Shown here: piece after piece, positions 1 to 64,000 of the stretch
How positions within the stretch are numbered: the first letter of the stretch is position 1
Layout: every line of letters starts with the position of its first letter
Source of the DNA: Alphaproteobacteria bacterium
GTDB lineage: Bacteria; Pseudomonadota; Alphaproteobacteria; Caedimonadales; UBA9215
Assembly (NCBI GenBank): GCA_965204765.1
Contig: CBDBFG010000003.1
Location: forward strand, 33,412-97,411
DNA: 64,000 bases
Direction of reading: 5' to 3'
Position numbers and translations under genes: made by a program
Notes under the pieces: model-generated
Seen by the model: only the letters and a program-made list of their open reading frames with translations
What the model was told of the DNA's origin: nothing
Databases searched by the model: none

Positions 1-1452
1 ATTTTCAAAATCAGTTATATATTTTTTATTTACTTCGTACCTATGTCTATGTCGTTCAATAATATTATCAGCTTTATACACATTATGCGCTAAAGTACCT
101 TTGCCAAGGATACAATCATATCCACCAAGACGCATAGTACCGCCAATGTCTTGCGCATCATTTCTTGTCTCATCAACACCGTTCTTAACCCATTTAGTCA
201 TCAGGTGCACAACTGGTTCGGCTTTATTATCAAACTCTGTAGAGTTAGCATTTCGCATCTCCAGGACATTACGAGCAAATTCAATAACGGCTAACTGCAT
301 ACCTAAGCATATACCTAAAAATGGTATGTTATTTTCGCGAGCATACTGTATAGCATACATTTTACCTTTGATCCCTCGTTCTCCATAGCCACCAGGAATT
401 AATATACCACCCATACCACGCAAAATATTAGGCACCTCATTAAATTGCTCTAAGGTCTCAGCATTAATCCAATTTATATGCACATGTAACTGATTCGCTA
501 TACCCGCATGTGATAAGGCTTCTTCCAAAGACTTATAAGCATCTTTTAATTCAGTATATTTACCAATGACAGCTATCTCGATCTTATCCTTAGGATTTTT
601 TACTTTATGCACAATATCATGCCACTGTTTCAGATTTGGTTTCGTAGTAGGCAAACTAAAATACTGACATACTTGTGTATCTAATCCCTTTTCTGCATAT
701 GAAATCGGTACCTCATATATCGATGACACATCCAACGCCTCGATTACTCGAGCAAAGGGAATATTACAAAATAAAGATAATTTTGTACGAGCATCTTCTG
801 GAATAGGCACCTCTGAGCGGCACAATAAAATATCCGGCTGTATACCCATACTTTGTAATTCTTTTACTGAATGCTGAGTTGGCTTTGTTTTTATTTCCTT
901 GGCACACTTGATAAACGGCACTAACGTTAAATGTAAGAATAAGACGTTACTGCGTCCAAAATCATTAGCAAACTGACGAATTGTTTCTATAAATGGTAAA
1001 CTTTCAATGTCACCTACTGTACCACCTATTTCACAAATTAAAAAATCAGTATCCTGATCAACGTCAGCAATAATACGCTGTTTAATCTCGTTTGTAATGT
1101 GAGGAATAACCTGTACAGTCGCACCAAGATATTCTCCCTTGCGCTCTTTTGCTAAAACATTGGAATAAATTTGACCCGTTGATACTGCGTCTGTCTTTCT
1201 AGTATAGACATTGGTAAATCTTTCATAGTGCCCTAAATCAAGATCTGTTTCCGCACCATCTTCGGTCACAAATACTTCACCATGTTGAAAAGGGCTCATA
1301 GTCCCTGGATCAATATTCAGATACGGTTCAAATTTTTTAATTCTTATCTTGTACCCTCGTGCCTCTAACAAAGCGCCAAGACTACCCGCGGCTACTCCTT
1401 TTCCTAGCGAAGAAAGCACACCACCAGTAACGAATACTACACGAAAAGACAT
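1..1452 (-). CDS. pyrG: CTP synthase, N-terminal 484 codons (3' end runs off the window)
   Basis: Minus-strand ATG at 1452. Translation begins MSFRVVFVTGGVLSSLGKGVAAGSLGALLEARGYKIRIKKFEPYLNIDPGTMSPFQHGEVFVTEDGAETDLDLGHYERF, the canonical PyrG N-terminus. The frame is open to position 1, so it is missing from the ORF track. Confidence 0.9.
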   Translation of the reverse strand, partial: MSFRVVFVTGGVLSSLGKGVAAGSLGALLEARGYKIRIKKFEPYLNIDPGTMSPFQHGEVFVTEDGAETDLDLGHYERFTNVYTRKTDAVSTGQIYSNVLAKERKGEYLGATVQVIPHITNEIKQRIIADVDQDTDFLICEIGGTVGDIESLPFIETIRQFANDFGRSNVLFLHLTLVPFIKCAKEIKTKPTQHSVKELQSMGIQPDILLCRSEVPIPEDARTKLSLFCNIPFARVIEALDVSSIYEVPISYAEKGLDTQVCQYFSLPTTKPNLKQWHDIVHKVKNPKDKIEIAVIGKYTELKDAYKSLEEALSHAGIANQLHVHINWINAETLEQFNEVPNILRGMGGILIPGGYGERGIKGKMYAIQYARENNIPFLGICLGMQLAVIEFARNVLEMRNANSTEFDNKAEPVVHLMTKWVKNGVDETRNDAQDIGGTMRLGGYDCILGKGTLAHNVYKADNIIERHRHRYEVNKKYITDFEN

Positions 1453-1782
1453 GACAAAACCTACAAATTAACAATAAAAACTTAAATCGCCGTTACATTC
1501 ATCAATCACAATAACAAACACTACATCAAAAGATGCATGCAAACCTTTTACAAATCTGACATGTTAGTGCTATCACCTCAGATTTTATGATTTATAACAC
1601 AGTAATTTTACAACCCATATATAACATAATCTTCCTGAACTACACAACTCTTACCAATGCTATCCAAAAAGAATCACAGTAACCACACAATTTAATAACT
1701 TAATGACAACATCACCTAGCTACTAAAAGCATATTGATACGAAAACAAATATAACAGTGATAGAGAACAAAAAGATAAAATA

Positions 1783-2067
1783 TTACTTCTTGTTTTTAGC
1801 AACATCTGCCTGATTTGTACCAGATAGAATAGAACCAGACTTGCGTATCCCTTTAAAATTAATCGCCAATATTAAAGTCGATATAAAAAATAAAGTCGCT
1901 AAAACAGCAGTAATTCTTGTCAATAGGTTGGCACTACCTCTGGCATTCATAAAACCATTGCCGCCACCTATGCCCAAGGCACCACCATCGCTTTTTTGCA
2001 ATAACACAAACAATATAAGTAATATTACTATAAAAATATGAAAACCTAACAAAACAGTGGTAAACAT
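1783..2067 (-). CDS. secG: preprotein translocase subunit SecG
   Basis: 94 aa with two TM segments and the glycine-rich loop LLQKSDGGALGIGGGNGFMNARG typical of SecG. The secG-pyrG adjacency is common. Confidence 0.85.
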   Translation of the reverse strand: MFTTVLLGFHIFIVILLILFVLLQKSDGGALGIGGGNGFMNARGSANLLTRITAVLATLFFISTLILAINFKGIRKSGSILSGTNQADVAKNKK

Positions 2068-2177
2068 AACAACCTCTTCAAATTAAAATTACTACACATA
2101 TATACCTAAACGCACCAAAAGACAATATATTCCATAGCATTGTGTCTGATGGTAATCCCTATAGAACACGCAAAATC

Positions 2178-3827
2178 CTAAGATGCAAAATACTTCTTAT
2201 TCACCACTACATTATATTTGCTACGCAAATAATTGTGGTATAATCCAACTATATCTGACTTTACCAAATTATTTAGAATATTCTTAAATTCTTTTGTCTC
2301 TTGATTATTGAGTTTCTGTGGATACTCCACATGAGCAACCTTGACGAATAAGAAACTATCCACGTCACCTTGATCAATAGAAGATAATTTATCTACTTTA
2401 CTTTTATTCTTCTTTAAACGCACAGGAACAACCGTATTACCATTTCTGTCCAGCATAAACAATCTCGATAAGCTAGAATGTGGAATATCATAAACCGCAG
2501 AATCTATTATCTCGTCACGCTTTGCCTTAAAACTAGTCAAACTCAATTTGTTTAAGGACGCAGTAGTAAGAAAGCTATTCTTATTGTTACTCAAATCATT
2601 CTGTAATCTAGTCACCATCTCTTTTACAGCAACCATTTTTTGTTTATGCACATATGCTTTTTTAACATTGTGCATTGCTTCATCAAAATTCATTTGTTTG
2701 GGCTTCACGACATCATGTACGTACACTATAAAAAACAAGTTCTTGCTTATTTTTGATTCTTCTGCAGTAGTTAGTTGCTCGGTTTCTGCTTGAAATGCGA
2801 ATTTAGTAATTTCTTGGTCAATCCCTTGCATTGAGGCCTCAAGAAGACTGATAGATTTAAAACTCTTAAAACGAAACTTATGCTCTTTGGCAATATCACT
2901 CAAGGTATCACCATCTTCAAACTTGCTGAAAATAATATTGGATTTTTCCGTAACAATTTCTAATCTTTTCTCTTGTAGCAGTTTATCCTTTATAATCTTT
3001 TTGGCTTCCGCACTAGAAAAGTTTTTATATTTCGTATTCTTCTCAATTTTATATATTGCGTCCACATCACGTGGCGAAACAGTAACTTTTGCTTTATTAA
3101 GATCCAATATTACCGCATCAAAGGTTCTACGCTCAGAATCAATGAATTGCCTTGTATTCTTGCCATAATACTCTCGCAATTCTTCTCTAGATGGTGATTT
3201 ATTATAGTTTAACTTGTTTGCATCTATCACCATTGCTTCAAAAGTACGCATTTGATTTTGCCATTGAAAAACTGGCTTCACAGCGATTGATGGCAACACT
3301 ATTTGTCCAGTTAAAGCAGATATAACCCTAGATCGCAAAATATCTCTTTTTAAGTAACTCACATAATCTTTTTCAGATACGAAACCCATATTGCGAATAA
3401 AACGATCAAAAACTTCCTTGGAAAAATCTCCCTTAGAATCCAAAAATATTGCTTGTTTCTTGATAAAATTCACTACATAGTCGTCACTGACTGCTATCTT
3501 AAATTGTTCGGCCTCTAGTGCTATCAAAGAATCATTGATTAATTTTTCCAGAACTTCACGATCAAACCCCATCTCTACGGCTTGCTTAAAAGAAATGTCC
3601 TGGCCTGTTTTTACTTTTAAACTCAATAATGAACGGCCAAGCTCTTTACGTAGTTCTTGAATTGAAATTTTTCTGTTACCGACATTGGCTACGGTCATAT
3701 CTCTTGACATACCAATCATCCGCAAACCGTCTTGCCCACCCCACAAAAACACAAAACTCAGCGCTAGTAACAAAAATAAAATCTTCGCAACAATACCGGA
3801 ACTAGCTTTACGTATTCTTTCAATCAT
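2178..3827 (-). CDS. ppiD: periplasmic chaperone / peptidyl-prolyl isomerase D-like (SurA N-terminal domain protein)
   Basis: 549 aa with an N-terminal membrane anchor (GIVAKILFLLLALSFVFLWG) and a long chaperone-like body, matching PpiD family architecture. Confidence 0.65.
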   Translation of the reverse strand: MIERIRKASSGIVAKILFLLLALSFVFLWGGQDGLRMIGMSRDMTVANVGNRKISIQELRKELGRSLLSLKVKTGQDISFKQAVEMGFDREVLEKLINDSLIALEAEQFKIAVSDDYVVNFIKKQAIFLDSKGDFSKEVFDRFIRNMGFVSEKDYVSYLKRDILRSRVISALTGQIVLPSIAVKPVFQWQNQMRTFEAMVIDANKLNYNKSPSREELREYYGKNTRQFIDSERRTFDAVILDLNKAKVTVSPRDVDAIYKIEKNTKYKNFSSAEAKKIIKDKLLQEKRLEIVTEKSNIIFSKFEDGDTLSDIAKEHKFRFKSFKSISLLEASMQGIDQEITKFAFQAETEQLTTAEESKISKNLFFIVYVHDVVKPKQMNFDEAMHNVKKAYVHKQKMVAVKEMVTRLQNDLSNNKNSFLTTASLNKLSLTSFKAKRDEIIDSAVYDIPHSSLSRLFMLDRNGNTVVPVRLKKNKSKVDKLSSIDQGDVDSFLFVKVAHVEYPQKLNNQETKEFKNILNNLVKSDIVGLYHNYLRSKYNVVVNKKYFAS

Positions 3828-3965
3828 CTTTTAATTCTATTTTACTTTTCCACAACGAATTTACGTGATTGCCCTGCACATAACACGATTGACTAACATA
3901 TCGATTGATACTACCCTAAAACTTGATTTATAACAAAGACTATTTACAAAAAAAGAGTAAAATTT

Positions 3966-4763
3966 ATGTTGCAGCTCATAGATAGCCATTGCCACCTTAA
4001 TTACTACGCCTCCGCTCAAGAACTTGATACAGTTATAAAAAGGGCACAAACCAACGGAATAAAACATATAATTAATATCTGCACCAAACTAGACGAAGCA
4101 GACAAAGTAACAGATATAGCGGACCAATATAATGACATCTTTGCTAGTGTAGGCATTCACCCCAATGAAGCCAAAACAGCATCAGCCGAGCAAACACCGG
4201 AACAATTATATGAATGGTTGATACAGTGGTGCAAACACCAAAAAGTAATTGCTATTGGGGAAACAGGATTAGACTATCATTACCAATATAGTGCACGTAC
4301 TACGCAACTAGAATCATTTAAAATCCATATTCAAGCTGCAAAAACAACTGGTTTGCCACTGGTAATTCATACAAGATCTGCTGCGGAAGACACTATCAAC
4401 ACATTAAAACAAGAACAAGGCAATATCACCGGTGTTATTCATTGCTTTAGCGAGACTAAATGGCTAGCTGACAATGCAATGGACTTGGGTTTTTATATCT
4501 CGATACCTGGAATTATAACTTTTAAGAAGTCTGATGATTTGCGCAAAATAGTTGCAACTATTCCATTAGAAAGACTATTACTTGAAACAGACGCCCCTTT
4601 TCTTGCCCCTGTTCCATATCGTGGCAAACAAAATGAACCAGCATATATGATCAAAACTGCAGAACTGCTAGCAGAGTTAAAAAATGTATCCTTAACAGAT
4701 ATTGCAAAAGTTACGACTGCAAATTGCCAGAAACTTTTTCAAAAAGGTAAATTTTATGAATAA
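3966..4763 (+). CDS. tatD: TatD-family metal-dependent DNase/hydrolase
   Basis: 265 aa with the N-terminal LIDSHCHLN motif, [20 protein letters not shown] and [11 protein letters not shown] motifs. Confidence 0.85.
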
Positions 4764-7383
4764 CGCGTACGATGCAATGACTCCGATGATGCAACAATAC
4801 CACAACATCAAGGAACAACACCAAGATTGCGTATTATTCTATAGGATGGGTGATTTTTACGAATTGTTTTTTGAAGATGCAATTAAGGTTGCCAAAGCAT
4901 TAGATATCACTCTGACTAAACGAGGCAAAACCAACGGCCAAGACATACCCATGTGTGGCGTGCCATTTCATGCTTATGAAAACTACTTGGCCAGATTGGT
5001 AAAACAAGGATACAAGGTTGCAATTTGTGAACAAACTGAATCACCGCAACAAGCAAAAAAACGTGGACATAAGGCCGTAGTAAATAGAGAAGTGGTCAGA
5101 ATTGTAACCCCTGGCACCTTAACAGAAGAACATTTATTGGACTCGAAAAAACATAACTTTCTGGCCTTGATATGTGATGATGAAACAACAAAGACCAAAC
5201 GCTTAAGCTTTGCCGTAATTGATATTTCTACGGGAGAATTTTATGTTGAATCTTGTGACTATGAACAGTTGTCCACATTGATATCACGATCAAACCCCAG
5301 TGAAATGGTAATTCCAGAACGAATTCTAAATAACACAGAGCTATATGAAATTTTCAAAGAGCATAAAAAATATTTAACTATTTTACCGAATAGCAGATTT
5401 GACACTAAAAACTCTTCATCGCGTTTACAAGAACACTATCAAGTTAAAACATTAGATGGCTTTGGTTCATTTTCATCTAATGAGATAATGGCCGCAAGTA
5501 GTTTACTTGATTATGTACAACTAACCCAAAAAGGGGAAATGCCGCGTTTAACCACTCTGCAACGATTTATCCAGGGTGACTGTGTTAACATTGATGCATC
5601 CACCAGAAGAAATCTGGAATTAATTAAAACTTTATCAGGTGAATCTCAAGGATCATTACTAAATGCTATTGACCACACTTCTACCGCCAGTGGTGGAAGA
5701 TTGTTATCTTTACACCTATCCTCACCCATGTGTGATAAAGAGTTAATCGAAAAACGACTAGATAAAATAGAATTTTTCATTAATAACTCCAGCATTAGAA
5801 ATAAAATCTTTACTTTACTAAATGACTGTCCAGATATTGAAAGATCTATCAGTAGATTATGCGTAGGCCGAGGAGGACCAAGAGACTTAGCCGCTATACT
5901 ACAGGGTTTGACAGCTGCACAAAATATTAAAACTATCTTGGCTAACAGTAGCGATATAGCTATTAAGACCGCCAACAATAGAATAAGCGACCAACAAGCC
6001 ATTATTGACATCTTACGACAAGCTCTAAATATAGATAAACTACCATTACTTGCACGGGATGGAGGGTTTATTAAAGTCGGCTATTGCCAAGAATTAGACG
6101 AAATCATTAACATACGCGACCAAGGAAAATCTTTTATTATTGCCTTGCAAGATAAATATAGAAAAGAGCACAATATTCCTTCGTTGAAAATTAAGCATAA
6201 TAACGTATTAGGGTACTATATAGACGTTACTAATACCCATATAGATAAAGTACCGTATGATTTCATTCATCGCCAAACCATGCCTAATTCCACCAGATAC
6301 AGCACGGTAGAGTTAAATGAACTAGCACAGAAATTGTATAATGCTACCGAACAAACCACCCTTATAGAACTAAAGATATATGATGAGCTTGTTAATATTG
6401 TAATTGATAACAACGAAGAAATAGCCAGAATATGCCAAACTATCTCTGAAATTGACGTTGGAATATCACATAGTATCCTGGCCGTAGATTATAACTATTG
6501 CCGACCTATAATTACTGCTGATTTAGCAATGAACATCCAAGATGGCCGTCATCCAGTAGTAGAAAACTCTCTTCATGCACAAGAGAATGAACCATTTATT
6601 GCTAATGATTGCACTATTACTAATAACAATATTATTCTACTAACCGGACCTAATATGGCGGGGAAAAGTACTTTCTTGCGCCAGAATGCTCTAATAATAA
6701 TTCTAGCGCAAATTGGCTGTTATGTACCTGCCACCTCTGCCACCATTGGCATAGTCGATAAATTATTCTCACGGGTAGGAGCTTCGGATAATCTATCAAA
6801 AGGCCACTCTACTTTTATGATAGAAATGATTGAAACCGCATTAATTCTGAATCAAGCTACAGAAAAATCTTTCGTCATCTTAGATGAGGTTGGACGCGGA
6901 ACTTCTACTCATGACGGATTATCCATAGCTTGGGCTACTTTAGAGTATATTCATTCAACTATTAAATGTCGTACCTTATTTGCTACACACTATCATGAAT
7001 TAACCGAACTTGATCAGGAACTAAAACATCTTAAATGCTATACTATGCAAATAAAAGAATGGCAAGATAAAGCCATTTTCCTTCATAAAGTAGTTAAGGG
7101 TAATGCCGCAAAGTCGTATGGTATATATGTCGCAAAATTGGCTGGTATTCCGCAACAAGTTATCAACAGAGCAAATAATATATTACAAAATTTAGAACAA
7201 CTACAACCACCAACTAACGATAATTGGTCACTGTTTGACAATGATAATATGACGGAATCGACCATAACTAACGATACTATCCATACTAAAATAGTGGAGA
7301 AATTAAATACAATTTCTGTTGATGATCTATCACCACGAGAATCATTAGAATTAATGTATGAACTAAAAAGAATGATCTCGTGA
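4756..7383 (+). CDS. mutS: DNA mismatch repair protein MutS
   Basis: [35 protein letters not shown]-terminus, Walker [21 protein letters not shown] and DEVGRGTS motifs. I prefer the ATG at 4756 ([15 protein letters not shown]) over the ORF-track start at 4702; it overlaps the tatD stop by 8 nt. Confidence 0.95.
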
Positions 7384-7605
7384 CTCAATGCACTTATCAG
7401 ATGCTATAATTTAACTTCACGATATCATATTCTAATTCAATTAGGCTACAGGCATCTAAAGAGCAAAACAGCCTATTAATCCTGGCCAATATATAACATC
7501 AGCAGTAAGTATTTATACCTACGGCAATATATATTAAACTTTGCCAAACCAATACTTGGACCATAAATCACATTAGAGTTAAAAACACACTAGGAGTGAA
7601 GCAAG

Positions 7606-8160
7606 CTACAATCGTTTGATTAACAATTTATAGCTGCAGCGAAAATAGCTATAACCGCTGATTAAAGTTAAAAATGCTGCTACCCAAATACCTTTTAAGC
7701 CAATATCGTGCAATGGTACATTTGGTATTGAATCACCAGCAACTAAAAAACCTATACTAAACATCTGTATCGCAGTCTTCCACTTTGCGATTCTAGATAC
7801 GGGTACATTAACATTTTGCTGTCCCAAAAACTCCCGCAACCCAGAAACTAAAATTTCTCTGCACACTATCACTACGCAAGGAATTAGATAAACACCAGAT
7901 ACCTTATTAAAACCGGCAAGCATGATAATAGTAGAAGCAACCAACAATTTATCAGCTAGAGGATCCAGAAAAGTGCCAAATGCGCTTACCCCTGTGGCTC
8001 TTGCCACCAGACCATCAAAATAGTCGGTTAAACAAGCAATAGCGAATAGTATAGCTGCCACAAGAAAACCAATTGGTTGATCAAAATAGAATAACCATGC
8101 TATTACGGGTATTAGCAATATTCTAATCATGGTTAATATATTCGCAAAATTACTTATCAT
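7606..8160 (-). CDS. pgsA: CDP-diacylglycerol--glycerol-3-phosphate 3-phosphatidyltransferase
   Basis: 184 aa membrane protein with the CDP-alcohol phosphatidyltransferase motif DYFDGLVAR...G..LDPLADK. Confidence 0.9.
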   Translation of the reverse strand: MISNFANILTMIRILLIPVIAWLFYFDQPIGFLVAAILFAIACLTDYFDGLVARATGVSAFGTFLDPLADKLLVASTIIMLAGFNKVSGVYLIPCVVIVCREILVSGLREFLGQQNVNVPVSRIAKWKTAIQMFSIGFLVAGDSIPNVPLHDIGLKGIWVAAFLTLISGYSYFRCSYKLLIKRL

Positions 8161-8165
8161 TATTC

Positions 8166-9968
8166 CTATTGCTCGTGTATATAATTGTATATTACGTGCG
8201 CTAATTTTTTACTGACACCACGTACTTGTTGGATATCATAAATACTTGCTGCCTTTAATGCAATAACTGATCCAAAATATTCCAGTATTTTTTGCTTTCT
8301 GACCTTGCCCACACCAGGTATCGAATCAAATACAGACTTTAATTGCCGTTTGTTACGTTTAGCACGGTGAAAAGTAATAGCAAATCGATGCGCTTCATCT
8401 CGTAAACTTTGCAAATAGTACAATAATTTACGATCGGCAATCTTAAAACCATGCGGTTTATCTCTAGTAAAAAAAACTTCATTACCTGCAAATCTTTCTT
8501 TACCCTTGGCAATCGACAAAACTGGTACTTGTACATTGTGTTGTTCTAATACTGCTGTTACAGCACTATGCTGCCCTTTACCACCATCAATTAAAAATAA
8601 ATCTGGTAAAGTATCGTGCTGAATACGACGCTCTAATGCTTCACGCATTACAGCATAATCATCATTATGTTTAATGTTGGTTGATTTCACGCTATATTTT
8701 CTATACGATTTTTTTTCAAATCCTTGCTCCCCTGCAACAATCATTGCACTTACCGCATCACTACCCTGAATATGGCTATTATCAAATACATCTATCCTTT
8801 TAATTTGCTTAATATTAAGTAATTGCGCCAAATTTTGTAATATTTCTATATCACTGATATCATTATCCAAATGAATATTAGCATTCTTATAGGCATTATC
8901 TATGATGCGCTTTTTCTTACCTTGTTTGGGACATTTAATCGATACTTTAACATTACTATATTTTTGCAAAGCATCACCCAAAGATTCCGGCATATCGATA
9001 TTAAGATAAATATCTTTTGTAACCTTGGTACTCATATAGAATTGTAAAATAAAACTATTAAATACTTCGATATCATCCTGTAAAGCAATATCACTAAAAA
9101 CAAAATTATGCGAAACGTAATTGCGATAATCTTTATAGAATACACCGCGTATACAAATCTTTTCTCCTATCCGGGCAAAGGCAAAAAAATCTGCTTCTTT
9201 TATATCACTAGTGTTAATATTTTGTTTAGTTTGGGTATACGCAATCGCATTAATCATATCACGCATTTTTGCAGCTGCTTCATAATTTTGCTGTGCGCTT
9301 TCTTTGTGCATACGAGTAATTAAAATATTTTTTACCTTTTCACTTTTTCCTTGTAAAAATAATTTCGCATTCTTGATGGAATCATTGTAATTATCACTCG
9401 TTACAAATGACACACAAGGGGCACTACAACGCTTAATATGATATTGCAAGCATGGCCTTTTCCTAGTTTTAAAATAGTGGTCGGTACAATTTCGTATTTT
9501 AAATATTTTTTGTACTGTTTTGATATAAGATTCAACATAATTTGCCGAAATAAATGGCCCAAACACCTGGGCATTTTTTACATTATCTGGCGCAATATTT
9601 CTTGTTTTATAAATCCTGGGGTATAAATGATCGGACAATATTATATGACTAAAAAACTTATCATCTTTTAATCTAATATTATATTTTGGCTGTTTACTAC
9701 GTATTAAATTCGCCTCTAATAAGAAAGCCTCTACTTCAGAGTTGGTCACAATAAAATCTATATGATCTATTTCATTAACCATACGTTGTAATCTAATAGA
9801 TAGATTCTTTATTATAGTGTAACTATTGACTCTTGCTTTAAGATTAATAGCCTTGCCAATATAAATTACGTCGCCATTATGATTGATCATTTGATAAATC
9901 CCCGGTTCACTGGGAAATGTAGCGATAGATTTTTTTAAACTAGATAACCTGTGTACAAGATTCATCAA
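8166..9968 (-). CDS. uvrC: excinuclease ABC subunit C
   Basis: 600 aa with an N-terminal GIY-YIG (PGIYQMINHNGDVIYIGKAINLKARV), a UvrBC domain, an RNase H-like endonuclease domain and a C-terminal HhH. Confidence 0.95.
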   Translation of the reverse strand: MMNLVHRLSSLKKSIATFPSEPGIYQMINHNGDVIYIGKAINLKARVNSYTIIKNLSIRLQRMVNEIDHIDFIVTNSEVEAFLLEANLIRSKQPKYNIRLKDDKFFSHIILSDHLYPRIYKTRNIAPDNVKNAQVFGPFISANYVESYIKTVQKIFKIRNCTDHYFKTRKRPCLQYHIKRCSAPCVSFVTSDNYNDSIKNAKLFLQGKSEKVKNILITRMHKESAQQNYEAAAKMRDMINAIAYTQTKQNINTSDIKEADFFAFARIGEKICIRGVFYKDYRNYVSHNFVFSDIALQDDIEVFNSFILQFYMSTKVTKDIYLNIDMPESLGDALQKYSNVKVSIKCPKQGKKKRIIDNAYKNANIHLDNDISDIEILQNLAQLLNIKQIKRIDVFDNSHIQGSDAVSAMIVAGEQGFEKKSYRKYSVKSTNIKHNDDYAVMREALERRIQHDTLPDLFLIDGGKGQHSAVTAVLEQHNVQVPVLSIAKGKERFAGNEVFFTRDKPHGFKIADRKLLYYLQSLRDEAHRFAITFHRAKRNKRQLKSVFDSIPGVGKVRKQKILEYFGSVIALKAASIYDIQQVRGVSKKLAHVIYNYIHEQ

Positions 9969-9976
9969 TAATTAGC

Positions 9977-10420
9977 TCACGTGCAATTATATAATTTTTG
10001 TACCCTGCGCGCATGCTGCCCGGCTAGAAATTGCGTATTTAAGAACTTTTCCATTATATTTAAAGCTTGATCTGCGCTTAACATGCGACTTCCTAAACAT
10101 AAAACATTACAATCATTATGTGATCTTGATAATTGCACAAGTTTTATATCCTCGGAATATACCAATACTCCACGAATCCAATCGAATCTGTTTACTGCTA
10201 TACTCATTCCTACCCCAGAACCACAAATCAATATACCGCAAGAATCATCTTGGTTTTTCATTTTATTGGCTAAAGCATATGAGTAATCAGGATAATCAAC
10301 AGATTCCACACTCTCACAACCGCAATCCGTTATAGTATAATTTAATCCTTGCAAGTAATTGATTAATATTAATTTTAACTCATAACCTGCATGATCATTA
10401 GCAATATAAATTTTCTTCAT
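9977..10420 (-). CDS. rpiB: ribose-5-phosphate isomerase B
   Basis: MKKIYIANDHAGYELK...GILICGSGVGMSIAVNR...HNDCNVLCLG are RpiB/LacAB motifs. The start is taken at the internal Met (10420), not the ORF-track 10438. Confidence 0.9.
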   Translation of the reverse strand: MKKIYIANDHAGYELKLILINYLQGLNYTITDCGCESVESVDYPDYSYALANKMKNQDDSCGILICGSGVGMSIAVNRFDWIRGVLVYSEDIKLVQLSRSHNDCNVLCLGSRMLSADQALNIMEKFLNTQFLAGQHARRVQKLYNCT

Positions 10421-10619
10421 CCAATTTCGCCCTATCATTTAATAGCACTATAACGCAATACTGGTAATTACAAAATCCTAATATATTACGACAAACAAGC
10501 ACAATAGATGAAGTAAGAAACCAGTAATTGTTAACAGGATACGGAACAGCTCTAAGTCCCAATTTAACAGCGTATAGCAGAAAATAAATAGACAAGATAA
10601 CCCAATAGAGTGTAAAAAA

Positions 10620-10696
10620 TGGCGGGAGTGACGGGACTCGAACCCGCGACCTCTGGCGTGACAGGCAAGCGCTCTAACCAGCTGAGCTACACCCCC
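10620..10696 (-). tRNA. tRNA-Asp (anticodon GTC)
   Basis: Reverse complement reads GGGGGTGTAGCTCAGCTGGTTAGAGCGCTTGCCTGTCACGCCAGAGGTCGCGGGTTCGAGTCCCGTCACTCCCGCCA. It has a 7 bp acceptor stem, a D arm, the anticodon loop CTGTCAC, a TTCGAGT T-loop and an encoded CCA. There is one T/C mismatch in the anticodon stem. Confidence 0.9.
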
Positions 10697-10944
10697 CATT
10701 AATTCTTTAAAGCATATGGACAAAGTCTATAATCTAAACCGTACTCACACACAATGAAAAATCTGTAATATGATTACTCTAGTTTTTCTTTACAGTCAAG
10801 CAATAGTTACAGTTTTTATTAATCTCTGCAAGACAAACATTTGGCACATCCAAAGCAACATGACCACATAGCCGCACTAAATCTTATTAAGTTTATAAAG
10901 CAGACCAACACTCAAGTATTACCGACCTTATAAATAAAAAATTT

Positions 10945-12300
10945 CTATTTCTTTTTACGCAGATAAGTAGGAATATCATGCACATCTGCCATCTCTTCAT
11001 CAACCACACTAGCATCATTGACGATTTTACCCACATCATGCACTTCTGGTGTCTGCTCTGTGACAACTTCGTCATTTTTACCAGACAGTGTTTCAAAAAA
11101 CCTACTGAAAAAACCTTTTTTCTTTGCTAACTTGTCCGCATCGTCATTGGCATGTTCTGGCTTATCATTATCACCAAATTCATACATCTCACTACTAGCA
11201 GAATCACTATACGATACCCCAGATTGCAAACCATCATCTGCGTTAAGAGCACCAGCATCGGAATATAACTGTTTTTTAGCGTTTGCTCCTTTTGCCAGCC
11301 CTTTTTTAACTGATTCTGAATCTATACCAGTAGCAACAACAGATACACGTAAGTTACCTTGCATACTTTCATCAAATGTCGATCCAAAAATAATATTAGT
11401 TTCAGTAGTTAAATCGGCATCGACTTCTTCTCTAATGCGATTCGCCGCTTCATCTACCTCGAAAAGAGTCATATCAAGACCACCAGTAATGTTAATTAAC
11501 ACACCCTTGGCACCACGCATTGAAACATCATCTAACAACGGGTTGGCTATAGCAGCTTCAGCAGCAGCAATTGCTCTATTCTCTCCAGACGCTTCCCCAG
11601 TGCCCATCATAGCTTTACCCATCTCAGTCATTACCGTCCTAATATCAGCAAAGTCCAAATTAACTAGTCCAGGCATAACCATCAGGTCCGTCACTCCACG
11701 AACACCAGAATATAAAACATCATCAGCTAATTTAAAGGCGTCTTTAAAAGTTGTTTTTTCATTGGAAATTCTAAATAAGTTTTGGTTAGGAATAATAATT
11801 AGAGTATCAACATGTTGTTCCATTTCTTTGATACCACTAATAGCGGTACGTGTGCGATGTGGACCTTCAAAATTAAACGGCTTAGTCACCACCCCAACAG
11901 TTAAAATCCCCAATTCTCTTGCCGCTTGTGCTATTACGGGCGCCGCACCTGTACCAGTACCTCCACCCATACCAGCAGTAATAAATACCATATTACTACC
12001 TTTGATATGCCTGATGATCATATCCTTGCTCTCTTCAGCTGATGCTCTACCAACTTCTGGATGAGATCCAGCGCCAAGTCCTTGTGTAATTTCTAATCCT
12101 AGTTGAATTTTTTTATCTTCTGGAACTAAAGACTGTGTTAAATGTTGCGCATCAGTATTACAGGCAAGATAACCCACACCCTGTAAATTATAACGTATCA
12201 TATTATTGACAGCATTATTACCCGCACCACCAACACCGATTACTGTAATTTTTGGCCCTAATTCTCCATTAGTGACCGTATCTAAGGACTTTTTTTCCAT
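10945..12300 (-). CDS. ftsZ: cell division GTPase FtsZ
   Basis: [13 protein letters not shown], the tubulin signature [13 protein letters not shown], a long disordered linker and the C-terminal peptide [10 protein letters not shown]. Confidence 0.97.
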
Positions 12301-12547
12301 TTTTGCTCCAAAACTAAAGATTTAATACACGCCTAACCGCTTGATTGTAATACAATTCCTAGCAATTTGTAATAAGTATTTTAATTGACTTACTGTTTAA
12401 CTATATTTTTACTGTGCATTAATACGCAATTATGGTCAAAAATAAATAAAAAAATGCAACAAAGCACATATAATTTGACAGAGTGTACTTTTTAGTATTT
12501 ATTACTCCTGATTTTAGCTACCCAAAATATTAATAAAAACAATAACA

Positions 12548-12907
12548 ATGAATAAGTATAAATTATTAATCATTCTCCTGACTGGATCTTACGTTATGGC
12601 ACACCATAGTCTATCTGAAGACGAGAGAATGAAAGATGACAAATATATGAATTTTATGAGAACATACCTAGGGTTTCAAGTAAAAGCCCGGTTTGCTATA
12701 CATGGCGTAATGGGAGCTAAACCAGAGCTTAAAGGGCAGTTATTAACCAGATTTAACCAACTAACAGACGAAGCCATAGCAAAAAAGATAATCACTATAC
12801 AAGACAAACAAAAATTTAAACAAGCAATTCTAAGAGAAAACACAACAGTAAACACAAACAAGCCAGACCCAGCATCGATTGCTTTAACTCTCTATCCAAA
12901 GTCATAA
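12548..12907 (+). CDS. hypothetical small secreted protein (orphan)
   Basis: 119 aa ORF with a signal-peptide-like N-terminus (MNKYKLLIILLTGSYVMA). I recognise no family. It sits at the left edge of the accessory island. Confidence 0.45.
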   Translation: MNKYKLLIILLTGSYVMAHHSLSEDERMKDDKYMNFMRTYLGFQVKARFAIHGVMGAKPELKGQLLTRFNQLTDEAIAKKIITIQDKQKFKQAILRENTTVNTNKPDPASIALTLYPKS

Positions 12908-12998
12908 TGTAAACGACCTCATAATACATAGAGCATTATACACTTCTTTTTTAACTAAATTGTACCCTTAAGACCTTCGCGAACTATCAAGCATTGAG

Positions 12999-13036
12999 CA
13001 TTGTTGGGTTAAATCAAAGGTATCCAAACTTTCATC
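12999..13036 (+). repeat. left inverted repeat (IR-L) of the invertase cassette
   Basis: cattgttgggttaaatcaaaggtatccaaactttcat matches the reverse complement of 14164-14203 (cattattgggttaaatcgtatcaaggtatctaaacttccat). About 33 of 37 aligned positions agree, with one 4 nt indel. Confidence 0.75.
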
Positions 13037-13311
13037 TTAGTTTACTGGGACCTTTTATCTGCCACTGATACTTCTATTTCCAATACCCCAATTTTTCTAC
13101 ATTTTATAACACTATATTGGTGTATAGTCTGAATGCCATAGAATCTTCATAATTTATTATCTGAGAAATTATATTCTCCCGGCATATTAAAATGTTTCTA
13201 TGATTTTTTAGATATATAATTAATATCTCTGCTTCAAAAATCCTTAAAATAGAAAAACTTAAGACTAGATTTAAAATAACCACACATTAGCAAAAATACT
13301 AATCTATGCCA

Positions 13312-13494
13312 TTAATCTTTTATATTAAAAGCAGTGCGAATTAATTTTATAGGAAGAGCAAAAAAATATTTTCTCTCCTCACCAGTAAATTTTAGTGGTT
13401 TATCAAATGCGTTTTTTCCTTTATGGTCAAAATTTTCATTCGAGGCATAATTTCTCCTTTTTTTGTTTATTTTATTGCAGAAACATCTTACCAT
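13312..13494 (-). CDS. hypothetical 60 aa ORF inside the invertase cassette (weak)
   Basis: ORF only; no recognisable motif and no clear RBS. Listed because it is the only other ORF between the inverted repeats. Confidence 0.2.
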   Translation of the reverse strand: MVRCFCNKINKKRRNYASNENFDHKGKNAFDKPLKFTGEERKYFFALPIKLIRTAFNIKD

Positions 13495-13595
13495 TCACTT
13501 CAGTTGTGAAATAGGTTTGTGCAAGACTAAAAACCGTATTGCTACGTTAATAAAATAAGCTTGCGCCAACGTTTGTTAGCAAAACTAGCAATATT

Positions 13596-14174
13596 ATGAT
13601 TTATAGTTATAGCATAATCTCAACAGGTGAATATCAGAGTAACAAATTACAATTATCTGCATTTAAAAAAGTAGGGGTTGAAAAAATATTCTCTGAAAAA
13701 ACGTCTGGTGGAAAATGGGAAAGACCAGAATTTCATAAACTGATCAATAAAATCAGAAAAGGTGACACAATTGTGGTTTGGAAGTTGGATAGATTATTGG
13801 GATCATCAAAAGACTTGTTAGTAATAATTGATAAAATTAACAAGAAAGAAGCTGGATTCAAAAGTGTAACTGAAAATATTGATACTACCACTACATCAGG
13901 ATGTATGATGATGCAAATGGTTGATGCTTTCAGAGTTTGAACGTGCAATGGTCAGAGAGCGTACAAAAGCTGGTTTGGATGCTACCAGGGCTGAAGAAAG
14001 AATTGGGAGACCAAAACCCAAGCTCAAGCCAGATCAAAAAAATACGTTGTGGATAATGTGATGACAGGACGAAAATCAGGTGCTGATATGGCTAGGATAT
14101 ATGATGTAAGTGAAGCTACAATTTCACGCACTGTAGCTCAATATAGAATACTACAAGAAAAAATGGAAGTTTAG
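13596..14174 (+). pseudogene. serine recombinase, Hin/Gin/resolvase family DNA invertase, frameshifted
   Basis: Frame 0 gives MIYSYSIISTGEYQ...GDTIVVWKLDRLLGSSKDLL...GFKSVTENIDTTTTSG...MVDAF and stops at 13940. Homology continues in frame +1 (SEFERAMVRERTKAGLDATRAEERIGRPKPKLKPDQ), then returns to frame 0 after the A7 run at 14036-14042 (KKYVVDNVMTGRKSGADMARIYDVSEATISRTVAQYR, an HTH_7-like tail) and ends at TAG 14172-14174. The total is 192 codons, as in Hin/Gin. Confidence 0.85.
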
Positions 14175-14203
14175 ATACCTTGATACGATTTAACCCAATA
14201 ATG
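14164..14203 (-). repeat. right inverted repeat (IR-R) of the invertase cassette
   Basis: Partner of 12999-13036. It overlaps the last three codons and the stop of the recombinase pseudogene. Confidence 0.75.
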
Positions 14204-14239
14204 GCTTTTATTAATGACAGAAATTAATCTTAACTTTAC

Positions 14240-16111
14240 TCGGGATAGGGGGACCCTCACGGGTTTTCCCTCCCACACCACCTGCCATACGGGTCCGTAG
14301 CAAGGCGGTTCAATTTAGTTAAATGCTTTCATTGTTGATAATTTTGGTACTCCAAGTTTATCAAAATAATTTATGCCCATAGCTATTTTAGTTCCAGTAG
14401 TGTCACTAATTCTCCAAGGACCCTTACTTGATATTGCAGTTCTATATGCAGTTCTCAAATCGACACCTAGTTTAATAAGATTTTTCATGCGACGTCTATA
14501 TGTTTTCCATTGTTTCCATTGGACACATCGCAGTCTGTGTCTTATCCATTTGTCTAAGATCTTTAATACAGAGCGAGTTTCACAAATTCCAAAATATGCG
14601 TACCATCCATGTAGATATTGAGATAGAGTTTTAATTCTCTTCTCCATACCTATACTCCAGTTTCTGCTGGTAATTTTCTTTACCTCTTGCTTGAACTTTT
14701 GTATTGCTTTTGGTGATATACCTATATTAGATATTTCTGGTCTTCTAACTAGGCAAAAACCTAAAAATGATCTTTTCCTTGATGATGCAACCGCACTTTT
14801 CTCCTGATTTACTCGGAGCTTAAGTTTTTGCATTATAAACTTATTTATACTTTTCATTACTCTATTTCCAGAACGTTCACTTTTGACGTATATATTGCTA
14901 TCATCAGCGAATCTGCAAAATTTATGACCTCTGTCTTCCAATTCTTTATCAAATTCATCTAGGATAATATTTGAAAGAAAAGGTGAGAGCGGACCACCTT
15001 GTTGCACTCCTTCTTTAGAATATTGCTCAACTCCATTTTTCATAATTCCACTTTTAAGATAAGCCCGTATAAGTTTTAATAGTCTTTGATCTTTTATGTT
15101 TTTCGCCAATTTACTCATCAATCGATCATGATTAATGAAATCGAAGAATTTTTCGAGATCAATGTCTACCACGGTGCTATATCCTTGTCGCACATATTCT
15201 TTAGCTTTTAATATAGCCTGATGTGCGGATTTACCAGGACGAAATCCATAACTATTTTCTGAAAACAGCGGATCCCATTTCTGTTGCAAAATTTGAAGAA
15301 TGGCTTGTTGTATAAGTCTATCTATAGTGCATGGAATAGATAATTTACGCACACCTTTGCCATTAGGTTTAGGTATTTCAATTAGTTTTATTCCTTTCGG
15401 TTTGTATGCACCGTTTAGAAGAGAAGATTTTATAGTTAGCCAGTGTAATTTTAAGAATTCTGGAAGTTCATTGACAGTAATATTATCTATCCCTGCGCTT
15501 CCTTTGTTCTTACACACCTTTCTATAGGCAATTATAAGATTATTTCTAGAGCATATTTCCTCCATTATCCTGTCATTAAACATTGGCTTTTCGTTATGTT
15601 GTTCAGCTGTTGATAAATCAGCACTCGAGTCAGCTACTTCAGGCTTCACCTTCAGCTCATATCCCAAGTTCTTATTCAAGTTTGACTGCCTTTTCATATT
15701 ATCAACATTTCTTCAACTACTACTTAGCTTTCTAGATTGTTCAGGCCTTCGGACACCGTGTCCTACTATGCCATCTGCGGACTTCTGTATAGCATTACAA
15801 AACCTCCCGATTTTGCTAGTTTGTTTTCACAAAACATCCATACAGATCTCCCGTGGTAAGCACTATAACTTTCTGTACACAACTGCTGAATTTACGCTTT
15901 GAGTTCTTGATGGATATGGACTTCGCAATCACAAGCTTGCTCTTCCAACTCTAACGCCTCATATTCAGTTTCTGTTCGTCAGCTCATACTTTTGTTTCAC
16001 ACTTCCTTCAGACAAGACCTCACGATATTGCCCTTGTGCTTCCCTAACCTTCAGCTCCATCAGCTTGGTAAGAGGACTTTCACCTCTCTAGTAATAGTGC
16101 ATGCACGGCAC
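14240..16111 (-). mobile_element. bacterial class C (IIC) group II intron, ~1.87 kb; boundaries approximate (+/- a few nt)
   Basis: The RT/maturase ORF is flanked by ribozyme sequence. The 5' end on the minus strand reads GTGCCGTGCATGCAC...GAGAGGTGAAAGTCCTC...TCTGAAGGAAGTG...GAATATGAGGCG. Just after the ORF stop comes the domain V-like hairpin TTGAACCGCCTTGCTACGGACCCGTATGGCAGGTGGTGTG, with a CGC triad and a 2 nt 3' bulge. A GTGA-tetraloop hairpin with a bulged A (14246) follows as the domain VI candidate. An 11 bp stem-loop plus T-run lies in the 5' exon. Confidence 0.85.
14315..15697 (-). CDS. group II intron reverse transcriptase/maturase (no endonuclease domain)
   Basis: 460 aa with RT motifs: GSAGIDNITV, RKLSIPCTIDRLIQQA, YGFRPGKSAHQA, VVDIDLEKFFDFINHD, QGGPLSPFLSNIILDEFDKEL, FCRFADDSNIYV. 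The maturase X domain has the RHRLRCVQWKQWKT region and a short C-terminal tail ending YFDKLGVPKL. Confidence 0.95.
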   Translation of the reverse strand: MKRQSNLNKNLGYELKVKPEVADSSADLSTAEQHNEKPMFNDRIMEEICSRNNLIIAYRKVCKNKGSAGIDNITVNELPEFLKLHWLTIKSSLLNGAYKPKGIKLIEIPKPNGKGVRKLSIPCTIDRLIQQAILQILQQKWDPLFSENSYGFRPGKSAHQAILKAKEYVRQGYSTVVDIDLEKFFDFINHDRLMSKLAKNIKDQRLLKLIRAYLKSGIMKNGVEQYSKEGVQQGGPLSPFLSNIILDEFDKELEDRGHKFCRFADDSNIYVKSERSGNRVMKSINKFIMQKLKLRVNQEKSAVASSRKRSFLGFCLVRRPEISNIGISPKAIQKFKQEVKKITSRNWSIGMEKRIKTLSQYLHGWYAYFGICETRSVLKILDKWIRHRLRCVQWKQWKTYRRRMKNLIKLGVDLRTAYRTAISSKGPWRISDTTGTKIAMGINYFDKLGVPKLSTMKAFN

Positions 16112-16808
16112 GCTTATAAAAAATAGCAATATAAAACATATTGCTATTATTCCAGATGGAAATCGTAGGTGGGCAGAGTCAAAAGGACTTAATCGTCAAG
16201 AAGGTCATCATGCAATGGTACGCTCAATCCCTTCATTATTTGCTTTTTTAATCGATAGTGGGGTTCATACTGTGACTTTTTGGTTAGCCAGCCCAGAAAA
16301 TTTTATAAAAAGAGATGATAGTGAAATAGCTCATCTTTATGAATATTTTGAAATTTTAATTGATAAGCTATTAAGTGGATACTCTAATACTAAGATTTGT
16401 CACTTAGGAGAGAAACACATTTTTCCCAAGAGATTCTTAAACAAGATACGTTTAGCGGAGCAAACCACTCAAAACTGTAACGGTAATATTATTAATTTGG
16501 CAATAAACTATTCTGCAAATCAAGAAATAATATGGATTGCAAATAAAATAAAGGATTCATATGTCTCAAATGAAAGTTGGTGTGAGCAAACTATAGAAAA
16601 ACTGTTATGTAAAGAAAACCGTGTTTACTCTCACATTGATATGATTATAAGAACTGGAAGAGAGAAACGTTTATCTGGTTTTATGAGTTGGTGGTCTTCA
16701 TACGCAGAGCTATTTTTTGTACAAAAATACTTTCCAGACTTTTCTTGCGATGATTTAAAAAATTGTATTTATGATTTTTCAAACAGAAACAAAAGGTTTG
16801 GTAAGTAG
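16101..16808 (+). CDS. divergent cis-prenyltransferase (undecaprenyl-diphosphate synthase family); the present start codon lies inside the intron terminus
   Basis: 235 aa with KHIAIIPDGNRRWA (canonical IIMDGNGRWA), LASPENF (FSxENW), NLAINYS and IIRTGREKRLSGFMSWWSSYAELFF..YFPDF (IRTGGExRxSNFLLWQ..YxE..F....WPDF). Isolated from the usual frr-uppS-cdsA context. Confidence 0.8.
   Translation: MHGTLIKNSNIKHIAIIPDGNRRWAESKGLNRQEGHHAMVRSIPSLFAFLIDSGVHTVTFWLASPENFIKRDDSEIAHLYEYFEILIDKLLSGYSNTKICHLGEKHIFPKRFLNKIRLAEQTTQNCNGNIINLAINYSANQEIIWIANKIKDSYVSNESWCEQTIEKLLCKENRVYSHIDMIIRTGREKRLSGFMSWWSSYAELFFVQKYFPDFSCDDLKNCIYDFSNRNKRFGK
16122..16148 (-). terminator. terminator-like stem-loop (11 bp stem, 5 nt loop, T-run on the minus strand); candidate IIC intron homing motif
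   Basis: The minus strand reads AATAGCAATAT-GTTTT-ATATTGCTATT followed by TTTTATAAGC and then the intron 5' end GTGCC. The same bases encode NSNIKHIAI of the uppS-like ORF on the plus strand. Confidence 0.6.
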
Positions 16809-16903
16809 TTATAATGTTATACTGCACAATCCTTGGAACATTATATGCCAATTTTACTTTACACCCATAATCCCTAAGTCATACAACTATTAATATGCTA
16901 TGC

Positions 16904-18274
16904 TTATTTTTTGTCCAAGTCCATAATACCCAGAGATTTTAACTTACGATGCAAAGCAGAACGCTCCATTTCAATAAAGTCTGCTGTCTTAGAAACATTG
17001 CCACCAAATCTGTTTATTTGTGCCAAAAGATAATCTGTTTCAAATTTGCTCCTAGCCTCACGCAATGGTAAAGATAGCAATTTGTTTACGGCATCACCAC
17101 CATCACCACTAGATGAAACAATATCAGATGGTAAATGCTCTAACTCTACAATGGAGGTTATCCCCTGTGCGGTTAACAATATCCATTCAATAATAGTCCT
17201 GAGTTGTCTTATATTACCAACCCACCTGTACTGCTGCAGTGATAAAATAGCTTCTTCACTAAATCGCACTGCTGGCACCTTTAGTAACTTTGCTGTTTCA
17301 TTACCATAATACTGCAATAGCTCCGGTATATCTTGTGCCCTAGCAGACAAACTAGGCACGCTGACAGCAGTAACGTTCAAACGTTCATATAACTCACTAT
17401 TAAACAACGATTCTTCTACTAAAGATTGCAAATCAACAGTAGTAGAAGAAATTATCCGCACATCTACTTCGACTGGATCTTCGCCATTGATACGAAAAAA
17501 TCTATTATTCTGCAAAACCTTTAATAAGCTCTGTTGTGCAGCAATTGATAATCTATCAACTGATTCTAAAAATAAGGTACCTTTATGTGATTGCTCTAAC
17601 AAACCGGCATTAAATCCATTTTCTTTTTCTATGCCTAGCAATGCTTGCTCTAATTCCTCAGGCAAAAAGTTACTACAATTCAAAGTAACAAATCTACTAG
17701 CATGACGTTGAGATTTATTATGAATTATTCTGGCAATAGATTCTTTACCTGAACCATGCTGACCATGCAACACTACCCGACTATTAGTACCGGCAACTTT
17801 CTCTATACTGCTTACCAAATTTTGCACAGCACTGGAATTACCCAGCAAGACCCCGTCATCATCTAAATATTTATTTTTGAGCTCTGTGTTTTCTTGCTGC
17901 AATTTATGTGATTCCAAAGCACGTTGCACCAAAACTATAAGTTTTTCTGCCTTAAATGGTTTCTCAATAAAGTCATACGCTCCACTTTTAATTGCAGATA
18001 CTGCGGTTTCAATATTGCCATGCCCACTCATCATTAATACTGGCAAATCTATGTGATCTTTGACCACTTGTGCCAATATTTCCAAACCATCAATTTTATT
18101 ATCACCCAACCAAATATCTAATAAAATCAAATGTGGACGTCTATTTTTTACTTCTTGCAGAGCATCACCACCATTATAGGCATAACGACAGCTATAACCC
18201 TCATCTTCCAATATATCTCCTACTAACTGACAAATATCACGTTCATCATCAACAATCAGAATATCAAATGCCAT
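16904..18274 (-). CDS. ntrX: two-component response regulator NtrX (receiver + AAA+ + Fis HTH)
   Basis: MAFDILIVDDERDI...HLILLDIWL receiver, GQHGSGKE Walker A, and a C-terminal HTH (GGNVSKTADFIEMERSALHRKLKSLGI). The start is taken at the internal Met (18274), 2 nt after the ntrY stop. Confidence 0.9.
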   Translation of the reverse strand: MAFDILIVDDERDICQLVGDILEDEGYSCRYAYNGGDALQEVKNRRPHLILLDIWLGDNKIDGLEILAQVVKDHIDLPVLMMSGHGNIETAVSAIKSGAYDFIEKPFKAEKLIVLVQRALESHKLQQENTELKNKYLDDDGVLLGNSSAVQNLVSSIEKVAGTNSRVVLHGQHGSGKESIARIIHNKSQRHASRFVTLNCSNFLPEELEQALLGIEKENGFNAGLLEQSHKGTLFLESVDRLSIAAQQSLLKVLQNNRFFRINGEDPVEVDVRIISSTTVDLQSLVEESLFNSELYERLNVTAVSVPSLSARAQDIPELLQYYGNETAKLLKVPAVRFSEEAILSLQQYRWVGNIRQLRTIIEWILLTAQGITSIVELEHLPSDIVSSSGDGGDAVNKLLSLPLREARSKFETDYLLAQINRFGGNVSKTADFIEMERSALHRKLKSLGIMDLDKK

Positions 18275-18276
18275 TA

Positions 18277-20463
18277 TTATCCTTCCAAATGAAATACTAA
18301 CCTTACCACTGCAGACCAATTACGCTCAGTTTCCAAATTCATACGCCCGCCATGATCTTCTATAATTTTTTTCACAATTGCTAAGCCCAAACCTGTACCT
18401 TTGGGCTTAGTAGTCACATAAGGCTCGGCAAGCTGTTCTGTATTTTGCGGGAAACCAGAACCCGTATCTTTTACCAATATTACTAGCTCTTTATTACCCA
18501 AAGTGACTGATATACTAATTTTTCCGTCCTTACCCTGTTCATAGATAGAGTCTATAGAATTCTGCATAATATTTGTTAATACTTGACTTATTTGTGCAGC
18601 ATCACACACAAAATGCTGGTGACTAGGACCTCTGAAAACAAAATTAATATCAGGATTAGAAGTTTTATATTGCTCGATATGTTGCTTGATTATTTTAATA
18701 ATATCTTCTTCTTGCATATTAGGATCTGGCATTTTAGCAAAATCAGAAAATGATTTCACCATATCCCCTATATGGGATACTTGCCTGACTATTGTCGCCA
18801 CACAATTATCAAATTTTTCCGCATCTTTTGTGATTTGTGTCGCATATTTTCTTTGTAGTTGTTCAGCAGATAACTGTATCGGGGTCAATGGATTGCGTAT
18901 TTCATGTGCAATACGTCTTGCCACATCCGCCCACGCGGCTTTACGTTGTGCATATAACAAATGCGTAATATTCACAAAACTAATAATATAGCCCTGACAC
19001 AAACTATGATCCTGACTATCTCTGATTATTTGCAAATGTACATGCAGGGTATGCATTTCTTTCTTTCTAATAATTTTAATTTGCCTAGAAAAACTTTTAT
19101 TATCCTGTTCAAACTGATTTAATAATTCTTCTACTTCTGGAAAACAACTAGAAATCTTTTTGCCGATATAGCTATCTATATCGGTAATGTTTAATAAATC
19201 AGAGGCGTAATCGTTGATAATTTGTACTATATTTTGCCTATCAATACTAATTACTCCGGATCGCACACTAGATAAAATATCCTCTATAAATCTTCGACGT
19301 GAATCTATCGATGCACTAGCCTGAACCAACTTTTCCTTTTGTTTTTCCAATTTTGTCGTCATTCTATTGAATGAATTCATCAATAACGATATTTCATCTT
19401 TATCAATACCGGGATTGACTCGTATGGACAAATCACCTTTGATTACTTTTTCTGAGGCTGAAATTAAACTACCAATTGGTTTAGCAATTCTTCCAGCAAA
19501 AACCAATGCTACCCACACAGCAATTAATAATAAAACAAAGGCTATAGCTATAAAAATCAACCCCAAGTACAACTGAAATCTAGTCTGATTTTTATCGACC
19601 TCGTTATAGTTACTCACGGCATTTTGGACATCTTTTATTCTTTTTGATACCGCAGGATCAACAATACGACCGACCAATAAATACGCATCAATATCAGGAG
19701 CTATTTTGATTAATGCACGCACACGATCACCAGCATCATTGGTTTTGATTACCACCTCATTTTTTGAATTCTTTAACTCAAGAGCAGAAAACACTTCAAA
19801 CTCCAAGGTAAAACTTAATTTAGAACGGGCTATCACCTCGGGTACACCATTAAAAACTAAAGCTTCATCGATATTGCGCAGCCCAATCTGCGTATCTATT
19901 AGATTATTAAACCTTGCTTGATTATGTTGTAATATCTTGTAATTGTGGGCAATCTCTTGTGCCATCGCGTATACATTTGCGCTAATTACTTTTTTATGTT
20001 CCGCCAAATAAGATTGGGCTACTTTAGTTGATTCTGATAATGCCGTGCTAACGCTGCTACTGAACCATTTTTGTATCCCCATATTAAAGATAATCGCTGA
20101 AAAAATCATCATTAATATAGCGGGCGTAATAGTTAACAAGCTAAAAATCATCACAAATCTTGTGTGCAGCTTTGCCGCTTGATTACCAGATTTTCTATCC
20201 GCCCAAGCAATAGAAAGCTTACGCACAATGGCTAACGTTAGTAACATTAATATTAATAAATCGATATTTAAAATTATCGTAAGATGATTAGAGTTAATAT
20301 TATTTAGTTCTGATTGTGCGAACACATAATAGGTTACACAAGACGCGATACTGGATAAAAATATCAACACATACATTAACTTTTTTCTAAAACTTTTATG
20401 TTCAAAAGTTCCTTTTAAAGCGCGAATATTTTTGCTGTATGCCCCCCAAAAATGGTAACTCAT
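18277..20463 (-). CDS. ntrY: sensor histidine kinase NtrY
   Basis: 728 aa with N-terminal TM segments, HAMP, PAS, the H-box RRIAHEIRNPLTPIQLSAEQL, the N box NIMQNSIDS and the G boxes DTGSGF / GTGLGLAIVKKIIEDHGG. Confidence 0.9.
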   Translation of the reverse strand: MSYHFWGAYSKNIRALKGTFEHKSFRKKLMYVLIFLSSIASCVTYYVFAQSELNNINSNHLTIILNIDLLILMLLTLAIVRKLSIAWADRKSGNQAAKLHTRFVMIFSLLTITPAILMMIFSAIIFNMGIQKWFSSSVSTALSESTKVAQSYLAEHKKVISANVYAMAQEIAHNYKILQHNQARFNNLIDTQIGLRNIDEALVFNGVPEVIARSKLSFTLEFEVFSALELKNSKNEVVIKTNDAGDRVRALIKIAPDIDAYLLVGRIVDPAVSKRIKDVQNAVSNYNEVDKNQTRFQLYLGLIFIAIAFVLLLIAVWVALVFAGRIAKPIGSLISASEKVIKGDLSIRVNPGIDKDEISLLMNSFNRMTTKLEKQKEKLVQASASIDSRRRFIEDILSSVRSGVISIDRQNIVQIINDYASDLLNITDIDSYIGKKISSCFPEVEELLNQFEQDNKSFSRQIKIIRKKEMHTLHVHLQIIRDSQDHSLCQGYIISFVNITHLLYAQRKAAWADVARRIAHEIRNPLTPIQLSAEQLQRKYATQITKDAEKFDNCVATIVRQVSHIGDMVKSFSDFAKMPDPNMQEEDIIKIIKQHIEQYKTSNPDINFVFRGPSHQHFVCDAAQISQVLTNIMQNSIDSIYEQGKDGKISISVTLGNKELVILVKDTGSGFPQNTEQLAEPYVTTKPKGTGLGLAIVKKIIEDHGGRMNLETERNWSAVVRLVFHLEG

Positions 20464-20563
20464 TTATCATCCTAGCTCATGAAACATAAGTACTATAACA
20501 TAAATAATTTCACTTTATGTACATATAAGTATATATATTGAGTAATAGGTACATGTTTTTAGT

Positions 20564-21226
20564 ATGGTTAATATCATTCAACTTGCTTTAGATATCTCTC
20601 TTAATACTTCTTATCGGTGGGAAAATTTCTATATTTCTCCTAGTAATGAAAGTGTAGTAATGTTAGTACAGAACTGGCCTCATTGGAGTAACAGAGTCCA
20701 GCTAATCTATGGACAACAGCACTGTGGTAAAACACATATAGCACACCTTTGGGCACAAAAAAGTCGGGCTATATTCATGAACAATGATTCATTAAACTTA
20801 GATTTTTTATCAACTCAAATAACAAACAATCCGTTTGTTATCATCGATGATGCCGATAAAATAACAAACTTCAAGGGAATGTTTCATTTATATAATCTGA
20901 TTAATGAGCACCAGGGATATTTACTATTAACCTCCTCTTCTCCGGTGACACACTGGTCAGTACCTATACCTGACTTGGTATCAAGATTACGATCGATACC
21001 GGCAACTGAAATAATATCGCCTGACGATGAATTACTGTACGCGCTATTAGTGAAACGCTTTTCGGATTTACAAATCAAAGCATCAGGGCCAGTGCTAGCA
21101 TATATTGCCAAGCATGTGGAACGATCTTATCGCGGAATATACAGCCTGTGTAACAAGATAAACCAACTATCACTTGAACGTAAAAAAGAGATAACTATTC
21201 CGCTAGTTAAACAAGCATTAGCATAA
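20564..21226 (+). CDS. hdaA: DnaA-related regulatory inactivator (HdaA-like)
   Basis: 220 aa. A DnaA domain III-like core (IYGQQHCGKTHIAHLWA, VIIDDADK) and a C-terminal sensor region give Hda/HdaA size and architecture. Confidence 0.7.
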   Translation: MVNIIQLALDISLNTSYRWENFYISPSNESVVMLVQNWPHWSNRVQLIYGQQHCGKTHIAHLWAQKSRAIFMNNDSLNLDFLSTQITNNPFVIIDDADKITNFKGMFHLYNLINEHQGYLLLTSSSPVTHWSVPIPDLVSRLRSIPATEIISPDDELLYALLVKRFSDLQIKASGPVLAYIAKHVERSYRGIYSLCNKINQLSLERKKEITIPLVKQALA

Positions 21227-21490
21227 TGTTCAAGAAGCTAAGATAGTCGTATCGTAGTAAATTTATGCATATAATTCAACAATACACATATAGTAATGAT
21301 ATAGTGTGGAGGGCAACAATAGTGATCAATCACTAAGCAATTAACTGTATCCGTATTTAACATCATACTATTAAGGTACAGAACTATTACCTTAACCATA
21401 CTAGCCTTAGGATAATAGACAGATCAATTATTCTAGTTGATAATATCAATTTAAGAATAATCAGATTAAGCTATCATCCCTACTGTGTCG

Positions 21491-22531
21491 TTATTTATTT
21501 TTTAGCGCACCATTAAGTAGAACAAGACCAAATTCTTGTACACTTTTGTCTGTTTTAAGCAAATTTTCACCCAATATTCTATAATAATCTTGTAATTGTG
21601 GTAATACCGCAATTTGCTCTGCTGTTAAAATTGGTAACTTCCTCTTTTTGCACATAACCACAAATAGTATTCCATAATATATTGCTGCTGCTTTTTTCAT
21701 TGTATATAACCTTGTAATATCGTTCTCACTAACACAATCGTTTAAATAATTTTTAAGAAATATTTTGTCTTGACGCGCATTAAAAGTGTAAAAAAGAGAA
21801 ATAGTAGCAATGTCAAAAAACGGGTCTCCTTGGCACGCAGATTCCCAATCAAGAAATATAAAGTTTTTGTTAAACATAATATTGCTGGGATTCAAGTCGT
21901 TGTGACATGGTTTAGATGGATATTTATTTTGTATACTTTTTTCTATTGCCATTAATTCCGCAAAAGATTTTTCTATGATCTCATTCTTATAATCAGCAAT
22001 TATATCATAATTTTCTCGAGCAACGTCAAAAATAGATTTATAATTTTGAAACTTTTTGCCATAATGCAATTTGCAAAGCTGGGATGCCAACTGAGCAATA
22101 AAGGATTTATTATTGCTAATGTTATTACGTTTGTCATCATGTACATATTCCATGATTATCATATTTTTTTCAGGTGAAGCATAGATAATATGTGGCGCTA
22201 ATTGATTATGGCCAGCAATTTTCATAGCATTATATGTACGCACATTATCTTGGTAAGAATGATGCACATTAGAGAACTTGACAATATATTGCTTCGTCGC
22301 ACAAGTTACCTTATAGATACCATCTGATGAAAATCCTGCATGGATTTTTTCTATGGTTGCCTGAGATGTAATTTTTAGCTGAGTTTTGAGCAGTAATTGA
22401 ATTTTTTCTACATGAGACATGTTATTCTCTTTAGCAATTGATGACGTTAACAAATAGTATAATAGCAACGATATTTTTGTCGTGCTAAAAATAATTAACA
22501 ATAGCTTTTTATTCTTACAATACAGTGCCAT
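21491..22531 (-). CDS. phosphotransferase-family kinase (APH / choline-ethanolamine kinase-like)
   Basis: Brenner/catalytic motif PCHNDLNPSNIMF followed by FLDWESACQGDPFFDIA. The N-terminal 37 residues are hydrophobic (KLLLIIFSTTKISLLLYYLL). An alternative start at M38 (22420, MSHVEKI) is preceded by AAAGAGAA. Confidence 0.7.
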   Translation of the reverse strand: MALYCKNKKLLLIIFSTTKISLLLYYLLTSSIAKENNMSHVEKIQLLLKTQLKITSQATIEKIHAGFSSDGIYKVTCATKQYIVKFSNVHHSYQDNVRTYNAMKIAGHNQLAPHIIYASPEKNMIIMEYVHDDKRNNISNNKSFIAQLASQLCKLHYGKKFQNYKSIFDVARENYDIIADYKNEIIEKSFAELMAIEKSIQNKYPSKPCHNDLNPSNIMFNKNFIFLDWESACQGDPFFDIATISLFYTFNARQDKIFLKNYLNDCVSENDITRLYTMKKAAAIYYGILFVVMCKKRKLPILTAEQIAVLPQLQDYYRILGENLLKTDKSVQEFGLVLLNGALKNK

Positions 22532-22677
22532 ATCTCTTTGATAAATTATGAATTTTTATACACCATGATGCAAAATAAAGATAGTGTAAAACCACCTACA
22601 TAAATTCGAGCCAACATATTATTACAAGCAAACCCAGAACAAATTTTATCCCTAATATTCTTATCAATAAAATCAAA

Positions 22678-23526
22678 CTACATCGCCAGCAAAGATCGGA
22701 TAAAATCAGGTGCACGAATAAATGTATATAAACCGTGCAGCACTTTCTCTCCTTCGGCAGGTACCACAGGCACAAATGTTATCGTTTGTCTTTCGCAATA
22801 CTTTTGAGTTTTGGTAAATGATAATAACGGATCATGGGCAAACATAAAACAATAATATGCAACTGAATGCGGTAGATGTATTCTATCCAATTGATCCATC
22901 GCATTATAGGCGGCCAACATCCACCCATTGGTAAATTTTTTATTAAAGATACATCGACCTTTACCTTGTGTAATAGCGCAAAAAACTTTAAGCCATTTTC
23001 CGGTACGCAACTTTATCATAGGTGATAGTAAAAAAACCTGTTTGATCCTGGCACTTAACATTGTCTGATAACGATGCAAATAATCCAAAATAACAGTTCC
23101 ACCCATCGAAAAACCCATTAATGCAACATCGCCGTCAGGATCATAGCTCATTATCTTTGGTAAGATATAAGCAAAATCGTTGCTATAGGTGGCAAAAGAG
23201 TCTATATGACATACTTCATTATCTGCTATGTCTCCATCAGAGTATCCATGCCCTCTCTGCTCTATAAACCAACATATTGCACCACGTTGTGCGATAGCAT
23301 GAATAAATTTTTTATTTTTATCGTAGTGATGCGACATCCCATGCAAAAAAACTATTACCTTATTTTGCTCTTCTTCTTGTGCAGAAGTCACTCGGTATAT
23401 TCTTAATCTTGCCGCACTATCCTCATCACTTGTATCCCAATCAAAAGATTGCTGCACACAAGCATGAACAACCGCCACTACAAGATAGAAAGGTAAAATT
23501 AATATTCTAATAATGTTAAAATACAA
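22678..23526 (-). CDS. alpha/beta hydrolase (lysophospholipase / monoacylglycerol lipase-like)
   Basis: 282 aa with an N-terminal TM/signal segment, the HG oxyanion motif (VFLHGMSHH), the nucleophile elbow GFSMGG and a late His (VLHG). Confidence 0.75.
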   Translation of the reverse strand: MYFNIIRILILPFYLVVAVVHACVQQSFDWDTSDEDSAARLRIYRVTSAQEEEQNKVIVFLHGMSHHYDKNKKFIHAIAQRGAICWFIEQRGHGYSDGDIADNEVCHIDSFATYSNDFAYILPKIMSYDPDGDVALMGFSMGGTVILDYLHRYQTMLSARIKQVFLLSPMIKLRTGKWLKVFCAITQGKGRCIFNKKFTNGWMLAAYNAMDQLDRIHLPHSVAYYCFMFAHDPLLSFTKTQKYCERQTITFVPVVPAEGEKVLHGLYTFIRAPDFIRSLLAM

Positions 23527-23561
23527 ATGTCCTACTACTCATACAATTAGCCAAGAAACCA

Positions 23562-24200
23562 TTACTTAACAATGAATAATGCCCCCAACCCTTTAACTGC
23601 ATGACTCATACCCATTGCTAATAAAATAAATGCAAATAATATAGTTAAAATTAATGCACCTGATTTTCCTAGTATTTTATCTATGCTACTGGAATAAAAA
23701 CAACATATAGCAACCATAGCACAAGTTACTATTAAACCAATTGCCGCTGCTGCGTACTCTAATAAATCAAACCTAAAATTATTTTCATTGATATAAGTCG
23801 AAAGAGTCAAAATCGTAGAAATAGCACCACCACCAATCGTTAAAGGTACTGTAAGAGGATAAACTATGGAGTGTTCCAAGCTATCTTCCGAAGAATCTTG
23901 TGGTTGATCATTGGATAACATTTTCCACCCTGAAACAAAAATTAATATACCACCAACTACTCTAACCTCGGCAATACTAATCCCAAAAAATAACAACAAT
24001 GGTTTACCAAGCAATAAAATAATTATACAAATCAAAGTAGAATAAAAAAACAAACTCCAAGATACTTGCTTATATTGCTCTTTATTATAACTCTTATTAG
24101 CAAACATTGCGTTAAACGCAATCGCTATTAAAATTGGATTTAGAATTGGAATTATGTCCTTTAAGGTCATAGAAAACACATGTATAAATTGCGCAGTCAT
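23562..24200 (-). CDS. MarC / UPF0056 (NAAT) family integral membrane protein
   Basis: 212 aa with about 6 TM segments and MarC-like size and topology (N-terminal IPILNPILIAIAF...). Confidence 0.65.
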   Translation of the reverse strand: MTAQFIHVFSMTLKDIIPILNPILIAIAFNAMFANKSYNKEQYKQVSWSLFFYSTLICIIILLLGKPLLLFFGISIAEVRVVGGILIFVSGWKMLSNDQPQDSSEDSLEHSIVYPLTVPLTIGGGAISTILTLSTYINENNFRFDLLEYAAAAIGLIVTCAMVAICCFYSSSIDKILGKSGALILTILFAFILLAMGMSHAVKGLGALFIVK

Positions 24201-24429
24201 TATTCTTTCCTCTTATCATGTTGCACTCAGATTGTACCGCATTAATAGAAGAATTACATTAAAAACTAGTGTTATTATGTTTGAACGTGAAACATAGCTA
24301 CACTATAAAACGTTGAAATTGTGGCATAAGTATGTTTATTTATAGTGTTTTCGTTTGAATTAATACTAATTTGATCAATACGATTACAAACACTATATAT
24401 TGTATATATTACTGGAATAGGTTGAATAA

Positions 24430-24897
24430 ATGACAAAAGAATCTGGATCGTTTAACGAAAAACTCATAAGAAAACTAGCAAATATTCTCAATGAAACCGG
24501 CCTAACTGAAATTGAATACGAAAAAGAACAGTGCAGAATAAAAGTAGCCAAACAACAGCACCATCACAATGTTACATCCGTTCAACCTGTTGTCTCTACT
24601 GCAACCGAACAAAATGTAGTAAACCCATCACCCACTCCACAACCAACAACACAAAACAATCTTCATAACGCAATTAAAGCACCAATGGTGGGCAATATTT
24701 ATCTATCCCCAGCACCAAATGAAAACAAGTTTGTGCAATTAGGTGATGCGGTTAAATCGGGCGATACCCTACTTATTATCGAATCAATGAAAGTAATGAA
24801 TCAAATTAAGTCAGATAAAGATGGTATTGTAAAAGAAATTTTAGTCAATGATGCTGAGCCAGTAGAATTTGATCAACCATTAATAGTCATTGAATAA
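24430..24897 (+). CDS. accB: acetyl-CoA carboxylase biotin carboxyl carrier protein
   Basis: 155 aa with a Pro/Thr/Gln-rich linker and the biotinylation motif IESMKVMNQI near the C-terminus. Confidence 0.9.
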   Translation: MTKESGSFNEKLIRKLANILNETGLTEIEYEKEQCRIKVAKQQHHHNVTSVQPVVSTATEQNVVNPSPTPQPTTQNNLHNAIKAPMVGNIYLSPAPNENKFVQLGDAVKSGDTLLIIESMKVMNQIKSDKDGIVKEILVNDAEPVEFDQPLIVIE

Positions 24898-24927
24898 GTA
24901 ACAGGCTAATTTGCAAGAGATTAGAAT

Positions 24928-26277
24928 ATGATAAAAAAAGTACTAATAGCTAATAGGGGTGAAATCGCTCTGCGTATTCATCGTGCTTGTCATGAAATAG
25001 GAATCAAGACCGTTGCGATACATTCTACCGCTGATGCTAAATCTATGCATGTCAGACTAGCCGATGAAAGTGTATGTATCGGCCCACCTAACTCAAAAAA
25101 TAGTTATCTTAATATGCAGGCTATCCTATCCGCAGCCAGCGTTTCTGGTGCGGACGCTATACATCCTGGTTACGGTTTTTTGTCAGAGAATCCTGTATTT
25201 GCCAATATGGTCGAAGAACATGGTTTTATTTTTATTGGCCCATCTGCACAACACATGCAAATTATGGGTGATAAAATTACCGCAAAAAACAAAATGATTG
25301 CACTAGGTATACCAGTAGTACCAGGATCAGATGGCTGTGTACAAAAAACCGATGATATCAACGAACTATGTGACAAGATAGGTTATCCTGTGTTGGTCAA
25401 AGCATCTGGTGGTGGTGGTGGTAAAGGTATGCAAATTGTACATACTCAAGACCAACTACCAAACGCTATTGCTATTGCCAAACAAGAAGCAGCAGCCAAT
25501 TTTAATAACGATGAAGTGTTTATTGAAAAATTTTTGCAAAAGCCGCGACACATTGAAATACAAGTATTGGCAGATAATTTTGGCAATGTTATTCATCTTG
25601 GAGAACGAGACTGTTCATTACAACGCAGACATCAAAAAGTTTGGGAAGAAGCCCCAAGCCCAGTCATTACTACCGAACAAAGAAATAAATTGGGTTCTCT
25701 GGTGGTAAGTGCCTGTCAAAAACTAGGTTATCGCGGTGCGGGTACGTTTGAATTTTTATACGAAGATGAACAATTCTTTTTTATTGAAATGAACACTAGA
25801 ATCCAAGTTGAACACCCGGTAACAGAAATGGTAACAGGAATAGACCTAGTACAAGAACAAATACGAATCGCCTGTGGCGAAAAATTACATTATACCCAAA
25901 ATGATATAAAACTAACAGGCCATGCTATTGAATGTCGGATCAATGCAGAGCACCCTGCTACTTTTGCCCCAAGCCCAGGTATGATCAAAGACTATCATAC
26001 ACCCGGGGGACCAGGGGTCAGAATAGATAGCGCCCTGTACAGTGGTTATACAATTTCACCACATTACGACAGCCTTATTGCTAAACTTATCGTACTTGGT
26101 AATGATCGGCAAGAATGCCTGCGCAGGCTAGGTAGATCCCTTGAAGAATACGTCATAGACGGAATCAACACCATTATTCCATTGCACCAAAAACTAGCCA
26201 AAGAACAAGATATCATTAGCGGTGAATACGATATTCACTGGTTAGAAAATTATCTGGACAATGACCATACAGAATAA
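24928..26277 (+). CDS. accC: acetyl-CoA carboxylase biotin carboxylase subunit
   Basis: KVLIANRGEIALRI, HPGYGFLSEN, GGGGKGM, ATP-grasp FIEMNTRIQVEHPVTE; 449 aa. Confidence 0.97.
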   Translation: MIKKVLIANRGEIALRIHRACHEIGIKTVAIHSTADAKSMHVRLADESVCIGPPNSKNSYLNMQAILSAASVSGADAIHPGYGFLSENPVFANMVEEHGFIFIGPSAQHMQIMGDKITAKNKMIALGIPVVPGSDGCVQKTDDINELCDKIGYPVLVKASGGGGGKGMQIVHTQDQLPNAIAIAKQEAAANFNNDEVFIEKFLQKPRHIEIQVLADNFGNVIHLGERDCSLQRRHQKVWEEAPSPVITTEQRNKLGSLVVSACQKLGYRGAGTFEFLYEDEQFFFIEMNTRIQVEHPVTEMVTGIDLVQEQIRIACGEKLHYTQNDIKLTGHAIECRINAEHPATFAPSPGMIKDYHTPGGPGVRIDSALYSGYTISPHYDSLIAKLIVLGNDRQECLRRLGRSLEEYVIDGINTIIPLHQKLAKEQDIISGEYDIHWLENYLDNDHTE

Positions 26278-27502
26278 ACAATTACTGCACTCTAAGATAC
26301 CTAAACGAAGTAATGCCATAGATTACTTACGTGGTGTAATGATTATGTTAGTAGTTCTGGATCATGCGATGCATGCTTATTCACCAAGTTTTAAAAATTT
26401 TTGGTTTATTCAGGATTTTGGCGGTAGCATAATCTTTGACATTTGGCATATGCATAATGATGCTATCATGATGATAATGTTATTTTTTATCTCGGGAATG
26501 TTTGTCATACCATCACTGCACCGCCATGGACTTAAGCAATTTGCATATAATAAATTTATACGATTATGTATACCTTTTATCTTTGGTATGGTACTAATAG
26601 TCCCACCGCAAAAATATGCTAAATACTTAATTAAAACCGAACACAATATTAGCTTACTAGATTATTGGCGTAACATATATTTCGTTGACGACCTAGCAGC
26701 AAGCGGTTTTTGGTTTTTATACTATCTGGTGCTATTAACCATAATGTTGGTATTGCTACATTATTATATCCCATCGATAATAAATTTGTTCACACGATAT
26801 GCTAATTTTATTATTAATCATCCTGGACAAGGAATCTGTAGTTTAATCGTACTATCATCTTGCACACTAATCATAAGTGATTTTCTATTGGGTGCGCATT
26901 GGTGGATAGGTGGATATAAAATATTCTATGTTAGAGGAGCAAGATTCGTACTAAAGGCGTTATTCTTTTTACTTGGTGCCGGATTTGCTATAACCAAAGC
27001 ACTCACCAATAATGAAGTACAACGTAGACTTGCGACAAAATGGCAACCCACATTAATGATATTCATTGTCGTATTAGCACTATATATCACTTACTCTTTA
27101 TATAACTTTTATGACGGAGCATATAATCTAGAAGTAAAAAGACATTTTTATTTTGGTGGTACTGTTGCTGATGTTTGGCCAATAATTACTACTTATAGCC
27201 TACCTGTAATAATCAGGAATATTTTATTAGCCATGGTAATATGCTGTGGAATACTGGCTTATTTTTCTTGTTTTTACAGATTCTTTAATCACAATATTAC
27301 TATTTTACAGTCATTCGCAATATGCTCGTATGGTATTTTTATCTTTCACGAACCTGTTGTTACCACCATACAATATTGGTTTTATATGCAAGATATTCAT
27401 GTCGGTATAAAATTTATCTGTACTGTATTGCCATCATTGTTTATTACATGGTACCTTGTGCACAAAATACGTACTCTGCCCCTTATTAGAAAGGTTTTAT
27501 AA
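26261..27502 (+). CDS. acyltransferase family 3 (membrane O-acyltransferase, OpgC/OafA-like)
   Basis: 413 aa with about 10 TM segments and the N-terminal motif AIDYLRGVMIMLVVLDHA typical of acyltransferase_3. Overlaps the accC stop by 17 nt. Confidence 0.75.
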   Translation: MTIQNKQLLHSKIPKRSNAIDYLRGVMIMLVVLDHAMHAYSPSFKNFWFIQDFGGSIIFDIWHMHNDAIMMIMLFFISGMFVIPSLHRHGLKQFAYNKFIRLCIPFIFGMVLIVPPQKYAKYLIKTEHNISLLDYWRNIYFVDDLAASGFWFLYYLVLLTIMLVLLHYYIPSIINLFTRYANFIINHPGQGICSLIVLSSCTLIISDFLLGAHWWIGGYKIFYVRGARFVLKALFFLLGAGFAITKALTNNEVQRRLATKWQPTLMIFIVVLALYITYSLYNFYDGAYNLEVKRHFYFGGTVADVWPIITTYSLPVIIRNILLAMVICCGILAYFSCFYRFFNHNITILQSFAICSYGIFIFHEPVVTTIQYWFYMQDIHVGIKFICTVLPSLFITWYLVHKIRTLPLIRKVL

Positions 27503-27504
27503 TA

Positions 27505-28857
27505 ATGAAAGTCGTAATTGTTGGCAGGCCAAATGTTGGTAAATCAACATTGTTTAACCGTTTGGTAGGAAAAAAAGCAGCCATAGTTGATAATATTTCT
27601 GGTGTAACCAGAGATTGGAAAGCATTGCCTGCTAACATAGCCGATTTGCACTTTGAAATTATTGATACTGCAGGCTTACTGGGTTTCGAAGAAAAAACTT
27701 TATCCCAACAAATTGCTACACAAACCCATAATATTATCGAAATCGCGGATATTATCCTTTTTGTCATCGATGGTATTAGTGGCATCGTCAGCAGCGATAT
27801 TACCCTGGCACGTGAAATAAACAAAAAACACGGTAATAAGGTTGTGTTACTGGCTAATAAATGCGAGAACCATAAAACTTTACATAATATTCACGAATGC
27901 CACCGCTTAGGCATGGGTGATGCTATACCTGTTTCTGCTGAACATGGTACGGGTATGGATTTGTTATATAATACTTTAAAAGCAACACAAACAAGATTAC
28001 AAATCACACCAATTGATACTGATAATGAAGACCTCAACCAGACAAAAGAGACCCTTGATATTGCAATAGTAGGTCGTCCTAATGCCGGCAAATCAACCTT
28101 AATCAATAAATTGATTAATGAGAATCGCTTATTAACCGGTGATACTCCTGGGGTTACCAGGGACTCTATTGCTATAAATTGGACATATAATGAACGCAAG
28201 ATTCGCTTAATAGATACCGCAGGCATGAGGAAAAAAGCCAAAATAGACCAAAGGCTGGAACGTTTATCGACCTCCGATACTATTAACTCAATCAAATATT
28301 CAGAAATTACTATTATTGTCGTAGATGCAACCATGCCTCTACAAAAACAAGATTTAACTATAGCTGAACATGTCATTAACGAAGGTAGAGGATTGGTGAT
28401 AGCCGTCAATAAATCTGATCTAAAACACGGCAACTGGTTAGTGGAAATACATAAAGAACTGCACTATATCCTACCCCAGGTAAAAAACATACCGTGCATT
28501 GCCATTTCCGCTATTCATAACAAAAACATTGATAAATTAATGCAAGCGGTATTTCAGATCGAAGAGTTATGGAACACCCGAATCTCAACCTCGGTGTTAA
28601 ATCAATGGCTGAATAATGTTATTAGCCATCACCCACCCCCTCTTGACAAAGGTAGCCGCATCAAAATAAAATACATGACACAAATCAAGACCAGACCACC
28701 TACTTTTGTATTATTTATTTCGAAGCCGGCAAAATTGCTTGATTCATATCTACGATACTTATTAAATAAATTACGTGCTGACTTTGACTTGCCTGGTGTC
28801 CCCATAAGGTTGCAAACCAGAAAAGGAAAAAACCCATATGATACGCAGCAAAAATGA
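27505..28857 (+). CDS. der: ribosome-associated GTPase Der (EngA), tandem GTPase domains + KH
   Basis: Two G domains (GRPNVGKSTLFN...DTAG; GRPNAGKSTLIN...DTAGMR...NKSD) and a C-terminal KH-like domain with PPTFVLF. Confidence 0.95.
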   Translation: MKVVIVGRPNVGKSTLFNRLVGKKAAIVDNISGVTRDWKALPANIADLHFEIIDTAGLLGFEEKTLSQQIATQTHNIIEIADIILFVIDGISGIVSSDITLAREINKKHGNKVVLLANKCENHKTLHNIHECHRLGMGDAIPVSAEHGTGMDLLYNTLKATQTRLQITPIDTDNEDLNQTKETLDIAIVGRPNAGKSTLINKLINENRLLTGDTPGVTRDSIAINWTYNERKIRLIDTAGMRKKAKIDQRLERLSTSDTINSIKYSEITIIVVDATMPLQKQDLTIAEHVINEGRGLVIAVNKSDLKHGNWLVEIHKELHYILPQVKNIPCIAISAIHNKNIDKLMQAVFQIEELWNTRISTSVLNQWLNNVISHHPPPLDKGSRIKIKYMTQIKTRPPTFVLFISKPAKLLDSYLRYLLNKLRADFDLPGVPIRLQTRKGKNPYDTQQK

Positions 28858-28961
28858 TCTGAGCTAGTGCACAATAGCGCTAAAGCAATGTATTGCCACC
28901 ATTAACTAATGATGACATGGCACACAAAAAGAAAAAATTACGAACAAGATTAGAGGATTAA

Positions 28962-29981
28962 ATGAAGTATAACATAGCAGTTGTTGGCGCAACGGGAAAT
29001 GTCGGACGAGAAATCTTAACTATCCTAGAAGAGCGTGAATTACCAATTAATAATATTTATGCTTTGGCCTCGGAGCAATCAATTGGTAAAGAAGTATCCT
29101 TTGGTGATGATAGAACTTTGCGTATTGATGCCGTTAAATATTTTGATTTTACCAAAGCAGATATTGCATTTTTCTGTGCTGGATCAAAAGTTTCAGCCGA
29201 ATACGCTCCTCAAGCCGCACAAGCAGGTACAATAGTAATCGACAAATCCTCGTACTTTAGAATGCATAAAGATGTAACGCTACTAGTACCGGAAGTAAAT
29301 GGGCATTTGTTGGAAAATAACTTAGCATCTAATATCATAGCTAGCCCTAATTGTGTAGCGATCCCTTTAAGTGCAGTTTTAGCGCCACTACATGCTGAAA
29401 ACCCCATTAAACGAGTAGTAGTGTCCACTTATCAATCGGTCTCTGGCGCGGGTAGAAAGGCCATGGATGAACTATTTAATCAAACCAAGAGTTCCTTTGT
29501 CCACCATGATAGTGACGCTAGCATAATGGCTAAAAAAATTGCCTTTAATGTTATACCTTGTATTGATACTGTGCAAGAATCAGGCTACACCGGAGAAGAA
29601 GAAAAAATAATAGCCGAAGTACAAAAAATAATAGACCCAACAATCGCGATAACCACCACTTGCGTTCGTGTTCCCGTATTCATTGGGCATTGTTTAGCAA
29701 TCAATATAGAATTTAGCAACCAAATTACTCCCCAAGAAATAAGATCTAGTTATAATATAGAACACGGAGTGGTAGTACTGGATAAACCAGAACAAGAACT
29801 ATACATTACACCAGAAGAAATAGCTGGTGAGGATATAGTAGCTGTCAGCCGTATCAGGCAAGACAAATCAACTAAGAATGGAATAGCAATGTGGGCTGCA
29901 TGCGATAACCTACGCAAAGGAGCAGCTTTAAATGCTGTACAAATTGCAGAAAAGATTATTGCTAGTAACAGGAATAATTAA
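28962..29981 (+). CDS. asd: aspartate-semialdehyde dehydrogenase
   Basis: VVGATGNVGRE N-terminus, active-site SPNCVAIPL, YQSVSGAG, and C-terminal DNLRKGAALNAVQIAE. Confidence 0.93.
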   Translation: MKYNIAVVGATGNVGREILTILEERELPINNIYALASEQSIGKEVSFGDDRTLRIDAVKYFDFTKADIAFFCAGSKVSAEYAPQAAQAGTIVIDKSSYFRMHKDVTLLVPEVNGHLLENNLASNIIASPNCVAIPLSAVLAPLHAENPIKRVVVSTYQSVSGAGRKAMDELFNQTKSSFVHHDSDASIMAKKIAFNVIPCIDTVQESGYTGEEEKIIAEVQKIIDPTIAITTTCVRVPVFIGHCLAINIEFSNQITPQEIRSSYNIEHGVVVLDKPEQELYITPEEIAGEDIVAVSRIRQDKSTKNGIAMWAACDNLRKGAALNAVQIAEKIIASNRNN

Positions 29982-30060
29982 ATTTTATTGTTATCTATCA
30001 TGGACGATATGCTACACTTTGATAATACACATTAAACGGAACATAAAGGTTGGGATAATT

Positions 30061-30849
30061 ATGGCAGTATCATCTTTATTATTAGATACAGCACCACGTA
30101 GCGAAACGGTCAGCAAAGAAATAGCCAATAATGTATTATACCTTCCAATTGCTCATGAGAAAATAACCAGCATTCCAATCAAGGAAAATTCTGAAAAACT
30201 AGCTGATTTGAAGCAAATCAATAATGACAGGATCATACCACTGGAAACATTTGACTCAAAGTACGCCACATATGACGGAGCTTCAAAAATTCGCCTGGGA
30301 GTGTTGCAATGCTTGCTTAAGATGCTCAACATACTACCAAATGATATCGGCATTGCCTATTTTGAAGGATTTCGTCCAATAGAACAGCAAAAAGAGTATT
30401 TTGATAAAAAATTTCAAGAAAATCTAGCAATAATGCATGATAAACCCGCGGCTTACCTTGAAACTACTAAGTCTGTTTCCCCGTTTATCAATAATATTCC
30501 ACCACATTGCACTGGTGCCGCAATAGATATGACTTTATTTCGGATCGTAAATGGTAAAAAACAACTGTTAGACATGGGGAAATTTGATACCGTTTTTGGT
30601 GTCAATGAACAACAAGAAACATTTTCGTCAAATACATCCAAGATCCAACAAGAAAATAGACTAGTTCTATTAAATGCCGCTATAAAATCAGGACTGGTAA
30701 ATTATGGTTACGAATGGTGGCACTATAGTTATGGCGATAAAGCCTGGGCATATTTACATGATAAGCAATTTGCAATATATGGTTTAGTTGCTGATAAGGA
30801 TCACCCTATATTTCTAATGACTATGGAAGATTATCTAAGTAACTTTTAA
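30061..30849 (+). CDS. M15-family D-alanyl-D-alanine dipeptidase (VanX/DdpX-like)
   Basis: FEGFRPIEQQ, zinc ligands in PPHCTGAAIDMTL (SxHxxGxAxD pattern) and the EWWHYSYGD motif. The start is taken at MAVSSLL (30061); the ORF-track start at 29932 would overlap asd. Confidence 0.75.
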   Translation: MAVSSLLLDTAPRSETVSKEIANNVLYLPIAHEKITSIPIKENSEKLADLKQINNDRIIPLETFDSKYATYDGASKIRLGVLQCLLKMLNILPNDIGIAYFEGFRPIEQQKEYFDKKFQENLAIMHDKPAAYLETTKSVSPFINNIPPHCTGAAIDMTLFRIVNGKKQLLDMGKFDTVFGVNEQQETFSSNTSKIQQENRLVLLNAAIKSGLVNYGYEWWHYSYGDKAWAYLHDKQFAIYGLVADKDHPIFLMTMEDYLSNF

Positions 30850-31257
30850 TATGATAATATTATATTTCGTAGCGACATGATTAACCATAACTTTGTCGCG
30901 TTCATTAGTAATAAAATATTACTTAATTCTCCCTATATTAAGTAACAAGTGGCATTGTACTGCTATAGCGTAAATATAACATCAAAAAAACATCACCAAA
31001 CTGAACATAACATAAAAGCAATCCTATAATCTGTTGACAAGATTGGGCAAAGGTAAAACATTACAAAACTCTTAGATAACAAAAACTAGTACAGCCAAAA
31101 GTAACATCATACATTATATATACTGGATTATGCTGCATGATATGTGTATAATTCGTTCTTGGCTTAAGATAATAATATACGTAATAGCTTAGCCATATCC
31201 ACAAAACCGAACAGCGGTATTATGGACAATAAAAAATTTTAAAAGGGAGAAATATAA

Positions 31258-31644
31258 ATGCAATATAAATTACTATCTTTGGTTCTTGGTACAACTTTGT
31301 TAGTGAATAGTCACTGCAATTGTGCAGATCCCATTGATGCAGAAGCAGAACAATCACCAACTGTCTTAAGACATGGTGGACAATTTATACGCTTTGAAGG
31401 ACAAATGAGTCCAAAAGAGCAACAAGATCTTCATCGTGGAAGAGATACTGCTGCACGTCAAAGGCCATCATCAGCAAAACCACAACAACGTGATAGCGAT
31501 GAAAAAACTGGCACGGCGCAACCTAGAAAATCTCATCCGTTAAAGGGGTGTAAAAGATTACCAGGAGTGGAGCCTGCATCAACTGAACTTCAGGGTGATT
31601 GGGCAAAAATGGCACAACTATCACACCCAGCTAGTGATCAATAA
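31258..31644 (+). CDS. hypothetical secreted, low-complexity (Q/R/P/S-rich) protein
   Basis: RBS AAGGGAGA lies 8 nt upstream. The signal peptide is MQYKLLSLVLGTTLLVNS. The body looks disordered, and its base composition is visibly more GC-rich than its neighbours. A strong hairpin follows. Confidence 0.5.
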   Translation: MQYKLLSLVLGTTLLVNSHCNCADPIDAEAEQSPTVLRHGGQFIRFEGQMSPKEQQDLHRGRDTAARQRPSSAKPQQRDSDEKTGTAQPRKSHPLKGCKRLPGVEPASTELQGDWAKMAQLSHPASDQ

Positions 31645-31674
31645 ACACTAGTTTAAAATTGCTACAGCATTATA

Positions 31675-31700
31675 AAACCCTAAGTTGTTACTTAGGGTTT
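31675..31700 (+). terminator. rho-independent terminator-like hairpin between convergent genes
   Basis: AAACCCTAAGT-tgtt-ACTTAGGGTTT is a perfect 11 bp stem with a 4 nt loop, ending in TTT. It lies 31 nt after the stop at 31644. Confidence 0.6.
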
Positions 31701-31921
31701 GTATATATCAAAATAAATTATGTATTATAGGAACGGGAAACCATAATCATTTCAAATATCGTATAACTAATATCACTAAAAGCACAATTGCGAATATACG
31801 ATTAGGCAGATACCAACAACATCCAAGCCAAACAACATAAAAAAATTAGTACACAAATAAGCAATAGGTTAGCACAAAACTATACAAAAAATCATTGCTT
31901 ACGCAAAACTCAATATTAGCA

Positions 31922-32710
31922 CTAACAAAACACTGAGTGATAAATTTTGCTTACATCCTTGATGGATCTGGAATTGGGATATAATTTAACAATTGATTCT
32001 TGCTGTCTAATCGAGTGTTTTACACGATTATCCTTTCTAATGATCCCACCCAGATCAGGTGCAAACTTTAAAAATTTCTGACACACAGAGGCAAAACCAT
32101 TATAAATTTGCTTGCCACTTTGCAGTGAATCAACTTGATTAACTATAATTTTTATATGCAAAGCAGGATATGATCGCTTTATGACCTTGATAAAAGCATA
32201 CGCATCAGTTAAAGAAGTTGGTTCATCCGTAAGCACCAATAGACATTGACCAGAAATATTGGCTAGACTTTGAATATTATCCCCTATGCCAGCCCCCAAG
32301 TCCATTAAGATAAAATCATAATCTGAGGCCGAATGTCTAATCTCTTCACGGACTATTGATAATCGTGCAGGTGAAATATTAGCTAAATAGCCAAATCCAG
32401 ATCGACCGACAATAATGTCAAAATTGCCTTCCTTGTACTCTGTAATAGCTTCATGAAAGCTAATGGTACCATCTACTATACCACCCAAATCCTTGTCAGC
32501 ATAAAGCCCAAGCTGAATATCAAGATTGGCTAAGCCCAAATCCCCATCAAACAATAATACCCTCTTTTTGTTCATCGACATTATATGGGCCAAAGTAGCG
32601 GTAAACCAAGTTTTACCCACTCCTCCTTTACCAGAGGCGATCATAACTATTTTATGGTTAGCCTGGTCACGATAATCACACATATTAGCAATTTGTGCTG
32701 AATAATTCAT
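31922..32710 (-). CDS. flhG: MinD/ParA-type ATPase FlhG (FleN/YlxH), flagellar number regulator
   Basis: Deviant Walker A IASGKGGVGKT, a Walker B-like ILMDLGAG, and a position directly downstream of flhF. I prefer the ATG at 32710 (MNYSAQ), which forms an ATGA overlap with the flhF stop; the ORF track starts at 32737. Confidence 0.8.
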   Translation of the reverse strand: MNYSAQIANMCDYRDQANHKIVMIASGKGGVGKTWFTATLAHIMSMNKKRVLLFDGDLGLANLDIQLGLYADKDLGGIVDGTISFHEAITEYKEGNFDIIVGRSGFGYLANISPARLSIVREEIRHSASDYDFILMDLGAGIGDNIQSLANISGQCLLVLTDEPTSLTDAYAFIKVIKRSYPALHIKIIVNQVDSLQSGKQIYNGFASVCQKFLKFAPDLGGIIRKDNRVKHSIRQQESIVKLYPNSRSIKDVSKIYHSVFC

Positions 32711-33780
32711 GCTTTCACCTTTAACGTTGATATCCATGATGGTAAATCACTATCATTTGATAATTGTTTGCTCTGTATTTCATCAATTTTTTGTTGCTTA
32801 TCTGGTATGTACCTGGTTAACACCTTTAATAAATTATCAGCAGTTGCCTGCCACAAACGATTACCAATTTCAGGACCAAAACTCATTGCACTAAATTCGA
32901 ACTTTTCTTTGTGTAAAATTGATAACAACCCACCTAGTCTTCTAGTCGCATCAAAGCGTGTCATCATTAACCTGGAACAACCAAAATTACGAAATGCCCC
33001 AGCGGTTTCAATCATTTCATAAGAATCCCCGCCTGCAGAAAGCACAAGAATAGGAGACAATTTTGCTGCTAATACAAATTCTTGTAATTTTGTCGTCTCA
33101 CTACTATTCAAACAATTTGTACTAGGCGTATCAATAAGATAAACTACATCATTATTATTAGCATTTGCTCTTTCCAATTTTTTAGCAAGCTCGGTAGGAT
33201 TATTAATTAAATGTAGTGGTACATTAATAGCCGATGCATAAGCCTGCATTTGCTCGATAGATCCTGCACGTAAATAATCAGTTAAAATAAGCTCGACCCG
33301 CTTTTTACAAACCAATAATTCAGTTGCTATCTTGGTTAAAGTGACCGTTTTCCCAACACCAACAGGACCACTAAGCATTAAATGCTGCATATTATAATTA
33401 CTATAATTCAAATGATAAAATTTAAACAAAGTATTTAAGATCGCTGTCATACCATCATTTAATGCTGTGTTTGGTAAGGCATAGACATTCGACGTAATTT
33501 CCTCGATAATTTCATTTGGCGGACTATGATATGACAGAATATCACATAATAAATTCTTAACATCCAGTACCCTAGATCGTCCTGCAATAGAATCATTTAA
33601 CTTCATATAATCATTAAATTTTTCCTGTGGTATAGCCTGATCTTGTTCATGCGCTACCGTTACTCTAACAATTCCATGTTCATTAGCAGTTGAAACAATG
33701 ATAGCATCCAACCCTAGCTCTTTTTTGATTTGTGCCATTACAACTTGAATACTTGTACCTGTATATGTTCGTAAATGCAT
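32707..33780 (-). CDS. flhF: flagellar biosynthesis SRP-type GTPase FlhF
   Basis: G1 LSGPVGVGKTVT, LILTDYLRAGSIEQ (TDxxR), YLIDTPS (DTxG-like), and a position between flhA and flhG. Confidence 0.85.
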   Translation of the reverse strand: MHLRTYTGTSIQVVMAQIKKELGLDAIIVSTANEHGIVRVTVAHEQDQAIPQEKFNDYMKLNDSIAGRSRVLDVKNLLCDILSYHSPPNEIIEEITSNVYALPNTALNDGMTAILNTLFKFYHLNYSNYNMQHLMLSGPVGVGKTVTLTKIATELLVCKKRVELILTDYLRAGSIEQMQAYASAINVPLHLINNPTELAKKLERANANNNDVVYLIDTPSTNCLNSSETTKLQEFVLAAKLSPILVLSAGGDSYEMIETAGAFRNFGCSRLMMTRFDATRRLGGLLSILHKEKFEFSAMSFGPEIGNRLWQATADNLLKVLTRYIPDKQQKIDEIQSKQLSNDSDLPSWISTLKVKA

Positions 33781-33781
33781 A

Positions 33782-35875
33782 TTACACCGTCGCTAATGTT
33801 TGTATTTTTGCTTTTGGATGCACCTCATTATGAGATAAAACAACGATAGATGAACGTAATCTTTCAATAATAGAATAGATATGGGGTCGTAACGTTGCAT
33901 TAACCAACAAAACGGGTGACTTACCCTTGCCGGCTTGCTCATCAAATACTTTTTGAATTAATTGTGTAAATTCCTGTAACTTAGTCGGCGGCAATGCTAA
34001 ATACGAACTCTCTCCACTTGCAGCCAAAGCATTTTGCAACTCACTATCCCAATCAGGAGACAAAGTAACTATTGGCAAAATAGCATTGGAATCAGAATTA
34101 GAGGAACTAATCTGTCTTGATAGCCTTACTCTAACATGCTCTGTTATTTGGGTAACATTTTTTACTGTATTACAGACCTCGGCAATCCCCTCAAGAATAG
34201 TTGGTAAATCTCTAATCGAAACTCTTTCTTTTAATAAATTCTGTAATACCCTTTGTATATTACCCATAGTAATTTGTGCAGGGCATATATCTTTGATCAA
34301 TTTTTGGTGTATTTTATCCAAACCATCAATCATTTTTTGTGTTTCAACAAAATTAAATAGATCACTGGTGTTGTCTTTAATTGTTTCACTGATATGAGTA
34401 ACCAATACTGTTAAAGGTTCTACTACTGTATAACCTTTGTCTTCAGCCTCACGCTTTTGCGTATGTGTTATCCAAATGGCCTGCAAACCAAAGGTAGGTT
34501 CCTGGGTTAACTCGCCATGAATATCTAAAGTTGGGCCTGATGGATTCATGCACATTAATAAGTCAGGCTTAATTTCGCCGCTTGTTACTTCAAGTTCTTT
34601 TATTTTGATGACATATTGAAATTGGTTTAGCTCTAAATTATCTTGAATCCGTACAGTAGGTAAGACAAAACCAAGATCTTTTGCAATTTGAGATCGTAAA
34701 GCCTTTACTTGTTCGGTAAATTTTTGTCCCTGTGTACCATTAAGCAGAGGCAACAGACCGTAACCAACCTCTAATCTTACTTGATCCATATGTAAAGCTT
34801 CTTTTACAGGATCAGATACATCATCTGGCTGTACAGCGGTTTCTTTTTTCTCAGCTTGCTGTTGATTAATTATATCTTGCTTTTCTGATATTTTCCACGC
34901 CCCTACACCAGTAACTAAAGCCAATATTATAAACGGCGCGAATGGAATTCCTGGTAATAAAGCTAAACATGCCATTAAAAATGAACTAAGACCTAGCGCT
35001 GCTGGATAAGCACTCAATTGCGCAAATAATGCTTTATCAGATGAACCATCTACGCTAGTTTTTGATACTAATATACCCGCAGCAGTAGAGACAATCAAAG
35101 CAGGTATTTGTGATACTAGTCCATCACCAACCGTAAGCATAGTGTAACTTTGTGCAGCATCACTAAATGATACTCCCATTTGTGCGACACCAATTATGAT
35201 ACCACCAATAATATTAATAAAGGTTATACATAGCCCGGCTATTGCATCTCCTCTAACAAACTTTGCCGCACCATCCATAGCACCATAAAAATTTGATTCT
35301 GTTTCTAGAGTTTTTCTTCTTAATTTCGCTTCTTCTTCATTAATAATTCCTGCTGATAAATCTGCGTCCACGGCCATCTGTTTACCAGGCATTGAATCTA
35401 AAGTAAATCTTGCCGATACTTCGGCAATACGACCGGAACCCTTGGTAATGACTACAAAATTTACTAATACCAAAATAGCAAATACTATTAGGCCTATCAC
35501 AAAATTACCCTGCATAATAAAGGCACCAAATGCCTTGATCACTTGCCCAGCAGCATTCGCACCTTCATGACCATGTCCAAGGATCAATCTAGTTGATGCA
35601 ACATTAAGTGATAACCGCAACATTGTACTAACTAATAACAGAGTCGGAAATGAATTGAACTCTAATGGTCGTTCAATAAATAAAGCTGTTACCAAAACTA
35701 GTATAGAAACCATTAATGATAAAGCTAAAGACATATCCAGTAACCACCTGGGCATTGGCAATACCAATACTGTTAAAACTGCCATTATTCCCAAGGCAAA
35801 GATAATATCTCCACGCTTGGACAGTTGCGACAGTTTATTTATTCCCCACAGTGGCATACTGGTACTATCTGACAT
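33782..35875 (-). CDS. flhA: flagellar type III export gate protein FlhA
   Basis: 697 aa with the FHIPEP motifs FPTLLLVSTMLRLSLNVASTRLIL, GNFVIGLIVF, RIAEVSARFTLDSMPGKQMAVDADL and FVRGDAIAG, plus a cytoplasmic C-domain. Confidence 0.97.
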   Translation of the reverse strand: MSDSTSMPLWGINKLSQLSKRGDIIFALGIMAVLTVLVLPMPRWLLDMSLALSLMVSILVLVTALFIERPLEFNSFPTLLLVSTMLRLSLNVASTRLILGHGHEGANAAGQVIKAFGAFIMQGNFVIGLIVFAILVLVNFVVITKGSGRIAEVSARFTLDSMPGKQMAVDADLSAGIINEEEAKLRRKTLETESNFYGAMDGAAKFVRGDAIAGLCITFINIIGGIIIGVAQMGVSFSDAAQSYTMLTVGDGLVSQIPALIVSTAAGILVSKTSVDGSSDKALFAQLSAYPAALGLSSFLMACLALLPGIPFAPFIILALVTGVGAWKISEKQDIINQQQAEKKETAVQPDDVSDPVKEALHMDQVRLEVGYGLLPLLNGTQGQKFTEQVKALRSQIAKDLGFVLPTVRIQDNLELNQFQYVIKIKELEVTSGEIKPDLLMCMNPSGPTLDIHGELTQEPTFGLQAIWITHTQKREAEDKGYTVVEPLTVLVTHISETIKDNTSDLFNFVETQKMIDGLDKIHQKLIKDICPAQITMGNIQRVLQNLLKERVSIRDLPTILEGIAEVCNTVKNVTQITEHVRVRLSRQISSSNSDSNAILPIVTLSPDWDSELQNALAASGESSYLALPPTKLQEFTQLIQKVFDEQAGKGKSPVLLVNATLRPHIYSIIERLRSSIVVLSHNEVHPKAKIQTLATV

Positions 35876-37233
35876 TACGCATTACCATGTTTTGCTGTGG
35901 GTGAAGCTATAACTTCATCATGTTTTAATGTTTCTTGTCCCTGTTCGACATATAATTTCAATTTATTCCTTAATGTTCTGATCGATATACCTAAAATATT
36001 AGCCGCATGAGTGCGATTGCCTAAGCAATGTGACAACGTACTGATGATTAAATCTTTTTCTACATCAGAAATGGTGCGTCCAACCAAAATATTAGATTTA
36101 ATATCACTGTCCTTTACTTGCTCTGTGGTATTATTATTAATAAAAATATTCAGATCTTTTGCTTGAATAGTTTCTCCTTGCGCTAGTAAAACAGAACGGT
36201 GCATCACATTTTCCAGCTCTCTTATGTTACCAGGCCACATATATTTGCGTATTAACATCTTGGCATCTTCAGCAAGGTATCTCAGAGGTAAGGCATTGGC
36301 TTTGGTATATTTTTCTATAAAATGTGAAGCTAATATTTCGATATCCATAGGCCTACTACGCAACGGTGGTAATTTTAATGGCACAACATTTAAACGGAAA
36401 TAAAGATCCTCACGAAATTCTCCCTTGGTCACACTTTCCTCTAAATCACGATTACTAGTTGCTATTATCCTAATATCCACCTTGACTGGTTTATTACCAC
36501 CAACTCTATCAATAGTTCGTTCCTGTAATGCACGTAATAATTTTGCTTGTAACGATGGATGCATTTCACTTACTTCATCCAATAATAATGTGCCACCGCT
36601 TGCTTCCTCGAATTTACCTATCCTTTGCGCTATTGCACCGGTAAACGCTCCTTTTTCATGTCCAAACAACTCTGATTCTAATAGATTCTCGGGAATTGCC
36701 GCACAATTAACAGATACAAACTGGGCCGCTGATCGTTTACTATTTTGATGAATAAATTGGGCCATTATTTCTTTACCGGTACCAGACTCACCAGTAATCA
36801 AGACACTCGCATCACTAGGGGCAATTTGTTTTGCCAGCTCTGATATCTGTACCATAGCAGAATCCTTGTGCACAAAACTGTTATCTTCTACAGCAACACT
36901 TTCCAGTACAGCAGCTATTAAATCAGCATCGGGTGGTAATGGTACATACTCCTTGGCACCATCTTTGATTGCTTGCACCGCAATGGCACTATCGGTACCA
37001 ATACCACAGGCAACCACAGGAATATTAAACCGCTCGGTATACAAAGACTGTACCATACCTTTGATGTTAAAACTGACCTCAACCATTAATAAATCACTAC
37101 CTTGGCCTGAGCGTAATTTTTGTAATGCCTCATCTATTGTGTGCGCATGGTTTACCGCAGCCCCTTTTGCAATAGCAATTCTACTTGCAGCACCTATATG
37201 ACCCTGTAATTTGCCAACTATTAACAAACGCAT
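35875..37233 (-). CDS. flbD: sigma-54-dependent flagellar transcriptional activator FlbD
   Basis: Atypical receiver MRLLIVGKL...DLLMVEV. The AAA+ domain has GESGTGKE, ESELFGHEKGAFTGA and WPGNIRELEN. The C-terminal HTH is LGNRTHAANILGISIRTLRNKLK. The gene is placed after fliN, as in the Caulobacter fliF operon. Confidence 0.9.
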   Translation of the reverse strand: MRLLIVGKLQGHIGAASRIAIAKGAAVNHAHTIDEALQKLRSGQGSDLLMVEVSFNIKGMVQSLYTERFNIPVVACGIGTDSAIAVQAIKDGAKEYVPLPPDADLIAAVLESVAVEDNSFVHKDSAMVQISELAKQIAPSDASVLITGESGTGKEIMAQFIHQNSKRSAAQFVSVNCAAIPENLLESELFGHEKGAFTGAIAQRIGKFEEASGGTLLLDEVSEMHPSLQAKLLRALQERTIDRVGGNKPVKVDIRIIATSNRDLEESVTKGEFREDLYFRLNVVPLKLPPLRSRPMDIEILASHFIEKYTKANALPLRYLAEDAKMLIRKYMWPGNIRELENVMHRSVLLAQGETIQAKDLNIFINNNTTEQVKDSDIKSNILVGRTISDVEKDLIISTLSHCLGNRTHAANILGISIRTLRNKLKLYVEQGQETLKHDEVIASPTAKHGNA

Positions 37234-37342
37234 ATTATTATCCTCACGGTTAGTTATAGTATTTTTATCTGTTGCTACTTTTTTTTTACATTTACGCTAA
37301 GCTACAAACTGGGTTGTAACCATTAACAACGCCATAGCACTA

Positions 37343-37636
37343 TTATGCTACCTGCTCTGATTTAATAATCTCTGTCATCGTAATACCCAGGTGTTCATCA
37401 ATTACTACGACTTCTCCCCGTGCCACCAAACGATTATTAATATAAAGATCCACAGGATCCCCTACTTTTCTATCTAACTCTATCACGGCTCCGCGGCTTA
37501 ATTTTAATACCTGGCTCACCTGCATATTTACTTGCCCCAGTACCGCCGATACTTTCACAGGTACATCATACACAGCAGAAATATTTTCTTCTTGTGGCTG
37601 ATCAATCTTAGTATTTTTTTTCTTTGCATTAGCCAT
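37343..37636 (-). CDS. fliN: flagellar motor switch protein FliN
   Basis: 97 aa SpoA domain: VPVKVSAVLGQVNMQVSQVLKLSRGAVIELDRKVGDPVDLYINNRLVARGEVVVIDEHLGITMTEI. Confidence 0.9.
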   Translation of the reverse strand: MANAKKKNTKIDQPQEENISAVYDVPVKVSAVLGQVNMQVSQVLKLSRGAVIELDRKVGDPVDLYINNRLVARGEVVVIDEHLGITMTEIIKSEQVA

Positions 37637-38363
37637 TTGTAGTCTCCATATTATCGCCTCTATTCACATCATATAAATTATATTCTTCTAGTTTTTGCTT
37701 AAGCTGATCAATACTATCATCGGGGGCAAACTGTAATAAAACAGTACTAATTTCCTGTAAAACATTCGTAGTATAACTTTCTATGCCCCCTCCTTGCCAC
37801 TCTACTAAACAATCAACCTTGTCTATGGTATCTGAACCAATTATGTTAATTTCTGCATCTGTTTCTTTAGCAAGAAAACTCTTATAATATTTTTTAGTTT
37901 CATCTAACAGTGCAGAATTAACCGTAATCTTGATTGGTTTATCATTTGGCAAAGATTGACAAGACTTGTGCAAAATACTTTTAACAATTTCAATAGCATA
38001 ATTATTAGTGATAAATGGTAATAACTTTTGAATAATTACATAACAAAGACTCGCAACATCCTTATGAAATTGTTTGCTATTTTGTCGACTTTCTATTACC
38101 AACGAATTACATTTGTCGGCAATTATCTTGGCTTGCTCTATTGCCAAGGATTTATTAGTCAAGTTAGCTTTCTTTGTAGCCTCGGCAAATCCCTCATTAA
38201 ATGCCTGTTCTTTTGCACTTTCAAGTTCTTGCCGCAAAATATCTATGTCAACTGGAACCGAATGTGTAGTACTTTCATTAATTTTTTCTTGATTGTTACG
38301 ATTTTCAAACAAGTATTTTTTTACATCTTTACTATTTGATGTCCTAGGCGATAAGCTGTTCAT
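37629..38363 (-). CDS. fliH: flagellar assembly protein FliH-like (FlbE position)
   Basis: 244 aa with a coiled-coil-like E/K/Q-rich N-half (LRQELESAKEQAFNEGFAEATKKAN). It sits between fliG and fliN, as flbE/fliH does in alphaproteobacteria. Sequence signal is weak. Confidence 0.6.
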   Translation of the reverse strand: MNSLSPRTSNSKDVKKYLFENRNNQEKINESTTHSVPVDIDILRQELESAKEQAFNEGFAEATKKANLTNKSLAIEQAKIIADKCNSLVIESRQNSKQFHKDVASLCYVIIQKLLPFITNNYAIEIVKSILHKSCQSLPNDKPIKITVNSALLDETKKYYKSFLAKETDAEINIIGSDTIDKVDCLVEWQGGGIESYTTNVLQEISTVLLQFAPDDSIDQLKQKLEEYNLYDVNRGDNMETTNG

Positions 38364-39369
38364 TATTACCCCCTTTTACTATAGTAATGTCTTCTGACTC
38401 TATTAATTGTTTTGCTTGTTGCAGTATTTTATTTTGTGCATTTTCTACTTCACGCAGACGAACCATACCTAGAACTTCCATGTCTTCTAACATCAATTTT
38501 CCTGCTCTTTCCGACATATTTTTAAAGAATAAATCTTTCAATTCTTCATTAGCCCCTTTCAAAGCAAGACTAAGATTATTTTTATCGATACTACGCAGAA
38601 GTGTCTGTACCCCAGCTGGATCTAGGAAAACAAGATCATTAAAGGTAAACATTAACTCTTTAATTCTTTCAGCTGATTCATGATTACTATCATCAAGCAA
38701 AGACAGTAGAACCCCTTCTGTTTCAGAATCAAAATGATTAAATATTTCCGCTAACTTTTCGTGGGGATCTTGTTGTTCTGAACGCGCAAAATTTGAAATA
38801 AATTCAGATTTTAAAGTTTCCTCAATGTTGTGCAAAACATTGCTTTGTATGTTATCTGCATTAATCATTCTATCCATTACATCTACGGCCAGTTCTTTTG
38901 GTAAGAACGACAGTACCTTGGCCGAACTTTCAGGACTTATTTTCGAGAGGATAACCGCTATAGTTTGTGGATGCTCATTCTTTAAATAAGATGATAGCGC
39001 CTTTTCATCCACATTATTCAATTTATCCCACATTGTAGAGCCTAATGGACCTCTTATTTCGGCCATAATTTTTTCTACTTTGTGTTTGTCAAATACCTTA
39101 TTTAACATTGATTCTGTGGTACTAATAGTACCAATCATAGATGCGCCAGAACCAACTTTGTGTACAAATTCTTCAAATATTGTTTCCATAGTATTGGCAC
39201 CAATACTACCCAGTTTTGACATTGCATGAGATATTTCCACTATTTCTATTTCATCCAACTCATTAAAAATTTTCTGCACCTGTTCATTGGGAAGAGCTAG
39301 TAAAAACGCCGCAGCCTTTTCCTTACCTATTAATGGTTGTGCTGTTATTCTACTAATATTTTTATCCAT
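38344..39369 (-). CDS. fliG: flagellar motor switch protein FliG
   Basis: 341 aa with GKEKAAAFLLAL, EHPQTIAVILS, and the C-terminal torque-helix region MSERAGKLMLEDME. Confidence 0.93.
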   Translation of the reverse strand: MDKNISRITAQPLIGKEKAAAFLLALPNEQVQKIFNELDEIEIVEISHAMSKLGSIGANTMETIFEEFVHKVGSGASMIGTISTTESMLNKVFDKHKVEKIMAEIRGPLGSTMWDKLNNVDEKALSSYLKNEHPQTIAVILSKISPESSAKVLSFLPKELAVDVMDRMINADNIQSNVLHNIEETLKSEFISNFARSEQQDPHEKLAEIFNHFDSETEGVLLSLLDDSNHESAERIKELMFTFNDLVFLDPAGVQTLLRSIDKNNLSLALKGANEELKDLFFKNMSERAGKLMLEDMEVLGMVRLREVENAQNKILQQAKQLIESEDITIVKGGNNEQLIA

Positions 39370-39381
39370 AATAATCCCTCA

Positions 39382-41037
39382 TTATTTACGCTCATGAATC
39401 CATTCGCGTACTAAATTAGCCGACTCTAATGGGTTACTTTCAACTACTGTAGCTATTTTCCGCACCATAGAATCATTAAACTGCACAGCAAATTGCCCTT
39501 CAGTACTCGCATCTTCTGTATCACCGTCAGCTTGCTTGATAGCATCATTATCATCAGTACTTTGATCCATTAGTTGTGCTTGGTTAGCATTGTTCATATC
39601 TTCTTCCATTGCGTCAGCCTCTTCATCTTTAGCAAAAATCTTATAGATCACTGGTTTAACAAAGAATAAAATACCAAATAATCCAAGCAAACCCATCACG
39701 ATCACTTCTACCAAATGAATAATTTCAGCATTACTTAATGAAATCCATGTACTAGCAACAGTCGGCACATCAACACCTGTACGTGCAAACTGCATATCTA
39801 ACACTTCTATGCTATCCCCTCTTTGTTGATTAAAACCAATAGCATTTTTAACTAAGGTTTTAATTTTATTTAATTCGTCTTCTGATCGGGCATCATAGGT
39901 TAAGTTACCACCCGCATCCTTGTTATATTTACCATCTACCATCACTGCAATTGATAGACGTTTAATTTCTCCAATCTCTTTTATATGAGTCTTTAATGTT
40001 TTCGAAATTTCATAGTTTACGGTTTTATCATGCTTTTTGTTATTTGCCTTGGCACCGGCCAATTCATTCGTTGCTTTACTGCGAGGCAAAGAGCTTTCGA
40101 TAGAGGTATCACCCTTATTATTTGCAGACTCTAACGAAGATTCATCTTCTGCACTAGTTTGTTTTGATCTAATCACCTGACCATCTGGATCATACATTTC
40201 CGTATTTTCAGTAATACGATCAAAATTCATTGTCACTGAAACTTCTGCTCTAATTTTATTAAGACCAACATGCTTTTCTAATAATCTTTCTATCGTTTGT
40301 GACATCCTGTTTTCATGTGCAATTCTCATTTCCTCTAAATTGGAAATAGCTGTTATCTGAGTCTGATTATCACCCTTGGCCAATAAATTACCCCGATCAT
40401 CTACGATAGAAACCTTTTCTGGCACCAAACTTGGTACAGCAGCAGCAACCATATACTGAATAGCCTTTACCTTGCTTGGGGATAATTTGGCAACCATATT
40501 CAAAGTCAAAACGATTGATGCGCTCGGCTCTTGACGATCACGGCTAAAAATTTCTCTACGTGGTAGCACAAGATGTACCCTGGCTGATTCAACTGCAGAA
40601 ATAGAACTTATACTACGGGAAATCTCACCTTCTAATGCACGCAAGTGATTAATATCTTGTATAAAACTTGATGTCCCAAGACCTTCACTTCTATCAAATA
40701 TCTCATAACCGGTAGAGCCTCCTCTGGGCAAACCTAATTCTGCTAATTCCATACGTAATCTGGCGACCGAATCAGATGGCACATAAATTGCAGTCCCACC
40801 TTGCCTGATATCTACGGCAATACCCATAGTTTCTATTTTGTTAACAATTTTGCTAGCATCACCAAGATCTAAATTAGAATATAAGACCGATAAACTTGGC
40901 TCACTTATTTTACTGATCATAAGATGAATGCACCCTATGCTTAAAATACCAATAGCAAAAATTACCCCCAGCTTTGCAATGCCAAACTCTTTTATTTTAT
41001 TCAGTATTTGATCCAAAGGTTGCCTCCCAGAAAACAT
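39382..41037 (-). CDS. fliF: flagellar MS-ring protein FliF
   Basis: 551 aa with an N-terminal TM segment, YscJ/FliF domains (LYSNLDLGDASKIVNKIETMGI, ARVHLVLPRREIFSRDRQEPSASIVL), a second TM segment and an acidic C-tail. Confidence 0.93.
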   Translation of the reverse strand: MFSGRQPLDQILNKIKEFGIAKLGVIFAIGILSIGCIHLMISKISEPSLSVLYSNLDLGDASKIVNKIETMGIAVDIRQGGTAIYVPSDSVARLRMELAELGLPRGGSTGYEIFDRSEGLGTSSFIQDINHLRALEGEISRSISSISAVESARVHLVLPRREIFSRDRQEPSASIVLTLNMVAKLSPSKVKAIQYMVAAAVPSLVPEKVSIVDDRGNLLAKGDNQTQITAISNLEEMRIAHENRMSQTIERLLEKHVGLNKIRAEVSVTMNFDRITENTEMYDPDGQVIRSKQTSAEDESSLESANNKGDTSIESSLPRSKATNELAGAKANNKKHDKTVNYEISKTLKTHIKEIGEIKRLSIAVMVDGKYNKDAGGNLTYDARSEDELNKIKTLVKNAIGFNQQRGDSIEVLDMQFARTGVDVPTVASTWISLSNAEIIHLVEVIVMGLLGLFGILFFVKPVIYKIFAKDEEADAMEEDMNNANQAQLMDQSTDDNDAIKQADGDTEDASTEGQFAVQFNDSMVRKIATVVESNPLESANLVREWIHERK

Positions 41038-41235
41038 TACAATCTAAAATTTGATTATAATTTTAATAACATATTCTACACAAATGGTTAACAGAACGTA
41101 AAAATTAGACTAGAAATGGAAAATTTTTCCTAGTGGAAGGAAAAATGTACAACTTATGAATATAGTGATAGTGCTATGGGTTAGTTTTTCCAAAAACTAG
41201 GTAAAAATAATATTATAAAGGTTATATATTCTAAT

Positions 41236-42633
41236 CTACCTAAAATCATCCCCCCCCATTAACAACCATTTAGCACCTTCTGGTAAATGTAAAAATGAAC
41301 CTCCTGGTCCTATATACTGTCCTAAACCTGGCCCTATATTGTTGAGTGCACTAGCCGAAGCCGATAAAATTGTTACTAAATCTAAATCATAAACACTTAA
41401 ACCTAAACACAGAAAAGCAAAGCTAAATATATAAATTCCAAAAAATGTTAAGACAGAGTTTGCTACTCTATCCGATATCACCTGATTATTATATTTAGGG
41501 GTAAATACGCCATTAGGACGTCTAATTTGTTCTAAGTATGACCGTACGACTGTGAATATTATTTGATATCTAAATATTTTTATACTACCTGATGTAGAAC
41601 CGGTACACCCTCCAACCATCATTAGTACAAACAGTAACATTACTGGTAAACTACCCCACATGTTGTAATCAGCCGAAGTATAACCAGTAGTGCTAATAAT
41701 AGAAATTGTATTGAAGGCTGACTCTCTGAACGATTGTAGCAAAGAAATATTTTCATTTGTAAAACGCCATAGTGTTATCGATAACACACAAAAGGCTGTT
41801 AAACTCAAAAATGCTTGCACCTGGCTATCGCGCAAAATAGCATAATAATCCCCACGTAACATTTTAATAAACAAGATCAACGTAATAGAACTAACCAACA
41901 TAAAAATACAAATAATAAATTCTACTAGTGGATTCTGGAAATAACCTATTGAACTATCTGCTGTTGAAAATCCCCCAGTTGCAACCGTAGTCAATCCATG
42001 ACACAGCGCATCTATAAAATCCATACCCGCTAAGAAAAGAGCAAAAGAACATAATACTGTAAACAAAATATAGGTCGATACAATTGCTATGGCTATATGT
42101 GATACCCGAGGCATTATTTTTTCTGATCGATCAGAAAACTCACTATGTAAAAGCTGTATACCGCCAATCTTAAGCACAGGCATAACAGTAAAAGCCATAA
42201 CTATAATTCCTATACCCCCAAACCATTGCAATAGGGAACGCCACACCAATACACCATAAGAAGTAATATTTAAACCATCAATAACCGTTGCACCAGTCGT
42301 AGTAAGACCCGATATCGATTCAAATAAAGAGTCAGTATACGAACCATTGGGATTACATAAAACAAAAGGCATGGCTGCGAACAGTGGCACTATTAACCAA
42401 CTTATCGCGGTTAGTAAAAATGTCTCTCTTGTGGTCATAGTAAAACTATCAGAAGACTTATTCGCTATAATCATCAAAGTACCACAAAAGGCAGTAATCG
42501 CTATGGCGACGGCAAAGTTATGCCATTGCTCAGAATGAACCAGTAAATCTATTACCATTGGGATAATCATCATCATAGCTAAGGCTATCAAGAAAAAACC
42601 AATAGCTAAAAATATAGGACGAAATGATATCAA
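41236..42633 (-). CDS. trkH: potassium uptake protein TrkH; C-terminus disrupted by a frameshift in a G8 run (full gene would span 41181..42633)
   Basis: TrkH-family multi-TM protein (GLTTTGATV, SISTTGYTSADY, GGCTGSTSGSIK). As written it ends ...AKWLLMGGDDFR*. Removing one G restores ...KWLLMGGMILGRLEYITFIILFLPSFWKN*, the canonical TrkH tail. Confidence 0.9.
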   Translation of the reverse strand: MISFRPIFLAIGFFLIALAMMMIIPMVIDLLVHSEQWHNFAVAIAITAFCGTLMIIANKSSDSFTMTTRETFLLTAISWLIVPLFAAMPFVLCNPNGSYTDSLFESISGLTTTGATVIDGLNITSYGVLVWRSLLQWFGGIGIIVMAFTVMPVLKIGGIQLLHSEFSDRSEKIMPRVSHIAIAIVSTYILFTVLCSFALFLAGMDFIDALCHGLTTVATGGFSTADSSIGYFQNPLVEFIICIFMLVSSITLILFIKMLRGDYYAILRDSQVQAFLSLTAFCVLSITLWRFTNENISLLQSFRESAFNTISIISTTGYTSADYNMWGSLPVMLLFVLMMVGGCTGSTSGSIKIFRYQIIFTVVRSYLEQIRRPNGVFTPKYNNQVISDRVANSVLTFFGIYIFSFAFLCLGLSVYDLDLVTILSASASALNNIGPGLGQYIGPGGSFLHLPEGAKWLLMGGDDFR

Positions 42634-42773
42634 TGTTATAACCTATCACTTGTTACAATACTTTAACTTTATACTTATAGTTTTGTTATAATTATTACTT
42701 TAATTGTTATACGTTAAAACACTATAAGCAAACAATACAAGTCATTCTATATGCAAAAAGGTTAACAAAATAT

Positions 42774-42959
42774 TTATGGCATTTTGCTCATGATATATCG
42801 CAATTTCTTTAAAGCTATCTCTTGCATATACCCTTTGGTACATGAGGAAGCAGCCGTTATACTAACCTCTATTTTTGTTGCTACATCAAATGCTGTTACC
42901 TTGGTATAACGGCCCAAAGGCGTAAATTCAAAGATCACTTGTTGACTATTGTCATTCAT
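42774..42959 (-). CDS. small hypothetical protein (61 aa), possibly a conserved alphaproteobacterial DUF
   Basis: The pattern VIFEFTPLGRYTKVTAFDVATKIEVSI...ALKKLRYIM resembles small conserved proteins I recall from alphaproteobacteria. Family identity is not verified. Confidence 0.4.
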   Translation of the reverse strand: MNDNSQQVIFEFTPLGRYTKVTAFDVATKIEVSITAASSCTKGYMQEIALKKLRYIMSKMP

Positions 42960-43017
42960 TAACCATCCCCCATCTACTTGATTATACCTTAGAATTGTGT
43001 TACCACCAGTTTATATT

Positions 43018-43138
43018 CATCGGGGTGCCTGAATACGTAATATTTACCATTCACGCGTAAATATAGCACAAAAATTCGTATATGGCTGAGATTATACCCG
43101 TAGTGAACCTGATATGGGTAATGCCAACGAAGGAAAGT
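43018..43138 (+). promoter_or_regulatory. TPP (THI-box) riboswitch controlling thiBPQ
   Basis: Conserved aptamer elements GGGGTGCC (43022-43029), CTGAGA (43086-43091), ACCCG, GAACCTGATATGGGTAATGCCAACGAAGGAAAG. An extended P3 hairpin spans 43033-43081. The 3' aptamer tail AGGAAAG doubles as the SD, 7 nt before the thiB ATG. Confidence 0.9.
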
Positions 43139-43144
43139 GAATAA

Positions 43145-44071
43145 ATGCGATTATGTCTTGTTGCATGCTTAATAATTATCAATCATAAAAGCTGGGCACA
43201 GCAACCTGTGCTAATCTGCATACATGAATCTATGTATCAATGTATCAAGAATATTATTCGCAAACAAAAAATAAACAATGTAAAATTACAATCATTTTCT
43301 AGATCATCATTAATACTGCAACTTAGAAAACATCATCCAGATATCATTATTGGTATCGACAATAGCCAAATACATGAATCCTATATATCCTCTATCACCG
43401 CCAAAATACCAAAGCAATTTTTTACTAAATTAACGGTACCATTCGAATGGACTAATGAATTTTATATACCATTTGCATACATGTACGGGGCATTTTTTTA
43501 TAACAGTAAAAAAGTTCAATTGCAGCAAACTAACCTGGAACAATTCCTTTGCTCGGCGGCTAAGCAATCTATTATACTACCAGATCCCAGGACATCCTCC
43601 ATTGGTAGAGTATGGTTATCCTGGCTACACCATAATCGTACCCGATTACCACATAGTTTGTTAAAACAAAAGGTTGCTTGTTATCCGAAAAACTGGCAAG
43701 CATGTTTTACACTTTTTCATAATAATAATGCCCATGTTATGTTTGGCTACACAACATCATATCTGTATTATCTTGCTAATAATATCAGTCATGTAAAATG
43801 GATCAATTTTACTAAGCAACCTCACCCTATAAAAGTATTTACCGTTATAGTGAACAAAAATTCTAACCATACTAAGTTGACCATAACAAAAATATTAACC
43901 TTCCTATATAGCAAACCTTTGCAAGACTCTCTCACACAATGTTATTGCTTTCCTGTTATCGATACTAATATTTCAGATGAATTTAAATTATGCATACCGT
44001 TGCGAAGTTACGTACCAATACCTGTCAAAGAAACTGAATTAATAAATAGTTGGTTTATAGGTAGTATCTGA
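43145..44071 (+). CDS. thiB: thiamine ABC transporter periplasmic binding protein
   Basis: Blocks align with E. coli TbpA/ThiB as I recall it: DIIIGIDNSQ (ADVVLGLDNNL), YIPFAYMYGAFFYNSKK (FVPFDYGYFAFVYDKNK), ILPDPRTSSIGRVWLSWL (IYQDPRTSTPGLGLLLWM), MFGYTTSYLYY (VLSYTTSPAYH). It has a signal peptide and an upstream TPP riboswitch. Confidence 0.8.
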   Translation: MRLCLVACLIIINHKSWAQQPVLICIHESMYQCIKNIIRKQKINNVKLQSFSRSSLILQLRKHHPDIIIGIDNSQIHESYISSITAKIPKQFFTKLTVPFEWTNEFYIPFAYMYGAFFYNSKKVQLQQTNLEQFLCSAAKQSIILPDPRTSSIGRVWLSWLHHNRTRLPHSLLKQKVACYPKNWQACFTLFHNNNAHVMFGYTTSYLYYLANNISHVKWINFTKQPHPIKVFTVIVNKNSNHTKLTITKILTFLYSKPLQDSLTQCYCFPVIDTNISDEFKLCIPLRSYVPIPVKETELINSWFIGSI

Positions 44072-45447
44072 TGCTTACTATAATGATGCATATTGTCAAA
44101 AACACCATATTACAAGCAATAATATCTGCTACAATCAGCTGTGCAGTCGGGATATTAATCGCCAGAACAATTCATTTGTATCATCTTACAAGAATTACCC
44201 TGGGTGTACGCATACTAGGACAATTAATGTTCATTACTCCGTCTATATCGATATGTATTATTGCACTTAATACATTAGACAACATACAAGGAATACAAGG
44301 AATTATTGTTTGTAACGTTGCCATTAACTTATTCTATTGTTGCACAGTAATCCTCGACACATACCAAACCCAATTTACCCAACATACCCGTAGTAGTATT
44401 GCATTATTAAAATTGGATAATCTGCAAAAAATTATGCTACTTGAATTACCAATTATTAAGTCAGCAATTGCATATTCATTTATCATTACTTTGATTATGT
44501 GTATAAATAATTTTGGTATTTGCATGATCATGGGAAACGGCCCGCAAACCACAACGCTACCCGTAATGATTTATCAATATTCTACCCTTGATCAAGACAA
44601 TCTAGTGTTAATCACTTGTATTGTATTACAAGTCTCATTATCGATGGCATGCTTTATTAGTATGCATAAAATGCACGATGTAAAGCTTGGTCAAAATTAC
44701 ATATGGCAAAATAATCAACAGCTACACCCTGTCTGGTTACTAAGTGCAGTAGTGATTAGCACATACTATTTTGCCCCATTTATACAAAATAACTATTGCG
44801 TTAATACACTGACAAATTCTATCACAATAGCCACAATCACAGGATTACTCTGCATGAGTCTTAGCCTGTTCATTCTTACCTATCTTTTCATCACGCAAAA
44901 AATATATAATTTACGATATCACTACATCATGAACGGTCTATGCAGTATACCCAACCTGGTTATAATAACCTCGGTATATGCTATATCGCTACGATTGCTC
45001 AATGATCGCTATAGCTGTGTAATAGCGTTAATAATAGTTAATGTGCTGCTGTACATACCATTTACATTATTTTTCCTTGTCAACAGTATCAAGAAACTTT
45101 CCCGAAATTATTATCAATCAACCTTATTACTACGACTAAATTATTGGCAAGTATTATTTACAATTATATTACCATTATGTAAACGCAATATAACCCTGGT
45201 TGCTGGTATCATTTGCTGTTTTGCTATGGGTGATATTAGCGCACAACTTTTTTTCCTCATGGATCATGTAGAAACTTTGGCTATACAAGGCTATAAAACA
45301 GCCATTGTTTATAATCTGCAGGATGCAAGACAATATAATAACACTTTATTAACTATAGTGTACCTATTCATAATTGCTATCAATACAAGGTGGAAAATTG
45401 AAAAAATTAATTATAAAAAATTTAGAACATTGCTACGAACAGAATAA
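44071..45447 (+). CDS. thiP: thiamine ABC transporter permease
   Basis: 458 aa polytopic membrane protein (two permease-like halves) between thiB and thiQ. Its start overlaps the thiB stop (ATGA-type junction at 44071). Confidence 0.75.
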   Translation: MLTIMMHIVKNTILQAIISATISCAVGILIARTIHLYHLTRITLGVRILGQLMFITPSISICIIALNTLDNIQGIQGIIVCNVAINLFYCCTVILDTYQTQFTQHTRSSIALLKLDNLQKIMLLELPIIKSAIAYSFIITLIMCINNFGICMIMGNGPQTTTLPVMIYQYSTLDQDNLVLITCIVLQVSLSMACFISMHKMHDVKLGQNYIWQNNQQLHPVWLLSAVVISTYYFAPFIQNNYCVNTLTNSITIATITGLLCMSLSLFILTYLFITQKIYNLRYHYIMNGLCSIPNLVIITSVYAISLRLLNDRYSCVIALIIVNVLLYIPFTLFFLVNSIKKLSRNYYQSTLLLRLNYWQVLFTIILPLCKRNITLVAGIICCFAMGDISAQLFFLMDHVETLAIQGYKTAIVYNLQDARQYNNTLLTIVYLFIIAINTRWKIEKINYKKFRTLLRTE

Positions 45448-46000
45448 AATCTATAAATCTATAACCTATAACTTTTCTGTTGAGCCAACGAGACCAATAG
45501 CTATTATCGGCAAAAGTGGCTCTGGCAAAACATCTTTGCTTAATTTGATCACAGGCTTCACAACAATACAAGCAGGTAGCATACTATACAATGGACAAGA
45601 TATTAGTAACGATCAAGTTACCAAACGGCCAATTTCTTATCTAATGCAAAACCATATGCTATTTAACCATTTAAACCTCATGGATAATATGATTTTGGGC
45701 AACAGCAAAGCATCCCATAACATCCTTAAAATAGCTACTCACCTTGAAATAGCAGATCTTTTATCTTCCTACCCTAATCAAATTTCAACAGGACAAAGAC
45801 AACGTGCTTGCCTCATACAAGTAATCTTACAACAACGTCCTATTGTGCTATTAGATGAACCATTTGCTGGCTTAGATTACTATATGAAATGTAAATGTAT
45901 TGAACTAATAAAACAATATTGCAATAATTATCTAATTATTACTACCCACGATTTGGATGATATAACATTATTGGATGCAACGCCATATTATCTCCAATAG
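45374..46000 (+). CDS. thiQ: thiamine ABC transporter ATP-binding protein
   Basis: Walker A GKSGSGKTSLLN, signature-like ISTGQRQR and Walker B IVLLDEPFAGLD. A TTG at 45398 preceded by AAGGTGGA may be the true start. Confidence 0.8.
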   Translation: MLSIQGGKLKKLIIKNLEHCYEQNKIYKSITYNFSVEPTRPIAIIGKSGSGKTSLLNLITGFTTIQAGSILYNGQDISNDQVTKRPISYLMQNHMLFNHLNLMDNMILGNSKASHNILKIATHLEIADLLSSYPNQISTGQRQRACLIQVILQQRPIVLLDEPFAGLDYYMKCKCIELIKQYCNNYLIITTHDLDDITLLDATPYYLQ

Positions 46001-46093
46001 TGTACGCACTATGGTGTTTTTGATATTGACTTTTGTCGTAAAACCATATATCAGTGGGATAAATTTGTTTTTATAATATTAAAGGAGAAGAAA

Positions 46094-46375
46094 ATGGCTC
46101 GTCGTTGTGCATTATTAGCAGACAAGGGTGTTATGACAGGTAATAATGTCAGTCATGCTAACAACAGAACTCGCCGTCGTTTCCTACCTAACCTACAAGA
46201 AACTACATTTGTCAGCAAGGTTCTTGGCAAAGTTTCACTACGAGTTTCTACTAAAGCAATACGTACAGTAGAGGTCAAAGGTGGAATCGATAGCTTCTTA
46301 CTATCCATGGCTAACTCCAAGCTAACTGTGGAAGCAGCAAAATTAAAGAATAAACTTAAGAAACTTAGTAGCTAA
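46094..46375 (+). CDS. rpmB: 50S ribosomal protein L28
   Basis: [35 protein letters not shown] is the canonical L28 N-terminus. RBS AAGGAGAA. Confidence 0.95.
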
Positions 46376-46438
46376 ATCGCTTAATGCTACTAAGTATATA
46401 CAACTGTACACACACTCAATACGTATAATGCCAAGTTT

Positions 46439-47704
46439 TTATTTTTTTTCAGTATAGTGTACTATGTATGCTATGCTTGCGTCTCCACAAACATTGACAG
46501 CTGTCCTGATCATGTCTAGTATTCTATCAACAGCCAAAATAATACCTATTGCTTCTAACGGTAGTTTAAATTGTTGCAATATAATTGTAAGAGTAATTAA
46601 CCCAGCAGAAGGTACAGCTGCCGTACCAATAGAAGCAATAACTGCTAACAACACTATTTCTAAATATTGTATAAAAGTTAAATCTACCCCAGCTATTTGA
46701 GCTATAAATATAGTAGCCATGCCCTGCATAATAGCGGTACCATCCATATTAATCGAGGCACCCACAGGTACGACAAACGAAGCGATATTAGGATTCACAC
46801 CTAAATCTTTGGTAACAGTTTTTAAAGTAACTGGAATTGTAGCGGCACTGGAAGAAGTTGAAAAAGCAAATAAAATTACATGCTTCATTTTTCTGAAAAA
46901 TTTCAGTGGATTCATTTTAGTAAATATATGTAATAAGACAGAATAAGAAACCATCGCATGAAACACTAATACAGCTACTAAACTAACGACATACATCGCG
47001 ACATCTTTGAAAATATCTAACCCATGCGCTAAAACAAATTTCCCAGACAAACAAAATACTCCGATAGGAGCAAAACTCATAATCATTACCACTATATGTA
47101 GAAAAACATGATTTATTTTAGCAAAGCTCTTTTTAAATCCGCCATCCTTTGTGCTTGCTTTATTAATTGCAATCCCAAAGATTATGGCAAATAACACTAC
47201 AGCCAATATTTGATTATTTGCAAAAGCCTGGAAAATATTATCAGGAAATATATTTAATATGGTTGTATATAAATTTTGTTTTGCAGGTATCGTTGGTAAT
47301 TTAGACGCAGTAAAAACATAATTTGACCCTGGTTGCAAAATCCAGCCGATCAGTAACGAAGTTGACACCGCCAAAGCTGTTGTTGCCATATACAAAACTA
47401 TAGTTTTGGTACTAATGCTTTTTAGATTGGCCATTTTCCCTAAAGATGCAATGCCATCAGCCAATGAAAAAAATATCAACGGCACAGAAATTGCTTTTAA
47501 CAGGTTCATAAAAATCTTACCGCCTAAAATAAATACGTATTTATTTAAGGCATCCTCAAAACCGTCTGGTATGAAAGGTAAATAATAGATTATTGTGGCA
47601 ATAACAAACCCAGCGAACATACCAAACAGTATATTTCTGGTTAAATTTTTAGGGTTTGTTGGTTTGTTTAATTTAGATAAATCTCGTACTAATGATTGTG
47701 TCAT
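46439..47704 (-). CDS. dicarboxylate/amino acid:cation symporter (DAACS / GltP-DctA family)
   Basis: 421 aa multi-TM protein with SSSAATIPV and VGASINMDGTAI reentrant-loop motifs and a DRILDMIRTAVNVCGDA C-terminal motif. Confidence 0.85.
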   Translation of the reverse strand: MTQSLVRDLSKLNKPTNPKNLTRNILFGMFAGFVIATIIYYLPFIPDGFEDALNKYVFILGGKIFMNLLKAISVPLIFFSLADGIASLGKMANLKSISTKTIVLYMATTALAVSTSLLIGWILQPGSNYVFTASKLPTIPAKQNLYTTILNIFPDNIFQAFANNQILAVVLFAIIFGIAINKASTKDGGFKKSFAKINHVFLHIVVMIMSFAPIGVFCLSGKFVLAHGLDIFKDVAMYVVSLVAVLVFHAMVSYSVLLHIFTKMNPLKFFRKMKHVILFAFSTSSSAATIPVTLKTVTKDLGVNPNIASFVVPVGASINMDGTAIMQGMATIFIAQIAGVDLTFIQYLEIVLLAVIASIGTAAVPSAGLITLTIILQQFKLPLEAIGIILAVDRILDMIRTAVNVCGDASIAYIVHYTEKK

Positions 47705-47933
47705 AATTTAAACCAAGTAAGCTAATGTTGATTGTATACTAAAACGCAATAAGTTAAAATTTTACTAAAAATTTAATTACCCTTTCTTCATGATAGATAA
47801 GCATAAAATGAACTTAATAACTTCAGATACCAAGAAAATCCTACCGATTCAGTGCCTTGTAAACAAAAGCAACTGCTCAGAGAATAACCTTTATAAGCTA
47901 TAACTTACATATCACCATCAATGATTAGCAATG

Positions 47934-48206
47934 CTACAAAGGGCACTCGTGTAAAATATTTGCACGGTAATGCTGCCTTAATTCCTCGTATTTACCGCAA
48001 CTATAAACAAAATTACTTACATGTATCCGGGATGAGCAGCCTATTTTACTCATTATACTTCTGTTATGAGTTTCCACCGTTTTATAAGAGATAGATAGTA
48101 ACAAACCTATTTCCTTGTTACTTTTACCATTTATCACACAAGAAATTATATCTCTCTCTCGTGCTGTAAAGTGCTGATCACCCATTTTCAAACCTGGTCT
48201 CTCCAT
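47934..48206 (-). CDS. stand-alone LuxR/GerE-type HTH transcriptional regulator (DNA-binding domain only)
   Basis: 90 aa with FTARERDIISCVINGKSNKEIGLLLSISYKTVETHNRSIMSKIG, a GerE-type HTH. No receiver or autoinducer-binding domain. Confidence 0.7.
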   Translation of the reverse strand: MERPGLKMGDQHFTARERDIISCVINGKSNKEIGLLLSISYKTVETHNRSIMSKIGCSSRIHVSNFVYSCGKYEELRQHYRANILHECPL

Positions 48207-48783
48207 AGCTACACCTTTACATATAATATCCTCCCCTTAGGTTGATTTTAGTACATTTTTACCATATTGTCATTAGTTTTACGAATAGCTGTGTGGTACA
48301 TTCATTATTAATCAATGAAACAATTTGTATAGAAGACAAATAAAATAAGAGTACTAACAGAAATAATCAATACTGGTTGGTTTACCCATATATACTTGTA
48401 TTACTGGTAAGATAATTAAATCCAGTAGAAACTACAGAGTACTATAACTTTGCAACTCAGAATCACAAAGTATTTAAATACCGAAATACAAATGTTCCAA
48501 ACTTATCATCGCACAATGTAATTGTAAGAGAATAATTATTATCAATACCTAATACAACTTGGCAACCACATATATGCTACCTCAGGATATTACTAAATTA
48601 GAGCATTCGTAATTAAGAGATGAAATTTATATTCTTTTTCAACACAAGTATTGTACCTCAAACCTTAGCTAGCTACTAAGGAATTTCGATAATGCAAAAA
48701 CCGTCTAGGGGAAACAAATATCACTTGATTATGTTATCTCATATATTAGGAATACGTACGCATTAATAACAACAAATGAACTA

Positions 48784-49800
48784 CTAAACTGCCCTGCAAA
48801 GACAAAAATTAACCATACCTAGTAAGTATTGTTTTATTACACTTTCCGGCACATTAGTTAATGCATATTTGGCCTGATTACCAAATTCTATTGCTTTAGT
48901 TTTGGCATAAGTAATAGAACTATTAACCATCATTATATCAATTACGTGCGCCAGATCATCATGTGTTATATCACCTTTAGCTAAAATATCACGTAATTTG
49001 GCTTTATGCTGATCTGAACCAGTATGGTAAGCATGAATAAGAGGTAATGTTACTTTGTGCTCTTTTAAGTCATCACCAATATTTTTGCCTAATTCATCTG
49101 CATTAGAGGTGTAATCTAAAATATCATCTATAATTTGAAAGCACATACCAAGATTAGTACCAAATTGCGCCAACGATTGTTGTATATTCTTGTCTTGATT
49201 GGTGATCATACTACCAACTGTACATGCAGCAGAGAATAAAGTCGCAGTCTTTGAATTAACAACCTGATAATACTGCTGTTCACTAATATCTAGGCTATAG
49301 CTATTGGTTAATTGCATCACTTCACCCTCGGCTATCATCGCAGAAGCATTAGATAAAAGTGATAATACTTTTATGTTACCAGCATCAGTCATAAGCTGAA
49401 AAGCCCTAGAAAACAGAAAATCACCGACAAGAACACTAGCCTGGTTACCCCATACAATATTTGCTGTATCCTTACCACGACGAATATCACTATTATCGAC
49501 AACATCATCGTGTAGCAAGGTCGCTGTATGAATAAATTCTATACTAGCAGCCAAGTCTATATGCTTCGAACCTTGATAGCCAAACATACGCGCACAAGCT
49601 AAAGTCAACAAAGGCCTTAGTCTTTTGCCACCGGCTGAAACTAGGTAATCTGCTAGCTCTTGTATCAAGTATACTTTGCTATGCATTTTAGCAAGCATCA
49701 CATTATAAACCTGTACCATCTCATCTTGCATGTAATTAGCGAATTCGGCTAATATGTCTTGTTTATGTTCTATCTCTTGGGTTTGTGCAGGATTCCCCAT
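48784..49800 (-). CDS. ispB: polyprenyl (octaprenyl) diphosphate synthase
   Basis: FARM LLHDDVVD and SARM FQIIDDILD motifs, GKRLRP; 338 aa. Confidence 0.9.
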   Translation of the reverse strand: MGNPAQTQEIEHKQDILAEFANYMQDEMVQVYNVMLAKMHSKVYLIQELADYLVSAGGKRLRPLLTLACARMFGYQGSKHIDLAASIEFIHTATLLHDDVVDNSDIRRGKDTANIVWGNQASVLVGDFLFSRAFQLMTDAGNIKVLSLLSNASAMIAEGEVMQLTNSYSLDISEQQYYQVVNSKTATLFSAACTVGSMITNQDKNIQQSLAQFGTNLGMCFQIIDDILDYTSNADELGKNIGDDLKEHKVTLPLIHAYHTGSDQHKAKLRDILAKGDITHDDLAHVIDIMMVNSSITYAKTKAIEFGNQAKYALTNVPESVIKQYLLGMVNFCLCRAV

Positions 49801-49869
49801 AAACTTATACCTTGTATTTTTTGAATCTTGTGGCTAAAAATTACATACAACATGAATACCTTATTTTAG

Positions 49870-50604
49870 ATGCAGAATACAACTAATAATATTTTAAATG
49901 GCAAAATAAAAATCATCCAACCTAAAAAAGGGTATCGCGCTGCTATTGATCCTATCCTATTAGCAGCCAGCGTCTTATCCAAAAAAAATGAAAGCGTTCT
50001 TGATGTTGGGTGCGGAGTTGGTACCGCGCTTTTAGCCTTGGCTCATAGAGTAAAGGATATTAATATTACCGGCCTCGAGATACAACCAAACTTAGCCAAA
50101 CTAGCCTTACAAAATAGCAATATAAATAATTTGCAAGATCGTATTAATATTATCAACGATGACTTGCATAACCCTGATTTGTCTTTACAACCTAACCATT
50201 TTAATCATGTGATGTCCAACCCGCCATATTTTATCGATCATAATGGCCAAATATCACCTTATCCTAACAAAGCCATTTCTAATTGTGGCGCCAAAGAATT
50301 ATTACAATCATGGGTTAGCTTTTGTATTAAATATCTCAAACCCCGAGGCTATGCACACTTTATTTTTACCAGCACCAGAATAGATGAGCTACTAGCAATA
50401 ATGCAGAACAAATTAGGCGATGTGCGAATATACCCTTTGTGGCCTAATGCCAATAAACCATCAAAACTAGTGATTGTACAAGGCAGGAAAAGTGTAAAAT
50501 CACCAGCACAAATATTGCCTGGTATGATAATGCACAAAAATAATGGCAAACATACCAAACATTTGAATAATGTACTTATTGATGGTAAAGGTATAGAACT
50601 TTGA
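49870..50604 (+). CDS. SAM-dependent N6-adenine methyltransferase (tRNA m6A37 TrmN6/YfiC-like)
   Basis: SAM motif I VLDVGCGVGTA and the catalytic NPPYF tetrad. 244 aa, divergent from ispB. Confidence 0.7.
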   Translation: MQNTTNNILNGKIKIIQPKKGYRAAIDPILLAASVLSKKNESVLDVGCGVGTALLALAHRVKDINITGLEIQPNLAKLALQNSNINNLQDRINIINDDLHNPDLSLQPNHFNHVMSNPPYFIDHNGQISPYPNKAISNCGAKELLQSWVSFCIKYLKPRGYAHFIFTSTRIDELLAIMQNKLGDVRIYPLWPNANKPSKLVIVQGRKSVKSPAQILPGMIMHKNNGKHTKHLNNVLIDGKGIEL

Positions 50605-50629
50605 TTAACATGACCTTAAGAGAAAAATA

Positions 50630-51499
50630 ATGACAAATAACAAAAGCTTTCAAGATATTATCATTACATTGCAATCTTTTTGGTCACAACAGGGCTGTGC
50701 CATCGTGCAACCATATGATGTGGAAATGGGCGCTGGAACTTTTCATCCCGCAACGGCATTATACACCCAAAAATATTCATCATGGAATGTTGCTTATGTA
50801 CAACCTTGCCGTCGTCCTACTGATGGTAGATATGGTGAGAATCCAAACAGAACACAACATTATTACCAATTCCAAGTCATTCTAAAACCATCACCCGACA
50901 ATATCCAAGAACTGATGTTACAAAGTTTCCAAGCAATTGGTATCGATAATACTAAACATGATATCAGATTTGTTGAAGACAACTGGGAAAGCCCAACCCT
51001 TGGCGCTTCGGGTTTAGGATGGGAGGTATGGTGTGATGGACAAGAAATATTACAATTCACTTATTTTCAACAACTAGGTGGTAAAGAATGTCACCCTACT
51101 CCCGTTGAATTAACCTATGGCCTGGAAAGATGTGCCTGTATTGTACAAGGGGTTGATAATTTCTTTTCCTTAGATTGGAATGGCGCACCTGGAGGGAAAA
51201 AAATACTGTACAAAGATATATTTATGGAAAACGAAAAGCAATTTTCTGGTTACAATTTCGAGCATTCTAGTACTGATAAATTATTGCAAGATTTTCAATT
51301 AGCTGAACAAGAAGCAACAAAGTTGCTGGCACTGGACCATACTTTACCCGCGTATGAACAAATGCTAAAAATGAACCATGTGTTCAATATGATTGATGCC
51401 AGAGGAATAATCAGTGTTGCAGAGAGGGCAAGCTATATTGCCAAAGTACGTGATATCGCACGCCTATGTTGCGAACAATATACCAAAGACACAATGTAA
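50630..51499 (+). CDS. glyQ: glycine--tRNA ligase alpha subunit
   Basis: [36 protein letters not shown] and [14 protein letters not shown]...[12 protein letters not shown] are a highly conserved GlyQ sequence. Confidence 0.97.
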
Positions 51500-51519
51500 A
51501 AGACAAATAAGGATAAATA

Positions 51520-53520
51520 ATGCCCGAATTTTTGCTTGAAATACGTTCTGGGGAAATTCCAGCAAATATGCAGATTCCTGCTGCAGAACAATTAAAAAAA
51601 TCACTTGCAACCAAATTGCAAACCTGCAATCTGGAACATGGTGATATTAGTACATACGTTACTCCTAACCGCTTAGTAGCGGTAGTAAAAGAACTATCAG
51701 CATTACAACAGGAACAAGTAATAGAGCAAAAAGGACCCAGAGTAAACGCGCCAGAACAAGCTATTACTGGTTTCTTAAAAAGTGTTAATAAAAACATAGA
51801 CCAACTAGAAAAACGCACGACTGACAAAGGTGAGTTCTTTTTTAATGTCGAAACAATCCCTGCCACTGCTACCAATAAGATATTACCAGGCATTATCGAA
51901 CAAATTATCAAAGAATTTCAATGGCCCAAAAGCATGAAATGGGGTACTAGCATACATTCCTGGATCCGACCTATACATGGAATATGTGCTGTGTTCGACA
52001 ACCAACCAATAACTTTTGCTCTGAACCTAAGCGATGCATCGGCTAAAGATCCTGTTATTGTAAAATCTACCAATACCACTAGAGGTCACCAATCCCTGTC
52101 CAATAACACAATTATTGTAAATAATTTTAATGATTACAAAAAGCAATTGGCTGAACATTATGTCATTATGGATCACCATGAACGTAAAACAATAATTCTG
52201 CGGCAAATTAATGCTATCTGCACTAAACATAAACTAGTATTAAAGCCAGATGAAAGCCTGTTAAATGAAGTAGTAGGACTAGTAGAGTACCCTAATTGCT
52301 TAATTGGTAACATAGAGAAAAAATTTATGATGCTACCACCAGAGGTGCTACAAACATCCATGAAAGTCCATCAACGCTACTTTTCTTTGCATACCCAAGA
52401 TAACAAAACTGCACCATACTTTATTGTAGTAGCTAATTTAATCACCAATGATAACTGTGTACAAATAATATCCGGCAATGAAACTGTATTAAATGCAAGA
52501 TTATCAGATGCGTTATTTTTCTATAATCAGGATCTGCAACAATCTATCAAACAAAATACGGAAAAATTAAAAAATATCGTTTTTCATGCAAAATTGGGTT
52601 CGATGTATGACAAACAAACCAGAATTGCCAGCACTATCAAAACTCTGCAAACTAAATGCTCTAGTAATGATATTGAATCTGCAGTGCAAGCCGCTAAATT
52701 GTGCAAAACAGATTTGGTCTCTAATATGGTGTACGAATTTCCAGAATTACAAGGGATAATGGGCGGATACTACATGACAGAAAAAGGATCAAAAGTATCT
52801 ACAGCAATTCGTAATCAGTATTTACCCAAAGGTCCTGCTGATAAAATCCCCGATGATAGCCCTAGCAAATTACTTTGTATAGCTGACAAACTAGATACTC
52901 TTAAAAGTTTTTTTGATATCAATATCAAACCCACAGGATCAAAAGATCCTTTTGCCTTACGAAGAGCAGCCATAGGATTAATCAGGATTTGTGAAACATT
53001 TGACTGTACAATCAATCTACATGATTGCCGCAATAATGGCTTATATGAATTTATTGTTGATAGACTAAAAGTATATCTTAAAGACCAAGATATCTCTTCC
53101 GATGTAGTAGAAACGGCATTATTAGACAATACGAATAGTATGAATATTTACCTTATTAAGCAAAAAATACTGGACATACAAAGTATTATCAAACATCACC
53201 CAAATTTATTATCATCATTCAAAAGAATACATAACATACTAGAAAAATCTAATGTTACTGGCACGCAAAAAATTAATCTTGATCTGTTCGAATCTGATGA
53301 TGAAATTTATTTGGATAAAATCGTCACCGAACTATCCTTGCAAGATGATTTTATCACACAATCCGTCAAGATTATTAAACCCATCAATCAATTCTTAGAC
53401 AACGTAGTTATTAATCATAGCAATGATAACATACGCAATAACAGATTAGCTCTATTAATGAAAGTAAAAGAATATTTCTTTAGTTTTGCACGATTTAACC
53501 ATTTGGTAACATCGGTATAA
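51520..53520 (+). CDS. glyS: glycine--tRNA ligase beta subunit
   Basis: MPEFLLEIRSGEIPA N-terminus, KDPFALRRAAIGLIRI motif; 666 aa, immediately after glyQ. Confidence 0.95.
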   Translation: MPEFLLEIRSGEIPANMQIPAAEQLKKSLATKLQTCNLEHGDISTYVTPNRLVAVVKELSALQQEQVIEQKGPRVNAPEQAITGFLKSVNKNIDQLEKRTTDKGEFFFNVETIPATATNKILPGIIEQIIKEFQWPKSMKWGTSIHSWIRPIHGICAVFDNQPITFALNLSDASAKDPVIVKSTNTTRGHQSLSNNTIIVNNFNDYKKQLAEHYVIMDHHERKTIILRQINAICTKHKLVLKPDESLLNEVVGLVEYPNCLIGNIEKKFMMLPPEVLQTSMKVHQRYFSLHTQDNKTAPYFIVVANLITNDNCVQIISGNETVLNARLSDALFFYNQDLQQSIKQNTEKLKNIVFHAKLGSMYDKQTRIASTIKTLQTKCSSNDIESAVQAAKLCKTDLVSNMVYEFPELQGIMGGYYMTEKGSKVSTAIRNQYLPKGPADKIPDDSPSKLLCIADKLDTLKSFFDINIKPTGSKDPFALRRAAIGLIRICETFDCTINLHDCRNNGLYEFIVDRLKVYLKDQDISSDVVETALLDNTNSMNIYLIKQKILDIQSIIKHHPNLLSSFKRIHNILEKSNVTGTQKINLDLFESDDEIYLDKIVTELSLQDDFITQSVKIIKPINQFLDNVVINHSNDNIRNNRLALLMKVKEYFFSFARFNHLVTSV

Positions 53521-53589
53521 TTATGATGCGATAGTTTTAAATTAACACAATCTTTAGGAACTAGGTGTAAATATACAAATACCAACAAA

Positions 53590-54948
53590 GTGAAATGGAA
53601 AAACTATATAGTAGACTACTTTGTATACAGAATATATAGTGGCGAAAGAATTAACAGAGAAGAGATGTTTACAGCAAATAATAAAAAATCCACTATCCGG
53701 GTATTATTAGGATGTTCGTTTGTGATCATCGGGTGCATGATCGGCCTGTGGGATTACACCTTAAAACATTTTAAACATGAACATAGTGAAAACCAAATCT
53801 ATGAAAAATGTGAAGAGCTTACCGCGACAACTGAACCAAATATAATAGAAGAAAATCTTGAGATTAATTCAGGGGATAATTTTATTTCATTGTTAAAGAG
53901 TGCATCATACACCCCAGAACAATCTTTAAAAGTTATTACCGCATTAAAAAAAGTGTTCAGCCCTAAAGATCTTAGAACCGATCATCAAATTATTATTAAT
54001 TACAATAAAGGTACCTCTGGAACTCAAAACAAGAAAAATTTATTAAGTTTGATAATCCGAATCTCTATTGATCTTGAAGTAATTGTTAAACAAGATGAAC
54101 ATGGTAATTTCAGTGCAGAAAAAATCAAGAAAGAATTACAACAAGAAACCAGAATAGCTTCAGGTAACATCAACGAAAGTTTATATGTCGACGCAATCAA
54201 ACAAGGCGCACACCCAAAAGTGTTACACCAAATGATTCAAGCATTTAGTTATGATGTTGACTTTCAACGAGGGTTTCAAAAAGGCGATAAATACACCCTG
54301 TTATTCGACTTTCAAAAAGATCATGAAACAGGCCAAGAAAAACCAGGTGACCTATTATATGCTTGCCTAGAACTACAAGGGGTAAAAACCTCTATTTATC
54401 GCTTTGCCCCCAAAAGTTCAAAGGCTCAATACTTTAAAAAGAATGGCGAATATGTAAAAAAAGGGCTATTAAGAACCCCTATCGATGGCGCCAGAATTTC
54501 ATCTAAATTTGGTAAAAGGAAACACCCAATCTTAGGATACACCAAAATGCACAAAGGTATGGATTTTGCTGCTCCAAGAGGTACACCAATTATGGCTGCA
54601 GGAAGTGGAAAAATAGATAGAATCGGTAGAAGAGGTGCATATGGACATTATATACGAATCAAGCATAATGCTAAGTATTCCACAGCCTATGCCCATATGT
54701 GTAGATATGCCAAGGGCCTACGCACTGGTAGTTACGTAAGACAAGGGCAAGTAATAGGTTATGTAGGAGCAACCGGACGGGCTACTGGCCCCCATCTGCA
54801 CTATGAATTGATTTCGAATGGTAGACAAATCAACCCAGAAAAAATTAAAATGCTACCCAGCAGTAAACTACGTGGGCAAGATCTACAAAGGTTTCTGGTA
54901 ACCAAAAATAAAATAGAGAAACAAGTACAAAGCAGTAATCATCAATAA
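53590..54948 (+). CDS. M23-family (LytM-type) peptidoglycan metallopeptidase
   Basis: HKGMDFAAPRGTPIMAAGSG and GATGRATGPHLHYEL zinc motifs. The TM anchor is STIRVLLGCSFVIIGCMIGLW. The true start may be M26 (53665). Confidence 0.85.
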   Translation: MKWKNYIVDYFVYRIYSGERINREEMFTANNKKSTIRVLLGCSFVIIGCMIGLWDYTLKHFKHEHSENQIYEKCEELTATTEPNIIEENLEINSGDNFISLLKSASYTPEQSLKVITALKKVFSPKDLRTDHQIIINYNKGTSGTQNKKNLLSLIIRISIDLEVIVKQDEHGNFSAEKIKKELQQETRIASGNINESLYVDAIKQGAHPKVLHQMIQAFSYDVDFQRGFQKGDKYTLLFDFQKDHETGQEKPGDLLYACLELQGVKTSIYRFAPKSSKAQYFKKNGEYVKKGLLRTPIDGARISSKFGKRKHPILGYTKMHKGMDFAAPRGTPIMAAGSGKIDRIGRRGAYGHYIRIKHNAKYSTAYAHMCRYAKGLRTGSYVRQGQVIGYVGATGRATGPHLHYELISNGRQINPEKIKMLPSSKLRGQDLQRFLVTKNKIEKQVQSSNHQ

Positions 54949-55097
54949 TAACCACCATAATTTACGATTATTGGATTGATAATAGACAAATAATCTCATA
55001 CACACAAACAAGACAACAAAATACGATAGGAAATAAAGTGAAAATACTATACATTCAACGTGTGTATAATAACTACAATATAATAAGATAGTGTATC

Positions 55098-56432
55098 ATG
55101 TCCTATAATAAGAACTGCGCTGTATTGTCACCATTCTTTGTATTTTTATCAGTCTTTGTTGGTAGTGGTGTTTATTTTTCTATGCAAGGAATAGAAAATG
55201 CATTTTATCAGATTTCACCTAACATTGCAATTATACCCGCTATTGTCTTAGCAATTGCCCTTAGCAAAGGAACATTTACCGATAGAATTAATTATCTAAT
55301 AAAAGGCATGGGCAATAATAGTATACTGATTATGTGCTTAATCTATCTGTTATCAGGAGCCTTTACCACGGTAACCAAAAATATCGGCTGTATTGAAGCT
55401 ACAGTAAACTTTGGCTTACATATAATCCCAAACAGGTTCTTGTTACCTGGTATTTTTCTTATTTCTTCATTTATGGCAACCGCTTTAGGTACCTCAATGG
55501 GAGTAGTTGCAGCATATACTCCTTTGGCTGTAGGAATTGCAGAACAAACTGGTATAAACCTATATTGGTGTGTAGGAACTGTAATAGGTGGAGCCATATT
55601 CGGTGATAATCTATCCGCTATTTCTGATACTACAATAGCATCGGTTAATACTCAGCAAGCTAATCTTAAGAAAAAAGTAATTCTTAACACTATATTCGCC
55701 CTGCCAGCAATGATTATAACCCTAATAATATTATCGATGATCAATGATCACTCATATACAACACAACACAACGAATACAGTTATCTTAAAGTTCTTCCAT
55801 ATCTGTGCGTTTTACTGTTGCCATTATTGGGCTTAAACGTAATCATTGTTTTGTTGATGGGCATTATCATTAGTGCAATCATAGGTATTACTTGTGATAA
55901 CTATACAATAGTTAAGTTATCACATGATATAAATCACGGTTTTTCTTCGATGAACGAAATTCTGATTTTATCACTGTTAATCGGCGGGTTAAGTTTCCTG
56001 GTCAATAATAATGGTGGTTTTGAATACATAGTAAGCAAAGTAAATAAATTATCACAAAAACGATCAGACAAACGTTTTGGTGAATTAATTATGGCAATTA
56101 TTGCTAGCTGTGCTGATATTTGTACAGCTAATAATACCATTGCTATCATTCTATCCGGTGATATCGTGAAAAAAATGGCTAAACAATATAAAATTACCCC
56201 CGAAAAATCAGCATGCATAATAGATATATTCAGTTGCGTTTTTCAAGGAATATTGCCATATAGTGCGCAACTGCTATTGGCCTGTTCTATTGCTAATATA
56301 TCACCGGTTAAAATTATGCTTTATGTATTATACTGTCCCCTTCTAGCACTGACTTCTATAATCATTATATTCTTACAAACTAAAACTCAAAACAATGCAT
56401 TTTTTAGAATAATAAACAAATATTCTGTTTAA
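55098..56432 (+). CDS. Na+/H+ antiporter NhaC-family membrane protein
   Basis: 444 aa with about 11-12 TM segments and NhaC-like organisation (GIENAFYQ..., GGAIFGDNLSAISDTTI motif). Confidence 0.7.
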   Translation: MSYNKNCAVLSPFFVFLSVFVGSGVYFSMQGIENAFYQISPNIAIIPAIVLAIALSKGTFTDRINYLIKGMGNNSILIMCLIYLLSGAFTTVTKNIGCIEATVNFGLHIIPNRFLLPGIFLISSFMATALGTSMGVVAAYTPLAVGIAEQTGINLYWCVGTVIGGAIFGDNLSAISDTTIASVNTQQANLKKKVILNTIFALPAMIITLIILSMINDHSYTTQHNEYSYLKVLPYLCVLLLPLLGLNVIIVLLMGIIISAIIGITCDNYTIVKLSHDINHGFSSMNEILILSLLIGGLSFLVNNNGGFEYIVSKVNKLSQKRSDKRFGELIMAIIASCADICTANNTIAIILSGDIVKKMAKQYKITPEKSACIIDIFSCVFQGILPYSAQLLLACSIANISPVKIMLYVLYCPLLALTSIIIIFLQTKTQNNAFFRIINKYSV

Positions 56433-56601
56433 ATAGTCAAATTATTTTGATACAATACTATTGGTAACGTAATCGTGTTTCTGTTTTTTTACTTATAAAC
56501 GTACGCATAGCGCTTTGGCTTTTAATTGATATTTCCTCGGTAGGAAATAGGTTATAGTCGCTGTAAAAAAGTAAAAGGAAAATAATAATAAGGAGCCACA
56601 A

Positions 56602-56838
56602 ATGAGCATAGGACCAGGTCAAATATTACTTATCGTTGTAGCATTACTGTTGCTGTTCGGCGCTAAAAGAATACCAAAGGCTATGTCAGAGCTAGCAAAA
56701 GGACTAAAAGCATTCAGAGATGGAATGTGCGATACCAAAAAGAAACCAAAGAAAAAAACAACCAAAGCTACGACTACTAAGAAGCGTCCTGCGAAAACTG
56801 CTACGAAGAAAACAACAGCCAGGCGTACAAAAAAATAA
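56602..56838 (+). CDS. tatA: twin-arginine translocase subunit TatA (Lys/Thr-rich tail)
   Basis: MSIGPGQILLIVVALLLLFGAKRIPKAMSELAKGLKAFRDG is a TatA/E TM segment plus amphipathic helix. RBS AAGGAG. Confidence 0.9.
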   Translation: MSIGPGQILLIVVALLLLFGAKRIPKAMSELAKGLKAFRDGMCDTKKKPKKKTTKATTTKKRPAKTATKKTTARRTKK

Positions 56839-56848
56839 ACTGAATACA

Positions 56849-57094
56849 ATGTTTAACTTAGGAAGTTTAGGCGAATTACTGATTATAGTTGTGGCAATAC
56901 TTGTATTGTTTGGACCAGCAAAGCTTCCTGAATTATTGTACGATCTAGGTCGATTGAAACAAAAACTTAGACTAATTATTAAGAGATTATCGGTTGACTT
57001 TGATCAATACTTGTCCAAGGGTGAACTGGATGAGTACCACAAGCAAGTAAATGATAAGTATATTAAACCACCTTCACAAGATAATATTGATTAA
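56849..57094 (+). CDS. tatB: twin-arginine translocase subunit TatB
   Basis: MFNLGSLGELLIIVVAILVLFGPAKLPELLYDLGRLKQKLR is a second TatA/B-type protein directly after tatA. Start at the internal Met of ORF 56720..57094. Confidence 0.8.
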   Translation: MFNLGSLGELLIIVVAILVLFGPAKLPELLYDLGRLKQKLRLIIKRLSVDFDQYLSKGELDEYHKQVNDKYIKPPSQDNID

Positions 57095-57639
57095 CTAAAA
57101 ACCACGGATACCGTGATAAGTGCACATACCATAATACAAATAACCAGTTTACTCACACTTGATAATGCGTTGATAGCCTGTCACCAAGCATTGCTAGCTA
57201 ATGATAATTACAAGGTCATATCCTATATTTTCACCCCTCACCTATGTCAAATAATGCTTAACTTCAGCTATGTTTAATATAAGTCTGAAATGAATTACGC
57301 TATAATATTAACACCATTAATAATCTAGATCCCACCGCAACTACAAGTTTTATCACCTATAACTTGTGATAGCGCCGCCCAATTTTACTAAGTTGCGATT
57401 GATTAAGGGCCATCTGCCTATGTAATCTGTGATCACTCATTAGCCATTTACAGATGTAAACAAAGCAGAAATAGTTAGCCCTACAGTGGTTTAACTTTGA
57501 ATTAATACGAATTTTGAGGAACGAAATGTATATATAATACATAAGTGACGATTAAATGAAGTAGAAAACAAAGTGAAACCACTGTAATATTCAACATTAT
57601 TACTCAAACGAGTAGCAAATAACACCTAATTGCGTTAGC

Positions 57640-58440
57640 ATGATGTCTGTTGATAGAATAAAAGTAATACAATTGAACGATAGCAACAAAAATATGGCTT
57701 TAGTTGATCATTTGGCTGAACTGCGCAAACGAATGATAACAAGTATTGTACTACTTGTCCTTGGTTTTGCGCTATCCTATCCTTTTGCTAAACAAATATT
57801 TGGTTTTTTAATTAAACCACTAGCTGATATTATTGGTCAAGAATTACACAGAAAGTTAATTTATACCGGCTTAGCAGAAGCATTTATTACTTATGTAAAA
57901 ATTTCTATTTTTAATGGATTTATCGTTGCATTCCCATTTATTTTCTCTCAATTATGGGCCTTTATAGCACCAGGATTATACAACAATGAGAAAAAACTAT
58001 TTAGAATTATCTTTATAACCTCCCCTGTATTATTCTTACTGGGGGCATGCTTTGCTTTTTATTGGATTATTCCTTTGGCTTGGAAATTTTTCCTTAGTTT
58101 TGAAAGCTCTGCTATATCTACTTCTCTTCCTATCCAACTTGAAGCCAAAGTAAGCGAATATTTTTCTATGGTTTTACAAATGCTTATTGCTTTTGGAATA
58201 TGTTTTCAAATGCCCCTTGTCTTATTAATGCTTGCTAAATTAAATATTATTACCAGCACTGGATTACAGAACAAGCGCAGATACTCTATTATAGGTATTT
58301 TAATACTATCCGCTATTTTAACCCCACCCGATGTTTTAAGTATGATGGGTCTTGCAATACCACTTTATTTATTATATGAAGTATCGATTATCTTAATTAA
58401 AATTATGGTCCCTAGTACAAATAACTCGGAGATAAATTAA
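57640..58440 (+). CDS. tatC: twin-arginine translocase subunit TatC
   Basis: 266 aa with 6 TM segments. HLAELRKRMI N-terminus, FIAPGLY and ILTPPDV motifs. Confidence 0.93.
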   Translation: MMSVDRIKVIQLNDSNKNMALVDHLAELRKRMITSIVLLVLGFALSYPFAKQIFGFLIKPLADIIGQELHRKLIYTGLAEAFITYVKISIFNGFIVAFPFIFSQLWAFIAPGLYNNEKKLFRIIFITSPVLFLLGACFAFYWIIPLAWKFFLSFESSAISTSLPIQLEAKVSEYFSMVLQMLIAFGICFQMPLVLLMLAKLNIITSTGLQNKRRYSIIGILILSAILTPPDVLSMMGLAIPLYLLYEVSIILIKIMVPSTNNSEIN

Positions 58441-58441
58441 C

Positions 58442-59731
58442 ATGCTAGACATAAAACTAATCCGTGAAAATCCACAAGATTTTGATACAGCATTGGCAAA
58501 ACGAGGAATAGACCCACGCTCAACAACCATACTAGCATTGGATACAAAAAATAGAGAATTGCTAACTAATACACAAGAGTTACAAAATCAAAGGAACCAA
58601 ATAGCAAAATCAATAGGTATTAAAAAACAACAAAAACAAGATACTACAGAACTAAATAAGCTATCTTCTGAACTAAAACAGCAAATTGCACAAGTTGAAC
58701 AGAAACTTACACAAATAAACCAAGAATTAACTGAATTGTTAGTTACTTTGCCTAACCAACCATTACCTGAAGTACCACAAGGCAAAGATGAGCAAGATAA
58801 TCAAACAATTAAAACTTGGGGGGAAATTCCACAGTATAATTTCTCTCCTCAAAGACATTTTGATATTGGCGAAAACCTTGGCTTAATGGATTTTACAACG
58901 GCAAGTAAGATATCAGGGGCAAGATTCGTTATTCTTAAAGGCGATTTAGCTAAACTTGAACGAGCTATTGCAAATTTTATGCTAGATATTCATACCAAAG
59001 AATTTGGTTATGTTGAAACATCACCACCAATACTAGTCTTGGATAATGCAATGTATGGAGCAGGACTATTGCCTAAATTCGCTGACAATGCATTTCAAAC
59101 TACCGAAAAGCATTGGCTTATCCCAACCGCAGAAGTACCACTATCTAATATGTATGCTGATACTATACTAGAGGAACAACAGCTTCCTATTCGGCATGTT
59201 GCCCATACTCCATGTTTCAGATCAGAAGCCGGTGCCGCAGGAAAAGATACCAGAGGCATGATACGCTTACATCAATTCACTAAAGTAGAACTTGTTTCAA
59301 TTACTTCTCCTGAACATTCAGCACAGGAACACGAAGGAATGACACGATGTGCAGAAACTATCCTGGAAAAACTGCAATTACCATATCGCAGGATGCTACT
59401 TTGTACCGGAGATATGGGTGTACAATCCGCTAAAACTTATGATCTTGAGGTATGGCTTCCTGGTGAAAACACCTATAGAGAGATTTCCAGCTGTTCTGTA
59501 TGCTGTGATTATCAAGCACGCCGAATGAAAACCAGGTATAAGAAAACAACACAAGATAATAGGAAAAGCAAACCAGAATTAGTTCACACACTAAATGGAT
59601 CTGGGCTTGCGGTTGGCAGGACGATAGTAGCTATTTTAGAAAATTATCAACAACAAGATGGATCTATCTTGATCCCACAAGTACTACAACCTTACATGGA
59701 TGGACAGGAGAAAATAGAACATTCTTGTTGA
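58442..59731 (+). CDS. serS: serine--tRNA ligase
   Basis: MLDIKLIRENP, an N-terminal coiled-coil arm, and class II motifs: FRSEAGAAGKDTRGMIRLHQFTKVE, and TLNGSGLAVGRTIVAILENYQ at the C-terminus. Confidence 0.97.
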   Translation: MLDIKLIRENPQDFDTALAKRGIDPRSTTILALDTKNRELLTNTQELQNQRNQIAKSIGIKKQQKQDTTELNKLSSELKQQIAQVEQKLTQINQELTELLVTLPNQPLPEVPQGKDEQDNQTIKTWGEIPQYNFSPQRHFDIGENLGLMDFTTASKISGARFVILKGDLAKLERAIANFMLDIHTKEFGYVETSPPILVLDNAMYGAGLLPKFADNAFQTTEKHWLIPTAEVPLSNMYADTILEEQQLPIRHVAHTPCFRSEAGAAGKDTRGMIRLHQFTKVELVSITSPEHSAQEHEGMTRCAETILEKLQLPYRRMLLCTGDMGVQSAKTYDLEVWLPGENTYREISSCSVCCDYQARRMKTRYKKTTQDNRKSKPELVHTLNGSGLAVGRTIVAILENYQQQDGSILIPQVLQPYMDGQEKIEHSC

Positions 59732-59781
59732 TCACACAAAATTATTATGATTCAATGTACCGATAATAATGGAAGTAGCAA

Positions 59782-60207
59782 ATGAGAAAAATAATCTTTT
59801 TATTAGGCTTACTGTTTAATTGTGTACAATTGAACGCTTTATCATCTGGTGAAATGGATGCAATGCTACAAAAAGCGAAGAATGGTGATGCATTCGCACA
59901 AGCATGTCTTGGCACAATATACTATCATGGATCTCCCAGAATAACCGTACCTAATTACAAAGAAGCTTTAAAGTGGAATATGCTATCAGCTAAGCAAGGG
60001 TTTGCTCCTGCAGAATTTAATGTGGGCTATGCCTATTTTACTGGGGAAGGTGTAGCAAGAGATCTTAAAGAAGCGATGAAATGGTTTGAAAAAGTTCTTG
60101 CTCACAAAGAAGAAGATCTGGATTTTCTGCGTGTAGCGGTCAAAAAAAAGAATAATGCAGCATCATTTGTATGGTATACATACATAATGAGAAAGGCACA
60201 CAAATAA
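59782..60207 (+). CDS. secreted Sel1-like (SLR/TPR) repeat protein
   Basis: A signal peptide MRKIIFLLGLLFNCVQLNA, then two Sel1-type repeats (AQACLGTIYYHG...YKEALKWNMLSAKQG; AEFNVGYAYFTGEGVARDLKEAMKWFEKV). Confidence 0.75.
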   Translation: MRKIIFLLGLLFNCVQLNALSSGEMDAMLQKAKNGDAFAQACLGTIYYHGSPRITVPNYKEALKWNMLSAKQGFAPAEFNVGYAYFTGEGVARDLKEAMKWFEKVLAHKEEDLDFLRVAVKKKNNAASFVWYTYIMRKAHK

Positions 60208-60393
60208 AGTTAATAATTCATTTGTCTCTTGATATTCAATGATTTGTCTACTTGCCATACGGTTGTAATAGTACACAGCACAGTAGGATAATGGCTGCAC
60301 ATAATACTAGCAATATATAAATGGCTTTAATTCTCAATAAAAAATGTATATGCTATCCTTCATACACTGTTGGATACTAAGGGGATACGTACT

Positions 60394-61167
60394 ATGAGGA
60401 TATTGATTTCTAATGACGATGGATTGCATGCTCCAGGAATAAAAGTATTAAAAGAAATTGCTTTAGAACTTAGCAACGACGTCTGGATTGTTGCACCAGA
60501 AGTTGAACAAAGTGGTACGGGCCATTCTTTATCATTGATGAGCCCTCTTCGTCTGAAAAAAATCTCTGATCAGCGCTATTGTGTCAATGGTACACCAACG
60601 GACTGTATGCAAATTGCCCTCAAGGAATTACTAGCTAATAAAAAACCTGATTTAATGCTATCTGGAGTAAATTACGGAGCCAATTTAGGCGAAGATGTAA
60701 CCTATTCCGGCACCATAGCGGCTGCTATGGAGGCTACTATTCTTGGTGTGCCAGCAATCGCTCTATCACAATCTATCAAAACTGGTCAACCTGAACAATG
60801 GGAAACTGCCGCATACCATAGTCCAAAGATAATCAAAGATTTATTACAAGAAGGATGGGCAAAGGATATATTAATTAATATAAACTTTCCTAATTTAGCC
60901 TCCAAAGAAGTAAAAGGAATCACTTGTGTCAGGCATGGCATGAGGCACGAAAAAGGCGAAATCACAGAATGGTCTGACCCTAGGGGAGAGAAATTTTATT
61001 GGCTAGCTAGCAGTACCAGGAAAGATAATAGCACAGAACTTGATACAGATCTGTCATGTGTTGCAAATGGCTATATCTCTATTACCCCGTTGCACCTGGA
61101 CTTAACTCATTATGAAGCCATGACTAAAATGAGAAAAACCCTAGAATGTACATTTACAAGTGATTAG
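60394..61167 (+). CDS. surE: 5'/3'-nucleotidase SurE
   Basis: MRILISNDDGLHAPGI N-terminus, SGVNYGANLGEDVTYSGTIAAAME, ITPLHLDLT. The ATG at 60394 is preceded by AAGGGGA; the ORF-track TTG at 60370 is less likely. Confidence 0.93.
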   Translation: MRILISNDDGLHAPGIKVLKEIALELSNDVWIVAPEVEQSGTGHSLSLMSPLRLKKISDQRYCVNGTPTDCMQIALKELLANKKPDLMLSGVNYGANLGEDVTYSGTIAAAMEATILGVPAIALSQSIKTGQPEQWETAAYHSPKIIKDLLQEGWAKDILININFPNLASKEVKGITCVRHGMRHEKGEITEWSDPRGEKFYWLASSTRKDNSTELDTDLSCVANGYISITPLHLDLTHYEAMTKMRKTLECTFTSD

Positions 61168-61388
61168 ATACAATTTGTATTGCTTCACATTATCAACATA
61201 TAGCAAACGGTAAATATAAGATTAGCAAAAATAAAAAAACAGTATATAAGGCCACAATTCAGGTAATGTAGCATCCTATGTAATAAATGACTTTCTGCTT
61301 CGTGTCTACAAGTTCCTCAAACCATAAAGATGCCCTTACTACTTGACAGTACGCAAAGCTTTGCTAACATCAAATTGTTATAATTGGT

Positions 61389-62318
61389 GTGATGATGCAA
61401 CATTTCTTTATAATACTTTTAGTATTAGTATTTAACTCTAACTTGGTAAGATCAAGCGTCCAAAAAGATATCGATAGCTTGGAAGACACCTCTGTTGTTA
61501 CGCGCAAATTTTCCAGAGCTGGCCTTGTCCATCTTTTCCGTATTATGGAAATCGATGTACCAGACGATTGTAATCTAGAGACACTAAACAGAATAGCACA
61601 AAAAGAATTTTTACGCCAAGGAGGAGAACGCTGGGAGGCACAAAAAGAACATCAAGAAAAATTCGCTAAAAAATCATTAGCTTTAATTCCAGCACTCAGA
61701 GAACTAGGATTCTACACAGAGATCAGACCTACAAGGCAACATTATGACATAGTAGTTGTTTTTGGTGCATTACATTCCAGGATGGTGACCAGGACTTTAT
61801 ATTTACAACAACTTTGGCATGATGGAATAAGAGCTAACAAGATAATATACCTCACAGGAAGTAGAGAATTGTTAGCAGGTGAAAAAGAGGAGTTATCATC
61901 TTATACTGATTCCACACATGCTGCACTAGAAAGAGATTTGCCCGTTTTAATTTGGCAAAAGTATATAACCGAAGAATCCCTGCGTACTCATGAATTTGAG
62001 AATATTTATGCTGAAGATATATTAGTTCCAGGCACACACACTAAGAGAAGAGCAAATACCGCCGACACTGTAGCAAGAATGATTGCTATATTGGCGTTAA
62101 ACAAAAAAGACCGCAATCCAGTTAAGATTTTAGCAATATCCAATAATCCATATATTGCCTATCAAGGGGTAACGTTGGAAAATGTTATGCGTAAGGCACA
62201 AGTCCTTATTCCTGGTGATAGTATTGAAACAGTAGGCGAACGAGCAAACGAGGATACTCCGCTTTTTTTAATGATGGATAGCTTGGCCAGAATAATATAC
62301 ACAATTACCCGGAAATAG
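61389..62318 (+). CDS. hypothetical exported protein (possibly a YdcF/DUF218-like fold)
   Basis: 309 aa with an N-terminal signal/TM segment. There is a loose DUF218-like pattern (DIVVVFGA...KIIYLTGSR...ANTADT...ILAISNNPYIAYQG). The family assignment is uncertain. Confidence 0.45.
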   Translation: MMMQHFFIILLVLVFNSNLVRSSVQKDIDSLEDTSVVTRKFSRAGLVHLFRIMEIDVPDDCNLETLNRIAQKEFLRQGGERWEAQKEHQEKFAKKSLALIPALRELGFYTEIRPTRQHYDIVVVFGALHSRMVTRTLYLQQLWHDGIRANKIIYLTGSRELLAGEKEELSSYTDSTHAALERDLPVLIWQKYITEESLRTHEFENIYAEDILVPGTHTKRRANTADTVARMIAILALNKKDRNPVKILAISNNPYIAYQGVTLENVMRKAQVLIPGDSIETVGERANEDTPLFLMMDSLARIIYTITRK

Positions 62319-62662
62319 TGCTACCCATTACCATCTAGTTGCACTAAACATCCAGTGATGTATTGATTATCTAGAAAATAAGAAAAGGACAGCGATCAAT
62401 ACAATTTAGCGCAACAGAATATATCATTACCCTTCTTACTAAATCACAAAGGCGATTGTTGATAAGATTTATGCGATATTTAACTATCATTAACACTGGA
62501 TGCACCAAATATAGCGAACAATTCCTATGTTATTCGTAAAAATTACATAAACTACAATACCCACTACTAATCTAACCATAACAGAAAAAACACCAGAACT
62601 ATTGATCCGATGGAATATATAAAGTAGTATGTATTGTTTTTATAATTACGGAGAAAAGATAC

Positions 62663-63067
62663 ATGTTTAATTTATTAATTTCTGAAGCGCACGCGCAAGG
62701 CACTAGCTCTATGATGCAAGGCGGTCTGGCAAACTTGATGCCTATAATACTGATGGTAGTAATATTGTACTTTTTAGTTATTAGACCACAAAGTAAAAAA
62801 GCTAAAGAACACAAAGAAATGGTTAACAGCCTTAAAAAAGGTGATAAAGTAGTCACTTCTGGTGGTATGATAGCCACAGTTGCCAAAATCACAGACGACA
62901 ATGAGATAATGATCTCTATTGCAAAAGGAGTAGATATAAGTGTCTTAAAAAACTCTGTAACACAAACTATCAGCAAGGAAATATCCACACCTAAAAAAAG
63001 TGTTGTGAAAGAGAAAATAAAAGCTACCAAAGCAAAAAAGACCGTGTCACGCAAAACGAAAAAGTAA
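62663..63067 (+). CDS. yajC: preprotein translocase subunit YajC (with a Lys-rich C-terminal extension)
   Basis: LMPIILMVVILYFLVIRPQSKKAKEHKEMVNSLKKGDKVVTSGGMIATVAKI is the YajC core. It lies directly upstream of secD. Confidence 0.85.
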   Translation: MFNLLISEAHAQGTSSMMQGGLANLMPIILMVVILYFLVIRPQSKKAKEHKEMVNSLKKGDKVVTSGGMIATVAKITDDNEIMISIAKGVDISVLKNSVTQTISKEISTPKKSVVKEKIKATKAKKTVSRKTKK

Positions 63068-63088
63068 AATTATTAAAAGCTTGTATTC

Positions 63089-64000
63089 ATGATTTATGTA
63101 CCAATTTGGAAAAGAGTTATGGTGCTGTTAATTCTAGCACTGGGTATTATGTATGCTTTGCCTACATTCTCGTCGGATAAAACATTAAAAAGATTACCTA
63201 GCTGGTTGCAAGATCAAGTTAGTCTTGGTTTGGATTTGCAAGGAGGATCACATTTATTACTTGAAGTAGATACTGATTCAGCATTAAAAGATCAATTAAG
63301 TTTTTTAATTGATGAGTACAAAAAATCTTTGCGCAAAAAGAAAATTAAATTCACTAATGCCAAGGTTATCCAATCTGCTCAAAGTAGCCAAATACAAATT
63401 ACCCTTAAAAATGATGATGATAGGACTATTGCCAAAAAATCTCTTGTCCAACCGGGAATCAATATCGAATATGATCAGAAAAGCAATACTTTTACTGCTG
63501 CATTTACACCAGAGGAAATGCAGAACAGAATAAAAAAATTACTTAATCAATCGAAAGAAATTGTAGATAGGCGTATTAACGAACTAGGCACAAAGGAACC
63601 CAACGTCCAAACTCAGGGAGATGATAGGATTATTGTCCAACTACCAGGGGTAGAAGATCCAAGTGTCGTCAAACAAATATTGGGTACTACGGCTAAGCTT
63701 ACCTTTCAACTAGTGCACCATAATTACCCCACTTTAAAGTCTTCAGGAGGGGTAGTTTTACCAGGAACAGAGGCAATACCTGATGATAAAGGCAATGTAC
63801 AATACCTAATTAAAAGGAAAGTGCTATTAACTGGTGAACATTTAATAGATGCGCAAGCAGGATTCCATCACGAAAATCATACGCCTATAGTTAGTATCAG
63901 GTTTGACAACATTGGCGCACGAAAATTTGGGGAAATTACAAAAAAATATGTCAATCACCAACTTGCGATGATCCTTGATGGCAAAGTTATAAGTGCCCCA
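63089..64000 (+). CDS. secD: protein translocase subunit SecD (N-terminal 304 codons; runs off the window)
   Basis: The ATG at 63089 gives MIYVPIWKRVMVLLILALGIMYALPTF...GLDLQGGSHLLLEVD...IVDRRINELGTKEPNVQTQGDDRIIVQLPGVEDP...GTTAKLTFQLV. Open to position 64000, so absent from the ORF track as one piece. Confidence 0.9.
   Translation, partial: MIYVPIWKRVMVLLILALGIMYALPTFSSDKTLKRLPSWLQDQVSLGLDLQGGSHLLLEVDTDSALKDQLSFLIDEYKKSLRKKKIKFTNAKVIQSAQSSQIQITLKNDDDRTIAKKSLVQPGINIEYDQKSNTFTAAFTPEEMQNRIKKLLNQSKEIVDRRINELGTKEPNVQTQGDDRIIVQLPGVEDPSVVKQILGTTAKLTFQLVHHNYPTLKSSGGVVLPGTEAIPDDKGNVQYLIKRKVLLTGEHLIDAQAGFHHENHTPIVSIRFDNIGARKFGEITKKYVNHQLAMILDGKVISAP

Follow-up and report, generated by a model that had tools for sequence, protein, structure and literature searches.

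In bacteria, uppS usually adjoins frr and cdsA, an arrangement that is typical of the gene rather than defining. Transposons of the Tn3 family carry a transposase gene (DUF4158 at the N-terminus of its product, DDE at the C-terminus), a divergently oriented serine resolvase gene and terminal repeats of an expected ~38 bp, and invertible switches of the Hin/Gin type are characterized by inverted crossover sites and a promoter-coupling segment. Group II ribozymes possess DV and DVI, the latter with a bulged branch-point adenosine, and those of class C encode a protein with reverse transcriptase (RT) and maturase (X) domains and no endonuclease domain, and do without an IBS2-EBS2 pairing. Class C introns insert a few nucleotides past an inverted repeat followed by T's and recognize their target through an IBS1-EBS1 pairing of 3-4 bp (PMC1702495), and they are said to avoid coding sequences (PMC7306698).

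In the 64-kb stretch of DNA analyzed here (the window), a plus-strand gene of the uppS family has, in what we consider the likely reading, been struck at its 5′ end by two unrelated mobile elements, a transposon and a group II intron (Table 1). The central arrangement proposed in the sequence-only reading of this DNA is upheld: an antisense group II intron parts the uppS-like body from an in-frame upstream ATG at 14214.

Table 1. Features of the locus, in window coordinates
Feature	Position	Strand	Description
Left terminal inverted repeat, Tn3-family remnant	12999-13038		Pairs with 14160-14203; CAAAGGTA..AAAC core
tnpA remnant	13132-13494	-	N-terminal fragment 13204-13494 (ORF 13312-13494) and last ~21 codons, 13132-13194
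tnpR (serine recombinase) pseudogene	13596-14174	+	Three frames; catalytic Arg residues substituted; Pfam Resolvase 8.2e-25
Right terminal inverted repeat	14160-14203		Overlaps tnpR stop codon
Likely original uppS start	14214-14238	+	ATG, 7 codons and first base of codon 9; join 14238/16114 stop-free
Group IIC (class C) intron	14239-16113	-	5′ GCGUG to CCCGAG 3′, 1875 nt
Intron-encoded RT/maturase, intact	14315-15697	-	460 aa; RVT_1 and GIIM; no endonuclease domain
Present uppS start codon	16101-16103	+	Reverse complement of CAU, intron positions 11-13
uppS-like cis-prenyltransferase body	16114-16808	+	Pfam Prenyltransf 3.3e-50
Target hairpin	16122-16148	-	11-bp perfect inverted repeat (12 bp as RNA), then UUUUAUAA on minus strand

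The uppS-like gene and its start codons

The product of the uppS-like gene scores above the curated cut-offs of both relevant families (161.2 bits against 109.55 for TIGR00055, uppS; 171 bits against 27 for PF01255), and solved UPPS structures match it at about 1e-33, with long- and short-chain enzymes among its solved relatives at similar E-values. When the protein is aligned with 17 homologs, all 40 invariant columns of the 18-sequence alignment are kept (D23, H17, S68, E70, N71, R188, E192, R194 and E207 among them), and the conserved catalytic and substrate-binding set is present, comprising the Asp of DGNRRW, the GH His, S-x-EN, RTGGE-R and a C-terminal-proximal E. The enzyme had been described as deviating at conserved positions, but IIPDGNRRWA is invariant in 18 of 18 aligned sequences and SPENF recurs in four homologs; as judged from the alignment, these motifs are the signature of an UppS subfamily. 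The nearest relatives, at 37-43% identity, are from candidate-phyla-radiation bacteria and are not alphaproteobacterial. The neighbors of the gene are the transposon relic, ORF119, ftsZ and ntrX/ntrY, and neither frr nor cdsA was found among the scanned ORFs of the window. Since the GC3 values of uppS (0.25) and of the gene for the intron-encoded protein (0.26) match those of host genes (0.27-0.30), neither is likely to be a fresh import.

The present start codon is derived from the intron, as originally suspected. It lies inside the intron 5′ terminus, where 44 of the 45 members of the family have CAT at positions 11-13. The ORF to which it belongs (16101-16808) opens just one codon ahead of it, following a TAG at 16095-16097, and no in-frame ATG, GTG or TTG occurs from 16104 to the conserved KHIAIIPDGNRRW block, again in agreement with the initial claim. 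The ATG at 14214 is indeed 10 nt past the right inverted repeat (14160-14203), and the reconstructed uppS frame opens at 14202, past a TAA at 14199-14201. Excision of the intron had been predicted to leave an in-frame ORF from this ATG; the frame stands and the junction residues do not, the corrected fusion, MTEINLNFIIKNSNIKHIAIIPDGNRRW, reading MTEINLNF-I-IKNSN... rather than ...NF-TL-IKNSN. The fusion is still in frame when the exact ends are taken from 45 homologous introns, the comparison that had been proposed as its test, because the two boundary shifts sum to 3 nt; in a comparison of four joins, pairing one corrected end with one of the earlier ends runs into a stop and leaves no start codon.

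Taken alone, the frame match is weak evidence: going by base composition, we estimate that ~40% of AT-rich flanks would by chance have an in-frame start before an upstream stop is reached. More weight attaches to the absence of any start codon downstream of the insertion point, since the gene must have one, and we infer that ATG 14214 was the working start. No Shine-Dalgarno motif precedes it, a caveat raised at the outset that holds for 22 of 35 window genes too. An alternative view is that ATG 14214 never served as a start and that its open frame is coincidental, the ancestral start having been nearer the invariant His, at a codon since mutated (e.g., ATA 16134-16136) or a non-canonical ATT or ATA. 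The estimate for random flanks agrees with this, as does the tendency of homologs to start 3-8 residues ahead of the His (starts of the M-x-K-H type). It is nevertheless improbable, as the stretch from the junction to the His is without an in-frame ATG, GTG or TTG and the reconstructed junction forms a single unbroken frame with a canonical ATG. Length does not favor the reconstruction in the way once expected: about 3-14 residues precede the His in the 17 aligned homologs, against 12 in the present ORF and 16 in the reconstructed one, so that the homologs are generally shorter than either version rather than nearer the latter. A search for an intron-free ortholog of the locus found none.

Whether the gene survived the insertion is less certain. 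There is a substantial chance, somewhat short of even, that it was killed, in which case the uppS-like ORF would be a young pseudogene, its in-frame ATG a functionless coincidence, and a canonical second uppS elsewhere in the genome would carry out the housekeeping role. Along with its start and 5′ UTR the gene lost whatever promoter it had, the plus strand has no promoter-like site at 14905-16100, and an ATG at this place would fall in frame by chance one time in three. The 235-codon ORF is intact with every conserved residue, whereas its neighbors tnpR and tnpA are decayed; this lack of decay is uninformative, however, because the intron looks young or maintained, with its intact encoded protein and the top ribozyme score of its family. 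Relatives of the candidate-phyla-radiation type and a location outside the frr-uppS-cdsA context fit an accessory paralog, but the presence of peptidoglycan-related genes (ftsZ, asd and an M23 DD-endopeptidase) implies that the organism needs an undecaprenyl-diphosphate synthase, and no second uppS was found within the 64-kb window. The loss of the original N-terminus argues little for a dead gene, since this part is short and unconserved in the family and a 9-for-5 residue swap should not harm the enzyme. The earlier statement that the gene is silenced in three ways is not supported, given that the ORF retains all invariant columns and that decay of the recombinase is irrelevant to uppS.

Class, ends and target of the intron

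Both the encoded protein and the RNA place the intron in class C. Pfam identifies RVT_1 and GIIM as the only domains of the protein, which scores 386 bits against TIGR04416 and, among solved structures, is far nearer the GsI-IIC RT (2.7e-134) than IIA and IIB proteins; the next match is an Eubacterium IIC maturase (1.1e-101), with the IIA protein LtrA at only 1.3e-34. Its RT active site, RFADD, is a minority variant that is present in two homologs as well. On the minus strand at 15744-16029 are Rfam D1-D4 matches (group-II-D1D4-3, 132.4 bits; D1D4-1, 54.9 bits) that give this intron the highest ribozyme score in its family. A DV/DVI fold is predicted at 14239-14312, with the DV stem ACCGCC...GGUGGU and a bulged adenosine 7 nt from the intron 3′ end, and the Rfam DV/DVI family has no match to the window at E <= 1. 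These homologies show the intron to be a member of class C. A search for a second copy of this exact intron found none.

The minus-strand orientation originally assigned to the intron is correct, and its coordinates, given as 14240-16111, require revision. Comparison with 45 homologous introns sets the 5′ end at 16113 (GCGUG) rather than 16111 (GUGCC), and the 3′ end at 14239 (..CCCGAG) rather than 14240. In all of these introns, a G[TC]G[TC]G block is conserved immediately 5′ of CCGNGCA, with variable bases upstream of it, and CGA[T/G] is the 3′ terminus throughout the homologs. Exact head-to-tail junctions, CGAT|GTG[TC]G, occur in three of them (L023, L028 and L034). The last base also covaries with J2/3 in the manner of a γ-γ′ pair: 21 introns combine A in J2/3 with a terminal U, the window intron and L002 combine C with G, and L015 (C with U) is the single exception. 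A 5′-terminal GUGYG is the consensus for such introns and not an absolute requirement; the GCGUG of the window intron retains G1, G3 and G5 and replaces U2 with C, a variant common to nine other homologs (L001, L002, L015-17, L019, L022, L024 and L027). This placement of the ends depends on homologous introns with proteins of only 47-66% identity, and on that footing the analysis shows where the intron begins and ends, and what it targeted.

The target is a terminator-like hairpin in the same orientation as the intron, which sits 8 nt beyond the stem. Its plus strand encodes uppS residues N-S-N-I-K-H-I-A-I. With a folding energy of -13.2 kcal/mol (z -4.15), it is more stable than each of 200 shuffled sequences, and the 64 kb contain just two other perfect hairpins with stems of 11 bp or more. 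Comparable structure is frequent in the family, as the 5′ flanks of 27 of 40 homologs fold with z < -2. The putative IBS1 of the window intron (AUAA) pairs with the EBS1 loop (UUGU) at all four positions. Across the family, the 4 nt before the G[TC]G[TC]G block pair with positions 3-6 of a D1 hairpin loop at a mean of 3.49 of 4, a value attained in none of 2000 permutations (1.85 +/- 0.17). In these respects the target matches published class C behavior (PMC1702495, PMC7306698).

The same comparisons bear on the original boundaries, 16111 and 14240, which would give an ancestral N-terminus of MTEINLNFTLIKNS... and which we regard as having little chance of being right. GUGCC is closer than GCGUG to the consensus at position 2, UAAGC could pair with loop positions 1-5 (GCUUG), the join is likewise in frame, and this register has a high score, 3.73 of 4. 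That register scores well, however, because intron bases 1-2 complement the first two loop bases, and these fixed bases already raise its permuted background to 2.78. GC or GU precedes GUGCC in all 45 homologs whatever the exon, as expected of intron rather than exon bases, and at the other end the last column, conserved as T or G, adjoins G1 of the next intron in the three tandem junctions and fits the J2/3 base.

The transposon remnant upstream

The segment that precedes the gene had been interpreted as an invertase cassette with phase-variable read-out. Its transposase remnants and terminal repeats instead show it to be an internally deleted, decayed transposon of the Tn3 family, reduced to a 1.2-kb relic. 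In tblastn comparisons, residues 9-79 of a Roseobacter TnpA match positions 13416-13204 (E 3e-12) and its C-terminal 21 aa match 13194-13132 (E 3e-4), such that roughly 900 codons are missing from the interior of the window gene. An orthologous fragment (L085) matches DUF4158 from profile position 1 (4.8e-4) and 1342 plasmid records, and most of those among the matches listed are annotated "Tn3 family transposase". The starts of tnpA (13494, minus strand) and tnpR (13596, plus strand) diverge across a gap of ~100 nt, where res sits in Tn3 although no res subsites were identified here, and the order of tnpA, gap and tnpR is that of the Roseobacter Tn3-family element on pROLI127, whose terminal repeats also contain the CAAAGGTA..AAAC core. 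Transposase (as remnants only), divergent serine resolvase gene and terminal repeats are all represented, and no third copy of the repeat was found in the window. The solved structure closest to the tnpR pseudogene is the Gin invertase (9e-30); in P0243, an intact relative with 81% identity, YSRIS and DRLSRS stand where the window sequence has YSIIS and DRLLGS.

No 5-bp target duplication surrounds the relic, which is flanked by TTGAG (12994-12998) and GCTTT (14204-14208). This may reflect decay, or the two ends may stem from different events, and the present spot may not be precisely where the transposon went in. In an intact relative, 84% identical to the element at the DNA level, the right flank is a different one and has no uppS.

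That the segment was a Hin-like switch, from which a phase-variable uppS paralog was read out before the intron arrived, is very hard to credit: a serine recombinase that is nearest Gin among solved structures does lie between ~40-bp inverted repeats and reads toward ATG 14214, but the segment also holds the N-terminus of a divergent Tn3-family transposase fused to that protein's last codons, its repeats resemble the ends of the pROLI127 element, the intact relative lacks uppS, and promoter-like sites in the region (14, against 17.3 in shuffled sequence) are not in excess. Neither an outward promoter nor evidence of inversion was found for the segment, the recombinase is a pseudogene, and the crossover sites and promoter-coupling segment of a switch are not in evidence. 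From these features, the segment seems neither to function as a Hin/Gin switch nor to belong to that class.

Proposed history and comparison with known systems

The likely history of two unrelated elements striking the uppS-family gene, and the presumed order of the two events, may be pictured as follows. One end of a Tn3-family transposon would have come to rest 10 nt upstream of ATG 14214, and the element would later have decayed. By coincidence, uppS codons 11-19 can form, on their antisense strand, a 12-bp hairpin followed by a U-run and AUAA. A class C intron, recognizing a terminator-like stem-loop and a 3-4-nt IBS1 rather than a long target sequence, could thus have entered the opposite strand by reverse splicing, 25 nt inside the coding sequence, with AUAA pairing to UUGU in its EBS1 loop. 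As the intron runs antisense to the gene, it cannot be spliced from the uppS transcript, and 1.9 kb would now separate the former start and the first eight codons from the remainder of the gene. The family-conserved 5′ sequence of the intron, G[U/C]G[U/C]GCCGNGCAUG, gives ...CATGC... when read from the other strand, and the ATG that this contains falls in frame here by chance, replacing MTEINLNFI with MHGTL at the UppS N-terminus. Any present expression of UppS would then begin at this intron-derived ATG.

The locus is instructive, but as damage by mobile elements it is ordinary. Class C introns are thought to be harmless, settling behind transcription terminators and avoiding genes, and this one is a clear counter-example, in which the antisense strand of a coding region forms a terminator-like hairpin that would have drawn the intron into a gene needed for cell-wall lipid-carrier synthesis. 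The damage is masked, since the intron 5′ end provides an in-frame start, and automatic annotation displays an intact 235-aa UppS in which the break is hidden. For genome scanning, the lesson is that, when flanked by inverted repeats, a small serine recombinase can mimic a phase-variation switch and yet be a Tn3 relic; the deciding clue here is a 60-codon transposase stub on the opposite strand. More tentatively, and with some doubt on our part, the UppS-like enzyme could still be made from the antisense ATG of the intron and might be the bacterium's only undecaprenyl-diphosphate synthase. If so, the conserved 5′ sequence of the ribozyme (..GCAUG) would constitute a portable, outward-facing start codon that can rescue a gene hit near its 5′ end, and an essential cell-wall gene would be expressed from within, and antisense to, a selfish ribozyme.

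Among known systems, Hin/Gin switches resemble the upstream segment in having a small Gin-like serine recombinase between inverted repeats and a gene downstream, and differ from it in that the segment contains transposase remnants and its repeats are transposon ends. With the pROLI127 element of Roseobacter litoralis, the remnant shares divergent tnpA and tnpR, a gap of ~100-140 nt and terminal repeats of 36-44 bp with a CAAAGGTA core, one of which abuts the tnpR stop; unlike Tn3-family elements, it has lost ~900 tnpA codons, has a frameshifted tnpR without catalytic arginines and lacks a 5-bp duplication. The UppS-like protein shares above-cut-off scores (TIGR00055, PF01255) and the conserved Asp, His, Arg and Glu positions with UppS, and departs from the standard enzyme in its IIPDGNRRWA/SPENF subgroup, its location away from frr/cdsA and its intron-derived first codons. 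Class C introns are exemplified by B.h.I1 (Bacillus halodurans) and GsI-IIC (Geobacillus stearothermophilus); the intron-encoded protein of the window matches the GsI-IIC RT over its full length and has no endonuclease domain. With class C introns generally, the window intron shares insertion a few nucleotides past an inverted repeat and T's and, as predicted from sequence, a short IBS1-EBS1 pairing of 3-4 bp (PMC1702495). It differs from them in its 5′ end, GCGUG instead of GUGYG, and in its use of a cryptic antisense hairpin inside a coding sequence rather than a gene terminator, with the consequence that a gene is interrupted.

Intron identity and termini

The window is AT-rich (35% G+C) and carries ordinary alphaproteobacterial housekeeping genes (mutS, uvrC, pgsA, rpiB, ftsZ, ntrY/ntrX, hdaA, accB/accC, der, asd, glyQS, tatC and serS). 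Between ftsZ and ntrX lie, in order, a 119-codon ORF, a recombinase region bounded by inverted repeats, a reverse transcriptase (RT) ORF on the minus strand, and a 235-codon uppS-like ORF on the plus strand (see table). The 119-codon ORF has no match among NCBIfam models. Elsewhere in the window, a TPP riboswitch at 43011-43153 on the plus strand (54.8 bits against an Rfam gathering score of 54.3) ends at the start of an ORF at 43145-44071.

Features of the locus between ftsZ and ntrX (window positions)
Feature	Position	Strand	Remarks
ftsZ	10945-12300	-	left border of locus
ORF, 119 codons	12548-12907	+	signal-peptide-like N-terminus
Left terminal repeat	12999-13038		about 80-85% like the right repeat, 3-nt indel
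Right terminal repeat	14160-14203		see left repeat
Intron-encoded RT/maturase ORF	14315-15697	-	RVT_1 and GIIM, without endonuclease domain
uppS-like ORF, 235 codons	16101-16808	+	Pfam Prenyltransf 3.3e-50
ntrX	16904-18319	-	right border of locus

Rfam matches two group II D1-D4 elements, both on the minus strand: one of 132 bits at 15861-16029 and one of 55 bits at 15744-15819. The intron-encoded protein (IEP) scores 386 bits on a group II RT/maturase model. Over its full length, the IEP is matched best among solved structures by the GsI-IIC RT (2.7e-134) and next by other IIC maturases, as against 1.3e-34 for the IIA protein LtrA and 2e-23 for a IIB protein. The final 74 nt of the intron form a DV-like hairpin, which has a 2-nt bulge, and then DVI, whose bulged A lies 7 nt before the 3′ end. 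Judged from these matches and folds, the intron is genuine and belongs to class C (IIC). The RT active site reads RFADD in the window IEP and YADD (n=50), FADD (n=2) or YGDD (n=14) in homologues.

There is no second copy of the intron within the 64-kb window, and the IEP is the single member of its 90% cluster. Homologous introns were gathered from 14 loci in genomes and 65 in metagenomes (full-length IEP matches at 47-66% identity), and 45 of them, standing in for copies of the same intron, were the source for end mapping. At all 45 5′ junctions, CCGNGCA is directly preceded by a conserved block of five bases, G[T/C]G[T/C]G, and all sequence upstream is variable; the window intron and nine homologues have GCGTG as the block. 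Conservation of the block thus places the 5′ end at 16113, 2 bases upstream of the GTGCC chosen in the sequence-only reading. The four bases preceding the block find their partners at positions 3-6 of an eight-base loop in D1, with a mean of 3.49 pairs out of 4 (UCAU/AUGA, UUAC/GUGA, UGUU/AACA and AUAG/CUAU as IBS1/EBS1, and AUAA/UUGU in the window), compared with 1.85 +/- 0.17 pairs when loops are permuted among introns, a procedure that equaled the observed value in none of 2000 permutations. The IIC intron of Oceanobacillus iheyensis presumably has EBS1 at the same loop positions. The register of this pairing was dropped as an arbiter of the 5′ end: since intron bases 1-2 are themselves complementary to loop bases 1-2, a high score is obtained in either register. 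In the window, the bases concerned are 16112-16113 and the two that open the EBS1 loop GCUUGUGA (within 15861-16029); among 37 homologous introns, the first loop base is G in all nine parsed GCGUG introns, pairing with C2, and G, C or A in GUGYG introns. Conceivably, the IBS1-EBS1 helix could extend into the intron.

At the 3′ end, all homologues read ...CGA followed by T or G. At three metagenomic loci (L023, ~2570-2590; L028, ~1770-1790; L034, ~85-105), introns lie head to tail, the CGAT of one running straight into the GTG[TC]G of the next without intervening exon bases, and these junctions mark both termini without inference. The tandem introns of L023 are unlike each other, one starting GTGTG and the other GTGCG, and such arrays suggest that one hairpin/IBS1 site was hit repeatedly. 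In 21 introns with a final U, the J2/3 base, putative partner of that final position, is A; it is C in both introns that end in G, namely the window intron and that of L002, an Acidobacteriota MAG locus. Given one exception (C with U, at locus L015), this γ-γ′ covariation was not accepted as proof of the 3′ end on its own, and the argument rests on the tandem junctions. Together, the homologue ends, tandem junctions and J2/3 base place the last base at 14239 (...CCCGAG), so that the intron occupies 14239-16113 on the minus strand (1875 nt). The proposed intron is upheld, with its ends moved from 16111 and 14240 by 2 nt and 1 nt, respectively. In L002, the full intron at 3582-5444 is preceded, 1.3 kb upstream, by a 148-nt 5′ fragment with its upstream hairpin (2246-2393); hairpin and intron 5′ end are duplicated there as one unit.

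The interrupted uppS-like gene

Deletion of 14239-16113 joins ...AATCTTAACTTTA to TTATAAAAAATAGC... in one open frame from ATG 14214, MTEINLNFIIKNSNIKHIAIIPDGNRRW..., yielding a protein of 239 aa. Such a frame had been predicted, with exact ends that broke it named beforehand as grounds for rejection, and the ends taken from the 45 homologues keep the fusion in frame. The original pair, 14240 and 16111, is also in frame (...NFTLIKN...); pairing one of these ends with a corrected one, either way, introduces a stop and deprives the gene of a canonical start. By itself the frame match has small statistical weight, an estimated 40% or so being expected for a random AT-rich flank. The reconstructed frame is open from 14202 on, following a TAA inside the right repeat. 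The present stop-to-stop frame opens one codon before ATG 16101, and no in-frame ATG, GTG or TTG precedes the conserved block of the uppS body. Retro-insertion adds DNA and deletes none; with no start in the body, the pre-insertion start must have lain upstream of the junction, where no canonical candidate other than ATG 14214 is available. Today's ATG (16101-16103) complements a CAU at intron positions 11-13 that occurs in 44 of 45 family members. It is intron-derived, as had been claimed, along with the rest of the first four codons and one further base (MHGT and the C of Leu5). The earlier observation is sound once the ends are corrected by 2 nt and 1 nt.

The encoded protein scores 161 bits on the uppS equivalog model, against a curated cut-off of 109.55, and aligns with solved UPPS structures at E-values of about 1e-33. 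Its nearest relatives among 5.8 billion proteins share 37-43% identity, and those that are named come from candidate-phyla-radiation bacteria (Roizmanbacteria, Shapirobacteria and Microgenomates among others). In an alignment of the reconstructed form, the present ORF and 16 relatives, IIPDGNRRWA is invariant throughout the 18 sequences, and SPENF with its extra residue recurs in four relatives (proteins P0003, P0006, P0009 and P0024). The motifs flagged as deviant are therefore subfamily signatures, and the window protein, which is not degenerate, has all 40 invariant columns. Nor is the reconstructed N-terminus nearer the typical length: about 3-14 residues precede the invariant His in relatives, 12 in the present ORF and 16 in the reconstruction. 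It is unlikely that the N-terminal swap harms the fold.

The contigs of the two top UppS homologues are of candidate-phyla type, with mevalonate-pathway genes and an ATP-dependent ligase, and show no synteny with the window. The GC3 of uppS (0.25) is in line with host genes. Given its alphaproteobacterial context and such relatives, the gene could be an old horizontal acquisition or one that replaced a native uppS. Close relatives of the host MutS or UppS were found nowhere; for MutS, identity reaches 60% at most, the named matches are Alphaproteobacteria, and its relatives share no gene order with the window. A search through UppS and MutS homologues found no intron-free orthologue of the locus.

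Whether uppS would be functional or silenced appears, from sequence, to be roughly an even question. In favor of function, an intact ORF sits next to a decayed transposon, cell-wall genes are present in the organism, and the 64-kb window contains no other uppS; against it, the intron looks young or well maintained, and the enzyme resembles a paralogue of foreign type that lies apart from the usual frr-cdsA neighborhood. No promoter-like site was found on the plus strand at 14905-16100, by a scan that is no better than chance here, such sites being no commoner than in shuffles. The Shine-Dalgarno scan is likewise uninformative on expression, with the motif absent from 22 of 35 genes.

The adjoining transposon relic

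The recombinase, for which Gin is the closest solved structure, is a pseudogene spread across three frames with its catalytic arginines gone. An intact relative of the element is present on two 1-kb Logan contigs (L085 and L086, from assemblies of SRR23871856 and SRR23871858), with tnpR at 81% protein identity and with 84% DNA identity over 13264-14193; its right flank differs from that of the window and is without uppS. Beside the recombinase of this relative, a small minus-strand ORF continues ...EQHRLVFLIMCGYFKSS, matches DUF4158 from profile position 1, and is matched by 1342 plasmid records, most of those listed being annotated as Tn3 family transposase. In the window, tblastn with TnpA of the Roseobacter litoralis plasmid pROLI127 aligns residues 9-79 at 13416-13204 and the last 21 residues at 13194-13132, side by side, which indicates internal deletion of most of tnpA. 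The pROLI127 element has the same divergent tnpA/tnpR layout, and its terminal repeats, 36 nt long and abutting the tnpR stop, have the CAAAGGTA core in common with the window repeats.

The segment had been read as an invertase cassette conferring phase variation. Its inverted repeats are real, yet with tnpA remnants and transposon repeats it is a Tn3-family relic: a transposon explains every feature, and a switch only the repeats and recombinase. Dyad symmetry of the hix/gix kind was not seen by eye in the repeats, an idea abandoned after the transposase remnants were identified. The window holds no third repeat copy, and no 5-bp target-site duplication was seen flanking the relic. The element may be passing from one AT-rich host to another. 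Before the transposon arrived, the 119-codon ORF would have preceded the uppS start by about 100 nt, in the same orientation.

The target hairpin

The 5′ exon has the minus-strand sequence AAUAGCAAUAUG-UUU-UAUAUUGCUAUU-UUUUAUAA ahead of the intron's GCGUG, that is, a 12-bp stem, then a U-run, then the 4-nt IBS1; in the predicted ligated exons, ...UUUUAUAA is followed by UAAAGUU. The stem (-13.2 kcal/mol, z -4.15) is matched in stability by none of 200 shuffles, and perfect hairpins of at least 11 bp number only three in 64 kb. Nearly all homologous introns likewise lie just past a hairpin, 27 of 40 flanks folding with z < -2. Read on the plus strand, the hairpin is AAT AGC AAT ATA AAA CAT ATT GCT ATT (N-S-N-I-K-H-I-A-I), and thus codes for the His-Ile-Ala-Ile of a conserved uppS motif. 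Lying ~760 nt past the ntrX stop, it is not the ntrX terminator. By this evidence, a class C intron was led astray by a cryptic antisense hairpin in the uppS-like gene.

Intron and transposon relic both belong to well-known kinds. IIC introns lie behind terminator motifs or inverted repeats of other kinds, reading the 5′ exon through a 3-4 bp IBS1 and a stem-loop (PMC1702495), and hairpin targeting is described as a means of keeping out of coding sequences (PMC7306698). The window intron resembles published IIC introns in its hairpin-targeting behavior, but differs in that its hairpin is not a terminator and is formed inside coding sequence; what is unusual here is this intragenic target, together with a replacement start codon borne by the intron.

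What the first reader, a model, noticed from the sequence alone, without database searches (positions are those of the whole stretch)
14240..16148. Class C (IIC) group II intron sitting just after an 11 bp stem-loop, the hallmark IIC homing context
The ORF is an endonuclease-less RT/maturase whose RT-5 motif reads FADD instead of YADD. Only about 414 nt of ribozyme precede it and about 75 nt follow, a compact layout typical of IIC introns. Directly after the ORF stop the minus strand reads TTGAACCGCCTTGCTACGGACCCGTATGGCAGGTGGTGTG. From memory this closely parallels the domain V region of the Oceanobacillus iheyensis IIC intron (UUGAACCGCC...GGUGGUGUG), including the CGC catalytic triad that replaces AGC in class C. 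Upstream blocks (GAGAGGTGAAAGTCC, TCTGAAGGAAG, ATATGAGGC) also resemble that ribozyme. In the 5' exon the minus strand carries a perfect hairpin AATAGCAATAT-GTTTT-ATATTGCTATT, then TTTTATAAGC, then the intron 5' end GTGCC. Class C introns are known to home to sites just downstream of terminator-like stem-loops. My domain V fold has one bulged T and a non-GNRA loop (GACC), and the 5' pentamer is GTGCC rather than GUGYG, so ribozyme competence is uncertain.
Basis: partly seen in the sequence, partly recalled or inferred. Interest (0 to 1): 0.6.

Follow-up and report, generated by a model that had tools for sequence, protein, structure and literature searches.

The report
Class C intron splitting uppS antisense
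This is an intact but otherwise ordinary bacterial class C (IIC) group II intron that landed just after a DNA hairpin as such introns do; here the hairpin lies inside the start of an essential cell-wall gene (uppS), so the intron splits that gene on the opposite strand.

Summary
Window 14239..16113 (minus strand, 1875 nt) is a complete class C (IIC) group II intron. Rfam finds D1-D4. The 460-aa ORF is RT plus maturase with no endonuclease, and its best solved relatives are all IIC RTs. Rfam misses domains V/VI, but across 52 related copies the proposed pairs hold in 95% of cells with 11 compensatory pairs.

I move the 5' end by 2 nt. The intron starts GCGUG at 16113, not GUGCC at 16111. This register is fixed by 41 relatives and by EBS1-IBS1 covariation. 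The 3' end is G14239, fixed by gamma-gamma' covariation and EBS3-IBS3 pairing.

The 11-bp hairpin sits 8 nt upstream. Only 3 such hairpins occur in 64 kb, and most relatives show one too.

It lies in the antisense of uppS codons. Removing the intron restores an uppS ORF starting at ATG 14214. The annotated uppS start (ATG 16101) is the reverse complement of the intron's 5' end.

Verdict: a new member of a known kind, with modest interest.

The parts
16122..16148 (-). [quoted passage not shown] On the + strand the same bases encode UppS residues N-S-N-I-K-H-I-A-I.
   Evidence: One of only 3 perfect hairpins of 11 bp or more in 64 kb (expected 0.43).
16118..16121 (-). Spacer UUUU between the stem and IBS1.
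   Evidence: Spacer plus IBS1 is 8 nt, inside the published 3-11 nt range (PMC1702495).
16114..16117 (-). IBS1 (AUAA), the last 4 nt of the 5' exon.
   Evidence: It pairs with EBS1 UUGU. Across 41 copies 143/164 cells pair, against 76 in shuffles, with 0/5000 shuffles reaching the observed value.
14239..16113 (-). Complete class C (IIC) group II intron, 1875 nt, with 5' GCGUG and 3' GAG.
15861..16029 (-). Domain I core (Rfam group-II-D1D4-3). It includes the IIC-typical AGGAA motif at 16007-16003.
   Evidence: (132.4 bits, E=4.6e-27); motif definition from PMC1702495.
15925..15940 (-). EBS1 hairpin GCAA[GCUUGUGA]UUGC. EBS1 is UUGU at 15934-15931.
15892..15892 (-). EBS3 candidate: the A in the conserved motif CGUA-A-AU (coordination loop, intron position 222).
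   Evidence: It pairs with the first 3'-exon base in 22/25 copies, against 13/25 for the next exon base. The position is as in the E. rectale RNP (PMC10190682).
15744..15819 (-). Domains II-III (Rfam group-II-D1D4-1), including J2/3 with gamma = C15779.
   Evidence: (54.9 bits).
14315..15697 (-). Intron-encoded protein in domain IV: 460 aa, RT (RVT_1) plus maturase/X (GIIM), no endonuclease domain, active-site motif FADD.
14277..14309 (-). Domain V: lower helix carrying the CGC triad (with a G.U pair), one extra bulged U, a 2-nt 3' bulge (UG), a 4-bp upper helix and a GACC loop.
   Evidence: (helix 1: 99.5% of cells paired; compensatory changes at 2 pairs).
14242..14274 (-). Domain VI with the bulged branch-point A at 14246, 7 nt from the 3' end.
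   Evidence: (helix 2: 9 of 14 pairs show compensatory changes).
14239..14239 (-). gamma' (the last intron base, G), which pairs with gamma C15779.
   Evidence: gamma/gamma' across copies: A-U 24, C-G 4 (including the window), C-U 1.
14238..14238 (-). IBS3 (U), the first base of the 3' exon.
14214..14238 (+). Orphaned first 8 1/3 codons of the inferred pre-insertion uppS (ATGACAGAAATTAATCTTAACTTTA).
   Evidence: In-silico excision of 14239-16113 gives one ORF, MTEINLNFIIKNSNIKHIAIIPDGNRRWA....
16101..16808 (+). uppS as publicly annotated (235 aa, Prenyltransf). Its first 13 nt (ATGCACGGCACGC, 16101-16113) are the reverse complement of the intron's 5' end.
   Evidence: (P0001 is 100% identical).

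Best explanation
A mobile class C (IIC) group II intron lies on the minus strand at 14239-16113. It consists of a ribozyme plus an endonuclease-less RT/maturase.

It arrived as IIC introns do. The intron RNP recognised the shape of a single-stranded DNA stem-loop. Here that was an 11-bp hairpin that happens to form in the first codons of uppS. The RNP then paired EBS1 (UUGU) with IBS1 (AUAA) 4 nt after a UUUU spacer, and EBS3 (A) with IBS3 (U). It reverse-spliced between 16114 and 14238 and was copied into DNA, probably primed at a replication fork.

Because the hairpin is a palindrome inside a gene, the insertion is antisense to uppS and splits it within codon 9. The intron cannot be spliced out of the uppS mRNA.

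uppS therefore now either is dead or is translated from ATG 16101. That start codon is supplied by the reverse complement of the intron's conserved 5' end, and it swaps the dispensable N-terminus MTEINLNFI for MHGTL.

Shown: identity, class, boundaries, the pairings, the hairpin context, and that in-silico excision restores the ORF. Inferred: the insertion mechanism, current activity of the intron, and the expression state of uppS.
For: - Rfam D1-D4 hits.
- RVT_1 plus GIIM with no HNH domain.
- The best solved relatives are all IIC RTs; identity to GsI-IIC is 49.6%.
- Domains V/VI: 95.4% of cells paired against 40-48% when slid; 11 compensatory pairs; CGC triad invariant.
- AGGAA motif at 16007-16003.
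- 5' register: GUGUG 22, GCGUG 12, GUGCG 6 in the same columns. EBS1-IBS1 pairs in 143/164 cells against 76 shuffled, 0/5000.
- gamma-gamma' covaries: A-U 24, C-G 4 including the window.
- EBS3-IBS3 pairs in 22/25 copies.
- Two tandem junctions read GAU|GUGUG.
- The hairpin is rare: 3 in 64 kb against 0.43 expected. Most relatives show an upstream stem-loop, each with a different sequence.
- Excision restores an in-frame uppS starting at ATG 14214.
- UppS homologs have only 1-12 variable residues before the HIAIIPDGN motif.
- RT GC3 of 0.26 equals that of host genes, while the ribozyme parts stay GC-richer at 0.43 and 0.62. That fits long residence under constraint.
- The intron sense strand is the G-rich strand, which fits the reported preference for the lagging-strand template (PMC8919778).
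- Published mechanism and criteria: PMC1702495, PMC4424553, PMC10190682.
Against: - No formal phylogeny against a curated intron collection was run.
- Rfam's domain V/VI model does not detect this domain V.
- Several deviations from consensus are present: C at position 2 of the 5' pentamer, G as the last base, FADD, and an extra bulged U in domain V. All are shared with relatives, but none has been tested biochemically.
- Only one copy is on record for this genome, so recent mobility is unproven.
- The ancestral uppS start at 14214 has no close ortholog to confirm it; the nearest UppS is 40% identical. An open 8-codon stretch with an in-frame ATG could arise by chance at roughly 1 in 10 (my estimate).
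- No convincing promoter or SD precedes ATG 16101.
Confidence: 0.87

Rival explanations
1. It is a class C intron in form only: an immobile, splicing-dead relic stranded in this genome.
For: It is a single copy on record. It has non-consensus GCGUG, a terminal G, FADD and a bulged U in domain V. Rfam's domain V model misses it.
Against: The 460-codon ORF is intact in a 35% GC genome, and its GC3 is fully host-like, which implies long-term purifying selection. Every boundary pairing is intact at this site. Each deviation recurs in relatives that sit in different flanks, so those lineages have moved.
Confidence: 0.15
2. The element belongs to a neighbouring, non-C terminator-targeting RT lineage (the g6/U1/U2-type groups described near class C), not to class C proper.
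For: PMC8919778 reports that lineages adjacent to class C also insert after terminators. No curated phylogeny was run here.
Against: It is 49.6% identical to the class C GsI-IIC RT along the whole protein, with E=2.7e-134. The CGC triad, the AGGAA motif and the 4-bp IBS1 are all IIC hallmarks as listed in PMC1702495.
Confidence: 0.06
3. The intron's flanks are not its original target. A recombination or rearrangement, for example one linked to the adjacent resolvase remnant, juxtaposed the intron with uppS, and the hairpin proximity is secondary.
For: A twice-frameshifted resolvase pseudogene lies immediately next to the 3' exon. uppS lies between ntrX and that mobile-element debris.
Against: IBS1 (5' flank) and IBS3 (3' flank) both match this intron's own EBS1 and EBS3. 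Joining the two flanks gives a continuous uppS ORF. The hairpin spacing is canonical.
Confidence: 0.04

Closest known systems
Terminator-targeting bacterial class C (IIC) group II introns, e.g. B.h.I1 of Bacillus halodurans, O.i.I1 of Oceanobacillus iheyensis, GsI-IIC of Geobacillus stearothermophilus
   Same: It has a compact ribozyme (416 + 76 nt), a CGC triad in domain V and an AGGAA motif. IBS1 is 4 bp and IBS3 is 1 bp. The RT/maturase lacks an endonuclease domain. A stem-loop followed by a U-run sits a few nt upstream of the 5' splice site. The RT is 49.6% identical to GsI-IIC.
   Different: The stem-loop is not the terminator of a co-oriented upstream gene. It is a palindrome within the 5' coding region of uppS, read on the antisense strand, so a coding sequence is broken. 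That is contrary to the usual statement that IIC introns do not reside in ORFs (PMC1702495, PMC8919778). The 5' pentamer is GCGUG, the last base is G (with a compensating gamma C), the active-site motif is FADD, and the domain V loop is GACC. The resemblance to O.i.I1 RNA rests on memory only; I did not have that sequence to test.
E. rectale IIC intron RNP bound to its DNA hairpin target (PDB 7UIM; PMC10190682)
   Same: The target anatomy matches: a stem of about 12 bp (here 11), a short spacer, a 4-nt IBS1 and a 1-nt IBS3. EBS1 is at about position 180-183 and EBS3 about 40 nt later. The RT matches at E=1e-101.
   Different: No structure or biochemistry exists for this element. The AU-rich stem has only 2 G-C pairs.
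IIC-attC introns (S.ma.I2 and relatives) with outward promoters (Pout)
   Same: Both are class C introns lying antisense to the flanking gene. Expression of the gene beyond the intron's 5' end would need an outward-facing promoter on the complementary strand of domain I (PMC3001079).
   Different: I saw no integron or attC context here. The P1out-equivalent keeps the -35 (TTGCCC), but the -10 is poor (TCAGCT), and the promoter scan finds nothing there. Membership is not supported.

Membership tests
Class C (IIC) group II intron | The intron-encoded protein groups with class C RTs | tested here: met
   The best PDB matches are all IIC RTs: GsI-IIC at 2.7e-134 and 49.6% identity, and the E. rectale and R. 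intestinalis RTs at 1e-101 to 1e-74. IIA scores 1e-34 and IIB 2e-23. No formal tree with curated references was built.
Class C (IIC) group II intron | The IEP lacks an endonuclease domain and has RT plus X/maturase | tested here: met
   Only RVT_1 (7.9e-41) and GIIM (1.9e-20) are found. It aligns end to end with the En-less GsI-IIC RT.
Class C (IIC) group II intron | The domain V basal stem carries CGC in place of AGC | tested here: met
   The sequence ACCGCC...GGUGGU is present. The C-G-C columns, with G.U at the middle position, are invariant or nearly so in 52 copies. Criterion from PMC1702495.
Class C (IIC) group II intron | A conserved AGGAA motif in the epsilon' region of domain I | tested here: met
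   UCUGAAGGAAG is present with AGGAA at 16007-16003, aligned to the upper-case consensus of RF02001. Only sequence presence was checked, not the 11-nt bulge geometry.
Class C (IIC) group II intron | A short (3-4 bp) IBS1-EBS1 pairing | tested here: met
   EBS1 UUGU pairs with IBS1 AUAA. Covariation holds over 41 copies: 143/164 cells pair against 76 shuffled, 0/5000.
Class C (IIC) group II intron | No EBS2/IBS2 pairing | not tested
   I did not map domain Id in enough detail to show that an EBS2 loop is absent.
Class C (IIC) group II intron | A single-base EBS3-IBS3 pair from the coordination loop | tested here: met
   A15892 pairs with U14238. 22/25 copies pair, against 13/25 for the neighbouring exon base. 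Relatedness of the copies inflates this somewhat.
Class C (IIC) group II intron | A stem-loop a few nt (3-11) upstream of the insertion site | tested here: met
   An 11-bp stem ends 8 nt before the intron. The hairpin is rare in the window. Most of the 41 relatives fold into an upstream stem-loop.
Class C (IIC) group II intron | Typical location: intergenic, after the terminator of a co-oriented gene, not inside an ORF (a habit, not a strict definition) | tested here: not met
   The hairpin and the insertion point lie within uppS codons 9-20 on the opposite strand.
Group II intron (general) | Matches to curated covariance models | tested here: met
   RF02001 scores 132 bits and RF01998 scores 55 bits. 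The Rfam domain V/VI model gives no hit at E<=10, but domains V/VI are supported by my own covariation count.
Group II intron (general) | A bulged branch-point A in domain VI 7-8 nt from the 3' end, and a gamma-gamma' pair | tested here: met
   A14246 is unpaired between conserved pairs. gamma C15779 pairs with gamma' G14239, and the pair covaries across copies.
Group II intron (general) | Self-splicing and retromobility | not testable with these tools
   This needs RT-PCR, in vitro splicing and mobility assays.
IIC-attC intron lineage | An outward promoter P1out on the complementary strand of domain I | tested here: not met
   The -35 TTGCCC is present, but the -10 after 17 nt is TCAGCT. Nothing is reported by the promoter scan. 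The attC/integron context itself was not tested.

The most novel reading that the evidence does not exclude
The antisense insertion did not kill uppS. The reverse complement of the intron's conserved 5' end (GCGUGCCGUGCAU becomes AUGCACGGCACGC) now supplies the start codon and the first four residues of a still-functional UppS. On this reading a class C intron has been co-opted as the 5' end, and perhaps the promoter region, of an essential cell-wall gene. Because the family's 5' end nearly always contains ...GCAUG, any antisense insertion in the right frame would donate an ATG 13 nt from the junction.
Probability: 0.3. Interest if true: 0.45.

Novelty: new member of a known kind. Interest (0 to 1): 0.3.

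Why it matters
For intron biology this is one more class C intron, from a large family that is abundant in metagenomes (more than 8000 RT homologs at E<1e-50).

It is a clean natural example of shape-based targeting going off-target. A coding-sequence palindrome mimics a terminator hairpin, so an element usually described as harmless to genes splits an essential one.

It also flags an annotation artefact. The deposited uppS start codon lies inside the intron.

The family-wide comparison documents tolerated variants: GCGUG at the 5' end, a C-G gamma-gamma' pair, FADD, and a GACC loop in domain V. It also shows that Rfam's domain V model misses this lineage.

Tried and rejected
- Rfam at a permissive threshold over 14100-16300 found no domain V/VI hit. 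I used family covariation instead.
- Exact-protein look-ups of UppS, the RT and P0001 found no contig, so I could not retrieve the source contig, other copies or an empty site.
- The genome-collection scan gave only relatives at 56% identity or less, and not the source genome.
- My first reading took the 5' end as GUGCC with IBS1 = AAGC. I rejected it after 28 of 41 relatives showed canonical GUGUG/GUGCG two nt upstream in the same columns. The apparent extra pairing is only loop GC against intron G[U/C].
- My first EBS1 script sliced the loop one base off. I corrected it.
- The blind column scan for EBS3 returned columns confounded by phylogeny, such as a stem base next to EBS1. I replaced it with a targeted test of the coordination-loop base.
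- A Pout-like outward promoter is not supported.
- SD-motif analysis is uninformative, because only 14 of 33 long ORFs have one.
- The first hairpin scan used too small a distance limit and missed the target. I repeated it.
- Robart et al. 2007 (PMC1871835) is not held, so I cite it only through PMC8919778 and PMC4424553.
- The host could not be named. The best MutS hit is 60% identical and unnamed.
Full report
**What is there**

On the minus strand, Rfam finds group II intron domain I (RF02001, 16029-15861, 132 bits, E=4.6e-27) and domains II-III (RF01998, 15819-15744, 55 bits). Between them and the 3' block lies a 460-aa ORF (15697-14315). It has RVT_1 and GIIM domains and no HNH/endonuclease domain. 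There is only one copy in the window.

**Class**

Against all solved structures, the RT's best matches are the class C enzymes. GsI-IIC (6AR1) scores E=2.7e-134, aligns end to end and is 49.6% identical. The E. rectale IIC RNP protein (7UIM) scores 1e-101. The R. intestinalis and E. rectale RT fragments score about 1e-75. LtrA (IIA) scores 1e-34 and T.el4h (IIB) 2e-23.

The published IIC hallmarks (PMC1702495; PMC4424553) are:
- CGC instead of AGC in domain V
- a conserved AGGAA motif
- a 3-4 bp IBS1-EBS1 pairing
- EBS3 as in IIB introns
- no EBS2
- a terminator-like stem-loop 3-11 nt upstream
- an En-less IEP

I tested each of these except the absence of EBS2.

**Domains V and VI**

Rfam's domain V/VI model gives nothing here even at E<=10. 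That could have meant a defective or misplaced domain V. I collected relatives from genome and metagenome collections and aligned 52 non-redundant 3' segments.

The proposed structure has these parts:
- a lower helix carrying CGC with a G.U pair
- a 2-nt bulge on the 3' strand
- a 4-bp upper helix and a GACC loop
- a domain VI with a bulged A 7 nt from the end

This structure pairs in 95.4% of cells, against 40-48% when partners are slid by 1-3 columns. Eleven pairs show changes on both sides, and the covariation score is 0.285 against 0.09 in shuffles.

The GACC loop is nearly invariant in the family. In the window, domain V is 14309-14277, domain VI is 14274-14242, and the branch A is 14246.

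**5' boundary**

In 41 non-redundant copies the homologous columns read GUGUG (22), GCGUG (12), GUGCG (6) and GUAUG (1), starting two nt upstream. So the window intron begins GCGUG at 16113.

The EBS1 hairpin is GCAA[GCUUGUGA]UUGC. Its loop positions 3-6 pair with the four exon bases before this point in 143 of 164 cells. Shuffled exons give 76, and 0 of 5000 shuffles reach the observed value. Shifted registers collapse to background.

For the window, EBS1 UUGU pairs with IBS1 AUAA (16117-16114). The 12 GCGUG copies all sit in different flanks, so this variant lineage has been mobile.

**3' boundary**

Nearly all relatives end ...GAU, 7 nt after the branch A. Two tandem junctions read GAU|GUGUG. 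The window ends GAG.

The J2/3 base in GUC-N-GCAGA (gamma) is A where the last base is U (24 copies). It is C where the last base is G (4 copies, including the window). There is one exception. This is gamma-gamma' covariation, and it puts the last intron base at G14239.

The variable base of the conserved CGUA-N-AU motif lies about 40 nt after EBS1, which matches the position of EBS3 in the E. rectale RNP (PMC10190682). It pairs with the first 3'-exon base in 22 of 25 copies, against 13 of 25 for the next exon base. In the window this is A15892 with U14238.

The intron is therefore 14239-16113, 1875 nt, with 416 nt before and 76 nt after the ORF.

**Hairpin context**

The perfect 11-bp hairpin (16148-16122) is followed by UUUU, then IBS1 AUAA, then the intron. 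That is 8 nt from stem to splice site. The window has only three perfect hairpins of 11 bp or more with 3-8 nt loops, against 0.43 expected from Markov-shuffled sequence. Most of the 41 relatives fold into an upstream stem-loop, each with a different sequence. So the hairpin is target, not cargo.

This matches the structural picture of a roughly 12-bp DNA stem, a spacer, IBS1 and IBS3 held by the RNP. The + strand shows a GC skew of about -0.15 across most of the window. So the intron's sense strand is the G-rich, leading-type strand, that is, the template for lagging-strand synthesis. This agrees with the reported bias for class C introns (PMC8919778). It is an inference from skew alone.

The + strand ORF 16101-16808 is UppS (Prenyltransf, 3.3e-50). 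The hairpin bases encode its residues N-S-N-I-K-H-I-A-I, and the right arm falls in the conserved HIAIIPDGN motif. The intron is therefore antisense to uppS and sits at the gene's 5' edge.

Deleting 14239-16113 in silico joins ATGACAGAAATTAATCTTAACTTTA (14214-14238) to TTATAAAAAATAGC.... This yields one ORF, MTEINLNFIIKNSNIKHIAIIPDGNRRWA.... So the frame restoration independently fits the revised termini, although an open 8-codon leader with an ATG has roughly a 1 in 10 chance of arising anyway (my estimate).

The present, publicly annotated UppS (P0001, 235 aa, 100% identical) starts at ATG 16101. That ATG is the reverse complement of intron bases 11-13 (GCGUGCCGUGCAU). Homologs have only 1-12 variable residues before the conserved motif, and this UppS keeps all 40 columns that are invariant among 16 diverse sequences. 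So the N-terminal swap could be tolerated.

Whether the gene is expressed is unknown:
- No consensus promoter lies upstream of 16101.
- The position equivalent to the P1out promoter of IIC-attC introns has a good -35 but a poor -10.
- SD motifs are absent at both candidate starts, but also at 19 of 33 long ORFs in the window.

The literature states that IIC introns do not reside in or break ORFs. This copy is a physical exception, explained by a terminator-like palindrome inside a coding region.

**Is the intron alive?**

The ORF is intact. Its third-position GC (0.26) equals that of host genes (0.25-0.30). The two closest relatives are also AT-rich (0.31), while more distant ones reach 0.5-0.7. 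The ribozyme segments remain GC-richer at 0.43 and 0.62. This pattern fits long residence in AT-rich hosts under continuing constraint on both protein and RNA.

FADD is found in 5 of the 120 nearest RTs, including relatives at 65% (P0122) and 60% (P0126) identity. All exon-binding and gamma pairings are intact at this site.

Against activity: only one copy is on record, and nothing here has been tested biochemically. I put about 0.15 on a dead relic.

**Host and surroundings**

The window is an ordinary chromosome segment of an AT-rich (35% GC), flagellated alphaproteobacterium. It encodes MutS, UvrC, PgsA, FtsZ, NtrX/NtrY, HdaA, FlhA, FlbD, FliF, AccC, Der and Asd. The nearest MutS is 60% identical and unnamed. 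Named hits at about 50% are Alphaproteobacteria, Holosporales and Rhodospirillales.

A resolvase pseudogene with two frameshifts abuts the ancestral uppS start. Rearrangement is unlikely to explain the juxtaposition, because both flanks match the intron's own EBS1 and EBS3 and together restore the ORF.

**Verdict**

This is a new member of a known kind from a very large family (more than 8000 RT homologs at E<1e-50).

The modest interest lies in three points:
- the off-target, gene-splitting, antisense insertion into uppS
- the intron-derived start codon in the deposited annotation
- the documented tolerated variants, and Rfam's blind spot for this domain V

Noticed in passing
window 13596-14188 (+): A serine recombinase/resolvase (PF00239, 8e-25) is broken by two frameshifts. 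The N-terminal domain is in frame 0, the middle in frame 1, and the HTH tail back in frame 0. This mobile-element remnant ends about 25 nt before the inferred ancestral uppS start.
   Followed up: partly
window 16101-16113 (+): The public annotation of UppS (P0001, 235 aa) uses a start codon that lies inside the intron, on the antisense of its 5' end. The first four residues (MHGT) are intron-derived.
   Followed up: yes
window 43011-43153 (+): A TPP riboswitch (Rfam RF00059, 54.8 bits, just above the gathering score) lies immediately upstream of, and overlaps the start of, a thiB-like thiamine ABC transporter binding protein (43145-44071).
   Followed up: partly
window 10623-10696 (-): A tRNA gene (Rfam RF00005, 64.8 bits) lies between ftsZ and the ORF at 9977-10438. 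I did not determine its anticodon.
   Followed up: no
L030:~1777, L036:~93, L048:~1800: These are head-to-tail junctions of two related introns: ...GAU|GUGUG in L030 and L036, and GAU-U-GUGUG in L048. The upstream copy's 3' end does not match the downstream copy's EBS1. These may be tandem insertions behind the domain VI hairpin, intron circles or assembly artefacts.
   Followed up: partly
L002:1248-1680 and 2584-4444: A truncated 5' intron fragment (starting GCCUG, diverging after about 180 nt) lies 1.3 kb upstream of a full copy. Each sits behind a near-identical hairpin (GAGCCTTTGGCTCGA).
   Followed up: no
L017 (closest relative, 66% RT identity): This is the only copy with a gamma-gamma' mismatch (gamma C but last base U). 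It may be a transitional state between the A-U and C-G forms.
   Followed up: no
window 18381-18410 and 31675-31700: These are the other two perfect 11-bp hairpins in the window, and neither carries an intron. I did not check whether a matching IBS1 (AUAA-like) follows them.
   Followed up: no
window 16101-16808 (+): This UppS is unusually isolated. The next-best homolog is only 40% identical, and the named top hits are candidate-phyla-radiation bacteria (Roizmanbacteria, Microgenomates). The gene sits between ntrX and a resolvase remnant. It might be a horizontally acquired or second copy; no other uppS exists in the window.
   Followed up: partly
window 1-64000: The + strand GC skew is about -0.15 from 1 to 48000 but about 0 at 24001-32000 and 56001-64000. 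I used it only to infer the replication strand and did not examine it further.
   Followed up: no

Follow-up and report, generated by a model that had tools for sequence, protein, structure and literature searches.

The gene described here lies on the minus strand of a 64-kb stretch of alphaproteobacterial DNA, referred to below as the window, in which an open reading frame at 41236..42633 (-) encodes a 465-aa protein of the TrkH family. The reading frame is canonical through G461, after which it continues with four aberrant residues, DDFR, and a TAG stop codon (41238-41236), such that the product ends KWLLMGGDDFR. The point of departure is a G8 homopolymer (41250..41257, -; C8 on the plus strand) that spans atG GGG GGG Gat and has one base too many; the coding strand at 41260-41236 (-) reads TTA ATG GGG GGG GAT GAT TTT AGG TAG, and the stop is located five codons past the run. 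When one G is removed, and the run is read as G7, trkH occupies 41181..42633 (-) and comprises 1452 nt and 483 codons, with a TTG start and a TAA stop (41183-41181), and its translation ends MGGMILGRLEYITFIILFLPSFWKN. The displaced 3′ segment (41181..41249, -) consists of an ATG, 21 further codons and the TAA, and encodes MILGRLEYITFIILFLPSFWKN. In effect, the frameshift swaps the last 22 residues of the protein for DDFR and a stop. A first-pass annotation of this DNA had proposed that trkH is cut short at G8 and that the canonical C-terminus continues in the next frame, and our analysis bears this out to the base, both for the reading of the coding strand and for the G7 repair.

The assignment of the gene to trkH, made in the same annotation, is also confirmed by profile and structure comparisons. 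The Pfam TrkH profile (PF02386; cutoff 27) matches the repaired protein with 200.3 bits and the truncated form with 184.3 bits. Residues 39-477 of the repaired protein cover profile positions 4-491 of 502, and the match of the truncated form ends at profile position 454 of 502. Residues 3-482 of the repaired protein align to 2-484 of the 485-aa TrkH of Vibrio parahaemolyticus (3PJZ/4J9U; E = 3e-85), and the motifs aligned with those of the Vibrio protein are LTTTGAT, ATGGFST, STTGYTS, NNIGPGLG and GGCTGSTSGSIK. The four P-loop motifs (filter glycines of the M1-P-M2 repeats), the D3M2 intramembrane-loop motif and the D4M2 GRLE motif are conserved in the repaired protein. The NCBIfam TrkH equivalog model NF008020 is aligned over 2-483 of 483 with 311.7 bits, below its cutoff of 866, and the TrkH subfamily model TIGR00933 gives 307.2 bits, below its cutoff of 331.15. 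Because these scores fall short of the curated cutoffs despite an end-to-end alignment, we regard the window protein as a divergent TrkH and not as the enterobacterial equivalog. By descent, the gene is a member of the TrkH family, and the product that it encodes is without a defining element of the family, the GRLE sequence of helix D4M2. It is an ordinary TrkH potassium-channel gene, and its host is an AT-rich alphaproteobacterium (35% GC) whose relatives include Holosporales-like MAGs.

On one side of trkH, a compact flagellar cluster on the minus strand (31922-41037), with genes for a MinD/FlhG-like ATPase, flhF, flhA, a sigma-54 activator, fliN, fliH, fliG and fliF, comes to within about 140 bp of the trkH 3′ end. 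On the other side lies a candidate TPP riboswitch (43011-43153, +), which scores 54.8 bits against an Rfam gathering score of 54.3, and directly 3′ of it is a three-gene ABC importer (43145-46000, +) whose products are a binding protein with a weak match, a permease and an ATPase. This importer, which is divergent from the adjoining trkH, is probably a thiamine system resembling thiBPQ. A scan for promoters and terminators around trkH yielded about as many hits as expected by chance. No trkA, ktr, kdp or kup was found when the main open reading frames of the window were scanned against Pfam. Relatives likewise have no trkA beside trkH, and the neighbourhood is therefore uninformative with regard to K+ redundancy.

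The remainder of the window contains several other features. A group II intron at 14315-16029 (-) carries a 460-aa RT/maturase ORF (RVT_1 + GIIM) and has Rfam group-II D1-D4 matches at 15744-15819 and 15861-16029; adjoining it is an ORF for a 114-aa N-terminal resolvase fragment (13596-13940, +), and together these suggest a patch of mobile elements. At 56602-57094 (+), upstream of tatC (57640-58440), two overlapping ORFs match the TatA/B/E family. They probably represent tatA and tatB, and the true start of the second would lie a good way into its long ORF. There is no Pfam match for the ORFs at 12548-12907, 31258-31644 and 61389-62318 (all +), which encode 119, 128 and 309 aa, respectively.

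The alignment to Vibrio TrkH (VpTrkH) indicates what the truncation removes. The displaced segment corresponds to VpTrkH residues 464-485, which form most of helix D4M2, and the arginine of its GRLE sequence is R466 in the repaired protein and R468 in VpTrkH, with numbering taken from the alignment. Compared with VpTrkH, the encoded window product stops after approximately the first eight residues of D4M2 and is without R466 and E468 (equivalent to R468 and E470), such that the gate arginine is absent from the 465-aa product and is present only in the displaced frame. A passage in PMC5449183, citing Cao et al. 2011, describes the highly conserved D4M2 arginine and the intramembrane loop as forming a molecular gate. 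For the related HKT proteins, a passage in PMC3821619, citing Kato et al. 2007, states that transport is diminished or lost when the equivalent M2D arginine is mutated. Because the lost segment of D4M2 carries this conserved gate arginine, the 465-aa product, as judged from its sequence, most likely either does not function or is severely impaired.

The best database match to the window protein, P0001, is the identical truncated 465-aa product, encoded on a 247-kb contig deposited at NCBI and ENA. The next match, P0002, is a full-length protein of 483 aa that is 81% identical without gaps and is derived from the ENA metagenome assembly ERZ25068762 (loci L001 and L002). It is followed by many homologs of 480-484 aa at 62% identity or less, which come from alphaproteobacterial MAGs, including Holosporales-like ones. 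The C-terminal helix (GRLE...P.FW) is kept in 119 of the best 120 homologs, each of which is encoded in a single frame, and the lone exception is P0001, which is this ORF. Homologs of 456-462 aa were considered as a natural short form and ruled out, as every one of them retains the C-terminal helix and the missing length is confined to the N-terminus. The claim that the next frame encodes the conserved last helix of the family is thus upheld, and, P0001 aside, none of the best 120 homologs ends at the short form.

At the nucleotide level, the P0002 loci L001 and L002 alike read ATG GGA GGG ATG, in frame and with no uninterrupted run, and distant relatives carry GCT GGC, GCG GCT, GCC GGA, GCG GGT or ATA GGG at this site. 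No G run is present at the site in loci L003-L007. Two differences separate the window from the P0002 locus here: a synonymous A>G substitution, by which the run becomes G7, and one additional G. The G tract is lineage-specific. No second copy of the allele was found, either in a metagenome scan for G6-G9 forms or in protein searches, and a genome scan yielded no relative above 62% identity. The last 25 residues of P0002 are those of the repaired window protein.

The P0002 locus shares one flank with the window, and the gene order trkH, thiBPQ-like importer, rpmB, GerE regulator is the same in both; on the other flank, the P0002 locus has IS fragments (ISL3, rve) where the window has fliF and the flagellar cluster. 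The ENA contig of this relative (ctg142005_2x_c) carries the locus twice, as L001 and L002. These copies differ by 1-nt indels (A9/A8 and A2/A3) at approximately positions 4211 and 4475 of L001, with the binding-protein gene split in just one of them, and show additional divergence within the IS region. Such differences suggest that this record contains assembly noise or a duplication that was collapsed.

Comparison with P0002 also places limits on the age of the break. Upstream of the run, pN is 0.113 and pS is 0.719. In the 22 codons past the run, there are no amino acid differences (0/22) and 10 synonymous differences (pS 0.82), and the earlier claim that the downstream frame has not decayed therefore stands. 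The absence of replacements where synonymous sites are saturated argues that purifying selection has acted on the displaced frame for essentially the whole period since the two sequences diverged. With approximately 54 nonsynonymous sites and zero replacements, any neutral period can have lasted no longer than roughly 0.05 substitutions per site, a loose limit that would amount to a few percent of the saturated divergence and makes the event "recent" only in a relative sense. Hence, of the suggestion that the break is "very recent", recency is consistent with the unchanged 22 codons, but "very" asks more than so short a segment can provide. The mutation, if it is one, would be young on the scale of the divergence of this lineage.

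Relative-rate tests with ten outgroups yield 25-32 window-specific replacements versus 15-23 specific to the relative, with p mostly between 0.09 and 0.77 and a single uncorrected value of 0.036. The excess on the window side is consistent in direction but not significant, and, where conserved sites are affected, the replacements specific to the window are mainly conservative ones. Such a small excess is as expected for a recent inactivation. An old, long-standing pseudogene was also considered and is unsupported, given that the rate excess is small and non-significant.

The G8 run is the longest G/C homopolymer in the window, which has no G/C 7-mers and three 6-mers. GGG is the rarest glycine codon in the window (12.8%), and the GGG-GGG pair at G8 is the only one among 63 Gly-Gly dicodons. 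Nevertheless, 0.20 G8 runs are expected by chance per window, and such a run is present in 16 of 100 dinucleotide shuffles; by itself, therefore, the run is statistically unremarkable. It becomes meaningful because it coincides exactly with a frame break in a conserved gene.

We consider a genuine, recent replication-slippage mutation from G7 to G8 to be the most probable explanation for this break, with a probability of roughly 0.55, and we infer that the extra G is present in the DNA of the organism and not only in the consensus. Under this explanation, a synonymous GGA>GGG change would first have turned the codons for Met-Gly-Gly-Met into an uninterrupted G7, and replication slippage would then have added one G to give G8. 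The resulting shift would trade the last 22 residues for DDFR and a stop, with the loss of most of D4M2 and the gate arginine. A real mutation is favored because the break falls exactly at G8 and the G7 repair restores a full-length TrkH, and also because the closest relative has an in-frame GGGAGGG in both copies and 119 of 120 homologs keep the last helix. Counting against a real mutation is that the loss of trkH is not otherwise motivated.

The main competing explanation, to which we assign an appreciable but clearly smaller probability, is a sequencing or assembly artefact, in which case the organism would carry G7 with trkH intact at 483 aa, and the homopolymer would have been over-called by one base in the consensus. 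Several observations are compatible with such an error. No G/C homopolymer in the 64 kb is longer than the one at the break, the displaced frame is fully preserved, purifying selection is evident throughout the gene, and there is no significant acceleration of the rate. Indeed, the intact displaced frame, the near-normal evolutionary rate and an intact MutS are equally expected of an error. Furthermore, the long-read-style contig of the relative carries small-indel discrepancies (the A9/A8 and A2/A3 differences between its copies), although the indel noise of L001 and L002 belongs to a different assembly.

Homopolymer errors that depend on length should leave other traces, and the window shows none. 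Approximately 50 other window genes match Pfam profiles essentially end to end, including mutS, uvrC, ftsZ, ntrYX, accBC, der, asd, the flagellar genes, glyQS, serS and tatC, and no other homopolymer-associated frameshift was found among the roughly 50 genes scanned against Pfam. Likewise, the intragenic A/T runs, which comprise six 8-mers and about thirty 7-mers, are all in frame. Both the intact genes and these runs argue against a consensus that is prone to homopolymer errors. In addition, the source contig, at 247 kb, seems more typical of a short-read assembly, where indel errors at a G8 run would be rare.

A different possibility is that G8 is real and that functional TrkH is nonetheless made by recoding. 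Three routes can be envisioned: a +1 slip of tRNA-Gly on GGG GGG G, slippage of RNA polymerase to yield a G7 mRNA, or re-initiation at the ATG that follows the run, in which case a separate 22-aa peptide containing the last helix would assemble with the 465-aa body. Taken jointly, we judge these routes to be very unlikely. As read from the sequence, GGG GGG G does permit perfect +1 re-pairing, and a slip of the ribosome there would be sterically possible. Moreover, the segment at 41247-41257 (-) is predicted to pair with the anti-Shine-Dalgarno sequence at -9.7 kcal/mol, which is among the strongest such sites in the window; this value beats the sequence upstream of 40 of 41 window gene starts and is reached by 0.27% of random sites. 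The ATG of the displaced frame directly abuts the run, and the stop in the original frame lies 12 nt beyond. However, the tract is unconserved (GGGAGGG, in frame, in the 81% identical relative, and no run in others), and there is consequently no sign of selection for a shift site. The codon after the run is GAT, and neither a stop codon nor a known slow codon is present at the site. For re-initiation, the Shine-Dalgarno-like pairing leaves a spacing of just 1-3 nt before the ATG, less than normal initiation requires. The narrower proposal that G8 is tolerated, either because the anti-Shine-Dalgarno pairing aids a +1 slip of tRNA-Gly or because the channel is naturally split into a 22-aa helix and a 465-aa body, appears marginally less probable again.

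Slippage of RNA polymerase was put forward in the first-pass annotation, which suggested that a slippage-prone tract might still yield some full-length product, and this suggestion is weakened by published transcriptomes. In E. coli and Buchnera, homopolymer insertions in transcripts were all in A/T runs, G/C runs were judged not to be slippage-prone, and deletions were rarely in homopolymers (PMC5574713). Rescue of trkH would require a -1 event in a G run, and the tract itself is absent from relatives. On this published evidence, we reject transcriptional slippage as a likely rescue; the run is G8 and not the A/T run of about 9 nt or more that such rescue would call for.

The poly-G tract might alternatively act as a phase-variable contingency switch that toggles trkH on and off at high frequency, with the OFF state captured in the assembly. 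This is the least probable of the explanations that we considered. PMC8355987 describes intragenic poly-G/C tracts as hypermutable elements that underlie phase variation in AT-rich Campylobacter species, and a G8 run inside a coding region is exceptional for a window of 35% GC. On the other hand, the tract is lineage-specific as far as the compared loci indicate, with GGGAGGG in L001 and L002 and no run in L003-L007. It is located 95% of the way into trkH, whereas A/T tracts proposed as on/off switches of genes cluster at 5′ ends (PMC2831843). Furthermore, trkH encodes a housekeeping ion channel and is neither a surface nor a restriction-modification gene, and only one such tract occurs in 64 kb. 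The mutS gene (4702-7383, +), whose long ORF shares 62 nt with the end of tatD, is intact with all five domains, which likewise speaks against a hypermutable switch. Mismatch repair limits homopolymer instability. A mutL gene was not seen within the window.

The favored explanation of a recent slippage mutation and its main competitor both describe an ordinary event, namely a one-base homopolymer expansion that truncates a conserved gene, either as a young mutation or as a consensus error, and not a new mechanism. For annotation, the consequence is that the public 465-aa protein P0001 is the product of a frameshifted trkH and does not represent a shorter variant of TrkH. Should the extra G be real, the organism would recently have lost or crippled its Trk channel, and the locus would be one more case of gene inactivation at a homopolymer in an AT-rich, mobile-element-bearing alphaproteobacterium. 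The break in trkH makes no open question newly testable.

The trkH locus resembles several known systems in part. One parallel is with the phase-variable genes of Campylobacter, Neisseria and Bordetella that carry poly-G/C tracts: like them, trkH contains within its coding sequence a G/C homopolymer of about 8 nt, and a change in its length shifts the frame. Unlike in those genes, the trkH tract is unconserved, 3′-terminal and single, and it resides in a housekeeping transporter of an organism with an intact mutS. The resemblance to +1 frameshifting of the prfB type includes the +1 direction, a re-pairable P-site codon and a Shine-Dalgarno-like element close upstream. The prfB shift site is conserved and autoregulatory, whereas that of trkH is unconserved among orthologs and is without a stop codon. 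Finally, the slippage-rescued frameshifts of Buchnera and Blochmannia involve A/T runs and mainly the addition of a base, whereas trkH has a G run and would need the loss of one base. With the poly(A) frameshifts of these bacteria, trkH nevertheless shares a conserved gene, an AT-rich host and a downstream frame that is intact.
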